DNA from: Eremomyces bilateralis CBS 781.70
Lineage: Eukaryota
NCBI GenBank assembly: GCA_010015585.1
Contig: ML975150.1
Reading direction: 5' to 3' (one strand)
DNA: 64,000 nucleotides
Part shown: in pieces, positions 1-64,000 of the stretch
Layout of the letters: each line of letters begins with the position of its first letter
How positions within the stretch are numbered: position 1 is the first letter of the stretch
Position numbers and translations under genes: made by a program
Notes under the pieces: model-generated
Databases searched by the model: none
Seen by the model: the letters and a program-made list of their open reading frames with translations, nothing else
What the model was told of the DNA's origin: nothing

Positions 1-306
1 GTCGATAATCACCCTTTCTTCCATATTTGAGAGCTTTTTCGAATTCGGGACACAATCGCTTCGTGCAGTCATTCCGTTGCGGCGGTCACGTAAGGTACTC
101 CACGGGACGTTGTAAGCTTTTGCAGCTTCTCGAATTGATTGAACTTGGTCTTGTTCGATAGTCTGGATGGCTAGGTTCATTCTAGCTTCATTTGAAGGTA
201 ATTGAGGGCTCTGTTGTTGAGACATTGCGAAAAAATCGTGATGATCGCTGTTACGGAGATGAAGTGGGCGACTCGGTGGTTTGGGCGACTCGCTGGTGGA
301 TTACGT
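1..306 (-). mobile_element. 5' end of a Fot1/pogo-family DNA transposon (TIR plus transposase N-terminal HTH), cut by the window edge
   Basis: Minus strand reads TA|ACGTAATCCACCAGCGAGTCGCCCAAACCACCGAGTCGCCCA, a TIR with an internal direct repeat typical of Fot1/Tan1-like ends. An ATG at 225 then gives MSQQQSPQLPSNEARMNLAIQTIEQDQVQSIREAAKAYNVPWSTLRDRRNG...SKKLSNMEERVIID (psq-type HTH). Confidence 0.85.
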
Positions 307-1366
307 TAGTTAACTTAACTAAGTTAGTTAACCAGAAAACGAAGAATTCATAGTCCAGACCTATCCCCTTCGTCGTCGTCGCCTGTATGCCCGAATCCTT
401 AAGTTCTGAGCGCTGTCCTATTAAGACAGATACTAGGAATACCAAAAGAGTACTCCGCACTCTACTTAGGACAAGTTCAGCCGGACTTGCATCGAACTGG
501 ACACTTTTGATATGCCAAATGGAGTACGGAGTAAGAGAGTAGTATTATTGAATTATAATTGTATCATCCGAAGACTACGCTGGCATGTCCAACTACCGAG
601 AGCTGCTAGTGACGGACTGACGGTACACTCGGTGGCTTCAATTCAGGGGTACGAATAGGGGGCGCAGATCGTCCAGAAATCCGAAGAGCGGGTGACTGTG
701 CGGTTGCCAATAGCTTTGCCATACGGTACCATCTGGACACCACATCCCACCCAAGTCTTCATCACCGAGTATCGAGTTTCCAGAAGGACGATAAATTTCC
801 AAACCGCATCTACTAATACTCGGGTACTGATATCTTGTGGAACTTGGCTTATTCAGGCTCCCCCTTCTTCCGGTGTTCGGCTCGCGTCGATCACGGCTCG
901 GTTGGAATTATGTATCCCGCAAAGTCTGAGGGCCACCAATAAGGGGAGTTTTCATGAAGCTAGTATCTGATTAGAGGCCAAGAGCACCATTCAATGCTGT
1001 ACGGCTAGATTTTATGGTGAGTAGTATGTTGTTCCCGCTACAAATCACGTTCAACATACGTAGTAATTATTACTGCTACATCTGATATTTTGCGCCCCAA
1101 CGTGGTGGCAAAGAGCGACTAGACGTCTACTTTGTGAGTCCGAGTCCCTTCTTTAAGCTCCTAGGCATTTGTGGGAACCTGAGTCGGCAATGGGGTATTT
1201 CTTTCAATTGTCCAAGAAAGAAGATTCGAAAGAGGAGGAAAAGTTATGGAATTTCACCTAATGGTATCTGTATCTACCGTAACGCCATGAGTGAGGAGGA
1301 ATCAGCATGATGTTGAAGTCCAATCTCGCAATCATGTACTCTGTACCTGTCCAGCTCGCTCTCGTT

Positions 1367-1425
1367 CTTTTCTTCTTCTTCTTCCTCCTCCTCCTCCTCC
1401 TCCTCCTCCTCCTCCTCCTCTTCTT
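1367..1425. repeat. (CTT)n(CCT)n trinucleotide microsatellite
   Basis: Directly visible: tcttcttcttcttcctcctcctc...ctccttcttt. Confidence 0.9.
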
Positions 1426-1465
1426 TCTCCCGTTGCGTCTCCTCCACCGCCTTCGCAAGCGCTTC

Positions 1466-2089
1466 TCACTCCGTTTTGCTTTTGTGGCTCGGCTGCGAGA
1501 AGAGGGCGCCAAAGAATGACAGAATACTGGTCGATCGGCGTGCAACGCAGTAGTAGAGCGTCAATCCCATGACCAATATCTCCTGCTTCACGGCATCACT
1601 GTTCGCTTTCGGCCCCATGAATTCGATAGTGCCGATTTTCTTGAAAGCCCAGCAGTTTACGGAATACTTCGCGACGGGGCTTTGATCGGCGTCCATGCAG
1701 ATGAAATCCCAGACCCTGAAGTCGCTGTCTCTGGTCCAGTGCATGGTTACGGGCTCGTCAGTGTCGGAGTAGGTGCGGGACTGGTGGGTATACTCGACCT
1801 TAAAGCGCTTCTGTGCTTTAAGCGTGATGGACTGATTGTTCAACTCGCAGTCGGCATCGATGCCGAAGGTGTGCAGTGAGCCGGTGCCAAAGGTCGACTC
1901 GTCCTCGGCACGCTTGAAAACCAGATGGGGCTTGAGCGATTTGAAGTCGACGAGGTAGACTGGTTTTGCCTCTGGATCGTCTTTCCCGACGACTTTCGCT
2001 GTGAAGTCCTTCCAGGAGAAGTCAACCTGGAGAGTACGGCCCTGCATTGAGGCTTTTTCGTGCGGTAGCATCTCTATCGAATGCTCCAT
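1466..2089 (-). CDS. Fungal hypothetical protein, 207 aa, beta-rich (possibly tubby-C/LURP-like fold)
   Basis: Uninterrupted ORF with coding-like composition. The fold is a guess from the pattern of beta strands and a C-terminal hydrophobic helix (EILVMGLTLYY). Confidence 0.65.
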   Translation of the reverse strand: MEHSIEMLPHEKASMQGRTLQVDFSWKDFTAKVVGKDDPEAKPVYLVDFKSLKPHLVFKRAEDESTFGTGSLHTFGIDADCELNNQSITLKAQKRFKVEYTHQSRTYSDTDEPVTMHWTRDSDFRVWDFICMDADQSPVAKYSVNCWAFKKIGTIEFMGPKANSDAVKQEILVMGLTLYYCVARRSTSILSFFGALFSQPSHKSKTE

Positions 2090-3050
2090 TGCGTTGTGAT
2101 CTTTTCTCGTGACGAGAGGCTGTTGAGCTCAGTGTGGACAGGGTAGAGGCCGGTTTGGTTTTCTGACTCAGTCTTGCAAAGGTCTTTGAAGGGATTGGTT
2201 ACGGTAGATGGAGTTATCCTGCTGGTTCCGGTGGTGAAGGAGATGATTCGCGACAACCGAATTATATAACCTGATGTTAGAAAATATCGATCGACACCTT
2301 CCTCCATCCCGGCCGACGTGCCATCTCGCCCGATCTCGGTAGGAATTGCACTGGGACATCATGATCATCAGTAAATATTCCGTACAGGAGCAAGAGATCG
2401 ACGCAGGCGCGGTTTAAGCACTGCCATCTGTGGGTACGAACTCCAGTCCCCACGTGGGCCAACCAATGTTGGCGGGAACGGGCTCAGGAATGAATGAATC
2501 AATCAATCAATCAAACCAATGCATGTACGTAGTCTTCTCGATACAACAATTATCTACAACTTCATAATATCAGACCCTGCGATACACAATAAAAGACATG
2601 ACAATCACCTACTGGGTCTTGAATCAGACCAGATACTCCACCAAAATTAGCGACCGGGGTCGCCCCCAAAAGTTCAACTACGCGTGCCCTTCGAAACCGC
2701 CGATGCTAATCTTTTATTGTAGGCTTATTTCGATATATTTTTTAATATACTATAAAAGAGTGGGTCCTTTTACCCTTTACCTAGCCCCGCGTGAACTTTC
2801 GAGTACTGAAAGTTAAATGGTTGGCTGAAACGGCTGGGAACTCTGAAAACTTCAACTACGCGTCCACACAAATCTTACAAATGGACCTCAGACGGCATCT
2901 AAAGATGCCTTGCCTGCACCGCCACATTATAGTCACGTGCAGCATCTGAAGATACCGTCTGAGGCTCTGAGCTTGCTGAGATAAGCATAAACCTTGAGTC
3001 ACTTTGTTAGGCACTCAAGCCTCCCGTCTCTTCGTTCCTCCAGGCACTTC

Positions 3051-3236
3051 TGCAGCCTCTCGAATTGATTGAACTTGGTTTTGTTCGATAGTCTGGATAG
3101 CTAGGTTAATTCTAGCTTCATTTGAAGGTAATTGAGGGTGCTGTTGTTGAGACATTGCGAAAAAACCGTGATGATCGCTGTTATGGGGATGAGATGGGCG
3201 ACTCGGTAGTTTGGGCGACTCGCTGGTGGATTACGT
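3051..3236 (-). mobile_element. Second, truncated copy of the Fot1/pogo 5' end at 1-306
   Basis: 3051-3242 aligns ungapped with 121-312 (offset 2930), with scattered substitutions. Confidence 0.85.
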
Positions 3237-3240
3237 TAGT

Positions 3241-3445
3241 TAGGCATATGTTATCTAGGATAGAGCACGCCTGGTCAGCGAACGATCCTCGGCTAATTAT
3301 CTATCTATTCGCTTAATTGCCCCGCTATAGACCTCGTTAAGCGCTGCCGAACCTTTCGACAGCTTCCCTAGAGTGGACATCACTTTCTGTCTATTCCTTT
3401 TATCAAGGAGCGAGTCAACATGAAGACGCGCGAGAATGAACCTAG
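3241..3445 (-). pseudogene. NACHT-ankyrin (NLR-like) gene fragment with nonsense codons
   Basis: After a CTAG acceptor the minus strand reads FILARLHVDSLLDKRNRQKVMSTLGKLSKGSAALNEVYSGAIKRIDR*LAEDRSLTRRALS*ITYA*. This is the usual post-NACHT helical segment, with stops at expected Q/W positions. Confidence 0.7.
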
Positions 3446-3494
3446 CCGCCTTATAAGTACGAATATATCGTAAGAGAAAATGTCTAAAGAGTAC

Positions 3495-3810
3495 TTATTG
3501 TAACGGATCACGATAATATCTTGATTTCAGGGGCGAAAACCATACAACATCTAAAGGCTGGAGGACATGGGAAGAATGGGCTGGCAAATACAAAATAAAT
3601 ACCTTACTATCTTTCGCCAACTTCATAAGCTCGATCGTAGCATGCGTACCGTGCCCGTCACATACCAAAAGGCGCCATTCTTGGGGGTCTTCTTCTCCAT
3701 AATGGTTCAGGGTTTGGCCTCCGTAAGAACCTTTTCTCGAGCCATTGTAGGCCAATTTCGTTAGATGTCCAGGCATTTTCTGAGGACGTATAATGCCAGT
3801 TCGGGGCCTC
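3495..3810 (-). mobile_element. Fot1/pogo DDE transposase fragment; inverted copy of part of the 15.5-17.5 kb element
   Basis: LVCDGHGTH...LPAHSSHVLQPLDV motif; nucleotide similarity to ~16445-16742 in reverse orientation. Confidence 0.85.
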
Positions 3811-3860
3811 TAAGGCCTTGCTTGGCCTACAACATTATTAACTTCTTTACATGATTATCT

Positions 3861-5221
3861 TTACTCTTTTGCCGCAACAAACTCCTTACGCCTCTTCATG
3901 CCCGCAAACGGACACTCTCCTGCTCCCCGACCCTTCATAAACTCGACCGTCGCCCTCATATCCTCAAGACCCTTGCCCTCTTGCGGTGGCGGTCCGATCG
4001 ACTTTAGGTCATACCCCGTTGGCTTATACCTGTCGCCTTTGCTGCCGGGTTTCCTAGCGCCAAACATCCTCAGAAGCACTGCGCCAGGACTCCAAATCGA
4101 CCAGAAGCCAGGTTGAACATACCAAGGCTGGAAGCCCCCATGACCGAAGTTGTACAAGCCCTCAGCATTTGGTGTAGACGCGACGGATTGATAGGCGAAA
4201 ACCTCTGGGCGGGGTAGCGCAAGGTAGCGGAGGAGCATCTTGCGGGTGTTCCTGATAGCGAATAGGAGAGCAGACACGAACGGCCCAGGGGCTTCGATGC
4301 AGAGGCTTGTCCTCATCGTATCATCCAGATCCGAACCAACGACCTGTCTAAGGAGTGCCGTGACTCCCTTGCCCAACTTCTTGGTGGCTGAATCAACATA
4401 GACTCTCACATACTGATCTCCTGTTGCCGTCGGTCTTGCAACCTCTTTCTCATATTCCTTCGTCCATTCAATCAGCTCAGTCATAAAATGCAACCCATCC
4501 TGCCATCCTAACTCAAAACTTTCTAATGGAGTAAATAGGATCTCCAAGTCTTCGCCAAGGTTGCGATGGAAGATTCCCACGGCGCACTTTTCGACATCGC
4601 TGAGATTCCGCCACTCTTCGTTATCTATAACATGCACGATCTCCAACGCTCCGTCGCCCAACGTGTGCAGAAGGTCCATGTCTAGAATCTTTCCCGCTTT
4701 ACGATATCGAGCGTGGAGGTAGTTCATTCGTGCAACAGCATCCATGTAGCGCTCAGAATCCCGTGGCTGTGTTTGTGACTCACGTAGAAGAACCTCCGTA
4801 TCGACAGCTCGCCTTCCTGCATTCCTGGCGTTATTTTGACCCGTGACGGCAAACAGCTTTGACATCGTGGGTATCCCGCCCGCCTATATAATCAAGTCAG
4901 CGGCAATACCACAAGGGTTAGAGTACTACTACATACCTTCAGAAGAGCAACACTTCGCGCCTTGTTCATCGCATAAGGAAACTCAAGCGATTGCAGCTGG
5001 GTCATGATTTCGAACGCTTCCTGCGTAGTCATGCTCGACAACGGCCTTTTACCATCCGTAAAGGGAGACGCAATCCTGTTTGTACGCTTGTAACGCAACC
5101 AACGAACGAGTGCAAGGTATGTAACTATAACAACCACGAAGACATAATGCTTCGCGGTAAAAGCTCGCATATATGCTAGTGAGATTGACAAACTCAAGGG
5201 ATGCAATGCTTTTGGAGCCAT
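3861..5221 (-). CDS. ER-bound oxygenase mpaB/DUF2236-like protein (2 exons; intron ~4884-4936)
   Basis: N-terminal TM helix. LEFP...SVALLK|AGGIPTMSKLF..TG...RAVDTEVLL and ARMNYLHARYRKAGKI..DLLHTL motifs match the mpaB-like family. A GT..AG intron joins ORFs 4892-5221 and 3861-4865. Confidence 0.8.
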
Positions 5222-5851
5222 GATGAAGGCTGAGTAGAAACAGATTGCAGTATTACCTAAATGAAAATAGGGCAGATAGTCCAGGCTATATACATGCCAT
5301 TAATATTGCCGAATCGGTGGACGTCAGACTTCACGAAATGGAGCCGAGAAAAGCTTTCACATGATTTACACCAAGTCTTCCAGTATTCCGTATCATTGGT
5401 CGGTCGAACTTTGTTCAGGCCAAGCCGATTGGATGTTCACGATCCATTCCCACATATGGCCCATGGTCGAGCGCGCTAGAAGCAATAAGCCAATCAAATC
5501 ACAACCGATAACCTTGTGTAAATGTTTTGCAAGACGTACCGACCTTGACGTAGAATGACCTCGACAGCAGAACATTGCGAACCTTAGCAAATGTAGTGGA
5601 AACAGATAAACTAATCATGGTGCTGACAGCTGTAGGACCTCGGTTACCCGGTACTTTGTGTCGTATGTGTATGCCAAATCTTCGGGCCCAATAAGGAAAG
5701 TATATTAATACAATACCTATCCTCTCGTGTGATCGTGTGCATTGGTTGTCGCATCTAGCAATCCACGTCATTTCCCCATTAAGGGGCCTGAATTTGTGTC
5801 GCTCAACAAGAGTAAACCATTACACCTAGACATCACTGCGGATCGTCGACA

Positions 5852-6487
5852 ATGGACTACTTCCAATCTATTCCCTGGTGCGCGGCGCTTCTCGAAAAAC
5901 CCGGCATTGTTCCATACACACCCACGTGCCGCCTCGAACCAGACGCCAACGGCGCTCTCCCAACACAAGACCAATTCTTCCGCATCAATCTCAGAAGCAG
6001 CGACTTAATTCCCCATGCAATCGGCTTCTACCAAGACCCGTTCTCCCCTGCTACCATTTCACCCTCTCCAACCTCATCTGGTCTCCGTCTCCTGATCCAC
6101 TCCTCCACCTTAATGCTAGACCTCCGTCCCGGAACGAATGGCTATAACGGGTCCGCACACGGCGGGCTCATGTCCACGCTGATCGACGAAGCGATGGGCT
6201 CTCTTATCTATATCAACCATCAGCTATACACTGAAGTCGAAGCAAAACACAAAGAGAAGATGCCATCGAATGTTCTGAACATGCACGGAGTTGCGATGTT
6301 CACGGCGGGTATGAATGTACGGTTCCTAAAGCCGTTAGGGACGCCGCAGGTCGTGCTAGTGACGGCAAGCCTCAACAAAATTGAAGGGAGGAAAGTGTAC
6401 TTAGACGTCCAAGTGAAGGATAGGGAGGGGGTTAGGTTTGCAAGCTGTGAAGGGATGTGGATGAGTGTATTAAGGGAGAAGCTGTGA
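5852..6487 (+). CDS. Thioesterase superfamily (HotDog fold, PaaI/THEM4-like)
   Basis: NGYNGSAHGGLMSTLIDEAMG and TAGMNVRFLKP motifs; intact 211-aa ORF. Confidence 0.85.
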   Translation: MDYFQSIPWCAALLEKPGIVPYTPTCRLEPDANGALPTQDQFFRINLRSSDLIPHAIGFYQDPFSPATISPSPTSSGLRLLIHSSTLMLDLRPGTNGYNGSAHGGLMSTLIDEAMGSLIYINHQLYTEVEAKHKEKMPSNVLNMHGVAMFTAGMNVRFLKPLGTPQVVLVTASLNKIEGRKVYLDVQVKDREGVRFASCEGMWMSVLREKL

Positions 6488-7777
6488 GATGGTGGAATGA
6501 TCTTTTAGGGGCACAGCGATGGGTGCCGGGTTACGCAGTTGGTAACGTAACTTGTCTCGGACATTGTAATTAAGATCCCATCGCTCAGCAAGCTCTTCGA
6601 AGGAAGCGGGAGGGCGATCGTGAAGCATTGGGTCTAGGGACTGACCATTGCTATGGAAAATCCCGCAGCCAGTACAACCTGGAGTCCCATAGGATACACT
6701 CTGGGTGTCGGTAGCGCAGAGAGGGCCTTGGACGCCAATGAAGAGATCAAGCAACGCTTCGGGGTAGTGCTAGTATGAGACGTATCCTTGCATCTTTTTA
6801 AAGTACGTCCCAGGCTGCCCTAAAGGCCTCTTAGTAGCAGGATCAATAGCTACGTAGGAGGCATCCCCAGGTTGTCCAATTAGCGTAGGGAGAGATCCAG
6901 CGGAGGATGTTGCAGGCTCAACCTGAGGTTGCTGTAATTGGGACTCCGGATCCGCTTCCACAGCGGTGGTAGCATCAGACGGCACTCCCCATACAAATTC
7001 AGTGGTGAGCTCATCCTCAGATACCTCGTCATCGGAAGCGGTGGTGTCTGAAGCTGATGGGAGCATCGAAAGCATAGTTGATCGCTTCGATTGTACAGAT
7101 TAGAGTTGCGATGAGCAATGGAGCGGGCAAAAAGGCGCAAAAGCTGTAATTTTCGTACCGCGTTGTGATTGGAGTCTATTAGTACGCTAACTTGGCGCCA
7201 CCAAGCCCCTCCCGGCGCTAAAAAGGAATGAACCAGATGGACCGTGCATGGAATAGGAATCCACATCTTCTCTACTATCTGTCTTTGTAACACCTAAAAA
7301 GGGAAAGAATAGGGATAGAATCGAATACGGAATGGAGCTGTGCGGAAACGCCAAGAAACACAGATATTCTGTGACACCTAATACGGAGTACATGCCTTCC
7401 AAAAAGCCCTGGTTACCTTTGCGATCATACAAACATCTGTACGTCAACCTACCACAACAAATCACCAAAGCTAGAAACCATCACCAAAATGCGCTTTCAA
7501 ACCCGATTCCTTGCTAGCTACTGGCCGCTCAGGTGTTCTTAGATTAGCCTTATCCAGGAGGCGAAGGGTTTTCTCTCGTCTCTGGCGATGTTCCGTAGTC
7601 CACTAATAGCTTCTCAATATCAGCACATCTGCCAGCATTACTTTCAGGCACATGTATTCGATGCATTGGATGATATGGGCTTAGCAATTGAGGATTTACA
7701 GAACAAAGAGACCGCAAGTGCTCTCCTCCTAGTTCGTATTGACAAGAGAATTAATCCTATTGAAGCTAGTCACAGCA

Positions 7778-9325
7778 TTACGAGCGTATAGCATTCGCTC
7801 CAGTGGTAGCATTCATTACCGTTGAAGATGTATTTGCAGCAGGAAGACTGTCGTCCGCAGCAAAGATGATGGCCAGCATTCCCATTGCCTCTGCCCCTCC
7901 TGCATCAGAGACCATCCCTTCTGAGCTGTGGTCACCATGACCCATTGATGCCATAGGACGTCTAGAAGATCCATTTCATCAGCTAGGGATCATGGAAAAT
8001 TGAGAACCAGTTAGTGGCAACTTACAGTTTGTGTTTGATGAGATCATATGTTGCTGCGACGATAACCTCATCCCCTTTCTTCACACTGACAGGATCCAGG
8101 CACTTCGTATAGTTCTGAATGGTTCGCCACTCAGAACCTTCGAGGACAAGAGTACCTGATTCACCTCCATACAGAGCGGTTGAAGTACATACTAGCATGC
8201 GATTGACGTACAGGCTCACATCAACACCACCATCGTGGAGGTGAGCATGCATGTTGTACAAAGTCCCGGCTCTGGTTACTGTGTAGGAAGGTGAGAGCAT
8301 GGTGGTTGACTTGTTCGCAGGCGGATCTAGATGGCATCAGTGTCAGAGTCCAGTAAATATGAAATGTCAAAGGAGTACTTACAGTATGCAACGCCTCTGC
8401 ATCCCAAGACGCTCACGGATGTCATGGAGGCGTCTTTGTATCCTTCGGGGCGACCAGGGACGTACTCATATTGGATGGTGATGTAAACGCTTTGCTCTTC
8501 TTTCCTGTAGTTCACAAACTCCGAAGAATGGATGATTCTGTCCGTGGGACTGACATATGATCCAGCCTTTAGGTTACCTTTCCTCACAAAATAATCAATT
8601 GGAGTCCCATCGTCCCCACTCCCCATGATCTGCGTAAGGCCAGCGAATTGTCTCTTTGAATGTGAATGTGAGTGGCTGTCCATATTGGATTCGGAACCAT
8701 TGGAGTGGCCTCCAGCCTCTGATCCTGCGGCTGGTGTAGTTGAGGCACCGGGCAAAGGGGGAAGGTTTTCAGTGGAGCAATTGAATGGATTCGGTGTAGT
8801 CTTTCCCATATTCCCTATAAAAACATGGTGATTGTAGACTCCAGTGGCTATGTCTGCATGAGATCCATTCTCATAAGTCAGGTCGGTACTGCCAAAGAGG
8901 ATGATGCAGTTCTTGCAGAGCCCTTCAAGCACTCCACTGAAGGCACTGCCATTGGGATCAAGAGTTGCATCCGTATGCGCAGCCTGTTCATTTCAGTCAG
9001 TTTCTTGCATGGTTAACTGCCATCTGGATCGTATTGACTCACACCAGCAGGTCGAAGCTTAAGTGGACCGTAGCGCACAATCTCTCGCTCTGCAATTGGA
9101 TATAGCAATGGAGCCAACTTTTCAATTGTCGCTGGTTGGATAGGATTCAGTCCTTGTGGTAGAGGAACTGCTAACTGGCGGCGACCTTTGGATCTGATCA
9201 GTCGAGTATCTCAGTCCTCATTGACGCTGCAACATACCCAGTCGATCAGAGTCTGGCAAAGCTGGTAGGCCAGCAATACCTTGACCGAGAAGCAAAACTG
9301 TCAGCCAGCTCTTCGATAGTCCCAT
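7778..9325 (-). CDS. Multi-exon secreted protein of unknown function with PHM-like His/Met pattern
   Basis: ATG at 9325 with signal peptide MGLSKSWLTVLLLGQGIAG. Exons include ORFs 8327-8932 and 8022-8300. Motifs YNHH, HAHLHDGG, EAMGM; TAA stop at 7778-7780. Confidence 0.7.
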
Positions 9326-9982
9326 CTTGCTTCCTTTACCCGATTCTCGCTATTGTGGTCAAGTTCTCCTGCCCACTATTTATACGGGTGCTGTCCTGAC
9401 ATGATCCAGAGCACGTGCTTTGACAACTCTCGCGAAGCATACCGTTGCGGTGCATAATTTTCCGTCTCTTCCAAGCATTGAAAATGCGGTCTATGCCATA
9501 TTCGGCTTATGAAAGCATTTGTGCAACTAATTTATGATTGATTCGAGTTGATAGCGGTCTTGAGAGTGCATTACGAGCGAATCCGAAGTTTTTAATCTGT
9601 CCTTTGCCCTATTGATCACGGTGAAAGAGCCAATACGGATCTGAATCAAGAAATTAAAGAGGGACTGCGACTGAGATGGGTCCAGTTCATTTCGACGGAA
9701 GATCGAAACAGGGCTTCCATGTTATGGTTCTTCCTTGTCTATGTGCGATACACCTAGGTCCAAATCTGCCATCGACCTCTTAATAAACCATAGGAATTAA
9801 CTCTCCAGTTCAGGAGGCATGGATAATGGATTAATTCTCAAATGCAATTTGTACTTCGCGATGAGGAATTATGACCAGTATAGTTGTGCCAACGTTGAGC
9901 AAGGGCGGCTCTAATATATCCAATGCCTTAACTAGTTAGGGAACTAGCTATGGATAGTCGCTGCTTCTGTCCTGATCCCAAC

Positions 9983-10239
9983 TGTCGCATTTTGCGGGGA
10001 TGATGATTAAGCACGATCGCTGCTTAAGCTCAGTTACTGTAGAGTCATAGTTAACGCAAATTGGTATTAGTTAACGATTCCCATTATCTAGAAAAGGGGA
10101 TCTAGCTAGTAAGGCAGATGAAGATAACTTAAATACATAGGAGAAGACTGAAGAGCCCTGATTAGGCCTAGCCCAGGGGTAGAGGGCAGTGAAAGGAATG
10201 TTAGGTGGCAGTAGAAGCCAACAGGGGCATCTTGCGACA
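9983..10239. mobile_element. Solo LTR, family B
   Basis: TGTCGCA...TGCGACA termini; 5-bp TSD CCAAC (9978-9982, 10240-10244); homologous to 18159-18406. Confidence 0.9.
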
Positions 10240-10302
10240 CCAACCCTCCTACTGAGTATTGTACTTCATCGGCCCAACAGTTCGGGTTTTATACGGTCCC
10301 TT

Positions 10303-10489
10303 TGTGACAGTCTTGGGCTTCGTCCAGTCTGTGTGTTGTGGCCTTGCGGCCTAAGGCAGAAGAGATAGGTAGACTGTTCGCCCACAGATGTAAATAGCAG
10401 ATCGCAGTAAGAGAGATCTTTTCCTTTCTCTTTAACAATTCATCAGCGTTACCAGCTTACCAAATCCTTCGTGGTTTGGGCCTATGACA
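10303..10489. mobile_element. Solo LTR, family A
   Basis: TGTGACAG...ATGACA termini; 5-bp TSD CCCTT (10298-10302, 10490-10494); near-identical to 15745-15932. Confidence 0.9.
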
Positions 10490-11255
10490 CCCTTCGGCAC
10501 CCTATTACAAATAAATCTTTAGTTACGCAACGTACTATGCTCGTCGTGGCCGTTTTCGGCCCATTTAAGACCCTGCAGAGCAAAGGCAGCATAAGAGCGA
10601 GTTGACGATCTGAATGTGCAGCCGACTCTAGATAAGGCTCGTGTATCCATAATGAGCAAATCAACCATGCGATATCGAATCAGTTTATCCACCCTGTCGA
10701 ATATTTAACGTTAATCACGCTTACTGACCTTAGTTTCCTTTCTAAGGTTTTCACAGAAGTTTGTCCGGTCGATACGCCTGACGATATTTTTATCGAGCTC
10801 TATGAAGGGAGTAGGGAAGCTTAGCGCCACTGTCTGAACTTCCTCATGTGTCACAGAATATCTGTGTTTCTTGGTGTTTCCCCACGGCTTTATTCCGTAC
10901 TCGATTCTATACCCCTATTCTTTCCCTTTACTCGCGCCCCACGCTCATTACTTGTAATGGGCGTTAGCCAGCCCAATGTACAGGAAATAGTCCCAGGACG
11001 CGTCGAAGCGTGTTATCTTCGCACCATTACCGTATTCCGTACTTATTTTGGTGGATTAGTGAATTTAATCCAATTATCTAAGCTGCTAGATATTGTTTGA
11101 AGTTCTAATTCATTTCCATCGTGGTTTGATATGCCGCCCAATCTAGCCACTCTTCCACCCTAAAACCCACCCCCACAATTGAATCATGCCTATCCCTCGC
11201 CCCATCATGAAACCTGAGAAAGAAAGGATAGAGGAACCCTCCATTGGCACTACAG

Positions 11256-13766
11256 CTAATCTTTCGTGATTCTTAAACCCTTTTTGCGAGCTATTAGCGC
11301 CAAAACCTCATCCATACCGCGATGTTGTAACATCTCACGGCACGTATACCCGCTGTTATCTATCGAATCAGGGTTTGCTCCTGCTTCAACTAGAAGCTTT
11401 GCTGCCTCAGTATTCCCTCTCCAAGCTGCCACGAAAAGTGGCGTAGAGTAATACCTTCCCCCTCTTCGATCGATTTTCACGTCATCTCCTCGTTTAAGCA
11501 GCAGCTTGATTATCGACACCATATCATACGACGCCGCGTAATACAGCGGCTGCGTCTGTTCGATCGGTTTCGTGTCCGTGGTCCCGATCAGGAACTGGGC
11601 CCAGGAATCGAAGTTCCCTCCGTGTTTCCCAGATTTCGTTGCGAAGAAGGAGAGGATGAGATCCACGTCAGCGGGTTTCAGTGCGGTAAGTTCTGCGTGA
11701 TACGGCCAGAAGTATGCCGCGTACAGTAGCAATGGGTGCGCTCGGAATCGGTTGCGTAGGTGAACAGATCCGGTAACGCGACCGTTGGAGAACTCGTCGA
11801 AGTAGAGATATGTTAGACATTTCCGCATTATCTCTCTGTTGCTCGACACACTATCCAATGCAAACCCCGAGACGCTTGAAGTTTTGATCCAGTCCGACAT
11901 AAGAAACGTCCGAATTGAATCATGAGATAGCTTAACGCTAGCATTGTCGGACAACATCTTCGCTGCAGGTGGTATATTGCTTTCACTGTAGCTCAACCCT
12001 ACTTCCGCGTGAATCAGCCCCTGACAGAGAGTCAGCAGCGCTTTGGGCTTTGCGAGTCGGCAATCTTCGTCCAAGGACCGGTCAGAGTCGTGGAGGACAA
12101 CGGCTTCCGCGAGTTCGTGGATGGTAAGTGGCCGCACGCTGAAGCTGAGCCAGAGGAGGACATCTCGGGCCAGCGAGCGGTCGGATGGGGGGATGCGTGA
12201 GAGGATTGTGGCGTACGTTTCGTGGAGAGTGGTGGGGAGGTCGTTCAAGGCGGACTTTATAGCGCGACCGGTGCGGAGAGAAGAGAGGTGGTCCATTGAC
12301 AGTTGAGCCCAGCGAAACCTTGAGAGGTGTCAGAAAGATGAGATGGGATCAGAATATACGGAAAGTTAACTTACATGCCGTTCGCTGTAGATGCGATTGT
12401 TTCCAACACTTGTTCGCGGGTTGCTTTGCTCAAGCAACTGAATACTGGCTCTGATTTCATTCGGTAGTCAACATAGCTCGCTATGTCATGATTGATCATA
12501 GACGCCGCCATGTACCGAGTGATGACCATGGAACTAGTTTCCGGGCGTGTATCTGCATCTGTTGTGCAAGTTATTAGTACTCGTAGAGTAGGTGCAACTG
12601 CCACAAGCTCTGCCAGAGCGGACAATATGGTGCCCTGGTGAGGCGTTTCATTAAGTGCATCAACGAGTATAAAGAACTCCTCGAATATATTTATGGACTT
12701 CCGTAAAAGCTCGATAAGCTCGTGGACACTCAGAGTATTCCGTGTGATTAAATGATAGTCGTGTCTCCGAATTGGCCGAATCCACTCGATTATTTCGGGC
12801 TTCCTCTCAGCGGCTTGCGCAAGGATCGAGCCCAGCACGTTGGCCGGCTGCTGCGTACTCGCGTTATTCAGAGAACAATAATGAAATCCGCATACTCTAT
12901 TGTTAGAGGATTGACAGCGACTCTGGAGTTTCTCAACGATGCAGGAACTAGGTTGCTGTGAGCTAGATATGCAAAAGCGGATAATACGGTCCTACGAACA
13001 ATATCATAGTCTTTCCCGCTCCCGCTATTGCCAAAGCAATTAGTGTCAGTACAGCTATATCTGAGACGTCCCCGAAATGGAACTTTCTCTTACATTTGCC
13101 TGTAACCCACATGATTCGTCTCTTATCGCCAACAGAGCTCAGCCAGCCATGGAATTCCTTGTCGAAGAACCATTCTCCACTGCCTGGAGCCCGAAGCTGA
13201 GTTAGATCCGCGTGCTCTTCTTCGGGTCGTACGGGGGCGAGCCAACGGATGATCTCTTCGGTGTCTTTTAGGAGGCTTTCTGATTTGCGTTCTATTATGT
13301 CTTCATGTATTGTGTCTGACAACGACTTCATATCGGCGTGCACTTTTGTCGTCAGCGCTGAAGTCTCATTCATAATGATCATGAGAAACCATGTTTTGGA
13401 CCGTTCAAGAGACGCAATATATCGATCGATATCCCGTTTCGCAAAAGGCCAGGTGAGTGTTCTCTTTGCATTATTTAGCACGCCTGTCGGCACCTTGAGC
13501 CGTTTCTGAAGAGCCACAAGTGTCTCCCGTGTCATCGACACCATTGCTGGCCATGATTCCTCATCCGCTAAGTCGGAATTCCTGGGTAAACGGTCTTCGA
13601 AATCAGCGGAGACGGATTCCAGAATACCCTTAAGCGCAAAAACTTCCAGCATCAGACTTCTCGTCTCCTCTTTCCGATCCTTCAGGGCGGCACCATATGA
13701 GCACAAAGCAGTTGCCACTTGGCCGACTGCAATCACCAGCCCAGCAATTGAGACCGGATCGGTCAT
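11256..13766 (-). CDS. NLR-like protein: N-terminal HeLo-like domain, NACHT NTPase, C-terminal ankyrin repeats (several introns)
   Basis: MTDPVSIAGLVIAVGQV N-terminus; PGSGEWF, WVTGK|GAGKT P-loop across an intron, ILVDALNE Walker B, ANGM|FRWA, PLYYAA and TPLFVAAWRGN ankyrin motifs. Confidence 0.85.
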
Positions 13767-15539
13767 TGCTAAACATGGAACGACGTCGAAAAGACCGCCA
13801 GTGTAAATCGAGGAGGGTTCATACGTCGGGTATTTCATAGATCGCTAAAGCGCAAATTATTCAACCCCTAATGAATTCAACTTTCAGTGTTCCACAACTC
13901 TTGCATAAAGTCCCATTTGACACTTGATCTTCCTGATATCTACATCGATCGAGAGAGTGAGACCTGAGAGAGAGAGAGAGATTCATACGCCCGTCAGGCC
14001 TCTCGGCGAGGCCCATGTGGGGAACTACCCGGGCTGACTAATTACATACATTAGTGCCTTGTGGCCTTGTGCCCCCATTCGATTCAACATGAAGGGTGAA
14101 GGGGGGGCGCTTAGTCACCGTGCAGAGGGCTTGGCAAAGGCTCAGATTCATCAATTATTTCATTTTTTACCACTTATCAGAGCGAATTCGGCCTCCTTTT
14201 AGCTCGATGAGCTTTTTACAACGCGGAGGCATCTCACTAATATATCCACGAATTGATTGCTGTGATACCGAGCGAAGGCAGCCCGAATAGCTTGCTTAAA
14301 CTCCTCCACCGAATGCCACGATCCACCTCGAAGTACCTGTTTCATCGCTCTCTAAACTGGCTCCTGTGGACTTAGATCAGATGATTGAGCGGGGTAATCA
14401 AGTAAGAGGAGATCTTCATCTCTTTTTCATTGTATAACGGGATTGTTCATAGAACGAGTTCCATGAGATGGGTCGTTATCCTCAACAAAGAAGAATTTCC
14501 GATTAAATTTAGCCTCGAGCCATTTAATATGTTTAATATGATGCGGAGGAACTTCTTTTAGATAGAATTTCTGGCTCATAGAGTTTCCTTTAGGCTTTAA
14601 TTCGACCTCTGGTCGATCAGCTGTTTCTCGAAAGATTCGGACGTTCTCAGCATGTTGCTCTTCTGATTCAATGCCAGATCGGCGAGGGGCGCGTGGTCTG
14701 TAGGCTTTCGGGACGGTCGGACAAGCTGGATCGTTGTAGAAGACGAGTGGACCTTTGTGGCCGTACGAAACACCGCTTGCGACGTGAACGGTAACGTTGA
14801 GTGGGAGTGATCCTGTCTCCTGGAGATTTTGAAGACGTTGACTTGCTCCGGGGACCCCGAAGCTCATATTCAGGTCGATCTGAGAGATCTCGAGAATTGA
14901 AATGGGCTTCGTCTGTGTAGTAGACGTATCGCCAGAATCTCGTTAATATTTTGCCCTTGTATCGTTGGCCAAACGAGACCCGTCTTCGTTTATTTGCTAG
15001 GGAGATAGCTATGATATAGGGCTTTCGAAATCGTTGGGCTCCAGACCGTTTCTGTACGTTTCGTTGTACTGTTTTCCCTTTAACATTGAATTCGAGTGAG
15101 ACGGTTTGATCGCAGAAGTTACGAGAACCACTTTCATTTGCCTGGAGGAACGAAGTTCCGTAAGGTCTTTGGTCGCACGAGGGGAGACAACAAACTTCTA
15201 ACTCGACCTTAAATCACATGATATTCACGTGAGTTTCACGTGATTTGTCCCCCTCAACCACAGCCGTCGTTGACACGCCTTCGTCGACATCGCGATCGGC
15301 CCCCCCGCTTTAGCCCCTGTGATATGATTGGAACGAACTATAAAACTACACGCTCCGCGGCGTCCACTTCGCGTCCGCAGACACTGCCGGATTCTGACCT
15401 TGCGCCTGACTGAGTCCGATCGTTGAGTCTGGCTCGGATGGTTAAGACGGACTCTAATGGTCGAGACTTCACTCTGATTGTCGAGACTGACTAATTTGAT
15501 AACGCAAATAAATCCAACAACGATGGATTCTTTTTCAAT

Positions 15540-17461
15540 ATGCCTCCTATAAATGAAAGTGCAATTGCTGAAGCTATATAAGCTTTTTGAGATCGAGAAT
15601 TCCCATCGATTCACAAATTTGCGGAGGCTTATGGCGTTAAGTACTCTACTCTCTAAGAACATATCTAAAAGGGCACCGAATCCCATCAAAAAGGGGCCGA
15701 GAAGTTGCAAAAGTTGTCAAAAGATCAAGAAAAATGGCTGGTCTTGTGACAGTCTTGGGCTTCGCCCAGTCTGTGTGTTGTGGCCTTGCGGCCTAAGGCA
15801 GAAGGGATAGGTAGACCGTTTGCCCACAGATGTAAATAGCAGATCGCAGTGAGAGAGATCTTCTCCTTCTCTCTTTAGCAATTCAACAGCGTTACCAGCT
15901 TACCAAATCCTTCGTGGTTTGGGCCCATGACAGGTCTAGTGGATTACGGAAGAAGACCTTTGCGGGAGGGCCCCTTCGCATGCCCAGGTTCGCTAAATGG
16001 CAGAACTGATTGCGAAAGAAAATAGAGATAACACTCCCTGCGGCACAAATTAGACCGACGGGTTTCTACTCCGGAATCCTGAGGTAAGAAACGATTATCG
16101 GACGGACGATCGAGGCTTCTAGAATAAATTCTGCCACAAAAGATGTTATTTCGGAGTTCTTTTCGGCTTATACACGCATTATCGAAAGGTATAACATTAA
16201 AACCAATAACCAGTGGAATTTTAATGAGCATAGCATCGCCCTAGGGTGCGGAATTAATGGCCGCGTAATTACACCAGTCTAGGAGAAGCAAAAGAGGAAG
16301 AAGAACACGATATACGTGAAGATTCCTAAAGATAGAGAATGGGTCTCTATCCTAGAATACATATATGCAGATGGCCGATCAATTACGCCCCTGATTATCC
16401 TTAAAGGCAAATCTCTGCAGTCGACGTAGTTCCCTTCTCGCGATATCCCGAACTGGCATTATACGTCCTCAGAAATTGCCTAGACATCCAACGAAATTGG
16501 CTTATAATGGCTCGAGAAAAAGTTCTTACGGGAGGCCAAACCCCTGAACCAAAATGGAGAAGAAGACTCCCGAGAATAGCGCTTTTTGGTATGCGCCGGG
16601 CACGGTACGCATGCTAAGATCCAGCTCATGAAGTCGGCGAAAGATAGTAAGGTATTTATTTTATGTTTGCCAGCCCATTCTTCCCATGTCCTCCAGCCTT
16701 TAGATATTGCATGCTTTTCGCCCCTGAAATCAAGATATCATAAAGAACTGAGCCGCCTATCTTCGCTTGATGACTCTGCACCAGTTAAGAAGCATAATTT
16801 TATAGAAATATATTATAAATCTCGAAATACGGCTCTAAATTCGCATAACATACGTGCAGGGTTTCGTGGAACAGGAATGGTGCCCTTTAACCCAGCCAAA
16901 GTATTAAATAGTTTCGTAATTGAACGAAATTCACACCGTAATGCCCAGTCGTGTGACCCCTAAACTAATTCCGTATACCTATAGCATACTAAAGGGGCTA
17001 CAGGACATATATAAGCAAAAGTTTGAGGGAATATCATCGCGAGACTTCGGGGGATTCTAGGGGAAGTTGGCCAAGTCCCTGGCGGAGAAGAATACCGAAA
17101 TCGCTGCACTTAAAGCACACGTTCTACAACTTGAAAAAACTATTCAAGATCTAGGTGGTTCGACTACGAGGAAAAGGAAACGAGTCTAGCCTGATTTGAA
17201 CGAAAGATTTGCTACAATTGAGCAAATCGTTGCGTTGCAGGAGGCGGCCAAAGAAGCGGAGCGGAAAGCTGCGGAAAAGGCGGAGAGGATTTCAGAGCAC
17301 GCAAATCTAGATTCGAGCACTTATGCTCTGTATTTGAACTAGATGTATAGAAATATATATGGTGGCTGTTCTATTTGTGTAACTCTAGGGCAATACGTGG
17401 ATCAAATGGATTGTTTGTGGTGGCCGGAAACTGGGATGACCGGAAACTGGGTGCTTTGACT
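15540..17461 (+). mobile_element. Fot1/pogo transposon, RIP-like damaged, left TIR missing
   Basis: ATG at 15540 (MPPINESAIAEAI*AF*DREF...). DDE_1 motifs GHGTH and LPAHSSHVLQPLD. Right TIR 17419-17461 (reverse complement AGTCAAAGCACCCAGTTTCCGG..., Fot1-like) followed by TA. Confidence 0.85.
15745..15932. mobile_element. Solo LTR, family A, inside the Fot1 transposase
   Basis: TG...CA termini; TSD GGTCT (15740-15744, 15933-15937). Confidence 0.9.
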
Positions 17462-18158
17462 TAGAGGTATTATGAATAAATTCGAGGGATTCGTCGTCGT
17501 AGTGAAATTCGAACCGGACTAGGCAAGTCGCTATTATTCTAAAAACAATTGAATTGGGAATATAAACTATATCATTCTATGTAGGATCATCGCATCCAAA
17601 ATAGCGAATTCATTCCTTGCTTTGTTGCTTTATGGTATACAATATGTTGACTCTTTGGCCTATCATATGACTGCCGTAGCATCATGTCTTAAAACCAACC
17701 TAGAACAATGGAAAATAAGCCTTTTATGATGCTTCTGTGAATATAATTCGAGTACTCTTTTAAGGGAGATTCGAAGACTGCGAACTCTAGCTTCGTTCCT
17801 CCAGGCTCTCTTTGAGCGAAACCCGCTTGCGGGTTCGCATCTCCTGTATTGCAAAGCTAAAGAAGAAGAGCTATTGTCGCACGTGATGTGCTAAAATGGT
17901 TGGGGGTGAGGTGCTGTTGTTCCAGCAGCGAAGTTGTTGTGTGTAAGTTGTGTGTAAGTTTTTTTTGTTCTAGCTGAATGCCTGGTTCCCCGGCCCTACA
18001 GATATACGAGAGTCACGGCAAGATTATTAATGCAGTTTGTAGCCTTGGACTCCTAGAGCTCATGCCTTGGCCTGCGACAGCTATCTACGACGTGTGCGCG
18101 ATGTCCAAGACTTCGACAGTTGACTTAGTCACGTGACTATCATTCAGGAGACAGGCCA

Positions 18159-18406
18159 TGTCGCATTTCGCGTGGGTGACGATTAAGCAAGTTGGCTGCT
18201 TTAGCTCAGTTGCTGTAGAGTCATAACGCAAGTTGGTCTTGACGATTCCCATTGTTCCCCAAAAAGGAGATGTAGCTAGCAAAACAGTTGAAGGTAATTA
18301 AATACAAGGGAAAACACTAAGCTGTCCGAAATAGGCCTAGCCTAGGGGTAATAGGCAGTGAAAGGAAAGTTAGGGCAGTAGAAACCAACAGGGGCATCTT
18401 GCGACA
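18159..18406. mobile_element. Solo LTR, family B
   Basis: TGTCGCA...TGCGACA termini; TSD GGCCA (18154-18158, 18407-18411). Confidence 0.9.
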
Positions 18407-19733
18407 GGCCACAGGCCTGGAACCATAACATCGAGGGCTTGTTCATCGTACGATTGGTAATGGAGAGGACTGGAAGGGTCTAATAAGCGATGTATATCGG
18501 AATCACTTATTCGAGAGGGTTGTCCGAAACGTGTACTAAGCTTATGAGTCTTTCGATATGCAGCTCGACCACACTGTTCGCGCTGTTTAAGCCAAGTTCG
18601 ACCTGTTGATGGATGGATCTCTATTCTCTCTCTTTTACAAAGACTATTAAAAGAACAGCTTTTCGGAAGTGTGTCATAGGCATCAAAGAATCGCGTTTTC
18701 CGTATAGTATCGTATTCAAATCGTTTGGGCTTCTCTGTGGCAGGCATTGTTGTATAATTTGCGATAGAAAAGTATAGGTGAGGCTGAAATGATGTTGACT
18801 GGGGCCTGTCTGGAGCTCTGCGTGGTGACTAAGCGCCCTCCCTTGGACGATCTAAGCGAGAGCAGTGTGTTAAGAAAAGGGAATTACCACGCCTGTGTAT
18901 CTTATGGCTAGTGAGATTTTCCCACCCGGTTTTGAGAATTTCTCACCCGCGCTAGTATGGTGGAAATTAATCGTTAAACTAGACCTAGCGCGTATTTTCC
19001 TTCGTCTTCGACTATATTATCAGGCCTATCTGTTATGGTCCGAGGCCTGCGGCCAGTTCCCTTGGTTGTGGCTAAAGACGTGGCTGGTGGATTATATCAG
19101 AGAAGCAAACAAACATGGTAACACAGCATTAGGGCATTGGAGAGGAGAGTCGCTATCTTGCGCACAAAGGTGCCGGGAGATTTCTTTTCTCTCTCTCTCT
19201 CTTCAGTTTAGATTAATGGAACTCGGTAATCGCAGACCTTGCGCATCCAGACCGTGTCACTGTAAACTTGGCATGTAACGGAAAATTTTGTAATACGTAA
19301 TTGCTGTAACTTAATTCTAGAATTTTTGTAATATAGGAATTTATAATTTCCATCCTTACAGTGAGTCCCGTGACGCGGCAGGTCGCCAGGGAGATGGGAC
19401 GGAGTGTGGCGGGGAGCTCGGGGAGCCGGAGGGGGAGCGTGAGCGGTAGCTGTTGGCACCCGGGAGGCGGCGACACTTGGGAAGGGTTTGCGAAGGTCGT
19501 CTTGGAAGTACTACGTCGTAGTCGTTGTCATCCTCATTGAATTGCACTCGGGCAGCACCCGCTTGGCGGTCAATGAACTTGCGGGGCTGATTTTCTTTCT
19601 CACTATCTGCGCGGCGGTTGGGTAGAGTCATGGTTAAGGCAGCGGTTTAGCTATCCCCCGGGGCCGCTCTGACGACCAGTCGATTAAGAATGCACTGTAA
19701 TATTCCAGGCTAATAACTTGACCAAAAACAAAA

Positions 19734-19870
19734 ACATACAGCAATGGGAGTTCCCCATAACTCTCCCACGAGCATAAAAGCTGTCGAAATCAAACCGTAA
19801 ATACCACCGAAAAACGTGGGTCCGTCGAAAGACGTGGTTTCTCCTTAGTTTTTCAGTCTCGCTCTCAATC
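19734..19870. mobile_element. Second Starship-family left junction: 5S rRNA 3' fragment (19734-19756, minus) fused to an element left-arm sequence
   Basis: ACATACAGCAATGGGAGTTCCCC is identical to 26011-26033. 19757-19830 aligns with 26034-26107. 19839-19870 matches 26285-26316 at 30/32. Confidence 0.8.
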
Positions 19871-20136
19871 TCGTCGATAAAGCGTACCGTAGAATGGGGG
19901 GGTCTCAGACCGCCTAAGAATAGGCACCTAGAGCCTGCCCTATAATGTCACGAAGTCACACGGTGAGGTAGAATGCGAAAGGTCGTGATCGTGAAATGAT
20001 GAGATATCAACACGAATTTAGGGGTGTAGATGCAAAGGCACAGTGGATGTAAAGGTATCAGCATCCATAGGTCTGATGCCTCAGGCTGTAAGGTTTAAAA
20101 GGGGAGTGATGTCTGGGGTCAACAGGGGTGCATGAC

Positions 20137-20346
20137 TGTCAAGATCTGATGTCATTACTTAGTCATCCGTTTCCCCGCTTCGGCTATTACTTAGTCATTC
20201 GTTTCCCCTCTTCGGCTATTACTTAGTCATAGATAGTTATATCTACCTCGTTCGGTACTCTACTTCTTACACAAATACAAGCACTTTACATTCTTCGTCA
20301 CGTAACCTATTGCTTCCGTGTGGATAGACACGCTAAGCTATCAACA
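20137..20346. mobile_element. Solo LTR, family C, with an internal 32-bp tandem repeat (20154-20230)
   Basis: TGTCAAG...TCAACA termini; TSD ATGAC (20132-20136, 20347-20351); unit ATTACTTAGTCATYCGTTTCCCCKCTTCGGCT about 2.4 times. Confidence 0.8.
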
Positions 20347-21036
20347 ATGACACCCTGCATAGTAGGTGGTTCGTGGTAGACGGTAGTGCCTTACCCCGTC
20401 TGTAAGAGAACTTTAAGACCTTGATTCAGTGATTCTGGACTCATGGAATGGATTTATGATTGGATAGGATAATAGAACCTCACCAATGAAAATTTAGCGG
20501 TTTGCCACCTTGAGTCCTTGACGGAATTCTACGCCCTTGGCTGGTGCAGTGACCAACTTCCCTGTTCCAGAGCAAGCCAGTCCCTCGAGTCTCAACGATT
20601 CACAATACTATGGTACGGTACAGTCCCAGTGTCATGGTATCCAGCCTCCAGGTTGCCAGTTTATTGCCAGACTCACAGTCCGGGCTTGCATTGCAGTCCG
20701 GACACGAGAAAACCAAGCCGCTAGACATGAGTTTGGGTACCGTTCCAGAGAGGGGGATATGCACGAACCGTCGTTTACCTTTTTTAAATTATGGCGTTGC
20801 ACCATCCGGGGGTGGCGGAATTCATCAAGATTCTAGCAGGGAAACCAGCTGGTAGATTCTCGAACAATTCCGTCAACCCCGAAGTGCCCTGTGCCTTGAT
20901 CTGGCCTCAGTGTCTGTGATCTTGCCTCAGTGCCTGTGATCATTTGGGCCTTTTAAGACAGAGATTAGCCGCCTACAATGTAGGTTTTGGCCCTTCATTA
21001 GTGTACTTCTCTTTTCCGTCTACCCCGTCAGTCAAG

Positions 21037-22306
21037 ATGGTGGACGCTGGACTCGCCTTCGAGGCCTTCACGATGCGACCAGATGAGTCCAAGAGAGGAC
21101 GTCTGTTGGCCACCATGACTCCTCTTTTTGCTGTCGCGGTACTTACGTATATTGGGCGTATGTACACCCGAACACGTCCGGTGGTGAACCTTCGATGGGA
21201 CGACTTCGTCATGTCGCTGGCGGTAGTAAGTCCAACTCCCATGATCAGACGGAGCATTACAGGCTCGTGCTAATATTTTGTAGGCTCTCACCATCGTCCA
21301 TTATGGTTTGGCGGTTTATGCTTTCAACCTTGGCGCTGGACGACATTTCTACTACCTGAAGCCGCCGCAACTGGAGACTGTGGGGCGCACGTTGTTTATC
21401 TTGAATATTATTTGGACATGGTGCATCACGTTTGTGAAGGTCTCTGTTACCCTCATGTTATACCGTACCCGAGGGGACAAGGCGTGGCGACTCTGGCTGT
21501 CGGGGTTCATGGGCTTCCTTGTCGTTATAGGCATTGTAATCACTGCTCTACATTTGGGCCAGTGCAAGCCTGTACGCGCCTTTTGGAATCCACTCATACC
21601 AGGAGCAAAGTGCTGGTCCAATGCAATTGCTGTAAATGTGCTCCACGGTACCTCTGGTAAGTCAAATCCCTATACGTTGAATGACAATGATCAGGGTAAC
21701 TAATAAGGATGTGCAGCGTTCTTGCTGGTAACCGACATTGTCTTATCGCTGTTACCCTTGACATTTATTGTTAAACTTCAGCGACCAAGGCGTGACAAAA
21801 TCGCCATTGGCCTGCTTATGGTTTATTCACCCACTGTCGTCGACCCGGTGCTCGTCCTAACTGAAGACTAGGGCCTCGGTCTCGTCGCCTCAGGAACGTC
21901 CATTGTCAAGATAATTCGCACACCCATACTCGGCACAACCAAGGACCCGATATGGGACCTTCCCGACCTCGCAATATGGGCATGGGTTGAGCTATATATA
22001 GGCATAATGGCAGCCTGCATACCATGCCTGAAGGCACCCTTCGAAAGGTTGCTGAAGAAGACGGGCCTCCTTACCACCACGGGAAACAGGAGCCAGCAGA
22101 ACACAAAAACTGGTAACCTATCCAAGGGATATATTTCCGTGGGCCCAATGGAAAGCGGTTCGGCCCTGGGGGAGGATACGGAATTGAGGGCAATTGTAAA
22201 AAAACAGGAGGTGTACATTGAAGAATACAGTCAAAAGGATGCGAACTATCCTGAGTATCCACCGAGGGGCCTGTACCGCCACGATGGCATGGACAGCAGA
22301 TGGTAA
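21037..22306 (+). CDS. PTH11-like integral membrane protein (fungal rhodopsin domain), multi-exon
   Basis: RMYTR...LRWDD, GAGRH, FVKVSV, QCKPVRAFWNP...KC, TDIVLSLLP, WAWVELYIGIMAACIPCLK motifs; GT..AG introns. Confidence 0.85.
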
Positions 22307-23915
22307 ATTCGGAACAGAATGTCAATTGGTTAAAACTTGCACAAATTTATAGATTATAGAGTATCTACCAGTTGGAGCTAGGTTTGGAATACCAAGATGT
22401 ATCTCTGAAGTCTGTCGTCCAGAGCGGCATCCTCGTCCGAGTGATTGGGAGAAATTTTGAGATGCCTTGTCGCTGATCTCAACGCTGGCTTCGGTACAAT
22501 CGTCGACTGCGTGTTATGACAATGGTATCCTGGAGATACGTCAAGTGGTTGGTTCTCTTGGAGAGGAGTGTCAAGGCAATGAAGGCTTGGTAGCAGATAG
22601 GCGAGTGAGTAGACTGAATTGATTTGCAGATATCAAGTCACAACGTTATACCTGTATAACTGGTACATTCCTCTGATTCAACGGGTGGATCTTTGCAGGC
22701 TTATCGCATGGATGGGCGACTTTGATGAATGGTCGGAATTTCAACCTCATCCTAGCTCTACCGGTACCACGCATTCCGCAAATTTCAAGTTTTGATTGCA
22801 GACGTTCCTGGGGGCGGTCGAAGACCGTGCTAACCGATTTAGGCGCGTGCGGCTCAGCTCGCATGTCTGGGGCGGGGTGGGCACGGCTGCGAAGAACGCC
22901 ATAACAACCCGCCACTAGCGGGGCGATCCTTAATCGAGATTAACGCCGCCCTAGTACCTGTAGCGTCCGCGCCCGTTCTATGTCTGGGACCAGAGATAGC
23001 GTACAGTAAAATTCATGATTCCGGAATCCGGCAATATCCCGAACAAGGGTACAGGTAGCTATTCTAGCTTGATCTGGACACTACAGATCGTCTATGGTCT
23101 CCCCATAGTACATGGAAAAGACTTCTACACCATCCCTCAGCTTAGCTATCAACATTTGACATACCACGTTGATGTGTGTTTACTCTGTTGACCCCTTTCC
23201 CAACGATTGCCATCTTTCCCCCTTTCTCTTCATGGAATAACGTGTTTGGTACCATCTCTCCTGCTCCGTGTCAGTATGTATACCGGTCGTTGCCCTACCA
23301 TGTCATCTTAATGAGACTATCGTACGGAGTACTGACTCTTGGTCACCTTTGAGACCACGAAAGGTTTTGACTTTTGTCACAGCACCAGCCGTCCAGCCAC
23401 CAAGACATGTCACATGGAAAACGGGTGCAGGCCTGCAGGGGGCGGCTCAAGCAACTTGCAGCAATAGTCGGGTTTGCGCTGGACGCCACACCCATGGAGT
23501 TGCATGGGAGATGTGCCTGTCAATGTTAGTTAGGGGTAGAAACCTTGCTATCAACACCTCCCTCCGTCCCTCGGCTCCTACTCCCTTTCATCTCTGTACT
23601 GTTGAGCCGTTGAGGTGGTCACCCTTGCCATTTCATTGCGGGTCGCTCACTAATTGCATGGAATGCCTCGCTGTTGGACAGGCTCAAGCGCAAGCGAGCT
23701 GTCATGAGTCGTGACCGTAGCAAGTGGCAACCCCCGAATGCCTTTCCGACATCTATGAAAAATTTCAATATCATAATAACATAATTAAAATGAGTATAAC
23801 TATGTGCAGGGTTGAATGAAGAAGTGGATAGTTGAGACCTCGATGAGGCGGACTAAAGGCATTCAGTTACCACTTCACGATGCCGATACCAGTCAGTTCT
23901 ATGTGCTTCGCAACC

Positions 23916-25203
23916 TTAGAAATAGATGTAGCAGAGAGGCCCGTCCATTGTGTCCATGACGTCCCGAATCGGCAGAGTTGGTCCATTCACGCCCATATCA
24001 AGCATGTCATCAAGCGATGTATCGCGACTTGGTGGATTGTTGAACATCGTAATGGTACCTGCAATCGCGTCCAGTCGTGTTCTCCGGTTCAGGTTTTGCC
24101 AAATCCACCATAGACGGTCGAGTTGAGCGTGATGCAGGAAGAAGTATGGATCACTATCACTTGGTTAGAATCTTGCCGAATATTGTTAGGGTATTCTTAC
24201 GCAGTGCTGGTGAAGATATCGGCGCCAGGCTCGCCGTTGATAAGATAATGGCCGGCAGCATGAACACCCAGGAAGTAATTGGGTCCAGGAGTGACATTGC
24301 CTTGCATCTTATCTTGGAACTGCGCAATAGTCGAGCTTTGGATGAGAAGGCTGGCTACCCTCAATGCTGACAATCCTTCAGATGCCATGGAGTTCAAAAG
24401 TGATCGCCGAAGACATCTTGGATTGTACCCTAAGCCGTCCGGTTGTGGGTTTGGCGTAGCGTCGTCAAAGGACGGGTCCACGGGACCAATATTGACTGTT
24501 ATGTTTTGGAACGCACCGGACGTTACGCAGCCACCTCCACCCTCCTGCGGGATGACCTGGAAGGGCATAGAGACTGAAGGAATGTAGATGCCACTAAGTT
24601 GCTTAAAGTCACCATCGCCGCCGATGGAGGTGCTACTGCCGTCGAATAGAGGGGCAGCTTTGGCGTTGCTCGCATACTTGGACCAGTTGAAGTATGGAAG
24701 GCTGCCAGTGTAGCCACATTCGTTTTGAAGTGCTTGCTCAAAAGTGCGTATGAAGTATCGATGCCAGGAGAGAAAGTTTCCCTGCAGAAAGTTAGCTATG
24801 CTAGGCTTCACTAGACAGTTATATGGCCTACCGTGAAGTGAATTTGCTGAGTGTTAAGAACGTGGGTCACAACAAAGTCATCGTATCGGTTCCTTGCACC
24901 AGGGGCGCCACTTTTCGAAGGTTTGTTAAACAGACAAAGCACGGAATCCAGATAGTGACGTTTCGCAGGGCTGCTCAGATTATCCCATTCCATCCTTTTT
25001 GCGCTACCGAAAACGTTGCATGAATTGACTGAGCGCGCCGCTCTGGCGGCCACGGACCCGACGCTCGTGGGGTTGGCGGTTTCGTCCACGAGGATGTTTC
25101 TCAAGGCTTGTTCAGCGAGGTCATCGAGTGGCGTTGTGTCATCCTGAGCCCACGCGAACTGGGTGCCCAGGAGTAAAAGGGGATAAATAGAGAGTAGCCG
25201 CAT
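23916..25203 (-). CDS. Secreted tyrosinase (di-copper centre), multi-exon
   Basis: Signal peptide MRLLSIYPLLLLG. RYDDFVVTH..IH / FLSWHRYF (CuA), GYNPRCLRR, GVHAAGH and FFLHHAQLDRLWWIWQ (CuB). LCYIYF stop. Confidence 0.9.
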
Positions 25204-25469
25204 CGTAAAACAAAGTGAACGACAGTAAAAGAAAGTACTGATCTGCAAAGAGAATATTCGACAACAATCCAAGAACTTTTCATCGGTACGTACCTTATCT
25301 TTTATAATGAAGAGGATTAAGAGCCAGGATGCTCGGATCACACCACGTGTCGCCCCTGTGCCTTGGCTAATTTCGTTGTATGCACAGGCAGCCGGAGATA
25401 AGTATGTTAGAGTATTGGGCTATTGGCAGTCACTGACTCACCAGAGAGGTCTAAACGGAGAGGCTGCGA

Positions 25470-25691
25470 TGAAGAAATTATGTCCCGCCTGGTCTCCGGA
25501 GAACCGGATCTTTTCATATCCAAGCTTCTTCTTGCCGGTGTCATTTTCGATGCCCTGGAAAGCAACCTCCTCCTTGTTATCGGCATCCCATGTACCGTAT
25601 GTGATAGTATAGCATAGGGAGGTATTGGATCGTCCTCAGAGAACTTCTTGAGACTGAATGTGCCAGTGTCGCTGCGTTGTAGGAGTCGCAT
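25470..25691 (-). pseudogene. HET-domain gene fragment (frameshifted, truncated)
   Basis: MRLLQ...IPPYAILSHT, then in another frame EEVAFQGIENDTGKKKLGYEKIRF; no downstream WVDTCCI motif visible. Confidence 0.75.
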
Positions 25692-26010
25692 GGTTACCTA
25701 TTATGGAGAGGCTTGATGCTTGCAAATCGCAACTGGTGGAGGCGTGGAGATCGGGTATTCCCTGCACTCGGGCTGGTACAGACCGTCCAGTGCTCAACTT
25801 CTCTGCTAGTGCCGTAATAAAATAGGGATAATTTGTCAATAAGCCACGTGGGTCTGTACTTAAAAAGAAAAATATCGCGCTAGCGGAGACGGGATGTTGC
25901 CGGTAATAGACTAATAGTGCTATTTGGGGGCGGGAATTCGGGAGCTACCGGTAGTCACCCACCCTCCTCCTTCTCGATCCTGGCAAAAACGAAGCAAAAA
26001 AACAAAAAAA

Positions 26011-26040
26011 ACATACAGCAATGGGAGTTCCCCTATGGTC
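26011..26040 (-). rRNA. 5S: 3' fragment of a split 5S rRNA gene, followed by a Pol III-type T tract
   Basis: Minus strand GACCATAGGGGAACTCCCATTGCTGTATGT, then TTTTTTTGTTTTTTT. The 3' GCTGTATGT pairs with the 5' ACATACGGC of the half at 46689. Confidence 0.9.
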
Positions 26041-26144
26041 TCCCAGCGGTATAAACGAGGTCGAAAACAGAGGGTCAATACCGCCGAAAGACGAGGGCCC
26101 GTCGAAAATACACTCTGGTAAGGATCGTAAAGATGCCCTTTCTC

Positions 26145-26284
26145 TGTTGAAATTAGGTGAAATTGCTTGCTTGATTGTTCTAAGATGTTGAAGACATAGG
26201 ATTCCTTTTATAGTAGGAATTGTTGTGCTAACACTTTGTCCTGTGTTCTCTTCCTTAACACTTCCAGTCATCCTTTTTCCAACA
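26145..26284. mobile_element. Solo LTR, family D, in the Starship left arm
   Basis: TGTTG...CAACA termini; TSD TTCTC (26140-26144, 26285-26289); absent from the homologous arm at 19.8 kb. Confidence 0.85.
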
Positions 26285-28112
26285 TTCTCCCTAGTTTTCC
26301 AGTCTCGCTCTCAATCAGGAGTCCTGTTCGCAGTTTCTACAATCTCGCCCTCAGTCAGGATCTCCGTTCGCAGTTCTACAGTACTCTTCTTCAGTTCCAG
26401 TTCCATCGGGTTCGGAGGTAGTCGACACTATCAACGCTCCACGCAGCCAAAATCCTCGGCGTCTATTCCAAGATACGTCTTTGACTATGGCGCCACGACG
26501 CACTATTCGAAAGGGCGAAGCCGGAGAACAAGAGGCAAAGGAGCTTCTAGCTGGCTTCCAGAGCAAGCCCCTCGACGATACGGTCCCAGTGTCGGACAGA
26601 ACTACCTACAAGCGCGGCTACGCCATGGGGCTCTTCAAGGAGTACGAAACACCTGGACTTATCATGCCTATGACCTACACTCACATCCTCTAGATACGTT
26701 CGAGACGTCCTACACCGCGAGCCGGACGATACCTGGTTATCCCTTTGCAGCTCTTCACCAGTAGAGGTAGCCTTGGCTCAGGATACATGTCGTGCCTTTC
26801 TCCAGACCTACGTCTCCGACTCTTGGGACTCCCGGGTTGCGTTGGGAGATCAAGAATCCGAGGAGGTCTGACAGGTTAATCGAGCATCATCTGTCCTAAC
26901 AGTTGTGGAGAGCTCTTGTGCAGGAAGGAGATGAATCAGTCCTTGCACCCAAAAGAAGAGAGAACAGGCATGCCGCGAGGCAATGGAGGCTCGTCAATCC
27001 AAGTGGAAAACTGATTTTAGGACCCGTGTGGGAGATACCTAATGTAAGGTCTGCCCTCTATTTGTGCGGAGAAGGATACTAACGTCCCTGTAGTAGATTG
27101 TCCACGACCTTCCTTTGCTTACCGGTATCTCTAACGAACTTAAGCGCCAAAAGCGGGCCGCGACTGCTCAGGATATAGTAGTCATTATGCAGGCTCTCCT
27201 GAATCGACACGGCGATATCCTTCACTCTACGGCACAACTTAGCGACTTCGCCATGATCGTGCTCTGTATGGCTATTGGCGGATTCCGGACCGACTGTCCT
27301 AGAAACCTGAAGTATGCAGACGTCAGGATAGGGCTCGCTAACCTTAGGGGAAAACGAACGCGTTCGTACGAATCCGAATGCCAGAAAACAATCTGCGAGT
27401 GGCTTCCCTAAAGCCTGCGAGCCCCAGGCGCGAGTTTGCCGTGACCATTTTGCCATGCCGACTGGTCTGCCTTACTAGTCACATCATTGGCCGCGCTCTA
27501 GCACGGCGTACTTTCAGGGCCGGATATACGTCCTTTAGTGAAGTTTTGACCTAGCCGAACCTTCGACGTTGCAAAATTCTTTTCCTTCTGTGGGCACAGG
27601 GACTGAACGATTCCCCATTCGTCGATATCAGCGGGTCACAGTTCTACAGGATATGGTATCGCTACTACGAAGTCGCCGGCATAGAGGATCCTCCGATCCC
27701 CTACTCTATGCGGGTCGGTTCCGGGGGCAAAATTATCGGAATTCTCGGCGAGCTGCTTGAGAATTGGATGCTTATACACAAATCGAATACCCACCAGGAG
27801 TATTATTTCCCGGACTACATGTCTCAGAATCTAACGTGTGTCACGCTGGGCGTGCTCGCGCCTCCTGAGGATCAGGCGGTTGCATATATTGTTACATTGC
27901 TTGGCGCGCAACTCGCAAAAAAACTGCCAAATTTGGGTAACAACTTTTGCAATCGTATAGAATCCTGGATTTCGCCTCCAATACGCGTATCTATATCAAT
28001 TTGACGCGTTTTTGTACCGATTAGCGTGTTTATCGTGATGCCTGACAGGTATTAGTCTATATCTGTTGCGGAAGACGTGTTTTGATGATAATCTAGAGCG
28101 GCATCGACGCCT

Positions 28113-29246
28113 ATACGCCCCCCGCGAGGAATCGATGGAAGCAGGCGGTCTAAACTCGCTCGATATCTCCTTCTCAATTGGGATAAGAAGGAGATAGCCG
28201 ACGAGCTCAAAGTCAGTCGGAAGACAGTCTATAATTACGAGAAGAACATCCTTCCCCACGGTTCAGTTCGAGCGCCTCCGACAGGGCGTACTCTTGGACG
28301 ACAGCGGCGAATGACCCGAGCGGATGAGGATGCACTCCTACAGAAACTGTTATATGATGGATGGTCATACCTAGACGAGATGGTATATTGGTTATATATG
28401 GAGAGGGATGTCAGCGTTAGCCAGTCAACGGTCTGTCGAATGCTAAAGAGACGTGGATGGAACCGGAAAGAACTCCATCGGATTGCACAAGGGTAGAGCC
28501 GTGAGCTCCGGGATAGATTCAAGCAGGAGATGAGCCAATACGATACGGAAGATATCGTCTGTCTTGATGAGGCGATCTTCAACGACAAGACGGGATGGAG
28601 ATACCGCGCCTATGCACCCCGAGGGCATACCGCGAATACCTATGATACGGTGCGTCGAGGGGAGACTCACGGTGTAATTGGGGCATACTGTACGGATGGG
28701 CTCCTGTGTGTGGGTATCAAGAAGGGGTATTATTCGCGCGTTGACTTCCTTGAATGGCTCCGGGATACGCTCCTACCGTCGTTGGCGCGGAGATCACCAC
28801 GACCTCAATTGGTATTAATGGATAACGTCTCTATCCATGTTGCCGAAGAGGTGATCCAGATGATCGAAGCAGAGGGACATCTGGTTCTGTTTTCACCACC
28901 GTACTCACCAGATTTTAACCCAATCGAGATGGTGTGGTCGGTCCTGAAGGCCTGGATTCGACGCAATCATCTCTTCGTTAGAGAGCGCTTCCCTAATTAC
29001 GCTCTGTTCCTCCATTTCGCCATTCGAGCAAGTCGGTGCGATAGGTTCGCACTAGAACACTTCCATCACGCTGCAGATGGAACATACTTAGATGCTGATC
29101 AGCTAGAGGAGCTTCAGCAGCAGCTGTTTGAATATGAGACTGGGGAAGGATACACCGAAGAGGTCCCTATAGCTAGGGAGTTTCCTGTTGCTGAAGCGTT
29201 CCCTATCGTCGTGCGCGACGACGGGCCTGACGATAGAGATGTTTGA
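28113..29246 (+). pseudogene. DD34E transposase (IS630/Tc1-like) with one in-frame TAG at 28494
   Basis: HTH KEIADELKVSRKTVYNY; CLDEA, LMDNVSIH, PPYSPDFNPIEMVWS. Hand count gives 34 residues between the second D and E. Start position is approximate. Confidence 0.88.
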
Positions 29247-29487
29247 TGACAGCATCCCTTTGTTTTAATTGACTCATTTTATATATTGTCTCGACACTCT
29301 AGGTAGTAATAATATAGCTTCTGGATAAGTATGTGGTCTCAAATACCCCGAAAGAGAGAGCGCTGCCGAGATTCGAACCCAGATTATCTGTTCCCCCGAC
29401 CACCCCGCCGAGGGACTAGTGGGGACAGGCAAACGAATGAGAGATAGGGAAAGAAGGCATGATCTAGGAACATCCCGTGGTAGAACT

Positions 29488-32131
29488 TCATATAGGATCA
29501 TCCCGTGGAGGGAGGAAACCTCCTCCGGTTCCGGTTACCCTCGGATTACGCATATCCAGTAGGGCGGATGCTGTTCTCGCAGCATCGATATGGCCCTTGC
29601 CCTTAACCTCGCTCTTGAACAGGCGTAGATCTGACTTAAACTGACGTGCCATACCGTCAGTGATACCCTTCGCTAGAGCGAGTGAGTATAACCGTGTATC
29701 TGGATCAGACATAGTCTTCATATCATCTAGCGTCCAGTCGTTTTGTACAATGGTCTCCTTAGCCCGCATCAATTTATCCTGACGTATCTCCGATTGCGTG
29801 TTCCGGATCTTCCAATCAAAGAACTTTATCACTATCTCGATATCGTCTTCGTCCGTGTTGATGGGGCTCGATGGAGCGCTTTGGGAGATGGGGGCGACAG
29901 AAGCTTGACGAGGGCGGTGGTCTTGAGCAGACTGAGGGCGATATTCAGTGTTCGCGAATGTGGTAGGCGGATGGTTGATATCCGACGGTGGCCCGCGAAA
30001 CTGATCTACACTAGATATCGTTAATACCAAGCTAATTCAGGTAACAGATTACTTACGGAGTGCGATGATGGTCCGATCCAGGAAATTGGAACGGCGTGCC
30101 GGCGTCGAAACCACGTCCGTATAACGACGATTGCCCGTATGGAGGGCGAGCCATAGACACCTGTTCTGCCATCTCTCTTTGTTCCTGACGTTGAGATCGT
30201 CGCTCGTTATTCCTCTGCATCTGTTCCTGCATCTCCATCTGCATCTGTATCTGTGTCATCTCCATTATCTGTTTCTGAGTCTCCTGGAACGATTCCATCA
30301 TCGATTTCGACTGCTGTGCGGCAGATAACTGCTTTGGGCGACGAGCAAGCTTATTCACGGCCCCATCCTGTTGCCAGACACGAACCAATTTGACAGGCGG
30401 GCTGGTCAGCGTTGCGTCTCCTGCGCGTATCGCGTTAGCCCAGGACTGCTGATGGATAGCGGTCATGTTATAATGGAGATGATCTGTTGGGTCAACCCAA
30501 CAGAAACCACGCCAGTTGTTACAGTTCTCGTCGTGGCACTGCCATCGATCGGTGATCTGTTTCTCATAGGCGCCAGCCACTTGTATACGCTCCATCCGAG
30601 CGTCCTGTTGAGATAACAGGTTCTGCGTACGACGAGTGGTCTTTGAGGAAGAGTCCGGGGCAGAAGGCGAGCTGGTAATCCGTACAGGGAGAGCATGATC
30701 TTGTGCTTTTGGAGTCGCTGTCTTTATACGCTTTTTTCCCTTAATACCCTCGCAGGTTATCCGGACAGAGAATATCACCCGGACTGGGGAATGGGGCCGT
30801 TCGGTAACGATATCCTCCGACATCGTATGGATACGTTTCGCGACGACTTCAGTAAAGTCCGTGATAGTCTGAGTCTGTATAGAACCACGCCCGGAAAGTG
30901 AGCGGCAAGAGACATCGAGATCACCGTAATCCCAATCCTCCCCATCAGTCCTCTCCTCAATCTTCGCTGATATCTCATCCTCAAGGACCGCGATATCAAA
31001 CTCGCTCGCACGGGACTTCTCTTTCTTCTCATCTCAGGCCTTCTTCGCATTGATATAGAGGTACCATTCAAGAATTATAGTCCAATCGAGTGGGACGGTA
31101 TCGAAATCTCTGTTTAATCGGCCGGAGGCGACTTCGTCGTTGACCTCTGACGTCGTCGGCGAAAGAATGACCATCTGTTCCCGGTGTTTCTTTAGCGCAC
31201 GCTTATCCATCTCAAGCTGGAGATGGTAATCGGTCGAGTCCTGGAGAGGCCTGAACCAGTCTCCCCGTTCAGGATCTTGATCATGGGGGGCCTATCCTGT
31301 CTAGCCCTGGTACGATCAATACCGGTCGAGAGGAATTCTTCAATCCCCTGTTGGTCTACAGGCGTCCTGATATGTGGCTGACGTTTTTGGCGCTGTATAA
31401 AACGGATGTCCTTGCCCGCCTTCGGCTGACCTTTCTATTTCTCTAGTTCCTCCCTTTGCATCCTCTTCGCTTGCTCGTGGTCCCGGGTAACCCCAGCTAG
31501 ATCATCGCAGATGACACTATATGCCCATGCTCTACCCGGTCGGTTATCTGGTGCCAAGTCACTGTCTAACCAGGCCTTATTCGAAGCGATAGTCGGGGAG
31601 TTATCGACATAACGAGATATCCCTGCTTGCCCTGGGCGCCTCTGGGCGTTGGGAGTAGTATCCACGTCGGTATCTGTATCATCCTCCTCTACTGATTCTT
31701 CAGTGCCAGTCTCCTCCTCTGTAGGAGGAGGTTGGCTACTTCCTCCGGACTTTTTAGCAGGTTGCTGCTTCGCCCTAGGTTTAGGAGGAGCGGTCGTTTT
31801 CTTTCGTTACCGTGGTCAGTTGCTCGGTCGTATCGCCGGATGAGGTTTCCTTCGACCGTTTAGCTCGCTGTTTTGGTGGTGCTTTGGGCTTAGAGGTGGC
31901 CTTTGACTTCGCGGCGGGTTTCTGTGCCGGTTGACTAGGAGCCTTCTGTTTCCGGGCCGGAGGAGCCAACACCTCCTCGTGGCGGTCTGCAATATCATCT
32001 CCAGCGTCTTCGTTCACGATCGGGTCCTCGAAGGTGACTCGACGACGGTTAGATCGGAGTCCATACGAAGGTGGAGGTATGAATTGAGAAGTTTGGGTCT
32101 TGCCCTTGGTCTTGGGGGGAAGAGGAGGCAT
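29488..32131 (-). pseudogene. Second gene of the TIR element: large unknown protein with a Cys/His motif (stops/frameshift; intron ~30011-30056)
   Basis: ORF pieces 31781-32131, 31435-31665, 30053-30823 and 29488-30030 chain together. Motif RWQCHDENCNNWRGFCWVDPTDHLHY...WANAIRAGDATLTSPP. Confidence 0.65.
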
Positions 32132-33632
32132 CTTGACCGGTCTGGCGTTCCACCCACGGTTAAGGAGGTCAAGATTACGAGAAATAGATCGATTCGTCAT
32201 ATAGATCACGATAAACACGTTGATGAGTATGAAAACACGTTAATTGGTACGAAAACGCGTCAAATTGGTATGGGATATGTGTATTGGGGGCGAAATCCAG
32301 GATTCTATACGATTGCAAAAGTCGTTACCCAAATTTGGCAGTTTTTTTGCGAGTTGCGCGCCAAGCAATGTAACAATATATGGATATGCAACCGCCTGAT
32401 GCCCTTTTCTCCCTCCTGGCGGATTTGTCTTCCACGGCGGATCCCCATGCCCCATGCCACCTGAGTGAGGACGAGGATAAAAAGCTTCTTGAGCGACGAG
32501 ATGTGCAAGCTCTCCAGGACCATAAAACGGGACAGCGCAACCTATTGGACCGGTTATCTTTCTTGGCTATTCGAGAGAAGTAGGAGAAATACTTTCGCAA
32601 GGTACAAGATGCAAGGGCGCTGGGCGGCAATATCACCATTGCCGAGTTGCCAATTTCGAACAGCGATGTCATCGTTGATGCAACGCCCGTTGATGAAGAA
32701 GGCCGGGCTTCATTTATTAAGTTACTGGCTAGCTACCCCCGCCTTTTGAAGAGAAGTAAGAGGTATGACTCTAACCGAAACGCTCAAGATCCATGTCCTC
32801 GGTCTATCTGTGTCCTTTGCAATCCGACTGGGAAGGTTTTATCTTTCTCACAACATTCGTCTCTCACCAGGCACTTTCAGATCAAACATTTACGACATCA
32901 TCACCTAGATCAAGGACGCGAATGCCCAGTTCCTGACTGTGGCCTGACTATTGACGCTGGTGTATCTCCGTTTTACTGTCACTTAGAACGCCAGCACGGC
33001 AAACACTATACACCCGCTGCTCATCGACGCATCGAACGTTCGATCTGCGTCCTCTGCGATCCGACCGGGCGTCAATTGTCCTTTTCCCAGCGCCAAAATT
33101 TGACAGAACATTTCAAGGCTGATCATCTACCCTCGGGCCACCTCGATCAAGCTCGTCAATGTCCAGTTCCTGACTGCGGGTCAATGATTGAAGCTGGAAT
33201 AGACCCCTTTTGCGGTCACTTGCAGTGCACGCATGGGAAGCATTACACGCCTCATCTGTGCAAAACTGGGTTAAAGCAGCGTGAACATCATCGATCATAT
33301 AAGCGAGTTCAACCAGCATCCGAACTTCAGAATAAGAGCACAGTTACGGTTAATGTAAAACGGAAAGCAGATGATGATACCGGGAGGAAATTGACCGACT
33401 TAGGTCTGCTCGAGCAAATGCTCCAGGAGGAAGTCTTTGCTGTACATTCGGATGAAGAACCGGTTACGAAGAAACGAAAGCAAAACGGAGTTGCAGATTA
33501 TTGAAGAATTCTAAGTTGGGTAACAGTTGACAGCATCGGTATCATAAAGCTCGTCAATGGAATTGGGATATAACTTAGGAGAAAATTGCAGCGTAAATCA
33601 TCTTCTTCCAACCTTCGATGCTATATATGTGA

Positions 33633-34380
33633 TTATAAGTAGTCATCTGACCTTGACGCGGCGTAGCAATGCTCACCCTGTGATCGCTTTGATCTGCTCC
33701 CGCTGTGTGCGGATTTCTCCAGGTCTGCAACCCGCTCTTCGAGGCTCGATATACCGGAGATAACGCGCTGCATTTCTTGTTGGTGATATCCTTGAATTAT
33801 ATGTATCACCTTATCCGCTGCAGACTTTGCAATTGAATGGGTATAGGTGACATGAGCTAGGTGTTGCTGCAGTGTAGCCATTGCAATATCTGACTGGTCT
33901 TGCTTCATTCTCCAGTCGGCTACGTGAATGTCCATACCGCGGTTCTTGTAAAAGTTAACATTTGTTCCTCCCAATAAAGAAGGATCAACTTGCCGTATTC
34001 TCCGTCTGAACATTAAAATCTGGAGACTCAGGGTTCAGCGGCCTACTATTAAGAAGCGTCGCTGATGGAGCGATGTGTTCCGTGGGACGGGAGTCCGGAT
34101 CCGGCAGGACAAAGTTGTCGTGTAACATATCTAATGCGTGCTCTACCATAGATAAGAACGTTGACGGAATCTGTCTTGAAGTGCTCTAAAAGGGCATTGT
34201 CAATATAAACCCATTTTCATTTGCTGAGGACCCGGAGCTTTCAGTCGCCCCAGACGCTTGAAATGACCACTTCTCCGGCACGACTCTACCGAAAATGTTC
34301 TGCGGCATCCAGTCCCATATAAAGATGAGTTGTTCTCGTTTTCGTTCACTGATCGCCCGGCTAAATGCCATCTGGGCCAC
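33633..34380 (-). pseudogene. Degenerate hypothetical cargo gene with C-terminal coiled coil
   Basis: ORF pieces 34186-34380 and 33633-34013 look protein-like (IWDWMPQNIFG; ISSLEERVADLEK); family not recognised. Confidence 0.4.
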
Positions 34381-35245
34381 TTTCGCCGGTTACATGTTCA
34401 TACCTAGAACACAATCTACGAAAAATGAGGAGCCACCCGTGGCACAAAGTGACATTGCCTCAGAAAACTCAAACCATATGGACCATATGGACAAGGAAGT
34501 GAATGCTGAGCCAGCAATCGACGGACAACGAGCACTCCCAAAAGAGAGTGGAGAGACCCTTTGTCTAGATCAAGTAAGAGAAGTCGCATGCAAACTACGA
34601 CAAAGAGATCGGAGTAGGCAGGGCCAGCCCTCAAGGGTAGAAAATATTTAGTAGGGTAGGGAGCCTCGTTCTATTAGTTAGACTTATCCGACTGATTCTA
34701 CTGAATAGTTGGATTTCAGGGTGATTTGATCATAAGCAGCAGAGTTGTATTGTGTGAGTTGCGTGTTCTAGAGCGAGAGAGGTTGCGCGAAAAGATTCGA
34801 AAATTGTTAAGAGTAACCTCCCTCCCTGCGTGCCGAGCCAGATCATGGGTACTTTTACTTCAGAGCAAGCCAGACACTGCACACACAGTGATATTTCTAA
34901 AGTTTTGTTTAATTCGTACGCTGTAGCCATTCCTTAACTTCGGGCCAACTTCTATCTAAAAAATTACGTTGGCATCGCCGCCTTGATATTATAAGGAAAA
35001 TAGATTGCCGAATACTCCTGTCTTCGGTATTTAAGTACACTTACTACTGAGTAGTAGGAGCCAGAGTTTCCAAAATTTGGTCGACTAGCACACCTTATAA
35101 ATCGCCCGGACTTTCAAACCCGTTCTTGGATAATCCTCAAGCTCGCTCTTCGAACCTAGTCACGTCGAAGCTGAACGTTGTTCTCTCTATCTCCTCCTCC
35201 TTAGTTCAGAAGTCCTTAAGCCCCCAATATCTTGGATAAGGGGGC

Positions 35246-36132
35246 TCACAGGTCTCCAATATTGCATTGCATCTCGATCATCAAAACCTTGAAGGCGGGC
35301 AGCATAGAATACTCCACGCTCCCAACAATGCCAACGTCTCGGAGCTCAAGAACTTCGAGCGTGCTAATCTCAAGTAGGCTTTCTATAAGGAAGGAGAATA
35401 CGTCATGGTCTAAAGAAAGTGCATCTGGCGATCTAGGACCGGAAATTGAGGCTTTTCTGAGCTTGCTAAATGCGGCTGTAATAGCTGCCTTTGTTTTAAA
35501 CAATTCCAGCGGCCACTTGCTAGAGCCACCCACATTTACGGAAAGAATTCGAAGGGTTGGGAGCATACGAAGGACGAAGAGGCTACCCCTCATCGAGCCA
35601 CCAACAATCAGCGTCACCGAGGACTGATTCGACTGGTTGACCCATCTTTCCGCATCGAGAAGATTAACTCGCCTCAAGCTAAGTTACGCCCCTTAACAAG
35701 GCTCCAGAGATCCTTTTAGATTTCGGGCATTACTTGGACCTGTTGAATAAAAGTACAGTTGGCTCAAATATTGCCCAATCTCTGTCACGCGTCCTTGTAA
35801 CGCTTCCAAAGCAGAGGATATATTTTAATAAATGTTCCTCTTTGTTCACATCGGAGGACCTCCACCACTTGATCTGCTGCTGAGTCCGTTCATGCTGTTG
35901 TAGACCAAAGAACATGGCATCATGAAGCATATGAATTTCAGAGCTCAGCTCTTCTCGTTTCATCTTCCAATGGGCAATTCGAATCTCTAAATACTGAACC
36001 AATATAAGTCAAGGTTAACATTAAAAAAAATGAGTTATGTACTAAAAGATCTTCTAGGTTGCTGGGAACACGAGGGCCGATCCCTTTAATAAGTCTATTG
36101 CGAATATCTTTGGGCGAAATAGAGCTTGTCAC
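35246..36132 (-). pseudogene. Degenerate hypothetical cargo gene
   Basis: Colinear ORF pieces 35938-36132, 35730-36002 and 35246-35677 in TA-enriched sequence; family not recognised. Confidence 0.35.
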
Positions 36133-36460
36133 TCCTAGAGAAGGAAAGATGGCTGCTGATGAATGCTTCTGATAGAGTTGGATCAGTTCATTGATTGGTA
36201 CAGGATGATGCTCCTAGTATACGGGAAATATCGGCCGAACAAGCGCCAGAGGCTTTCGTGCTCTTATAAGAGTATCGCTTAGAGAAGAGCCGCCTTGGTG
36301 CGACTATGAGGTCATTGCAAGGGGTTTCAATGGAGAAGATATGTAAAGGCAATAGGATGCTAGAAGGAAGTAAGGTTTTCGTTGGTTTGCTTGTTTTTAG
36401 CAAACTGATATGGTATTGGGGACGAGTGGAAGATTTTTTTTTACCATATACGCGAGTATC

Positions 36461-36579
36461 TGTAAAGGCTCAAACCTCGAAGGATTTGGTATAGCTGGAA
36501 CGCTGTTGATTTGCTAAAGAGAAAAAGGAAAAGATCTCTTTCACTGGCGATCTGCTATTTTACATCTGTGACTGTCACA
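36461..36579 (-). mobile_element. Internally deleted family-A solo LTR, inverted
   Basis: Reverse complement reads TGTGACAGTC-ACAGATGTAAAATAGCAGATCG...CCAAATCCTTCGAGGTTTGAGCCTTTACA, matching both ends of 15745-15932. TSD only partly preserved (GTATC/GTAGT). Confidence 0.75.
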
Positions 36580-37320
36580 GTAGTTTGACTTCAGGCAATT
36601 CAAACTCTTTTATACACACCTAAAAGTGCAGATTTTTGTGTTTAACCGCATGCCGTGGTCACTGCTGACGCTCCAGGAGCCGGCCATAGGAAAATTTCGT
36701 CGCAACGTTGTCGCAGCTACTGATTTGCGGAGAGCCTCCTTTTGCGCCCAAACAGTGCGCTTCCTCCACAGCATCGCCATCAAGCTTGCGCAGCTGGCGA
36801 AACTCATAAATGACGGTTATCCGAACTTTTGAGTCCCCTGGGAACGACGAGAACCTCCTATCTGCCGTAGGGCTGCCGTGGGAGGCGATCTCATGCAACG
36901 TCGCCACTCTGCTTGATACCTCCAATCAAAGAAACGCGATCCCGAAAGAACCCGCATGATGACTAAGGAGTAACTTAACTTATATAATCTGCTTTTGTCT
37001 AGCCGTGAGCCAAAGCTGTGGCTGTGTGCTCTTCCTCCTAAAAATAGATATATCACGAGGGCGGGAGCGGCCATCTCAAGGCATGACAAGCGTACAGTGA
37101 CTTGCGAAATCAGTGTCGGGCTTTTCCTGCATACAAAGCGAAGTAGCAACTCACTTCAACGTTATACGGCGCTAGCAGGGAGGGCGCCGACCTGCTTATG
37201 CTACACCATTGTGAAGAGTTTATGAGAAATAGGCTGCTGGCTCGATTGCCTCTAGTTGTTTGTGAGCATCACTGCACGGTGAGGACGCTCGTATCATGAA
37301 CCATGGAAGACTTTGACAAG

Positions 37321-38699
37321 CTAAGCACTTATATTGCATTCAGCATTATGTTCTTGACTTTCAAGTACACTCTGTCTCTTGGGGAGACTTGATAGGTTAC
37401 AATGAAATCTCTCATCGCCGTCTCCGTGCTGCCCATCACTGTGACTTTCACCACTTTCGTCTTCCTCTGATGTTAAATGATCACCTCGAAATGAGGAAGC
37501 AAAGGATGATGATTTATGATCAAAGCTCCTCTGTCTCTTCCTGCCTCTGAAATCTTCTTCGCTGCACGTTTCAAGATCTTCTAAGACATCGTCCCGTTGT
37601 CTCTTCTTTGGGCTTTGGCTCCTGCTCTTGACTCGGGCGGCAAAAATATGCCTACATTTGTCGCCAGACGCGTCCAGGATCCTGCTCGAGCCATCCTCTC
37701 CGTCCACAAGAACAAGCCTTCGTGAAACTCCCTGCCGTAAGAAAGTACTCTGTGCAAGAATAGTCCAAGCAAACCGAGCGAACAGACACTCCACGCTTAC
37801 ATCCATAAGTGGCTGCAGCGTGACATTATGGTATAGTTTCGCAAGCTCTCCTGTCAAGCCAGGGGCAAAGACATGGACAACCCAGGAACTCCCTTTAGGT
37901 ACAGCAACCAACCATTTCTGGTCGAACACAGTGTGAATATCCGATCGTAGCAAAATGGAGTTTCGAGCATCATCAGTTGGATCGGTCATAGTGGCGGGAC
38001 GAGAAGTGTATTGAAACATCATGTTTGAACTGAACCACGGCTCCTCACTCCGAGGAATGAGATGCGCAGCTTCCGTGCCCTCAGTGTGGCTGGTTACTCT
38101 GCAAGAAACATCGCGGGACAAGAGGATCTCTGTCAGGCCGCTCTGTCGTGGTAAGATGTCGGACCTGGGGATGCGGAAGATGTCCGATTTCCAAAAAGGT
38201 GGTAGGTTATCGTGGGGGAATTGAAAGTGGGCAAAGGATGGGATGATAGGGTATTTAGGATCTGAGAATAGTTTATGTTAGTTAGTATGTGGAATATAGC
38301 GGTCCAGCGAAACATTAATCCTCGAGACATACCGTCATCAGGGTCCTCTTTGATCCGGAAATAGTAATTCTTCAGCGTTAGGAGGGAGTCTGCCTCCGCT
38401 GCAATTCGTCGTCCTTTTCTCGTCTCTGTCAAAAATCCTTCCCAGGTGCAATTTGCAATTATCGCACAAGCAATCCTTGCCGTCTCGTGATGAATGCCCC
38501 CTTCAGAGCTATCCAGTGCTGGCAATACGAGAAGAATATTGTTTGTGTCTGGATATCCTGGATGGCGAAAATGCACATTGTATGAGTCATTGTTCTTAGG
38601 AAGAGAGGCACCAAGATCCGAGTGCGTTGGTGGTGGGTAGGGTTTGCGAGCTTGAAAGTTGGAGGAGATCGAAGCGGATGGAAGAGTGGTATTTGGCAT
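37321..38699 (-). CDS. Fungal HNH endonuclease-domain protein (HNH_2-type), 2 exons (intron 38262-38332)
   Basis: FRHPGY...GGIHHETARIACAIIA, YPIIPSF..FPHDNLP, RDVSCRVT...AAHLIP...NSILLRSDIHTVFD, LFARFAWTI. The frame looks intact after splicing. Confidence 0.85.
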
Positions 38700-39029
38700 T
38701 TGGGCTGTAGTGATTTGGTTTATTGGAGGAGATTGAGCGGGTGCAAGTAGGTGGAAAAGACCGAACTCTGGACTTTTGTATAGAATACCCTTTGTGGAAG
38801 CGATAATGTTGTCGATATGTGGATGGCTGCTTGTTGCTGTGGATGTTTGCTGTCGTCGCGTCAATAAAACTGCGCAGGTGTTCCAAACGCGAGGGTGCGC
38901 GATAGCACGTGACTTACCCACTCCCACTCTGCCATTAATTACAGTGTTAAGGAATACGCAATCGGTATAAACCAGAAATATACCAATAACAACGTCGGAA
39001 TTACCTGCCAGCTCTCTGCTGAGTATAAT

Positions 39030-42000
39030 TGCGCAGCGTAGCGGAGCAGTTTAAAATCCAAATGGGGCTCCTTTTCCAAAAAAGCACACACGCTCATTGG
39101 TCAGTTGAAAACTCTCTGTGATTGGTCCAAAAATTTCCTTGGCAAAATGATTGGCTGAGAAAAGGGTCCGGAAAGTTCCGTGTCTCTGTGATTCGTCCAA
39201 ATTACTTGGCAAAGTGATTGGCTGAAAAGTTCTTCCATCTCCGAACTCTGTGGACTTCGTTGTCGTCGCCGTCGCCAGGTCCTGCGCTCTCGTTACCTAC
39301 ATGGAGCACCTTTTCACTACTATCACGGCATCAGGCGAATCCTACATTTGGGGGAGTGAGACATAGCATCGTAAGGTATAGACAATTCGACAATGCAGAG
39401 TAGTTGAGTCTCACGGACAATGTCCATAGAAGAAAGTGAAGAGAAAGAAAGCAAGATCCTCGAGACATCTCCGGGCATCATCTATGTTCTTATACCGGCC
39501 GACAGTCCTGAAATCATCTACACGGACACTCGTTGCCTTCATCGTGTACGATACAGTGTCGTCTTGAGCGATTCCATCCCTCAAAATCAACCAGAGGAAG
39601 TCATGCGGGCGAAAGACTGTAGAAACATATGTGCATGTGGTCGAAGGTGGAAGAGTGAATGAAGTAGGGCCGGTCACATAGATTCTACTCAGCTCCTCTG
39701 CTTAAAATCTATTTGTTTTTTCATCTCTTACTCACAATTTTCTTCTCTACCTTATCGCTTTCCTGGCACCTTTGTCGACTCTCTATCAATTAACTACTAT
39801 CGGTCTAGCATCACAGTCTATATTGTCAATTGGAGATCTATCAAAGCGATCCCGCATGGCGGAGGTCAGCCTAAGTACTATACCTCCTCCTGGAGGTTAT
39901 GCACCCGACCCCCCTTCCGATGTTCCCGACCCATCCAATCCACTGCATCGATGTATTCACTGTAAACATCGGAAGGATGCTGCTTATGACCTGAAGCGCA
40001 ATGGAGAGTATTATGCTAAGTGTAAGGCTTGCCGTGAGAGTCATACATCTTCTGTAAGTGTGTTTCGAAGTCCCGCATCATATTCAAACTAATATTACCC
40101 TAGAGGAAGCGCCCTCGCTATCAACGAGATACAAGCGCATTAATCCAGAGGCAAGTGAAGCCTCGTCTACAGTCGGAAGGATTCTTTCCCCGAGGTCAAC
40201 ACGAGGAAGATACTCCTTCTCAAGCAGCAGTTCGCAGAGACTTCGTGGATATTCAACGTGAGCACCGTTCTCGCAGGAGACACGGTGAGATTGTCTCTTC
40301 GACGCCCAATTTCGATGACTTCGTTACACAACGGACGCGTCCGCCTGGACAGTATCCTGGCGCGACCCATGTTCCATCCCGGACTCCACCTAATCTGTCC
40401 CAGCTTGGAAATCCAATCTTTCCGCCTATTGAAGACGAGCAGGAGGATGGTGAGCAACCTGTCCGCGGTCCAATCTTCCGCCGATACTCCCTACCTTCAC
40501 TTCGCGGTCGAACTCGGAATCTATCTCGGTTTACTGGATCAAGCGCTCGGTCCGAATCCTCTAGAGGTTTACTTCGCGAACTTCAACCGCCTCCTAGCCA
40601 GGAGGCTCCCGAACTACAATACTTTCTGTGTAGACTCTGTGACACCTACCGTGAAGAGTCTCGGAAAGTGAGACATATGGAATCGTGTACCTATTGCAGG
40701 GATTATACTCCTGTATCTGAGCGTACGCAGTGGTGTTTGCAAGGTGGTCATGAAGTGAACCAGTCTTCGTGCATGGAAGATAAACAAGAGCAAGGAGCAG
40801 ATTCCGAGGCCTTATATTTCCTCAACTGTGTATCCTGTCGTCAAAGTACAGACGGGTGGATTAATAATGACCATCGCCGGAGAGCCCCAGAGCAGTCTCA
40901 ACGCCGCTCTAGCTTGGATCCTCCGAGAAGTCGCACCCCTTCGCGTCCAGGTCCCCATCGACGCGCTCGAGAACTTGCTACCGCGGATCTACTAGCCCCT
41001 AATCCTCCTATCGATTTCTCTAGTCTAACTCTCGGAACCACGGATCCGGCACTCACCGAACGCGATAAAACGCTTATACAGAACTTTCATCGAAAGGTCG
41101 ATTCTGTTAATATGGCCACCTGTGTCCGCTGCCATGAGCGATGGCTTGGGATAAGCTACGACGAGAACGGTGTTTGCAAGTCATGCCTTACCATTGATGC
41201 AAAGCGTGGCCCCGACGAACCATATCTCTGGAGCGATGAGAACAATGCCGATCCCGGGGAATTTCCGGATATTTGTCTCCCTAAGCTTTCTCAGATCGAG
41301 GAGATGCTTATCTCGCGTGTCCATACCTTTGTTGAGGTTCGGCAATACCGCGGCCAGCAGTACAAGTACTCTGGTCATATCTGTCACTTCCTCTCGAATA
41401 CTGCACGCGTTTATGCGCGTCTCCCTCTCTTGCCTAGAGAGCTAGATGTTATCATCCTTCGCCCTTCTAATCATGCTACGGATCCAAGGGTTAATCGTCA
41501 ATTCATTCGCGATTATCGAGTGCGTCGTAGCGCAGTGATAAAATGGCTCTACTTCCTTCAAGAACACCATCCTGCCTATGCTTCTATCGACATTGATCTA
41601 ACTCGACTCGACGCCTTGCCCGAAAACGGCTCAGTTGAAGAGGACCTGCTTATCTATGACCACCAGGATGAGCCCAATGTTGAAATGCAGGCAGACGACT
41701 TTGACGACCCAGAAGACGACGATATATCCCCGCCGCAAGCCAGTGCAGTCCCGGACTTGAACCCGGACCGCCAAGAGATCGATCAGATGCGTCTTGAAAT
41801 TGGAGCACGTAGAAGGGAACGGCTCCAGGCCAGTCAAGCACCCTTCATGACCATGCCATCCCTCCGTGCGACCCCTCTTGCAGACTTGAACAAATCAGTC
41901 CCATGTTTGACATGGGCTTTCCCTACACTGTTTCCATACGGGAGGGCGGAGTTTGCCACGCCAAGGATCCGAGCTATCAAGTACAACGAATTCGTCAAGC

Positions 42001-45000
42001 ATCTGCTTCTCTACAAGGATGGACGCTTCGCACAGCACCCTCGCTTTCGATATGTTGTCTTCAATACAATCATGAGGAGCCAAGTCAACTCACGCGCGAG
42101 CTTTTTCGTCAAGAAGATCCGCCCTGGTCCCACTGACTTAACAGTTGACGATCTTCGACGAGCTTTCGAGGAAGATACTCCAGAAGCGGAAGCTATGGTT
42201 AACTCTATCTCCCGTTACTCCGGCAGTATGCGCGGCACCCGTTCATTTTGGGCAGGAAAGCGTCGGGCTTTAGAAGCCGGTGTCCGACAACTCGGGTGTC
42301 CGCATCTCTTTATCACCTTCTCTGCAGCCGATTATCACTGGGATGATCTGATGCAATCCATGCCGAACTACGAGTAGTGGAAATCCGCCACTTCAGTACA
42401 ACGTATTCGCATTGCTCGTGATGCGGTCCGAGATAATCTATTGATTGTCGCGAATCATTTCCACCGTCGTTTCGAGGCCTTCCGGACCGAGGTGCTTATT
42501 CCAAAGTTTAACATCGTCGACTACTGGCATCGTTTCGAATGGCAATCACGCGGTAGTACCCATGACCATGGTTCATATTGGATGGAGGGTGACGGCTTAC
42601 CTAGTCCTGAACTTCAAGACAATATCGACCAACTGACGGAATTTGCTCGGTTTTGGGGAATCCACATCCATGCTATCAATCCAGACCGTGGGCGTGATTG
42701 GGTTCGTCCTGAGGAGAGGTCAGAACTGCAGATGCCGTTTGCGGACCAACCGAACACACTGCGCCATCTTTCCAACCTACTGAACCGTGTTCAGGTTCAT
42801 CATTGTACTAGGCAATATTATCTTCGTACTAATAAGACGACTAGCATTGAGGAGTGTCGTATTAAGGCCCCGTGGCCCATTACGACTACGCCAGAGATGG
42901 TGAAGGATCCTGGAAGATCGTGGTACCGTTCCCAATCCGAACGCAATGACCCAAAGCTCAACCAGTACAACCCGCTTATTACTAAGGCATGGTGCGCCAA
43001 TACGGACATCCAGCCCTGTACCGGTAAAGATGGAGTTATCTTCTATCTCGGTAAGTACACTACCAAGGCCGAAGAGGCATCAGAGTTATATCGTGATATG
43101 ACTTCAAAGCTCCTTCCGCGTCTCAATTCGAATCGCCCCTACCAATCACTCGTGGAAAAGACGATGAATCGTCTCGTAGGCGAACGGAATTGGTCTGCGC
43201 AAGAGATCTGCCATCTTCTCTTAGACCTGCCTTTGTGCTCCCAGAGTCGGATGGTCATCAATGTTGACTGTCGCCCGGAGCAGCAGCACGCTGAGCTCCA
43301 CTTCCTCGAGGATCATGAGAGCGGTGTTCAGGTTCGCGCTGGCAAGTCACTGCTTCAGAAGTATAAAGATCGTCCTCCGGAGTGCGATAGCATTACTTAT
43401 CTCGAGCTTCTGCGTGAATATGACCTCCAGAAATACCGAAGGCGACCTCGTGCTTCGGAACGGGTGTTGAACTTCTTCCCACGCTATCGTCCTGAAATCG
43501 ATCCAGAGAACTTTGCTCGAGTAAAGTTGATGTTGCACCATCCGTTCCGTGAAGTCGATGATCTAAAGGCATACCTTTACGATCCAGAGAAGACTTGGGA
43601 TACGTTCTACGAGGCTTAGGAAGAGTGTAAAACGTTTCATGAAGGCCATACTCCCGACGGGTATGAGGTGGAGATGCTAACGGGGGATAATGATGAGGAG
43701 CCACTCGATTCCGAGGAGGAGGATATTCTTGCTTCCTGGCAAGAGCTTGCACAAGTTTGCCCCGGTCGAGATAGTGCGCAGGTCGAGGACCCTGACCGCA
43801 TTGGCGACCGAGACATCGACCGTGCATATATCCTTGATGGCATGATCGGTAACTATCTCGACCTCGATGTCGAGTTCTGGAAACGGATAAAGGCGGACTT
43901 TCCGGCTAACTTAGTAGCCGTTGCTGCTGGGACATATGCTAGCCTAAATGGCAAACAGAAACTCTGTCAGGACCTCGTCATGCGTCACTTTCACGCCTAC
44001 CAGGAGCACCGGCCTCCGCCTCAGCTCCTGCTAAGCATCGATGGTAAGGGTGGGACAGGGAAGACGTACCTTATTATGATCCTTTCCGAGGCGCTTGAGA
44101 CTGTCGCGAGTGCGATAGGGCATACTACCTCCCCAATCGTTCGGGCTGCCCCTACCGGTGTAGCCGCGCATAACATTTCGGGTAAGACCCTTCATTCCCT
44201 ATTCCGCCTCACTCCGAAGGCCAAGCAGTACGAAAAGTTGTTAAAGCAAGCCGCTCAGGCTATTCAGACTGCATTCAAAGGTGTTCAATATATCGTCATT
44301 GACGAGAAGTCAATGGTTGGCTTGAAACTTCTTGCTTGGATTGACCGTCGATGTAATGAGATTTGGCCTGATCGTAGTGACCGTCCATTTGGTGGCCTCA
44401 ACGTTATCCTAGCTGGCGACTTCTTCCAGCTGCCGCCCGTTGGCGAGAAGCCGCTCTTTACCAGCCAGAACAACATTTCAAAGAACATCGATGAGAGCCA
44501 TGGCCATAGACTCTATTAAGGCTTCTTCCGAACAATTGAGCTAGACGTTGTTGTCCGTCAGCAGGGACCTGAGGAGGCAATGTTTCGAAATGCACTCGAA
44601 GACTTGCGAACCGGGAATGTCACGGTTGATAACTGGCGCCTTCTTGCTACGCGAGTTGCTTCTACTCTCTCGCCCAGTGACGTCTAAAGCTTCCAGGGTG
44701 CCCTTCACGTCTACGCCAAGAAGGCAGACGTCATTCAATTCAACCATACACAGATGCGCGAAAGTGGCCGACCAGTTGTCCTGATGATTGCAACTAATGA
44801 GGGGAAAGGTGCAGCGAGCGCCACTACCGAACAAGCCGGCAACCTGCAGAACACCTTCCCTATATCTATTGGTTCCGTGTCATGCTTACCGAGAATATCT
44901 GGACCGAACGAGGATTGGTAAACGGTACTATGGGTAATGTACGCGACATGGCCTGGGAAGCGGACGTTCAAGATCCCCGGAAGTCGCCTCCCACGGCATT

Positions 45001-45979
45001 ACTGGTTGCATTCGACAGCTATGATGGTCCATCCTTTCGAGAGGTTAACGGTGAAAAGCTCGTGCCTATATTCCGGTCCCGTCGAGACTTCGTTCGCGAT
45101 TCTGTCGCCTGCCTGCGTACCCAGTTTCCAATGGTTCTGGCGTATGCTATCACCATCCACAAGAGCCAGGGAATGACACTAGAAAAGGCAGTTTTGAACA
45201 TCGCTGATAAGCGGGACTTTGCGCCGGGATTAACTTATGTAGCTGTCTCGCGTGTTAAGTCGCTGAAAGGGGTGTTATTCGAAGAATCGTTTGATCTACC
45301 GCGATTGCGCATGCAAGTAACTGCTACAACTCAAGCTAGGAACGATGATGTCGCTCGGCGCGCATTGTATCACGTCGCGTCCTCCGTACATACTACATAC
45401 CGTCTACTCCTTGCGCAGCATGGCTAATGTGTCTATACAGGATCCTCAGCAATTCGCGGTCGGTTTCATGCCACCGCCTCTACGACGTGTTTAACTTCCG
45501 ATCCGATCATCCTCTCCACCTCGGAGGTCGTCCCCGCTACTTGCGAGTGAGATCGATACACCTACAACGGGGTCTAACCCGTCCGGCACTCAAGGTTCCT
45601 GAATGGAGATTTAGAGTGCTTAAAAACGTTCATAGTTTGCTTGATCGTCCCATCAATCAAAAGAACACCTCAATAAGGTTGGTTGTTAGGTGCAACCTGA
45701 GTAAGCGGGAATCGCTTGATTCATATCCTCTATAACGTTGCGGATATGGAGTCTGCGTAGATAGATCAAAATCAACGAGTTATAGTATATCATCTGCTGT
45801 TTATTTCATTATGTGGTTTAGCTATCGGTGAAACCAGTACTAATAAGCGCGTGTGATTGGCCGTAGAGGATCAGGACTTCATCAGCAAACTGTGGCTGGG
45901 TATGCTGTTAAAACTTGGGAGGTTCTGCTCCCTACGCTGCGCACCCCTTGGGTCCATTTATGACCCTCGGGCGTATTTT
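39030..45979 (+). mobile_element. Helitron2/FoHeli-like rolling-circle transposon with asymmetric terminal inverted repeats
   Basis: TGCGCAGCGTAGCGGAGCAG (39030-39049) versus CTGCTCCCTACGCTGCGCA (45925-45943). 3' hairpin CCCTTGGGTC/GACCCTCGGG (45945-45971), then ATTTTT. Exact ends uncertain by a few bp. Confidence 0.82.
39856..45427 (+). pseudogene. RepHel: HUH Rep endonuclease plus PIF1 helicase, with four in-frame stops and one frameshift
   Basis: LFITFSAAD, FEWQSRGSTHDH, YLGKYTTKAE (Rep motifs). GKGGTGKT, APTGVAA, IDEKSM, GDFFQLPPV, AITIHKSQGMTL, YVAVSRV (PIF1). Stops at 42375, 43617, 44517, ~44685; -1 shift near 44878. Confidence 0.92.
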
Positions 45980-46400
45980 TCTGGATGTCTGGTTCCGAGT
46001 ACCATCTTTTAAGACCATCACCCTTTGTCACTCTCCTGCGCACGTAGGCCCGGATATCATCAGTGATAAGGTCACTCTGAATAGGAATTATGTCGTCCAT
46101 ACGAGCAAATTTGCTGATTATAGACTCGATGTCTCGTTCTTGGCGGCTTGTCACAAGGAGATGGACATTCTTTCGGTAGGAGCTTTGGAAATCTTTCATC
46201 CACGAGAGCAATCCTTCGCTTGGCGACCCTGTCCTCGCGTTGCATTCATCAAGAGCATCGAGAACAATCCAGACTTCTTTTACTTGCAGGATCATCTGTA
46301 AGAAAGTCTTATAAAGTGCTTCACACGATGGTTGTCGATGTCCGTCTTCGTAAGAGGAAAGGAGAGTCTGTAAAGCTATCAAAGTATCTCCAGAGTGTAG
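45980..46400 (-). pseudogene. NACHT-domain gene fragment
   Basis: QPSCEAL..TF..M...VWIVLDALDEC...HLLVTSRQERDI...DDIRAYVR..V...LKRW; truncated at both ends. Confidence 0.8.
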
Positions 46401-46584
46401 GGCAGTCCAAATGAGCTCATCTGGATTAAATGATGAATTACGGAGGTGTACGAAGGGAGGGATTGCCGGGGGCGCAAAACATAAACCAACCATCTAATTC
46501 CCCGTAACGTATCCCTCGCTGACTAAGAATGTATGGTAACATTGTTGGCCAATGGCAGACAAGCCGAGTAGTACTACAGTGAGA

Positions 46585-46689
46585 GAGTTCCCCTATGGTC
46601 ACCCACCGTAGTACTATTCCATCTCTAACCTGCTTGAGTACGGCAGAGCGGACGGGATGCCCTATATTCAGGTTGATGTGGCCGTATGT
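46585..46689 (-). rRNA. 5S: 5' 105 nt of the split 5S rRNA gene
   Basis: Minus strand ACATACGGCCACATCAACCTGAATATAGGGCATCCCGTCCGCTCTGCCGTACTCAAGCAGGTTAGAGATGGAATAGTACTACGGTGGGTGACCATAGGGGAACTC. Contains the fungal 5S signatures CCCGTCCGCTC and TGGGTGACC and the helix AACCTG/CAGGTT. Confidence 0.93.
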
Positions 46690-48264
46690 ATCAGAATCTG
46701 AAGCCTTTCCAAATATAAACCTAGATTCTGGACTCATTCGCCTGCTTAGCGGGTCTGCTCAGTTTTTGCATCGGCTCCGATCTTCACAAAACGGAACACG
46801 AGCAAATAGTCGAAATGATCGAAATGATGAGCGAGAGAATAATTGTTTAACACGCGTAAGAAAAGCGAGGAGATCTGATGTACACCGAAGATAGCGCATT
46901 CTGAAGCGGCTGATGACTTGAGAATAGCTTTGCGTAGACTTGAACTGCAAGGGGTGCGTCTCCGAATTGCTGGATCGGCGCTAGAATCGGAGGCAGACGA
47001 CATCGTCGTGTGCGAAGTTGAGGTTATAAGGCATTTTTCGAAGGGAGAGAGTTATGCCGCATTTGATATATCACACGTCATGTCGCGAGTCTCCTAGGGA
47101 CATACTAGGAGCTACAGATGCCCAGCCCCCGCCACACCAGAGCTCTTTCGAACTCGTTGGTCAGACCTTCAAATGGCGTGCCGTTTGGAGGTCCAGCCTG
47201 TTTGTATCTGTACGATACCTCTTAAAGTGAATGGGAAGATTGTGAGGGCCTGGAACGAACTGTACACATTAGTTCTCATCAATGTGCGCATCTGATTCGC
47301 CAGACTGTTGTAGCATGAATATCCAACAGCTGCGACGCGTTACTTTTATCCCTCCTCATCTCATCCATCCCAACAGCGCGTATCCCACGCTCGTCGCGGA
47401 GCATCGACAGCCTCTCGATGCCGGCTCAACAGAAATGCCGACTTGCTAATCATAGGCCATCGCGACGCAGTGCGGCAGCGGGAGCGGAGCCGGTTTGAAA
47501 GTGAACCCTGGAGCGGAACGAGGCTCCACGGCTTCTACATCAAACGAGAACCAACAACGCCGAGTGGAGCCCGCTACGACGGTTGCGCTGGAGACTTTGG
47601 GATTCCGGAGCCTCATCCAGGCAAGATGGCGTCAAAACATGGGATTCACGGTCCTGTTGGAAGAGGACGTTGCGCTTGAGGACCAGTTTTCTGTAGGCGC
47701 CGGTATGGAGCCCGCCCCAAACACACCCCTCCCGCTATCGGGAAGAGCCGCATTGCCGATTCATCCCCCCCATTGGATGCTTCAGCGTCAACTCAGGACG
47801 GTGTGAAACGAAAGTCCATTATGATTCATGATCTAACAATGGTCAACAACACTGACAGGAATAGATGTCTCTCGTGGGAACTGATCGCATGGTGATGCTC
47901 TCCTGATACCTTCGCTAGGCACGGATGCTCTTGGGTACACGGATCTCGGTTCAGCAGGTATATAATCCAGTCATGGACAGCTTCACACTTCCTGTCTTCT
48001 GCTTCATCTTCAGATCCATTCAGTCTTTGCAAACAAAGTCGTGACGAATTTCCTTGACTCATTCTTTCTGCTAGTCGGTTTTCTCTATCTGCTTTGGTTG
48101 CTGGCATTCATCGCTCTCTATATATCTACCGGCAGGTCCAGTCTTTACATACGACCATCCCCAACATTCATTGTTGAAAAGCATTTTATATTGCATTCCT
48201 TCTCGCTCTGTAGCCCACAAACGAACGAATCTCCTTCACGAATCGAACTATCAACCCCGTCATC

Positions 48265-48912
48265 ATGCCTATCCCAAGCTACGGAGCCGCTCCCCTGAGC
48301 ACCACCTTCCTCCTTGTCCGGGGCTTGCAAGTCATTGCCATGATTGGCATTGTTGGAATGACGGCGAATTTTGTCAGCGAGATGGTCGCATATGGTCGCG
48401 AGCCTTCTAAGGAGGTGGTTGGCACTCTCAGCGTCGTATGTTTTCCAAGGTCCTAACACTCTTCCCGTTCTGACCGTTTCTACCCGCAGACATGCATCGC
48501 AACTCTCTACACCCTGGTGTCCATCGCCTTCTATTGGGCCCAAGCCAACATCGGCCTCTTCGTCATGTGCGGTGTCGATTCCCTCCTCCTCATCGCCTGG
48601 ATCGTCGTCGCCGTCACCGTTGGCAAACCGCTCTCGTTCCTCCACTGCCCCGCCCTTGGCGATTCCACCCAAGCGCAAGACGCAATCCAGACCTACTCGA
48701 TGGTTCAATCCATGAAGACCAACCTCGGCGTTCCCGGCAGCCAACTCGACCTTCGCGCGTGGGCGGGCTTCACCAAGGCCAATTGCTACGAGACGAAGGC
48801 GATCTGGGGTCTTAGCATCGCCCTTTGCATTCTCTATACGGTGTCTGCACTGCTTTTGCCGACACTGTTTTTCAAGAACAAGAAGGCTGGATACGTTAAG
48901 GATCCTGCATAG
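48265..48912 (+). CDS. MARVEL-like 4-TM membrane protein (intron 48436-48489)
   Basis: Four hydrophobic helices; RGLQ..IGIVGM, CYETKAIWGLSIALCIL; clean GT..AG intron. Confidence 0.8.
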
Positions 48913-50028
48913 ACGGATCTAACGTGTACACAAGCCAAATTCATGGAGAACGTTGTTAAGATGTTAGTCTGTCATCTGATCTGGATCAAATATGAACCGC
49001 GAGAAACCTTGCATGCCTAGATGGCAGCTTGTCCGCAATGGCATGGGGAAGGCGTTTGGGGATTCATGTTGCTCATTTCACCTAATTGTCCTGGTGCTCG
49101 ACAGGCGTTCCGAGCAGATTTTGTCTAATACCATAATGAAAAGTCCAAAATATATACATCAACACATCAAGGATAAACAAGCTCCCTTCGGACATTTTCC
49201 TCTTGCCTGTTCCCGTCGTCCATCACCGATTTCGCCGTGCCCCCAAGCTGTTGTCCCCCACGTCCGCATCACATTCCCAGCAGCGCAGCCCGAACCCTCA
49301 GATCACTCGGCATGGATATGGCAATTGAATATTGACGAAGCGCAATTGGACGTTGATTCTCACAAAATTACCTGTTTGGAGATTAGTGGCATAGTTGGTA
49401 TCGCTCAGGCCCGACGACCGATCACCATGAAGCGCCCCCGGTAGTTTGGTGACCCGCAGTTCCAACCGAATTTCTTGCTCTCTCCAGTGACGTCTGCATT
49501 TTGATGTCCGTCGAAGCTCCATATGCACGCCGCTCTCCGCACTTACGCCTTTTTCAAATGTACGTCTCAAACTAATTTTCGCCGATTATCGCTGCAATCC
49601 TGCGATTCCTGTCAACCACGAGCTCGAGTGCCGTTTTACTTCCTGCATAGTGCATACAAGCCCCCGCAGGAACAAGGAACAGAGGACCTCTCATGCATGC
49701 TCTCGACCCGCCCATCCGCGAGTCCATCATGTCCTCCATCCAGTAATTTCGTCCGGCGCTGATCCCTCGACCGTGTTCGGAGACGGGGACCTGGATCATC
49801 AGGCCTCGCAATTTTTTTTTCCTCTCGTCAAGCCGACGGGGCGAGAAAAAAACTGCAATAGGGTGACGGATTTATAGTGACACGCAAGTCTGTTTCTTGC
49901 AGCTGTCTCACCCTCACCCAATCGCCGCCATTCCCCGCCTTCCTGTATCGCGACTACTCCCGCCATCTCCTACTCCCATCGTAAGAGTTTAGCAAGATAG
50001 TGTTGGAAGCCCTTGAACGAACGTCGAA

Positions 50029-52062
50029 ATGTCTCTCAGCCAACGCGTCTCGGCCCTCGAAGAATACGATCTATGGCGCGAGATATCGCCTTCGGGCGGC
50101 CAACGACGCAAGCTCAGCTTTAACCCTGTCGATAATTGGGTGCCACCGCTTTTGCAGGAGGAACTGGAACCGATCGGGGCATTTGAGGTATCGACGACCA
50201 AGAGAATAGGTACGTCGTGAAAATAGAAGTACGGTGGTGGAACATACCACCAAAGTCAATATACCCTGGATTTGCATGCTATACGGATTCGCTCATGGTG
50301 GAATAGATAGCTAACCTCTTCGGTGTACAGCTCAAGTTATAGTTGCCGTCATATATTGCCTCTTCGCTGCTGGGATCGTGTTTGGTTATGCAGCGATTAA
50401 GCCGGTGTTGATTCAAGAGGGGGTATACCGAGAAACATGTTCAAAAGATGAGCTGGATAGGGGAGTGCATGTATGCTACGAGCAGGAATTACGGTAAGTC
50501 TGGAACCGCTCTCCAATAAAACGTCCAACATGAAGCTAAGTTGACTTCTAGACTCAACTTCATGTTCACAATCGCTGCGGTCTCTACGAATGTCGTTGCT
50601 CTCCCTGTGGGTACAATCCTCGATCGCTATGGACCGCGAGTCGCCGGCATCATCGGGTCATTATTCGTCTACCTTGGATGTCTCTTCTTCGCGTTCGCCG
50701 GCCAGCTCCCCTTCGACGGCTACATCCCATCGTATCTCTTCCTCGCCCTCGGCGGCCCCTTCATCTTCATCTCCTCCTTCCAACTCTCCAACACCTTCCC
50801 GCGGTACTCAGGACTCATCCTCGCCCTGTTGACCGGCGCCTTCGACTCCTCGTCCGCCATCTTCCTCTTCTATCGCCTCATCTACCAGGCCACACACGCG
50901 CGCTTCTGGCCGAAATACTTCTTCCTCGCCTATCTCCTCGTCCCCACCTTCATCCTCGTCGTCCAGATCTTTCTCATGCCCAGCGCCTCCTACAAGACCG
51001 TCGGCGAGCTCGTCAGCGACGCCGAGACCGGCGCCGAGGCCGACGCCCACGAGTCCGACGGCGACATCGAAGACGAGTCGGAGCGTCAGCTCCTACAGGA
51101 CGAGCGCCGCCACCGCCGGGAGAGCGTCATCGAAGAAGTCACCGCGCTGCTCGGCACAGTGGACGCGGATGAGCAGAACCAGAAGGAGGAGGCGAAGAAG
51201 CACAACTCGGGCGTTTGGGGCGCGCTGCACGGCCGCACGGCCGCACAGCAGATGGCTACGCCGTGGTTCGTCCTGATCACCCTGTTCACCGTGATCCAGA
51301 TGACACGCATCAACTACTTCGTCGCGACGATCCGCCCGCAGTACGAGCACCTGCTCGGCGACGAGCGGAAGGCCGTCGCGGTCAACACGTTCTTCGACGT
51401 TGCGCTCCCCTTGGGCGGCGTCGTCGCCGTCCCCTTCATCGGCTGGTTCCTCGATAATTTGAGCACCCCGACCGTGCTGGCCGTACTCGTCACCACCGCC
51501 ACGACCATTGGCGTCCTCGGCGTCCTCCCGCACATGTGGGCATCGTATGCCAATGTATGCCTCTTCGTCCTATATCGACCATTCTACTATACAGCGGTCT
51601 CGTAAGTTTCCTATCCCCACTTTCTCTCTCAGATTGCCCCTCCGACACCTCCCCCCTCGAAATTCCGTCGGCATGCCAATTCGCTAACGCATCTCCCGCA
51701 GTGACTACGCCGCCAAAGTGTTCGGCTTCGCCACCTTCGGCAAAGTCTACGGCACGATTATCTGTCTCGCCGGGCTCCTCAACTTCTCGCAATCCGGCCT
51801 CGAAGCCCTGACCCACCGCGTGTTCCACCACGATCCCGTCCCCGTCAACCTCCTCCTGCTCGGCACCGCGCTGGTCGTGGGAATCGCGCTGGTCGGCTAC
51901 GTCGCAGCGAAGAGTCGGGAGACCGGGTTGGAGATCTTGAGAAGGGAGGCGAGGGAGGCGCAGGAGACGGAGCGGTTGATGCCGAGTGTGGAGGTGGGGC
52001 AGGGGGAGGGGAGAGGGAGAGGGTATGGGACGGCGAACGGGACGGCGAATGGTCGCGGGTGA
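50029..52062 (+). CDS. FMP42: MFS transporter, FMP42/SLC43-like, multi-exon
   Basis: YCLFAAGIVFGYAAIKPVL, LPVGTILDRYGPR, TGAFDSSS, QMTRINYF, YRPFYYTAVSDY..KVFGFATFG. Confidence 0.8.
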
Positions 52063-52551
52063 AGGGGTTGGGTAGGTAAGAGAAGGAAAATGTGGGGAGA
52101 AGTTGAAATGGAATTTACTGCATCTAGCTTGGAAACGTTTGGAAGCGATGGCGTTGGAGCGTTGGATTGCATGTTAGAATTTTCCCAGACATTTTTGGGT
52201 CATGAAAAGATATACTGGTACATACGATGACTTGACTATGTTCATGCCGAAGGATAGGATTTTATTATTTTTGTTCTGGGGCGGATTGACTTTGACTTGG
52301 ACTTGGTATAGATTTAGGGAGATATCCAAAATTGTTTAGGATCACCTTCGATACACGATAGCGTCCAAAACCATAGAGATGTCAAATTAGTTCTATGAAC
52401 CGAGCATGAGCTGATCGACGCCATGACCTGCTTGAATTGCCGGTCCCCAGGATATTTTACATATGCCAACCGACGGCGGGAAGACCGAGACCATGCAAAA
52501 TGAAACCTTCTCGGGTATTGTAGTTTCTAAAAGCAGAGCTGAAAGGTACGG

Positions 52552-53817
52552 TCATAGCTCGTCAACATCCATTCCATTCGACTGCCCGTTGGCCTCGGAC
52601 TTTGCGGTCGGTACGGATGCTTCCTTGTCGATCATCTGGCGGGATACGGAGACGATGTTGTCTTCGATGAGGAGCTGGCCTACGTCTTCGAGGTCTACCG
52701 AATGTGTTAGTAAAATTTACCACATAAATTGATCCCGCAATAGACATGGATTGCCTCAGGACAAATCAGAAAAAGGAAAAGAAAATGCCAAACTTACGCT
52801 TCTTCGGATCAACCTTCCCAACATATCGCGTCTTTAATTGCTCTTTCGTCAACTCCGTTTCCTCCTTGACCCGCTTCTCATATCCCTCCGCAAGCCCTAC
52901 CAACTTCGTCAACCGCTCCTTATTCCGCACGTCCTCGGTCCGGAAGTCCGCCATCTGCAGCGCCTCCGTCCACACGTGCTTGTGCAGATTCATCAGCATG
53001 TTCTCCTCGAGCCCCGTTTTCCGGTAGTTGATGGCAATGCTGTAGTAGTGGCGGTTCAGGCCGTGGATGAGGGCCTGGATGGACGGCTTGTTGAGGTGGC
53101 CGAGATTGGAGGTCGTTTGGCGGGGTTCGTGGCCCATCATGAGGAGCTGCGGGTTGATCAGGCGGAAGGCGTCGATGACGACTTTGCCTTTGACGGATTG
53201 GATGGGGTCGACGACGACAGCGACAGCGCGAGGGGTGAGCTGCTCGAAGGATTGCTGTGTGTTGATATCGACGCTGGAGAGCCAGCAGCCGAAGCCGGGA
53301 TGGGAGTGGTACCAGCCGACGACGGTTTCGGGTCTGGGGGACGTCAGTGCTATTCACTTCAAGATCGATGCGTCGAATGAGAATAAGAGGGAAGGGCAAG
53401 AGAGGGTAAAGAGGGAGGGAAGATGCATACCTTCCCGTCTGCTTCAACATATCCATCATCTTCGTCTGGAACACCGGGTCCACCGCCTCGACACTCACAC
53501 CCGTCCCGCTCTGGGGCATGGCGAACACGTCCACCACTCGCACCGTATAATCATCCACAAACACTCCGAGCATCAGTCCCATGACCTCCATCGGTACACC
53601 AGCCCGTCCATGCCGTAACATTTTGAGGAGCGCAAGGGATGAGATGTAAACTGTTTCGGAGTTGTCGATGATGTTGGTATCCTGTGGCAAGCGGTTAGGG
53701 TCTGGCTGGTACAGAGAGGTCAGAGAGTCGAAGGGATGAAGGCACCTGTGATGATCCTCCGCCCATGCCACCGCCCATACCACGGGCGGCGTTGATTAAC
53801 CCGCTTAACCTGTCCAT
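52552..53817 (-). CDS. RPN11: 26S proteasome lid deubiquitinase (JAMM/MPN+), multi-exon
   Basis: [70 protein letters not shown]. Confidence 0.97.
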
Positions 53818-54194
53818 CGTGTTGGTGTATCTGGAGGTGGAAGCTGGGGAGGTGTGATGGGAGGCGGCGGAGGTGAGAAGGCGTCGTTTTCGGAATGTGT
53901 TTGATAGCCTTAGATTTCAGACACGCAGTATTTGAGGATTGGAAGTCGATATGAGAAATGTCGAAGGTTGTTGTATCGGTCTTAGGCTGTTATGAGCTTA
54001 CGCGATGCTTTGATGCCTCTGGAGGATGTGAAGCTGTGGAACTTTGGAGTTGGAGAGTCGCCATGCTCCGGAGAACCGTAGCGACCAACTGCGCAATCTG
54101 CAAACCAGAACTTCGTCCCGCATTTGAATTTTTTGGCAACTTCAAGCCTTCCTCACCGCAATAATAATCCTGCACTGCGCTACAGGTCGTCAAG

Positions 54195-54945
54195 ATGAGG
54201 TAAGTTATCCTTAATCGTACAAATTGAATGATCACTGACTCTGTATGCAGGATCGAAACGTGTTACTTCTGCTCGCGGCCATGCTTTCCCAGCAAAGGTG
54301 GGATTCTCTCCTCCATCCATCGCAAGATCGCTCGGCTCACATTTCACAGGCATATCCTTCGTCCGAAACGACGCCAAACTCTTCCGCTTCTGCCGCAGCA
54401 AATGCCATAAGAACGTATGTTCCCGCTATCCCCACCCAAACCCCCAGCGATGCGCTGACCACAGTGCCCTGCAATAGTTCAAAATGAAGCGAAACCCGCG
54501 CAAGCTCTCCTGGACCAAAGCCTTCCGCCGCGCCCACGGCAAGGAGATGACCGTCGACACCACCCTGACCTTCGCTGCCCGCCGCAACGTGCCGGTGCGC
54601 TACAACCGCGACCTGGTCGCCACCACGCTGCGCGCCATGTCGCGCGTGAACGAGCTGCGCGCGAAGCGCGAGCGGCAGTTCTACCTGAACCGGATGAAGG
54701 GGAATAAGAGGCGGGCGTTTGAGGAGGATCGCGCGCTGGTGGCAGAGAATCAGCATCTGCTGCCGCCGAGTCAGAGGGATCGGGTGGAGACGGCGATGGA
54801 GGTGGATGCGGTGAAGGAGGGCGAGTGGGCGGGCATCGAGGCGGAGGAGATGGATGTGGAGGAGGAGGAAGTTGTGGTGAAGCAGAAGGGGAAGGAGAAG
54901 AAGAAGCAGCGGTTGGTGGTGGGTGGGGGTACTGTGGAGGGATGA
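54195..54945 (+). CDS. RLP24: Ribosome biogenesis protein (L24e-like), multi-exon
   Basis: [56 protein letters not shown]...PVRYNRDL. Confidence 0.95.
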
Positions 54946-55290
54946 GGAATGGCTTTTTCTTGGGGAACATCTCGACTGGAGTTAGGTGGGATACCACGGT
55001 GACGGTTGGCGTTGAGGGCATGAAAACGGTCTGATTTCTGTGGGAACAGCGTGTTGCCTGGACGAAAGCGAGGTCGTCGCGAGAATGCTTCGCGAGAAGG
55101 AGATCGGGGACAGTCAGGAAGCGATTCTCTCGCCCGTGAAGCCGATTGAAAGCAGACCCGTCTCGCTTCATTTGTCAACCCGAATTTAAATGGCATTCTT
55201 ACAACTGAAGCTAGGGTATAAAGACGCGACGCTAGACCGGCAGAAATGCAAAGCAGCTTCATATCAGACAGGACCCGGCGTTGATCCAGC

Positions 55291-56455
55291 CTATCTGATC
55301 TGCCCGATACGGTTCTTCGCCACTGCAACCTTCCCAGAGACCCTAAAACCTGTTAGCATGTCCGGTAATAATATAGCTGAAGAGAACGACGTACCGATCT
55401 ACATCCTGGTCCAAGATGTTGACCAAGTCCATTTGAGACACCAACTCCTCATTGATGGCGATCCCCATCTCCTTGATCCGCCTCACCACGCCCGTCATCG
55501 ACTCCACATCCTGGTCCTGCTCCTTCATGATCCGCTGCTGCAACTGCAACACCCCTTGATTATCCAACTCCCTCGACCGCTCCGTCTCCTTCAACGGCGC
55601 CCCCAACACTCTCCTCCCCCTGCCCCCCGCCCCGCCCATCAGCTCCCCCTTCTTATCACCCGCGCTCTCCTCCTCCTTCCCTACCCGACTCGCCGACCAC
55701 GCATTCAACACCCCCTCCAAACCCTCCCTCTCCATCCTCGCCACCCCCAACAGATCCCTCCGCCTCCGCACCTCCCCCCTCCCCAACTCCCCCTTCCCCT
55801 CCAACCGCCCCAACCCCTCCTCCAACCGCGCAATCAACGTTCCCGCCCTCACCAGCCCCTTCTTCGCATTCGCACTCGCCTCCCGCTTCCCCTGTACATC
55901 CCGCCCCCCCTCTCCCCCACTCCCCAACGACGTACTGCTCTGGTCCCGTTTCGCTAACTGCAACCGCGCCTGCTGCAGCTGCGTCTTCAACTCCGCATGC
56001 GCATCTAGCCACGCCCCCGGCGACGCGATCGCTCCTAACACTCCGATGAGCCCACCCCGCGCTTTCACCCCGTCCTCCCCGAACGCCCCTCCACCTGCCG
56101 CCGCGGCGCCCGCGGGCAACCCCAGAAACGTGCGCCAAGCAGGGGTGTTCCGCCAGCGGGGGTCTATGTCGGCTTCGATGGCGCGGAGGTAAGCCTCAAG
56201 GCGCTGACGGCGAGTTTCGGTGAGGGATGGGGAGGCGATGGTGCGGGTGAGCCAGGATTTGGGGGGGAGGGGGGCGGGTGGGGGGGTGGCGGTGGAGGCG
56301 GTGAGGGCGGCGTGGAGGGCGAGGAAGTCGGAGTAGCGCTTTTGGAGCTCGGTAGTGCGGAGGGGGGAGGTGAGGATGAGGTGGTAGAGGGTGTGAGGTT
56401 TGGTGGTGGGGGGATGGGCGGTGCTGGTGGTGGGTATACGGATGTCGAGGGGCAT
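55291..56455 (-). CDS. VAM7: PX domain plus Qc-SNARE vacuolar protein
   Basis: KRYSDFLALH...LPPKSW...RRQRLEAYL (PX); LKETERSRELDNQGVLQLQ...QDQ (SNARE); short last exon VSGKVAVAKNRIGQIR. Confidence 0.9.
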
Positions 56456-57186
56456 GGTGGAAGTGGTGTTTGAAGGATAGATGTGGTCTTTCAAGATCGC
56501 ACGCGGTATGGAGTCTTAGGTGCTGAGTGTCGTGTGTAGAATGTTCTCGGAGTTGTGAGATTCGTTGTCGCCTGTTTGTTTATCTTCCGCTGCTGTACTA
56601 GGCAGTCAGATGGGGTCGGATTGGAGCCTGGAGCGGTGGAAACTCTGGTGCAGGTGGGACACAGACTCTCATTGATCGCGGTATTCTTCAAAGCTTCCAT
56701 GAAATATTCGAACATAAGCATGGAGATTATCAACTTGGTAGTTGGTGAGTGTCGAGGAAACAATCGTAGTTTGATAAAGACGTCACAGCGATACCTCAAA
56801 TGATGCCTGAGGCTGAAATTCTTTTGTTGTAAGGCATCGAAATGTAACCATGGACAGCATGGACAGCATGGACCAGTGCTGCATCACCAGACCCTGACAG
56901 CAGGGTCCATGGCAGAGCAACGAGAGACAATCTTCACAGGAGTCAGAGATGCAGCTTGTCTCACGACTCTATGAGATTCGTTCCTCGTTATCTAAGTCCC
57001 CGGAAACAGAGAGTACATACTATGCATCAACGCGATGCCTACTTATCAAAAGACGACTGGGACTTTCCTCAGCGATACTAAACCCCCACTCGCTTGAATT
57101 CCATAAACCTACACGCCTCCTCCCATATCCCTGGGACCCCATGCCAAAGTTGAACACAGGACGTGCTCATCGCCAGAGTCCATCGC

Positions 57187-58258
57187 TCAGAACGTCTCCT
57201 CCTCCTGCACCTCGCCTTCCTCCTGCGGGATCTCAAACCCATCCTACCAAGCGTCAGTGAAGCTGCCCCGCCCACCCAATTCCAAAATTCATAGAGAATC
57301 ACCCACCTCAGTCGAGTACAGAATGTTCTGTATCTGTTTCAGGATCCCGTCCTCCACCTCCTCCAGCTCTGGATGCGTCTCCATCTCCGTCTGGATCAGC
57401 AGCTCGATGTCCCGCAGCTTGCTGAAGTAGAAGTCACGCTCCCGCTCTAGCCCCGCCACTGTCTCCTTCAGCTGGTTGTTCTCCATCACTAGCGCCGCGC
57501 TCGGCGCCCCGCCGCCCTGGGGCGTGCGGGTTCGCGGGGCTGCGCCGGGGGCCGCCCGTCGTGCGCCGGTGGCGGGCGCGCGGGCGGAGCTGGCGGTGGC
57601 GGCGGGAGCGCCGGAGCCTTTGCGGCGGGCGAGGGCGTCGTATTCGCCGCCGGGGTAGTATTGGTCCCAGTATCGCTTCGCCCATTGGAGGAATTCGAGG
57701 TTGTCTTGCATCTTGCATTTGACGAGGGCCTCGACAGGGACGATCTTCTCGATGTGATGCCGTGTGAACGCATCTGAGGGTAGAGGGTGGTTAGAATTCA
57801 GGGGGTGAGGGGGAATGAGATGGGTTGCGTACTTTGCAGGACTTTGAAGTTCTGTATGTACGCATATTCGGTGTTGACGTTGAATCGGACCTTCGACATA
57901 GCCACGTCGACTATTCGTGAGTTAGTGTCGAGAAGGTTATCGTGTGCTCCTATCGGACTTACGGAAGATACTATCGAAAATTTGGCACAAGGCAGCCCTT
58001 TGAACGTGTTAGTACCCAGTCCCGCATTATCGTCTCATGATGGCGTACCCAGTTCCGCATTGCTCGACTTTGGTGATGTTGAGCTGGAGGAGGTTGTTGA
58101 GCCACGCGAGCAACTCCTGTCTGCAGAAAGAAAGCAATTAGCGACATTGATTTCCGACAATATCTCTGCAAAGATGTCTTCATGTTCGAGTGATGCCTGA
58201 CTCAAGGCACCACATTGCAGCCAGGGGCTCACGGGTCAACATACCTTGATTCACCCAT
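57187..58258 (-). CDS. BIM1: EB1-family microtubule plus-end protein, multi-exon
   Basis: MGESRQELLAWLNNLLQLNITKVEQCGTG, KMQDNLEFLQW, LERERDFYFSKLRDIE, C-terminal EETF. Confidence 0.95.
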
Positions 58259-58805
58259 TTTGGCGGTAGCACGGAGCAAAAGTCTATGGGATTCGTAAAG
58301 GATGAAAAGGAATGGTTTTTCAAGAAAGAGGGTGGGCGTTGCAAGGTGAGAAGAATGACCAAGTTGTCGGAGTTGGAGGGGCGATGGTTTGTTTAGCGAT
58401 GTTGAATGTTGTCAAGGAGATGTTGCTGACCAGCGGAAAGCGGCCCGAGCGTGAGCCAGTGCGGAAAGGCCGAAAGGGGGTCTGCACAAGAACAGCGGAA
58501 CACTTGGCGGTTCATCCCGCGTCTCCCCGCTCCAATGGTAGGGAGGTTGTTTACTAATACACAGGGCCTGGACTACTATGTAGTATGCGAATTACGTGCA
58601 GAGTATTTTGAATTTTTGATAGCTAACTGGAGGGAAAATATCTATCCCCCTCCAGATTTAGCTAACCCACTTGAATCAAATAGATCCATATCAGCCAGCC
58701 ATGTCCCAGAGACTCCAATGCCGGCCGTGTCGGTGTTCAAGCATGATACATGTACACATAAGTCATAGTGCCTTTCTATCCGTTCCGCCCTTCCTTACCC
58801 TACCC

Positions 58806-60537
58806 TTATCGACCCTTTCCTGGGCCATAGTACCCTTCTTGCGGGTGTCGCGAGTGGCTCGGACGTCGCGGGCCAGGCGGGCTTCGGTCCTCATATTTCG
58901 GCGGCGCCTTCCTCGCCCTCTTTCGCTCGCCCAGGACGGCGGCGATGACATACAGCACCCACATGATCCCCGCGACGATGGCGAAGATGATGTATCCGGC
59001 CTGCGTGTTGCCGGCAAGCATGAAGCCCAGGCCGCCATTGATGATGCCCAGGGTAATGATGATGCGGCCGTTCCAGAGATGACCGTGGGACCAGGCAGTG
59101 CGGGTGCCGTATTTCTTGAACATGGTGTGGTGGACCATTCCGAGAATCGGTTGGAAGAAAAGGAGGACGAATAGGACGATGCCGATGATAGGATGGTATT
59201 TGTCCAACTGCACATATCAGTTAGCGGTGCTGTCACGGTACTCTTTTATTTCTTTACCATGTTGACAGGGCCAGTGGTCGCCATGTATATCCCAAGGCCA
59301 AAACAAGCCACGAACACCAACCAGGTAAGTACCTGAAGCCCCGCATGCAGCCAGATAAGCCCCGGGAAGCTTAGGATCCGGATAATGATGGCACCAACCG
59401 GGAACAGGACACCAAAAGCAAGGCATCCTAGCACCCCATGGGCGATCAAGATGTTTCGCTGCATCAGGAAGTTAAGGCCCGCGAAACCCGACACCCCAGG
59501 ACCCAAAGCCCCATTGCTCTCGGTACCGCTGGTACTTCCCTCATCGCAATACGGCAACTCGTCGGCTCGCTCCTCGAGTTCTCGCTTGCCGTTGTTGTAC
59601 CCTCCTCCGTAACCGCCGGGATATCCGGTCGGGCGGGAGGCAGGGCCATGTGGAGGGGCACTTCCCCACGGTCCCCATGCACTGTTCGTGGCGGTCTCGG
59701 GAGACGGGTCCGATGGCATGCTATACGTGGGTGACCCCGAGTTGCCGCCTGCCGATGGTCGTAGTCGACAACCTGAAGGGCTAGCCGGGGTGCCCGACGT
59801 TCCTGTGCCGGAGCTTCCAGTCTCGGAGCTTCCAGTGCCAGAGCTGTCTGTGCCGCTCGTACTGCTATCCAGGAAAGGATTCGCCGTGTTGCCACCCCGC
59901 GCTTGGGCGAAGTCGAGCTCGAAACGTCCCTCGGAGGCATGCTGCGTGATGCCGGCCGATTGATCGTCGGTGTTCATCGCGCGACCGGATTGGTATGCCC
60001 AGATGAAGTCGCCATTGTCGTCGGTGAGGTCCATGGATCCCCCTTTCCATGAATCACAGTTCGAGCCTAGGTTCACGGTCAATATATGGGTGCGTCGATC
60101 GACGCTGCGGAAACGTACACCGGACATTGGCGGTCATCATCCCGTTCGACACGCCGGAGCCCTCAAGGAGCGTCACCTGGGCACCGGAGTCGAATTGGGG
60201 CATAACATGGCCTTGCCCAAGGCGTGGCGATAGTGTGACATTGTTCCCCGAGGCTGAGGTGTACATGAGGAACATGTTCGCGCCGGACATACTGCTGCCC
60301 TGGCCGAAGGCTATCCATGCATTGCTCGTGGGACCGGTAATTTGGAAGAGCAGGTCGCCGGAACCGGGAAGGTTGATGCTGTAGCACACCTGTCCTTGAC
60401 AGCGTTTCGTGATTTGTGCAGAGATTCCAGAACTCAGGCCTAAGAGGGGGAAATGTCAGTTACAATCATCATTGCATTGGCGGGCTCCATGATCACGTAC
60501 CAAGCGCGAGAAACGCAGTCACAGAGGTAAGCCTCAT
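58806..60537 (-). CDS. Secreted CDH-cytochrome/DOMON-like domain plus cytochrome b561-type membrane domain, multi-exon
   Basis: Signal peptide; WIAFGQGSSMSGA..VTLSPRLGQGHVMP, QH; AHGVLGCLAF..FPVGA, WLHA, HPIIG, HLWNGR His-bearing TM helices. Confidence 0.85.
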
Positions 60538-62876
60538 GCTGAACCAGTTGATTCAGTGAAACACCAGATCAATGAATTAAAAGGACATAAAACGATCCAA
60601 ATCTCAACACCAAAACATATAAGTCCGATATAAAATATGGAACTGCAGAGCAATATGCTTTCTATGCAGGACTCGCAAATCTCGGTGACAGGGACACCGA
60701 GCGACCTTAAACCTCGAGAATTCCGGCGGGGCTCTTTTCAATTTAAAAATCGACTAGAATGGCGGCGCAGCGCAGTTTAGGAAGGCTATTTAAGTTTAGC
60801 AGCAGTGTCACACACTCGACGAGGCCGGCTGCGTATCACATCTCGCTCAGGACGCCTCTCCTCTCCTAGGAGGGCATGCGTGTGCGTTTTTGAGACCTGT
60901 TGGCTGGCTGCATCAATGACTTGTCTACCTGTGCTAGTTTCTGCCAATCACACTTACAACATGAACGGACCGTCAGCACAGCAGTTAGTGGAGAGAAGGC
61001 CCTTGGTCGATCTTGGACAGGTGGGATCCCCGCCTCTCGGTGTACACTAAGCGGAGGACCATCGCTGGATGATGGTTGAGCCTTGGGATGCTTGGAGAGA
61101 TTGATATTTGGCATTCCGGAAGGTACAGAAATGGTGCCGATCACTGACGCAAGCGACGGGAACTACAGAAGCCAGAAGTTGACCAGCGCCAGTATAACGG
61201 TCCAGACCGAGGTGGGGATCCGTTGCTTGCCTTATTTGGACTTCATCGCTTCTCCAACCACCATGTCCAACAATCATCCCATTTTCAATCCTCCGTCACT
61301 CTCCATTCCGTGCCGTAATATTGAAAGAATTCCATCGCTCGTCACACAGAAGAGAGAGAGAGTACCTTCCGCCATCAATGAGAGCCTAAACGTAGACCGT
61401 AGAGAATAATGGCATCATCACTCCCGATCCAGGCGACTCCTCCAACCTTACCTGTTTGGAATGCGCCCCCAATTGCCGCACAAGCAATCAGCACGCAACA
61501 CCGCATCCCATTTGCTGGACAGCGTCATGGGCAGTGGCTGAGCAGCTCCCCTTTCATGTGTCTGATATGAACCTGCATCACCAACCCTTCTCTCACAGGC
61601 CCACGATAACAACCACTTAATCCAAGACGCCTGCCATTCCCTCCACCCTGATCTCCCGTCATCGACGATCTTCGTTTCCGGCTCTGAAACTACAGTGGAT
61701 TCTCGGTTTGCCAACAGCGGAATACAGGCGCCCAACCACTGATAGGACCGCCGGTCGCGCGATGCAGGAAATGCCCCCGCTGTAACACCGTAGCACCGCT
61801 GTGCGACGATGCCAAACCCAGGCGCAAGGGTCGCATGAACTTACGCGTCCTCTTGTACCTCCGCATGGTGATGCCAGTCCTGAATGACAACCAATGGTGC
61901 GGGGTAGAGCGACATGAATTGACGAGAAACGTAGCCCGTAGCTACCTAGGTCTCCCCGATGCCAAGTCGACGACAAGAGGATGCGCGGGTTGGCAGACCA
62001 CGGAGTCGCTCCGTGCAGGGGGACGGTACGGTAGTCCGTCGACAGAATGAATCTGAATGTATTGTGACTGCAAATCAACGACACCTCACTCCCATCGCTG
62101 ACGTACGTGCGATAATCTCATCATCCCCAGATCCAGTCATCACCAATTGCCGTCGTCCCATTGGCGGCATCGCAGGTCTCGGCTCCGCGTGGGGAGCTCC
62201 ACCCCCCGAGAAGTCCGCGAGTGGATATCAGATGCTTCGGACTTTGGGTTCCGCGCTTGATCTCCACGGGCCGGGCGTGGTGCTCTAGATTACGTGGTCG
62301 AAGCGGCTATGCCAGCGATGGTTGGGATGCGGTCGATTACTGTCTGAGTGGAGGAGCATACCCAGACGCATTCACTTCACCCTCGAAGCCGACCCGTGTT
62401 GTGAAGTACGAATAATTCCATAGATACCCACCCGACCGCACGAAGGCCGGTCCATAGCGCAAAGCGACTACTGGTATGTACGCTAACGACTTAATCATAC
62501 AATGCTCATCCATGCGAGAGAAAGTTACCCACGCCCGCTGAACGATCCCAAACGCATGCCGTGATAAAAATCCAAATAACCATAACTCCATGCCGGCCGT
62601 CGCCGACCGAACGCCGTTTTGTCGATGCGCGATGCGTGGATGGAGGAAGGGGGTATCCAACGCAGAAGAAATAGGGATGCTGTGTCGCTAATATGAATGC
62701 ATGCAATGCAGACGTGGAGGTTCGTCTCGTGTATTTTGGTTCTTGTGGGACCGTCAAACTTCGTTCAGGTCCATTAGGTGGGTGTATCAAGCTCGAAATG
62801 AGCGTCGTGATCGAGGTGTGCATGCTGGACGTGGTCATAAAAGACGCGGAATGTGGAAAACAGGGTCGCAATGACC

Positions 62877-64000
62877 TTATGCTCCGTCTTCGTCGTCGTC
62901 GTAGAAATCGTCGTCATCGTCGATCGTCTCCATGGCCTCTTTAATATATGCAGCAGCCTAGACGCTCAATCAGCACGATCCTAACAAAAACAGAAGCGTC
63001 CAGCTGAACATACCTTCGGATCCAAATTCAACGCGTTCGTGAAATACTTCACCGCCAGCGACCGCTCCCGTAACATCTTATACGTCCGCCCCAGCAAGAA
63101 ATGCACATTCGCCACATCCGGCGCGATGTCCTTTAACACCGTCAACTCCCCCAGCGCATCCTGCGGCCGCCCCAACGTCAGCAGTGCCCGCGCCCGGTTC
63201 AGCCGTGCGAACCGCGACAGGCTCGGCCGCGGGTCCAGATCGCAGGCGTGCGAATACTGCGTGAGCGCGGCGTGGATCTTCTTCATCTTCTGCAGGACGG
63301 TGCCGATGCGGACGGCGAGGACCGCGTTGGTCGGGTTGATCTGCGCGGCGGAGCGATAGTGTTTCTCGGCGACGTCGAATTTGCCTAAGCGCTCGTACAC
63401 GCGGCCGAGGCCGTACCAACCGTGGTAGTGGCGGTGATCGGCGGAGATGGCGCACCGGTAGGCGTGCTGGGCTTTGTCGAACTCTTCATTCTCGACGTGC
63501 TCGTGGCCTTGGAGGGTGTAGGCGTAGGCGAATTTGGGGTCGAGCTGCGTGGCACGCTTGAAGCATTTGACGGCCTGGTCGTGCTCGCGTTGGAGGGAGA
63601 AGGAGTTGCCAATGGCGCACCACGCTTGGGGGGAGAGACGGTCGGCGTCGATCAGCTCGTGGGAAAGGTAGGCGAGTTCGATCTCGTTCTTCTGGTGCCA
63701 GAGGACGGTGGAATAGATTTCCAGGTCTTCCATCCGGGAGGGTGCGATTTTTCTCATTCGAGAGAACGCATCTGCAGCTTCCGGGTACGACGTTCGTTCG
63801 TAATGAGCTTTGCCGATCTGTGCCAGTACCCAGCCAGTCTCCCGTTGAGAAGCAGGAAGGGAATTAAATATCTCAAGCGCCGCTTGGTTCTGGTAACGAG
63901 AGAGGTTGTAGTATCCTGATCCAAGTCGCAGCAGTAATTGCGAAATCCACTGGACGGCTTGCTCTTGCTCTTTCGCCGGATCAGGCTGTGGAGGGCCGGC
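62877..64000 (-). CDS. CDC27: APC/C TPR subunit (Cdc27/APC3/BimA), C-terminal part
   Basis: EIYSTVLWH, DRLSPQAWCAIGNSFSLQREHDQA, FAYAYTLQGHEH, HYHGWYGLG, ALNLDPK; continues past the window end. Confidence 0.95.

Follow-up and report, generated by a model that had tools for sequence, protein, structure and literature searches.

A dead, probably Arwing-family Starship within a split 5S rRNA gene of Eremomyces bilateralis

The window, a 64,000-nt stretch of contig ML975150.1 from Eremomyces bilateralis CBS 781.70 (assembly GCA_010015585.1), contains a 5S rRNA gene cut in two by an inserted element (Table 1), with the T-run and 3′ fragment on one side and the first 105 nt on the other, as the initial annotation had described. 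The sole Rfam 5S match in the window was at 46571–46689 (−, 64.4 bits), and its last 14 nt (46571–46584) are element DNA, with helix I pairs flagged as non-standard by Rfam. A 5S sequence profile, built on metagenome contigs that carry intact fungal 5S genes (32 distinct ones), aligned the left junction over model positions 82–118. The 16-bp direct repeat is exact at both junctions and has only these two copies in the whole window.

Table 1. Features of the split 5S gene, the inserted element and the second junction, in window coordinates.
Feature	Position	Strand	Remarks
Second junction of the same kind, decayed	19734–19870	+	
Pol III terminator of the split 5S gene	25996–26010	−	T7-G-T7 on the RNA strand; direct sequence reading
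5S 3′ fragment, nt 90–119	26011–26040	−	left repeat copy, 26025–26040
Starship-like element body	26041–46584	+	repeat-to-repeat 20,560 bp; without terminal inverted repeats
Element-borne 8 nt	26041–26048	+	6/8 like 5S nt 82–89; extends the shared att-like region to 22/24 bp
Captain (DUF3435 tyrosine recombinase) pseudogene, 5′ part	26487–27872	+	P0001 residues 1 to ~428
Nested Tc1-like DNA transposon	27873–32398	+	4,526 bp; ~165-bp terminal inverted repeats
Captain pseudogene, 3′ part	32399–33504	+	P0001 residues ~428–793; stop at 32581
Cargo gene, HNH_2 (PF13391) domain protein	37321–38699	−	intron 38262–38332
Nested Helitron	39059–45844	+	~6.8 kb; approximate ends
NACHT/NPHP3_N fragment	45882–46493	−	matches later part only of both domain models; adjoins right end
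Right-end palindrome, 10 nt, perfect	46568–46577		7 nt from the core
5S 5′ fragment, nt 1–105	46585–46689	−	right repeat copy, 46585–46600

Joining 26011–26024 to 46585–46689 produced a 119-nt 5S with a canonical 3′ end, the product predicted for excision by the initial annotation. All nine helix I pairs form in the joined sequence, versus 3/9 in the occupied copy, and its minimum-energy fold has the three-armed 5S shape. Against the fungal profile, the joined sequence scored 90.1 bits with an alignment over positions 2–118 of 119, compared with 81.7 bits and positions 2–106 only for the occupied copy. Intact 5S genes of another organism (six contigs of run X4) run beyond 46596 with the 3′ end of the left fragment; this run, which carries the same species label, gave matches to 5S only and none to the flank (query 32401–47400). 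A T-run was present at the equivalent place in 86/89 intact metagenomic 5S genes, and no T4 run was found within ~90 nt after the 3′ end that the element supplies to the occupied copy. Given the latter and the 3/9 helix I pairs, the element fails to functionally restore the 5S 3′ end, which upholds the earlier claim that neither 3′ end nor terminator is regained.

Similarity between the repeat regions reaches 22/24 bp (26025–26048 versus 46585–46608), and the palindrome at the right end has a 9/10 copy inside the 5S at 46608–46617, likewise 7 nt from the core. The 16-bp core was absent from all 89 other fungal 5S genes examined, and the target is specific to the 5S of the Eremomyces bilateralis lineage. 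An exact 32-nt search of metagenomes across the core returned 0 loci, and a 20-nt search at least 116 loci. Terminal inverted repeats were not above shuffled sequence (alignment score 13, shuffle mean 16.3 ± 2.1). As in Starships, the ends of the element are defined and flanked by direct repeats matching its target site.

Counted from the left boundary, the first gene begins after 446 bp, reads inward and is a tyrosine-recombinase homologue, in line with the initial annotation. The captain is full-length but broken, and is 71–94% identical by block to the intact 793-residue E. bilateralis protein P0001, with four tblastn blocks spanning residues 1–793 (50/53, 158/222, 154/184 and 302/370 identical). 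Its 5′ part contains two introns of the GT..AG type and is interrupted by nonsense codons at 26869, 27552 and possibly ~27091, and by frameshifts near 26905 and 27350; its 3′ part has an in-frame stop and two C2H2-like zinc-finger repeats. The captain 5′ ORF by itself gave a weak Pfam match (E = 0.0098), while P0001 matches DUF3435 at E = 5.7e-16, as do all 24 of its aligned relatives. The conserved Arg, Lys, Arg and Tyr of tyrosine recombinases are catalytic positions. Among the relatives, R233, Y372, R375 and Y406 are invariant (24/24) and K268 is conserved in 23/24; the captain in the window keeps the Arg and Tyr positions, and has Asn at the near-invariant Lys268. A search of solved structures with the P0001 sequence and the 24-sequence profile gave no recombinase match; the sole matches, weak ones, were to C2H2 zinc fingers and fell in the C-terminal part (best E = 0.0015). 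The closest captains outside Eremomyces are only 25–34% identical, which points to a deep branch. Several captain paralogues are present in E. bilateralis, with three fam09 recombinase genes listed and P0002 as an additional fragment. Over the captain 3′ half, contig depth sums to ~4–6× that of single-copy parts, where depth does not equal copy number.

Of the nested parts named earlier, the TIR element and the Helitron were confirmed, and the solo LTRs were reduced to a ~105-bp LTR-like fragment (36466–36570) and a ~200-bp dispersed repeat at about 34734–34941. The Tc1-like transposon, with HTH and DDE_3 transposase ORFs split by a stop and AT/AT flanks, sits in the captain reading frame. The Helitron ORFs (DUF6570, Helitron_like_N and PIF1 helicase) are broken by in-frame stops, and its ends were read from a site between A and T, a hairpin and a CTAA end, in agreement with contig depth and loose contig ends. 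Among the contigs of the genome the Helitron interior has a single copy, and internally deleted derivatives occur elsewhere (joints 39551>43701 and 39856>45037). Unrelated cargo, a further Starship trait, is present and sparse, consisting of the HNH_2 gene and the NACHT fragment. The HNH_2 gene has a paralogue of 98–99% identity in E. bilateralis, and is covered by a spliced contig from a run guessed to be of RNA (X3). No paralogy was found between the NACHT fragment and the NLR at 11259–12991. RIP indices, read against the thresholds used for them, were mildly RIP-like (0.96, 0.99) in the 5′ half of the captain only, and not in the rest.

Subtracting the two large nested elements and the small repeats leaves an estimated core of ~8.9 kb, so the earlier arithmetic of ~9 kb was right. 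The starfish program drops predicted elements below 15 kb, a cut-off that the full length of 20,560 bp passes and the core would not. The full length lies within the published range (smallest published Starship 15,020 bp; Janus h4 19,097 bp), and small size therefore does not serve as the mark of a new family that it had been taken for; the small core may itself be secondary, from later deletions.

A further junction of this type is present 6.3 kb away from the first. It consists of a T-run and 23 nt of 5S 3′ end, followed by ~100 bp homologous to the left end of the element (79% over 107 nt, 94% over 32 nt), with no further element sequence beyond. The 5S position and orientation are the same at both junctions, and the outer flanks are unrelated. 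The second junction is older than the main insertion.

In Table S4 of Gluck-Thaler & Vogan 2024 (PMC11162782), the P0001 gene (erebil1_347678) is assigned to fam09, and family 9 is Arwing in their Table 1; the family label given here to the element comes from its paralogue. Arwing, Enterprise and Voyager sites are described there as mostly in 5S rDNA, with direct repeats of 6–16 bp, so the repeat in the window, which had been called unusually long, is at the top of the published range and not beyond it. The insertion in 5S rDNA with a 16-bp repeat fits the Arwing trait, as does the captain, placed first and reading inward. The element differs from Arwing in its repeat, since the core target motif reported for that family, CCCG/GGGC (PMC11162782), is absent from both the 16-bp repeat and the 24-bp extension; it also differs in the low identity of its captain to those outside Eremomyces, and in being dead and small. 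The 16-bp repeat and sub-strings of it had no match in the supplement of PMC11162782, possibly exclusive of its Table S13 of curated repeats.

Starships are fungal transposons that carry cargo and are moved by the captain, a DUF3435 tyrosine recombinase. Taken together, the element is very probably a Starship of the Arwing family (family 9), now dead, in a 5S rRNA gene, in keeping with the Starship-type identity first proposed (DUF3435 captain first and inward, clean direct repeats, 5S location). On this reading it belongs, unannotated and dead, to a 5S-targeting family that was already known, and not to an undescribed one. Integration was presumably recombinase-mediated, with entry into a dispersed 5S gene by site-specific recombination, as the analogy of Hephaestus, a Starship that has been mobilised in experiments, suggests. 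The exchange would have been between an att-like site borne by the element and 5S nt 90–105, with 16 identical bp or 22/24 bp in common. The insertion would have severed the last 14 nt and the terminator, and thereby disabled this 5S copy. In the later decay, which the anatomy and lesions show, the Tc1-like transposon entered the captain reading frame, the Helitron and small repeat fragments entered the cargo region, and the captain gained its nonsense codons, frameshifts and Lys substitution. The element is no longer self-mobile.

Bacterial integrative elements enter tRNA genes via tyrosine integrases, and usually restore a functional 3′ end to the gene they target. The analogy between such elements and 5S Starships, drawn in PMC9156397, applies here in that site-specific recombination at a conserved small-RNA gene would use a core common to element and target; unlike the bacterial elements, the element in the window supplies a poor imitation of the 3′ end. 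Voyager of Macrophomina phaseolina, as described in PMC9156397, is likewise always in a 5S rDNA copy and predicted to disable it, but its site is 20 bp from the 5′ start of the 5S gene, whereas the element here is near the 3′ end, at nt 90–105. Voyager has annotated terminal inverted repeats, which the element lacks, as does Enterprise. Osiris, an Enterprise-family Starship at a 5S-rich hotspot of Aspergillus fumigatus (PMC12153272), also inserts specifically into 5S and fragments the gene, and its insertions cluster where 5S copies cluster, a pattern to which the two neighbouring junctions in the window may be compared; unlike the element, it belongs to a different captain family, measures 37–138 kb and is active (PMC12153272).

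A bolder reading of the element, rather unlikely as a whole, is that before three other transposons entered it, it was an autonomous Starship of ~9 kb that held hardly more than a captain and a gene with an HNH-nuclease domain, belonging to a deep Eremomyces-specific branch of Arwing whose att-like site co-evolved with the host 5S. Such co-evolution is suggested by the absence of the core from the 89 other 5S genes, the 22/24-bp match and the palindrome mirrored 7 nt either side. If true, a class of Starships that are compact, host-locked and specific to 5S could lie hidden below the 15-kb filter and link Cryptons with giant Starships.

The proposal of the initial annotation, a naturally minimal (~9 kb) and previously undescribed 5S-targeting Starship family, is improbable. 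Although the small remainder after subtraction and the divergent captain would suit it, and elements of that size would be missed because starfish discards them, the paralogue is already classed as Arwing, and the 16-bp repeat and 5S targeting are traits already published for that group. The size may be secondary, with a partial NACHT fragment at the right end and a single-copy interior in which few genes are recognisable. A transposon of the Crypton type, outside the Starships, is a far weaker candidate still. Cryptons are small elements that encode a recombinase only, without cargo. The small core, the lack of terminal inverted repeats and the DUF3435-type recombinase recall them, but the recombinase lineage has been assigned to a Starship family in the published classification, the HNH_2 gene and NACHT fragment aboard are unrelated to it, and summed contig depth varies among the non-captain parts, in line with cargo that is not the same in every copy. 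Least credible is an assembly or rearrangement artefact that juxtaposed unrelated 5S fragments: source-run contigs do break inside the repeated 5S, and among the matches listed none bridges the right junction (46585–46689), but the fragments (nt 90–119 and 1–105) are exactly complementary with an overlap of exactly the 16-bp repeat, the captain is at the expected end, and an independent second junction has the same structure.

The probable Arwing-family copy leaves the current picture of Starship biology unchanged; 5S-targeting Starships are already well described. What is new is the second decayed junction, the 22/24-bp extended match and the lineage-specific 16-bp target. A cleanly bounded, 5S-inserted Starship is added for Eremomycetales, for which the tables of PMC11162782 list 15 captain genes and no annotated element (elementCount 0 for E. 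bilateralis). One genome was enough to place its boundaries, with no need to compare an empty site, as is feasible where insertion is into an RNA gene that can be recognised. The lineage-specific 16-bp core, the 24-bp extended match and the mirrored palindrome could guide work on how captains choose 5S.

With Rfam, 46571-46689 (minus strand, 64.4 bits) was the single 5S gene called in the window, and its helix I pairs were flagged as non-standard; the terminal 14 nt of this call are the end of an insert, not 5S. The initial annotation had read the gene as cut in two by a Starship-like element, and this was borne out by the following features. An exact 16-bp repeat occurs twice in the whole window (26025-26040 and 46585-46600, spaced 20,560 bp, with similarity extending to 22/24 bp), and the two 5S fragments, joined by script (26011-26024 and 46585-46689), gave a 119-nt gene with 9/9 helix I pairs, versus 3/9 in the occupied copy that reads through into the insert, and a minimum-energy fold of the three-armed 5S shape. 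For comparison, a 20-nt scan of metagenome contigs yielded at least 116 fungal 5S loci; among those listed with at least 40 nt downstream, 86/89 had a T-run 25-31 nt past the shared motif, a distance equalled in the joined gene. With a 5S profile made from the 32 distinct full-length genes among the metagenomic loci listed, the joined sequence gave an alignment over positions 2-118 of 119 (90.1 bits), and the occupied copy one over 2-106 only (81.7 bits). Six contigs from a sequencing run of another organism (run X4) extend past 46596 with the 3' end of the left fragment.

The 16-bp repeat, hereafter the core, corresponds to 5S nt 90-105, and the 8 element nt adjoining it are identical to 5S at 6/8 positions; on the left junction, the 5S profile aligned over model positions 82-118. 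Since the core was absent from 89/89 other fungal 5S genes examined among the metagenomic loci listed, it is specific to the 5S of this lineage. The right junction has a mirror-symmetric arrangement (46568-46617), in which 7 nt separate the core from a perfect 10-nt palindrome (46568-46577) on one side and, on the other, from a 9/10 copy of it inside the 5S. With up to one mismatch, the palindrome has 4 matches in the window versus 0.66 expected, and the pair flanking the core may represent putative recombinase binding sites. No terminal inverted repeats of the element were found. In the left host flank, ~55 nt past the 5S terminator, a 10-nt string within 25944-25956 equals 5S sequence beside the core; this weak 5S-profile match (E 0.1) could have arisen by chance or represent an old footprint.

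A second junction was present at 19734-19870, 6.3 kb upstream of the main copy, with identical 5S position and orientation, and consists of a T-run, then 23 nt of 5S 3' end, then homology to the left end of the element (79% over 107 nt; 94% over 32 nt). Its outer flanks are unrelated, and the 5 nt at the junction differ from those of the main copy. No further element sequence was detected beyond the ~100-bp left-end homology, and the Rfam 5S search showed no matching 5S 5' part in the window. This junction records an earlier insertion of the lineage into another 5S copy, since truncated.

Features of the split 5S gene, the captain pseudogene (blocks aligned to paralogue P0001) and the HNH_2 gene
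Feature	Coordinates	Strand	Evidence
Terminator (T7-G-T7) after true 5S 3' end	25996-26010	-	sequence reading
True 5S 3' end	26011-26040	-	sequence reading
Captain block 1	26487-26645	+	50/53 identical
Captain block 2	26695-27354	+	158/222 identical
Captain block 3	27348-27899	+	154/184 identical
Captain block 4	32392-33501	+	302/370 identical
HNH_2-domain gene	37321-38699	-	domain match

The first gene inside the element, its captain, had been called a tyrosine recombinase and is a homologue of DUF3435 tyrosine recombinases. ORF 27555-27881 matches two E. bilateralis CBS 781.70 DUF3435 proteins (88% and 83% identity), and the intact paralogue P0001 (793 aa) aligned to the window over its full length in four blocks; the DUF3435 match was E 5.7e-16 for P0001, and only E 0.0098 for the window ORF by itself. 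P0001 was aligned with 23 relatives: the DUF3435 match was present in 24/24 sequences, R233, Y372, R375 and Y406 were invariant (24/24), and K268 was found in 23/24; position 268 of the window captain is Asn. C2H2-like finger repeats, weakly matched by profile (E 0.0015), are present in the captain's C-terminal part, and captain zinc fingers have been noted earlier for Enterprise. Besides two GT..AG introns read from the DNA, the captain has nonsense codons at 26869, 27552 and 32581, possibly one more near 27091, frameshifts near 26905 and 27350, and a reading frame interrupted by a 4,526-bp Tc1-like transposon (27873-32398). The captain is a pseudogene. From the RNA-like run X3, one contig lacks 51 nt within 32540-32592; the gap has CT..AC ends, which on the minus strand, antisense to the captain, make a GT..AG intron.

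The Tc1-like (DDE_3) element is flanked by AT/AT (27871-27872 and 32399-32400); for Tc1/mariner elements, a TA duplication is expected at the flanks. Three minus-strand ORFs within it (29488-30036, 30053-31033, 31435-32239) are unexplained. The Starship-like element also includes a ~5.5-kb region with few recognisable genes. Both a spliced contig from the RNA-like run and an E. bilateralis paralogue (98-99% identical) confirm the intron of the HNH_2 gene (38262-38332). In frame with this gene, upstream of its start codon, is a Walker-A-like GxxGxGKS motif (38940-38970, minus strand); no link between this motif and the NACHT fragment at the right end of the element could be detected. The ~6.8-kb Helitron contains DUF6570, Helitron_like_N and PIF1 ORFs, interrupted by stops. 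In source-genome contigs, its Rep/helicase interior (39783-43754) was found in one contig at single-copy depth, its ends were repeated, and derivatives with internal deletions occurred elsewhere (joints 39551>43701 and 39856>45037); the window Helitron, itself broken by stops, may be the genome's sole full-length copy.

Nested solo LTRs had also been proposed, of which one ~105-bp LTR-like fragment was recovered (88-90% identical to repeats at 10302-10489 and 15744-15932), the only other repeat found being a ~200-bp dispersed one. Those two LTR-like direct repeats lie in a transposon-rich island (1-19700), together with ~300-bp inverted repeats 12.8 kb apart (3513-3805 and 16447-16741), a DDE_1 fragment, and an NLR with NPHP3_N and ankyrin repeats (11259-12991). 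Subtraction of the nested elements left ~8.9 kb, in line with the ~9-kb core calculated earlier. An ancestor of this compact size is possible; the NACHT fragment, which is partial, and the gene-poor unique interior suit secondary loss equally well.

The anatomy, homology, decay and recurrence of the insertion are directly visible. By analogy with Hephaestus, for which PMC10104507 reports experimentally demonstrated mobilisation, the captain, in the manner of tyrosine recombinases, would have catalysed recombination between the 5S core and an att-like site carried by the element. We infer that the split 5S copy is non-functional. Since it retains nt 1-105, which presumably contain the internal promoter, transcription may still run on into the end of the element, whose first ~90 nt past the split 5S lack a T4 run.

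The proposal of a new minimal 5S-targeting family was not supported. Table S4 of Gluck-Thaler & Vogan 2024 (PMC11162782) lists erebil1_347678, whose number is the locus-tag number of P0001, as fam09, and Table 1 of that survey names family 9 Arwing. In the survey's account, 5S rDNA holds 23% of 222 curated insertion sites, with at least 5 distinct 5S target sites; Enterprise, Arwing and Voyager have the majority of their sites in 5S, and repeats of 6-16 bp. Elements <15 kb were dropped from it, and the smallest Starship it includes measures 15,020 bp; one of 19,097 bp, and a 5S-rich hotspot, are described in an A. fumigatus study (PMC12153272). The Voyager insertion point is given as 20 bp from the 5S 5' start (PMC9156397). 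E. bilateralis is represented in the survey by one genome with 15 recombinase genes (3 of them fam09) and zero annotated elements. A host gene in the window was 100% identical to its own database protein alone, the next hit being 53% identical, so close relatives of this genome have not been sequenced; with the E. bilateralis matches, this indicates that species as the source. The captain search, run against 1.84 billion representative proteins, returned 328 proteins at E <=0.001 and 44 at E <=1e-30, the nearest captains outside Eremomyces being 25-34% identical. The window captain lineage is a deep branch. The element is genuine and has clean boundaries but is dead, and it belongs to a kind of 5S-targeting Starship already known from publications.

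Follow-up and report, generated by a model that had tools for sequence, protein, structure and literature searches.

The window analysed here, a stretch of 64,000 nucleotides from contig ML975150.1 of Eremomyces bilateralis CBS 781.70, contains a real insertion, and an unusual one, of a fungal IS630/Tc1-like element that branches deeply. It is probably a dead copy of a cut-and-paste IS630/Tc1 (DD34E) transposon from a deep, so far unnamed fungal branch, inserted at an AT site in a DUF3435 gene. Duplication of a TA target site is the usual trait of this superfamily; the one copy found here is flanked by AT on both sides instead.

Insertion point and target site duplication

The left copy of the duplicated AT (27871-27872) forms positions 2 and 3 of a host GAT codon, and the right copy (32399-32400) directly follows the element. 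Two close homologues of the host gene, P0122 and P0123, run ungapped at the protein level over the insertion point (GVLAPPED/ALFSLL), and the element splits the DUF3435 gene exactly between the codons corresponding to D428 and A429 of P0122, which agrees with the original prediction that such a gene is interrupted. When the element and one AT (4,528 bases) are excised, GAG GAT GCC results, and the translation past GVLAPPE is identical to P0122 at 44 of 48 residues. Excision of 4,526, 4,527 or 4,530 bases leaves 13, 11 and 10 identical residues, respectively. Judged by the reading frame, the net 2-bp duplication is real, because the PPED-ALFSLL of the homologues is regained only if one AT is excised together with the element; the empty site is here reconstructed for one element copy from homologues known as proteins. 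The predicted 2-bp duplication was thus borne out (44/48 against 10-13/48 residues for the other removals). Intact homologues without the D codon, named beforehand as contrary evidence, were looked for, and both close homologues keep E-D-A.

The longest direct repeat flanking the element is GAT (27870-27872 and 32398-32400) and not AT, because the last base of the right inverted repeat is G. Three models share one empty site: duplication of the 2 bp AT, duplication of the 3 bp GAT if the inverted repeat is taken to be one base shorter, and blunt entry of T-CAGG...CCTG-A. A TA duplication concealed by another choice of ends was considered and rejected. The TAs closest to the ends are found within the repeat, at a 6-bp indel, and with these the tips would become part of the host gene, which the homologues exclude. 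The two ends of the element differ at 11 positions, so that it is in principle old enough for changes after insertion. For such changes to mimic AT/AT, the two flanks and the host codon would all have had to change in a matching way.

Ends of the element

The transposon (27873-32398, 4,526 bp) starts with CAGGCGG and ends with CCGCCTG. Its terminal inverted repeats, ~160 bp in length, are found at 27873-28031 (left, plus strand, with the tip CAGGCGGTTGCATAT) and at 32233-32398 (right, minus strand, with 6 bases more near the tip than the left repeat). A repeat search located two pairs of arms, 27883-27991/32274-32382 (109 nt, 96% complementary) and 27993-28031/32233-32271 (39 nt, 90% complementary). 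Alignment of both ends with gaps gave 172 columns, comprising 153 matches, 11 mismatches and 8 gap columns, among them the 6-bp indel 10 bases from the tip. Identity therefore extends to 153 of the 164 aligned bases, and the match reaches the tips. This end-to-end complementarity is far beyond chance, and the lengths of repeats and element are those originally claimed.

Both ends also carry subterminal units of ~20 bp. On the right, three lie in tandem at 32213-32272 (plus strand; AAACRCGTY...GTAY), two of which were found by pattern search and the third, which has a 1-base insertion, by eye. The left repeat holds two at ~27994-28031; that at 28014-28031 fits the pattern with 2 mismatches, and its neighbour was identified by eye. 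The combination of long inverted ends and repeats within them is reminiscent of the IR/DR organisation of Sleeping Beauty. For that transposon inner and outer DRs are named (PMC5801840), and the units described here are candidate inner binding sites, to which the transposase may bind.

The 15-nt tip occurs without mismatch twice in the window, once at each end of the element. The tip pattern matched both ends and one further site in the window with 3 mismatches (1.46 expected by chance), and a blastn comparison (word size 9, E 10) of the element with the remaining window sequence returned chance matches of 14-17 nt and no second copy. A 29-nt stretch of the terminal repeat had no match in bacterial and archaeal genome contigs.

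RIP was considered as a cause of decay. The indices of the element are not RIP-like (TpA/ApT 0.73, (CpA+TpG)/(ApC+GpT) 1.04) and speak against it, though all 11 mismatches between the terminal repeats are transitions.

Coding capacity

The transposase gene (28038-29246, plus strand) encodes HTH and DDE_3 regions with DD34E spacing. One frame runs from 28092 with an in-frame TAG at 28494-28496, and this frame contains no ATG. A possible start is the ATG at 28038, followed by a putative 48-nt intron (28049-28096). The reading frame comprises ~385-395 codons, compared with 318-424 aa in 33 of 34 aligned relatives, and as a single frame it can be aligned with seven relatives over 329-381 residues. 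PF13358 (DDE_3) is matched with E 2.6e-31 and 108.9 bits (cut-off 28.6). D24, D109 and E144 are invariant across the 34-row alignment. D109 and E144, the second D and the E of the triad, have 34 residues between them and are aligned with the equivalent residues of Sleeping Beauty SB100X (5cr4, E 6.7e-5). Assignment to the Tc1/IS630-type DD34E elements, as in the original prediction, is supported by these results.

In the N-terminal region an HTH is recognised by HTH_23 (24.8 bits, cut-off 24.6); HTH_32 scores 30.5 bits, under its cut-off of 33.7, and the IS630 model covers positions 6-113. Since the gene is split by the stop, the NCBIfam IS630 model (NF033545, cut-off 100 bits) scores 98.9 for the catalytic piece and 43.4 for the N-terminal piece. 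The full-length relatives P0007 and P0010 reach 163 and 145 bits with the same model.

Phylogenetically, the transposase occupies a lone long branch (0.92, median 0.35) and has at most 52% identity to anything found. The fungal clade, which holds 57 other proteins, is separated in the tree from the prokaryotic rows that were sampled, and has a conserved C-terminal extension in which S179 and D182 are invariant. Twelve changes at conserved positions are specific to the protein in the window (e.g., R47N, Y48T, L133S), none of which could be linked to the choice of target. H187 of Sleeping Beauty is paired with an Arg, which is invariant throughout the fungal clade and thus not specific to this element.

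The second gene (29488-32200, minus strand, ~900 codons), delineated from open reading frames and the public gene model P0164, is convergent with the transposase gene. P0164 (429 aa) is 100% identical to it, with splicing exactly as predicted, and confirms a 46-nt intron at 30011-30056. In-frame stops are present at 31435-31437 and 31034-31036, and the frame changes near 31800 and 31295. No Pfam family was detected at E 0.01. In the protein atlas the best score was 0.89, under the 0.9 line and to unnamed clusters, and in the protein database the sole match was the gene model of the locus itself. A single-sequence AlphaFold model has a mean pLDDT of 43. The compact single-gene layout of ~1-2.5 kb is not seen here, and the large size of the element (4,526 bp) is due to this gene of ~2.7 kb, which the original prediction leaves out.

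Judging from these reading frames, the copy is no longer mobile by itself, because a premature stop interrupts the transposase gene, and the second gene is broken by two stops and two frame changes.

The interrupted host gene

The host is identified by its homology as a pseudogene of a DUF3435 tyrosine-recombinase-like ("captain-like") protein. Its 5' part (26487-27872, plus strand) ends at the equivalent of D428 in P0122, and its 3' part (32401-33504, plus strand) continues from A429 to the stop. By tblastn, the 5' part is 71-94% identical per segment to P0122 (793 aa) and P0123, and 302 of 370 residues of the 3' part are identical to P0122 426-793. P0122 is 82-88% identical to the host gene in the window. 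A 49-nt gap with a frame change (26646-26694) fits an intron. Pfam DUF3435 is matched by P0122 with 58.9 bits (cut-off 25.8) and by the piece in the window itself with 15.8 bits; the insertion falls shortly past the region aligned with the DUF3435 core. Likeness to Starship captains and Crypton-like DUF3435 recombinases is seen in that P0122 passes Pfam DUF3435; the host gene differs from Starship captains in being a pseudogene with several lesions, and the likeness rests on DUF3435 homology. In the neighbourhood are a Helitron-like gene, NLR-like pieces and an HNH_2 gene; none of the accessory genes typical of a Starship was identified.

In addition to the insertion, in-frame stops are found at 26869-26871, 27552-27554 and 32581-32583 (TAG), and the frame changes near 26900 and 27350. 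The element had been thought to knock out the captain. With three other stops and at least two frame changes, i.e. at least five further lesions, the insertion need not have been the inactivating event.

Relatives and known systems

Among fungal Tc1-type elements, Ant1 (Aspergillus niger) and impala (Fusarium) duplicate TA, and Ant1 is unusually large at ~4.8 kb. In prokaryotic relatives, TA is present at both edges of the shared block in 18 of 20 copies, which represent 7 of 8 multi-copy groups; the edges of the eighth group are unclear. An IS630 relative from Trueperaceae has the ends TA-CAGCGGGTTGCGC...CCGCTG-TA in 4/4 copies. Bacterial IS630 elements (NF033545) resemble the element here in an HTH plus DDE_3 transposase with DD34E spacing and, in some members such as the Trueperaceae IS, in inverted ends that open with CAG. 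However, identity to the protein in the window is 30-39% and is confined to the N-terminal ~155 residues of the catalytic piece. These relatives are ~0.9-1.1 kb in size with one gene and TA flanks, whereas the element here is 4.5 kb with AT flanks and two genes with confirmed or putative introns. With Tc1 and Sleeping Beauty it shares the catalytic triad, which aligns, and the CAG tip; the differences are the weak sequence match (E 6.7e-5), the TA target and the single gene of ~1.6 kb in those elements.

Among the known systems close to this element is also Dici, a fungal IS630-Tc1-mariner family with a DD34E, IS630-domain transposase (PMC13469147, Bigey et al. 2026). Dici1/2 are similar to the element here in size (4.0-4.2 kb) and in having more than one coding sequence, the Dici ends start with CAGTCGGT, which is like the CAGGCGGT found here, and other family members have terminal inverted repeats of 50-187 bp (PMC13469147). 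Compared by description, the Dici transposases are longer (432-478 aa versus ~385-395 aa), and the additional coding sequences of Dici amount to a small orphan and the relic of a transposase, as opposed to a gene of ~900 codons here (PMC13469147). The target also differs: Dici1/2 are flanked by TA (logo of 157 sites), as at all sites reported there, and 22 other fungal elements are described as "invariably" TA (PMC13469147), in contrast to AT in this element.

Proposed mechanism of insertion

We suggest that an element whose ~160-bp inverted ends have CAG at the tip and carry 2-3 subterminal units of 20 bp, with its transposase gene facing inward from the left end and an unrelated, intron-bearing second gene facing inward from the right end, would have inserted at the AT of the host codon GAT. 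The two 3' ends of the transposon would have attacked the target strands 2 bp apart, and gap repair would have duplicated the AT. As AT is palindromic like TA, the same symmetric chemistry might operate with the order of bases reversed. The insertion was probably made by a transposase with a 2-bp stagger. Mos1 is established to work by such a stagger at a symmetric dinucleotide (PMC5481204). Against this explanation stand the single copy and a sequence that by itself would equally permit a blunt T-CAGG...CCTG-A insertion or a 3-bp GAT repeat.

Target choice

AT might have been chosen by habit of the lineage, strict or relaxed, or by a slip of a TA-preferring enzyme. For each of the two we put the probability somewhat short of even, with the remainder falling to other routes. 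By habit, the transposase of this branch would prefer AT over TA or readily accept it. The duplication is clean and exact, and the isolated position of the transposase in the tree, together with its low identity to anything found, speaks for a habit. Different targets occur in other deep branches of the superfamily (TNA in Tc4/Tc5, ANT in TBE1, 3 bp in Zator), which is also counted in favour of a habit. For Sleeping Beauty, the best-measured TA-specific enzyme, AT is very rare (894 of 2,018,489 sites, PMC5801840), and non-TA events are termed mainly aberrant (PMC7987939); a slip is therefore a poor explanation for a copy that was met at random. Against a habit, there is one copy only, TA is found at every relative with known flanks, and the long branch may be mere pseudogene decay. 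A literature search found no IS630/Tc1/mariner family with an AT duplication, which likewise counts against it. The original prediction of a distinct family with altered target preference goes further than these data, since it rests on one copy, with no second in the window, and the relatives carry TA.

A one-off slip would be a rare non-TA integration by a transposase that prefers TA, as used by all known relatives. Non-TA integrations of Sleeping Beauty with perfect duplications have been confirmed by PCR, and ~1.4% of its sites are non-TA, AT included (PMC5801840). Furthermore, the left flank GCCTCCTGA and the right tip ACCGCCTGA are alike at 7 of 9 bases, which recalls the end-like motif of Sleeping Beauty non-TA sites; however, the motif in the left flank does not abut the junction, and the likeness may be due to chance. 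Against a slip, AT is among the rarer non-TA sites of Sleeping Beauty (0.044% of all sites), a rate which is that of an over-expressed engineered enzyme and not of natural copies.

An insertion with no duplication made by a transposase is unlikely. In this case the true ends would be T-CAGG...CCTG-A and entry would have been blunt, between A and T; alternatively, a linear element, once excised, would have been captured at a chromosome break by end joining via G-A-T microhomology. Both routes yield the same empty site, GAGGATGCC, and the 3-bp flanking repeat GAT has the typical size of a microhomology. By contrast, DDE transposases of the superfamily join staggered (PMC5481204), the relatives start at CAG, right after the duplicated dinucleotide, and both ends are intact to the last base, which would often not be so after end joining. 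Finally, the alternative raised with the original prediction, that AT belongs to the inverted repeat (ATCAGG...CCTGAT) and was not duplicated, is refuted with near certainty: the palindromic AT does formally allow a repeat two bases longer, but removal of 4,530 bases shifts the frame (10/48 versus 44/48 residues), both homologues retain D, and there is no sign of a compensating indel within a few bases of the junction.

Tentatively, and with a probability clearly below even, a fungal IS630/Tc1 branch might have switched from TA to AT while keeping the symmetric 2-bp stagger, with the second gene as a regular passenger. In that event, the enzyme would flip and trap a base other than the adenine of Mos1.

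Significance

TA is almost universal in the IS630/Tc1/mariner superfamily and is regarded as its hallmark throughout, and annotation pipelines set element boundaries by it. In the structure of Mos1 the preference for TA is explained by adenine-specific trapping of a flipped base (PMC5481204). Members of the superfamily with several genes are few, Dici among the published ones (PMC13469147), and the element described here is another exception to the usual description of a single gene. If the insertion were only a slip, it would still be a clean natural non-TA integration with perfect duplication, of a kind so far documented mainly in engineered systems. A natural AT-using lineage, if true, would lend itself directly to comparisons of how the choice of target is encoded, and would bear on the re-aiming of Sleeping Beauty-type vectors.

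Insertion site and target duplication

The element (4,526 bp, window 27873-32398, with inverted repeats at both ends) interrupts a DUF3435 tyrosine-recombinase-like pseudogene (26487-27872 and 32401-33504, plus strand) shortly past the conserved core. The 106 residues left of the insertion, searched without a profile against 1.84 billion representatives (E up to 0.001), matched 42 proteins, two of them close: P0122 (793 aa, 88% identical) and P0123 (379 aa, 83%). P0122 is above the Pfam DUF3435 threshold (58.9 bits) and is mapped by tblastn to window 26487-33501, where D428 ends at 27872 and A429 begins at 32401. Both homologues read uninterrupted through the insertion point (GVLAPPEDALFSLL) and keep the D at the junction; its loss had been named beforehand as a refuting condition, so the original prediction passes this test.

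Four deletion models were scored by the residues identical to P0122 after GVLAPPE. Removal of 4,528 bases (the element plus one AT) gave 44/48, against 13/48 for the element only (4,526 bases), 11/48 for the element plus one base (4,527), and 10/48 for the element plus both ATs (4,530). The sequence before insertion was therefore GAG GAT GCC and the gain is the element plus two bases, bearing out the original prediction that excision of the element with one AT restores this site and the reading frame. Its alternative, in which the repeat includes both ATs and nothing was duplicated, corresponds to the worst of the four models and is refuted. The 2-bp AT flank is real for the one copy examined.

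Two other readings are equally compatible with the sequence and yield the same empty site: a 3-bp GAT repeat around CAGG...CCT, and a blunt insertion of T-CAGG...CCTG-A. We prefer a 2-bp AT duplication around CAGG...CCTG to both, because relatives start at CAG directly after the duplicated dinucleotide and because the chemistry of the superfamily, as described in the available text of PMC5481204, is a 2-bp staggered attack at a symmetric dinucleotide.

The element was also proposed to have knocked out a captain gene. It does split the gene, a putative captain by its DUF3435 homology, but need not be what inactivated it: the gene has further lesions, namely in-frame stops (26869-26871, 27552-27554, 32581-32583) and shifts of frame close to 26900 and 27350. 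The C-terminal half of the gene (32750-33300, plus strand), like P0122, contains two tandem repeats of ~90 residues, each with CVLC..PTG...H....H and CPVP.CG...H....H patterns that resemble zinc-finger pairs.

Structure and coding content of the element

An inverted-repeat search found one pair of 109-nt arms with 96% complementarity and one of 39-nt arms with 90%. Both tips are CAGGCGGTTGCATAT, and in a gapped alignment of the two ends (27873-28044 against 32227-32398) the match reaches the tips, with a 6-bp indel ten bases inward; the 172 columns comprise 153 matches, 11 mismatches and 8 gap columns. Every one of the 11 mismatches is a transition, even though the element does not show RIP-like indices (TpA/ApT 0.73). 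Each end contains units of ~20 bp: a tandem set of three occupies 32213-32272, and a pair lies at about 27994-28031. The third and fifth units were identified by eye. A pattern search of the window returned mismatch-free matches to the 15-nt tip at both ends of the element and nowhere else.

The transposase gene (28092-29246, plus strand) is a single reading frame with one in-frame TAG at 28494-28496; seven relatives fit this same frame over 329-381 residues with 44-49% identity. Of its two pieces, the C-terminal one (249 residues) matches Pfam DDE_3 (E 2.6e-31) and the N-terminal one (134 residues) Pfam helix-turn-helix models. Against the NCBIfam IS630 model (cut-off 100 bits) these pieces reach 98.9 and 43.4 bits, and two full-length relatives reach 163 and 145 bits. 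The motif is DD34E, since D24, D109 and E144 are invariant in a 34-sequence alignment and, in a match to Sleeping Beauty SB100X (PDB 5cr4, E 6.7e-5), the latter two fall on its second D and its E. The frame contains no ATG; by our own reading, an ATG at 28038 followed by a putative 48-nt GT...AG intron would supply the start codon.

A second gene (~900 codons, minus strand, about 32200-29488) is convergent with the transposase gene, and its presence accounts for the unusual size of the element. It is spread over three frames, which switch near 31800 and near 31295, and two stops (31435-31437, 31034-31036) interrupt it. Its 3' part is 100% identical to the public model P0164 (429 aa), a hypothetical protein of a Dothideomycete fungus, which splices out a 46-nt intron (30011-30056) exactly as read from the sequence. 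The gene matched no Pfam family, two protein-atlas searches returned nothing usable, and among database proteins of 400-1,276 aa the sole match was P0164 itself; a single-sequence fold was poor (pLDDT 43). Lys/Pro-rich N-terminal stretches and a Cys/His-containing stretch (CHDENCNNWRGFCW) are present. Each of the two genes begins at the inner edge of an inverted end, which hints that the second one is a regular component of the element.

Relatives of the transposase

A word-indexed protein search returned 244 relatives (E up to 0.001), none above 52% identity. All four organism-named matches below 1e-50 are fungal (Talaromyces, two Paraphaeosphaeria, Lipomyces), and named bacterial IS630 proteins appear from about 1e-14 onward. 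The best matches in prokaryotic genomes have 30-39% identity, mostly over the first ~155 residues only.

A quick maximum-likelihood tree was built from 80 rows, without Ant1 and impala: the window transposase, 66 of 121 database proteins (the ones reaching 230 aa, together with two named Deinococcus IS630 proteins) and a hand-picked 13 of 79 prokaryotic loci. The window transposase stands alone on a branch of 0.92 (median 0.35), whose length may be due in part to decay, and joins basally to a clade of 58 rows (SH-aLRT 95) that holds all four fungus-named proteins. A branch with support 98 parts this clade from 11 of 15 prokaryotic rows; two others, those of Poribacteria and Dehalococcoidia, adjoin it. 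We place the element, which carries two genes and is dead, in a deep fungal branch of IS630/Tc1-like type.

Genomic neighbourhood

A Helitron-like gene 8 kb downstream (40104-44519, plus strand; DUF6570, Helitron_like_N and PIF1 helicase), comprising three consecutive same-frame ORFs with in-frame stops between them, is another decayed mobile element. The DUF3435 gene has a tyrosinase-domain gene directly upstream (24200-25419, minus strand) and an ORF with an HNH_2 endonuclease domain downstream (37324-38277, minus strand). NLR-like pieces with NPHP3_N/NACHT domains are found on the minus strand at 11259-12991, with ankyrin repeats, and 45885-46493. G+C is 0.46-0.51 before a rise at about 48000-50000 and 0.52-0.58 after it, and from about 50 kb on the ORFs are housekeeping-like (MFS, JAB/MPN, PX, EB1, TPR). 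This step may be the edge of a mobile-element-rich block.

Target choice: habit or slip?

Every comparator is flanked by TA. Among eight multi-copy prokaryotic relatives the shared block has TA at both edges in 18 of 20 copies (7 of 8 groups), its edges in the eighth group being unclear. One of the eight, an IS630 relative in a Trueperaceae MAG (L010-L012, L016), ends in TA|CAGCGGGTTGCGC...CCGCTG|TA, tips like that of the fungal element (CAGGCGGTTGCAT, 27873-27885) although the transposases are only ~36% identical. Dici, a recently described fungal family, likewise has DD34E, an IS630 domain, three coding sequences, a size of 4.0-4.2 kb and ends starting CAGTCGGT, but is flanked by TA rather than AT; the available text reports TA at 157 sites and "invariably" at 22 further fungal elements (PMC13469147). 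Literature searches found no superfamily member with an AT duplication, which does not prove that none exists.

These comparators argue for a single slip of the transposase and against AT as a strict or relaxed target habit of the lineage. Slips are rare, however, which favours a habit: for Sleeping Beauty, non-TA integrations are given as 28,794 of 2,018,489 sites, with AT at only 894 (PMC5801840, available part), and follow-up work considers most non-TA events aberrant (PMC7987939, accessible portion). With one copy, the two considerations offset each other, leaving a habit a tentative reading, somewhat short of an even chance, and a slip about equally plausible. Routes to an AT flank other than the transposase are improbable. 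The left flank GCCTCCTGA (27861-27869) agrees at 7/9 bases, perhaps by chance, with the right tip and flank ACCGCCTGA (32391-32399), a likeness that recalls the end-like motifs of Sleeping Beauty non-TA sites.

Since the window holds no second copy, the second gene matches only its own model and the database proteins searched include no transposase relative above 52% identity, the element may be rare even in its own genome. From the one copy examined, a family-wide change of target from TA to AT is possible.

Follow-up and report, generated by a model that had tools for sequence, protein, structure and literature searches.

Tyrosine recombinases act at sites in which inverted half-sites flank the crossover region, and in the classical sites the centre between the half-sites measures 6-8 bp. 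The att sites of phages and islands, as well as loxP, FRT and dif, are built from imperfect inverted half-sites, and att sites additionally share an identity segment. The closest described systems to the element analyzed here are the Starships, which are mobilized by tyrosine recombinases called captains. Published work, in those parts that were accessible to us, already describes Starships in 5S rDNA, their long direct repeats and their short terminal inverted repeats. According to the accessible part of PMC11162782, the Arwing, Enterprise and Voyager elements lie mostly in 5S rDNA, their repeats measure 6-16 bp, and 5S targeting arose at least five times. Terminal inverted repeats are often present in Starships, but not universal (PMC9156397, accessible in part); the available portion of that paper's supplement gives them by length only.

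For one Starship, Hephaestus, the accessible portion of a preprint reports that the circle arises when the element's ends are joined at the direct repeat, that this circular form recombines with the target at the repeat, and that a plasmid bearing the circle junction integrates in a captain-dependent manner, with the junction TT//AC (bioRxiv 10.64898/2026.09.21.753150). In the 40-mer printed in this preprint, we recognized by eye 12-bp arms, GGTCCCAATATT and AATATAGGGACC, which match at 11 of 12 positions around an 8-bp spacer. The TT//AC junction lies at the edge of an arm; these arms are our own reading and are not stated by the authors in the portion accessible to us (bioRxiv 10.64898/2026.09.21.753150).

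Here, we analyzed a locus in Eremomyces bilateralis CBS 781.70 at which one end of such an element mirrors the flank of its 5S target. We use the term window for the whole stretch of fungal DNA that was analyzed, 64,000 nucleotides of contig ML975150.1.

A degenerate Starship in a 5S rRNA gene

An insertion of ~20.5 kb (26041-46584) divides a minus-strand 5S rRNA gene into two parts. The Rfam model RF00001 matches minus-strand positions 46571-46689 with 64.4 bits, and this is the sole 5S rRNA gene found in the window. The final ~17 nt of the match are element DNA, however, not 5S. The interrupted gene retains its 5' 103 nt at this position (46587-46689, minus strand), as identified by Rfam and by many-copy depth in sequencing runs. 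Its true 3' end, consisting of the last 30 nt (26011-26040, minus strand), was recognized by sequence comparison with a second 5S tail that is described below, and is adjoined by a T-run terminator (26004-26010, minus strand). When 26011-26040 is joined by coordinates to 46601-46689, the product folds with a 9-bp closing helix. The Rfam placement and the true 3' end at 26004-26040 together justify the labels "element" and "5S" that the initial annotation had given to the two sides of the right junction.

Since Rfam aligns the element's end as if it were the gene's 3' end, the interrupted gene passes as a full-length 5S rRNA, its 64.4 bits exceeding the gathering score of 38. 5S gene counts that treat such a score as evidence of an intact gene can therefore conceal Starship insertions.

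The insertion is bounded by the direct repeat GAGTTCCCCTATGGTC, which is exact at 16/16 positions (left copy at 26025-26040, plus strand; right copy at 46585-46600) and which reaches 22/24 in an extended form (family D12). As in Starships generally, the flanking repeats match the target; here they correspond approximately to 5S positions 88-103. The element entered the 5S gene by site-specific recombination within this 16-bp block, which is identical in element and target.

Along with the repeat, a captain pseudogene at the 5' end upholds the original proposal of a tyrosine-recombinase element within 5S rDNA. The pseudogene (26487-33501, plus strand) belongs to the DUF3435 tyrosine recombinases, and was detected by tblastn with the protein P0001 and by a weak DUF3435 match. 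It starts at 26487 on the plus strand, 446 bp from the element's left end, and reads inward; a DUF3435 captain is thus the first inward-reading 5' gene, as is characteristic of Starships, although the copy in the window is broken. Its coding pieces (26487-27899 and 32392-33501) contain at least three frame changes. P0001, whose source annotation is a hypothetical protein of Eremomyces bilateralis CBS 781.70, is intact, with 793 aa and DUF3435 at E = 5.7e-16. Against the window, tblastn with P0001 gives four captain pieces with 71-94% identity, in frames 3, 1, 3 and 1. The window copy is dead, and intact sister captains exist.

A Tc1/mariner-type transposon (27883-32382, plus strand), recognized by its inverted ends and by Pfam, lies within the captain coding region. 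Its ends are 109-nt inverted repeats that are 96% complementary (pair I2), and its ORFs at 28092-29246 encode DDE_3 and HTH domains. In the captain's C-terminal third (32584-33504; residues ~560-700 of P0001), there are two repeats whose Cys/His spacing resembles that of C2H2 zinc fingers. The backing for these repeats is weak: Pfam zf-C2H2 gives E = 0.05, below the cut-off, one solved zinc-finger-like chain gives E = 0.58, and the Atlas leads are weak.

Further into the element, Pfam identifies an ORF with an HNH_2 endonuclease domain (37321-38277, minus strand, E = 6e-12), Helitron-like ORFs with Helitron_like_N and PIF1 helicase domains (40104-45427, plus strand) and, near the right end, a NACHT / NPHP3_N fragment (45882-46493, minus strand). 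The Helitron-like ORFs, which include a DUF6570, run through three consecutive frames and may be a second foreign insertion or cargo. Outside the element, the repeat-rich left part of the window contains an NLR-like gene (11256-13844, minus strand) with an NPHP3_N/NACHT-type domain followed by ankyrin repeats. To the right of ~50 kb, the G+C content is higher and the genes are of housekeeping type (MFS, JAB/MPN, PX, EB1).

With regard to family, Table S4 in the accessible part of the PMC11162782 supplement lists the P0001 gene as fam09, in a cluster of two members, and Table 1 of that paper equates family 9 with Arwing. The captain's putative link to family 9 (Arwing) runs through this listing of its nearest relative. 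A HMMER search with P0001 found, beyond fragments of its own species, next relatives that are only ~33% identical. Word-based protein searches with P0001 returned P0001 alone, and a P0001-guided scan of metagenome contigs yielded 56 pattern matches, of which 0 were confirmed. The insertion is a dead, small Starship, and its putative family is known for 5S targeting.

We compared the locus to the 5S-targeting Starships Voyager, Arwing, Enterprise and Osiris (the last in Aspergillus fumigatus), as described in the accessible parts of PMC11162782, PMC9156397 and PMC12153272. It resembles them in having the captain at the 5' end, in that the insertion splits the 5S coding region, and in its long 5S-matching repeat (16 bp here, 6-16 bp as reported). 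However, its target at ~5S positions 88-103 differs both from the Voyager site, which is 20 bp from the 5' start of the gene, and from the 3'-terminal repeat of an Aspergillus niger element. The CCCG/GGGC core of Arwing repeats is also absent, as the 16-bp repeat has CCCC, and the direct repeats of four Arwing-family elements are unlike the repeat found here. In the accessible part of PMC11162782, CCCG/GGGC is a tendency of Arwing repeats, not a definition.

Inverted arms at the right junction

Positions 46566-46619 are the right junction (attR-like) of the degenerate ~20.5-kb Starship. In this region, the initial annotation had pointed to a 15/18 inverted match, across 12 bp, between TAGTACTACAGTGAGAGA (46569-46586) and the reverse complement of 46599-46616. 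We confirmed this match, and found that it grows to 21-nt arms that agree at 17/21 positions. We refer to the element's right-end arm as C (46566-46586, plus strand) and to its mirror on the 5S side as B' (46599-46619, plus strand). Arm B' encodes 5S positions ~71-91, as judged by Rfam and by contigs of another sequencing run that also align to it. The asymmetric 12-bp centre between the arms (46587-46598, plus strand) falls within the right-hand repeat copy (46585-46600), and 0/6 of its positions are symmetric. The 16-bp direct repeat and the inverted arms are centred on one axis, 46592|46593. Eight of the 17 matches belong to the self-complementary octamer TAGTACTA; the other positions match at 9/13.

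To assess significance, we conducted a census of inverted repeats in the whole window, using 18-nt arms, at least 15 matches and spacers of 0-20. This census gave 3 hits at 2 loci, namely the right junction (counted twice) and 15211; the binomial expectation for the census is 0.46 per window. Based on a per-position p of 3.4e-7, arithmetic puts the odds of a hit that straddles the junction at ~1-3 in 10,000. A separate search of the window for the right-junction arms, allowing up to 3 mismatches, found no matches besides these two, where 0.02 were expected. The right element end thus mirrors the 5S flank well beyond chance, with 17/21 matches and an essentially unique place in the window census. 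The window's only other 15/18 inverted repeat, at 15211-15246, has no spacer.

Several simple origins of the mirror were considered and rejected. Since the match does not extend past 21 nt, it is not part of a longer degenerate inverted copy of the 5S gene. It is also not a natural 5S hairpin, as the mirror's axis maps to model positions 97/98, ~8 nt away from loop D. Finally, an explanation by a terminal inverted repeat plus an extended direct repeat fails: the right end matches the 5S flank at 17/21 positions, but the element's own left end at only 9/21 (by eye). The 5S arm is constrained by rRNA function and also occurs under another organism label; the likeness must therefore stem from the element side.

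We compared 45400-47400 with contigs of three sequencing runs, X1, X2 and X3. A contig of X1 confirms the right junction over 46417-46614 with zero differences. In X1 and in X2 alike, at least two more contigs begin to align at 46548, and the 30 nt that precede this point in them agree with the window at 22/30 positions. By these alignments, related right ends exist elsewhere in the X1/X2 sample. It is important to consider that X1 and X2 are one sample, which is probably the source of the window, and are therefore not independent evidence; among the sequencing runs, the locus was found only in this probable source sample. A 24-nt pattern for the junction had 0 matches in viral contigs and metagenome contigs.

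X3, which carries another organism label, contains only the 5S body, aligning from 46596 rightward, and yielded no empty site. Its 5S copies keep the arm, while the ~9 nt to the left of 46596 (46587-46596) differ. Because these copies share the arm and differ in the centre, the centre is a variable part of the 5S gene. On this comparison, the 12-bp centre would be the part of the target that limits specificity.

Left junctions and a shared inner motif

The pattern TGGGAG-N12-CTCCCA is present at both left junctions (26022-26045 and 19745-19768), as previously noted, but its six-base arms alone are not significant. The best inverted repeat at the left junction matches at 10/14 positions, with p = 3.4e-4 before correction over ~2,500 overlapping tests, and its axis is displaced rightward by 1 bp relative to that of the right junction. 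The element's left-end arm, C' (26039-26059, plus strand), has the inner motif TCTCCCA.

For the uninterrupted target and the circle junction, we reconstructed the sequences from coordinates; symmetry was then scored in all four site forms. The reconstructed target reaches 9/14 and the circle junction 6/7 (TGAGAGA versus TCTCCCA). For the left junction, the target and the circle junction, no symmetry survives correction for the ~2,500 overlapping tests. The earlier suggestion that each junction is symmetric is therefore strongly supported at the right junction (17/21), but at the left it meets only short arms that are 1 bp out of register (10/14). Terminal inverted repeats, a common Starship trait, are likewise absent above chance: 8% of shuffles reach the best local alignment score between the element's ends, which share only TCTCCCA / TGAGAGA.

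When the seven bases next to the 12-bp centre are read toward the centre and in register, they are TGAGAGA, TGGGAGA and TGGGTGA. These heptamers agree pairwise at 5-6 of 7 positions, and give an inner motif TGRGWGA that is common to three of the four arms (C, C' and B'). The fourth arm, in the 5S tail, has TGGGAG one base further in, i.e., 1 bp out of register. By contrast, the outer part, TAGTACTAC, is common only to C and B', in the element's right end and the 5S body, respectively.

The second left junction belongs to what we call remnant A (19757-19870, plus strand), the left end of a diverged sister element, which was recognized by its similarity to the left end of the main element. It is preceded by a second 5S 3' tail (19734-19756, minus strand), which agrees at 27/27 positions with the tail of the main left junction. 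Remnant A has CTCCCA at 19763-19768, and no captain follows. Positions 19724-19830 are 79% identical to 26001-26107, and 19839-19870 are 94% identical to 26285-26316; no similarity between remnant A and the main element was found past these two stretches. Within 19734-26003, neither a 5S body nor a right end accompanies the second 5S tail. This interval contains ORFs with a fungal-rhodopsin domain (21284-22306, plus strand) and an ORF with a tyrosinase domain (24197-24853, minus strand).

Because the 5S tails are identical at 27/27 positions but the element ends are only 79% alike, the most plausible reading is that two diverged sisters inserted independently, and not that a later duplication produced the second left end. 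By arithmetic, the probability of 27 unchanged bases at 21% divergence is ~0.002. CTCCCA and the 12-bp spacing are kept in both independent left ends (n = 2), whereas only 1/6 of the bases just before CTCCCA is conserved between them. This fits the pattern of a conserved arm beside a free centre, for n = 2.

When the sequences of both left junctions are compared, their cores part directly after TTCCCC, in agreement with the initial annotation. However, this divergence does not locate strand exchange, as had been suggested. TTCCCC is where the 5S-derived sequence stops in the older copy, and it therefore gives only a right-hand limit for the crossover there.

Two other observations concern the surroundings of the left ends. 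A stretch ~50 bp to the left of the main 5S tail (25935-25982) is weakly like the uninterrupted target (GGGAG ... GTCACCCACC) in the same orientation, with a borderline score that is reached by 5% of shuffles. Also, CGTCGAAA-like motifs cluster just inside the left ends, with three at 26059-26107 and two at 19782-19830, spaced ~20-40 bp apart. The motif shows no enrichment across the full window (68 occurrences versus 55.7 expected). Such clustered motifs could be subterminal binding sites.

A candidate recombination site and alternative explanations

Most likely, judging from the sequence, the mirrored right end marks where the element's recombinase binds. More specifically, we regard the chances as about even that the junction is an att-like site whose arms are putative half-sites of the captain and whose centre holds the crossover. 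Both 21-bp arms would then be candidate half-sites for the element's tyrosine recombinase. B', in the 5S gene, would let the enzyme find its target, and the mirror arm C, on the right end, would let it hold the element. The inner TGRGWGA beside the 12-bp centre in C, C' and B' would be the core-binding contact, and the outer TAGTACTAC, shared by C and B', would be recognized by a further DNA-binding portion of the captain. The element circle would recombine inside the 16-bp block, with a crossover that may lie within or to the left of GAGTTCCCC, at least in the older sister copy.

In favour of this att-like reading, the mirror axis is the centre of the 16-bp identity block, and related right ends are present in further X1/X2 contigs. 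On the other hand, the 12-bp centre has 0/6 symmetric positions, symmetry is strong at the right junction only, the element lacks a terminal inverted repeat above chance, and a self-complementary octamer contributes 8 of the 17 matches. The arm symmetry could be read at a single right junction, that of a dead copy.

The junction can be compared to classical core sites. Two inverted half-sites around the presumed crossover are found at the right junction (17/21), while the other three site forms are weak. The initial annotation had cited the usual 6-8 bp spacer, which does not apply here: the centre is 12 bp and fully asymmetric. Like the att sites of phages and islands and like loxP, FRT and dif, the locus combines a shared identity segment and inverted half-sites with a conserved RNA gene as target. 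It differs from them in its 12-bp centre, its only partly alike half-sites, its eukaryotic host and its DUF3435 recombinase. Hephaestus, according to our reading of its 40-mer, also has inverted arms that flank the junction. However, the Hephaestus arms are the element's own two ends around 8 bp, whereas here the right end is mirrored by the target around 12 bp. The Hephaestus target, in the accessible part of the preprint, requires only TTAC(N7)A, in contrast to the 16-bp identity block found here.

We looked for precedents in the literature. In the accessible PMC11162782 supplement, the tables before S11-S13 (curated repeats) contain no relevant match to the core or arm motifs; a 6-letter fragment occurs in two unrelated Fusarium terminal-repeat rows only. 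A mirror between an element end and its target flank, or defined captain half-sites, are not described in the accessible literature, which comprises neither Tables S11-S13 of PMC11162782 nor any figures.

An unlikely but serious alternative is that the mirror is a historical by-product. In this scenario, replication that switched templates, or a fold-back repair event, would have copied ~21 bp of neighbouring 5S sequence in inverted form at the right junction of an ancestor. Lying to the left of the crossover, this copy would have been carried with the element since then, with no role in recombination. Such an event would be consistent with a match that is found at a single junction and breaks off sharply after 21 nt, with a target and a circle junction that have no symmetry, and with the lack of a true terminal inverted repeat. 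In addition, the 4/21 mismatches are similar to the 21% divergence of the two sister left ends. However, a by-product would not be expected to have its axis exactly on the centre of the 16-bp identity block, or to share the inner motif TGRGWGA with the left end, in register. Related right ends in other copies also argue against it, though that observation alone fits a by-product too. The original idea that the element ends evolved to mimic 5S is upheld only insofar as the likeness comes from the element side; at this locus, adaptation cannot be told apart from a single event that copied neighbouring 5S DNA in inverted form.

A modified form of the recombination site, which we consider doubtful, would have one strong arm per partner, with C and B' as strong arms and B (the arm in the 5S tail) and C' as weak arms. 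The captain's C-terminal C2H2-like domain would read the long outer motif TAGTACTAC, which would be present once on the element, at its right end, and once in the 5S gene. Lying on opposite sides of the crossover, the strong arms would be neighbours in the synapse. Integration would bring the strong pair together at the right junction and leave the weak pair at the left one, and this sorting would favour stable integration, as with lox66/lox71. In these engineered sites, each partner has one good and one poor arm, and recombination unites the good arms on one product. The arm layout is similar here (C and B' alike, B and C' weaker), but it is a natural sequence pattern only. The TAGTACTAC region of the 5S gene is presumably also bound by TFIIIA, by analogy with other eukaryotes.

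A role at the RNA level appears very unlikely. The interrupted 5S gene would be transcribed into the element from the internal RNA polymerase III promoter, which we take to lie within the retained first 103 nt. The arm would then pair with loop E / helix IV of the truncated 5S RNA, and this pairing would neutralize the defective RNA or shape its 3' end. Indeed, the hairpin is predicted in both the minimum-energy and the centroid structures of a 220-nt read-through RNA, the chimeric 119-mer is also predicted to form it, and two of the four mismatches would be G-U pairs on the 5S sense strand. However, the overall fold is no better than that of shuffles (z = -1.39), such folding is expected of any inverted repeat, and two G-U pairs among three transition mismatches are approximately what chance would give.

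Chance resemblance is highly improbable. The second 15/18 inverted repeat at 15211 and the contribution of the self-complementary octamer to the score are what might be cited for it, but neither the rarity of junction-straddling hits nor the agreement of the axis with the centre of the repeat would be expected.

In bacterial islands within tRNA genes, the element's end replaces the displaced 3' part of the gene. It is scarcely credible that the element here similarly supplies a replacement 5S 3' end that keeps the gene functional: although the full 120-position Rfam model spans the junction with a score above the gathering score, 4/9 closing-helix pairs are non-standard, the chimeric sequence lacks the closing helix that the reconstructed gene forms, and the arm is not followed by a T-run, the nearest stretch of four lying ~95 nt beyond it. 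In contrast to gene-restoring elements of the tRNA/tmRNA type, the element's end thus leaves the 5S 3' end unrestored.

Returning to the att-like reading, the Starship literature, in its accessible parts, covers direct repeats, short terminal inverted repeats and a circular intermediate, but not defined binding sites. A compact candidate site of ~54 bp, for which an intact sister captain is known, bears on the question of how captains recognize their ends and targets. Should the arms prove to be genuine half-sites, the high specificity for one 5S variant would be explained, and the crossover could be mapped with their help. In that case, 5S-targeting captains might also be useful for site-specific integration in fungi.
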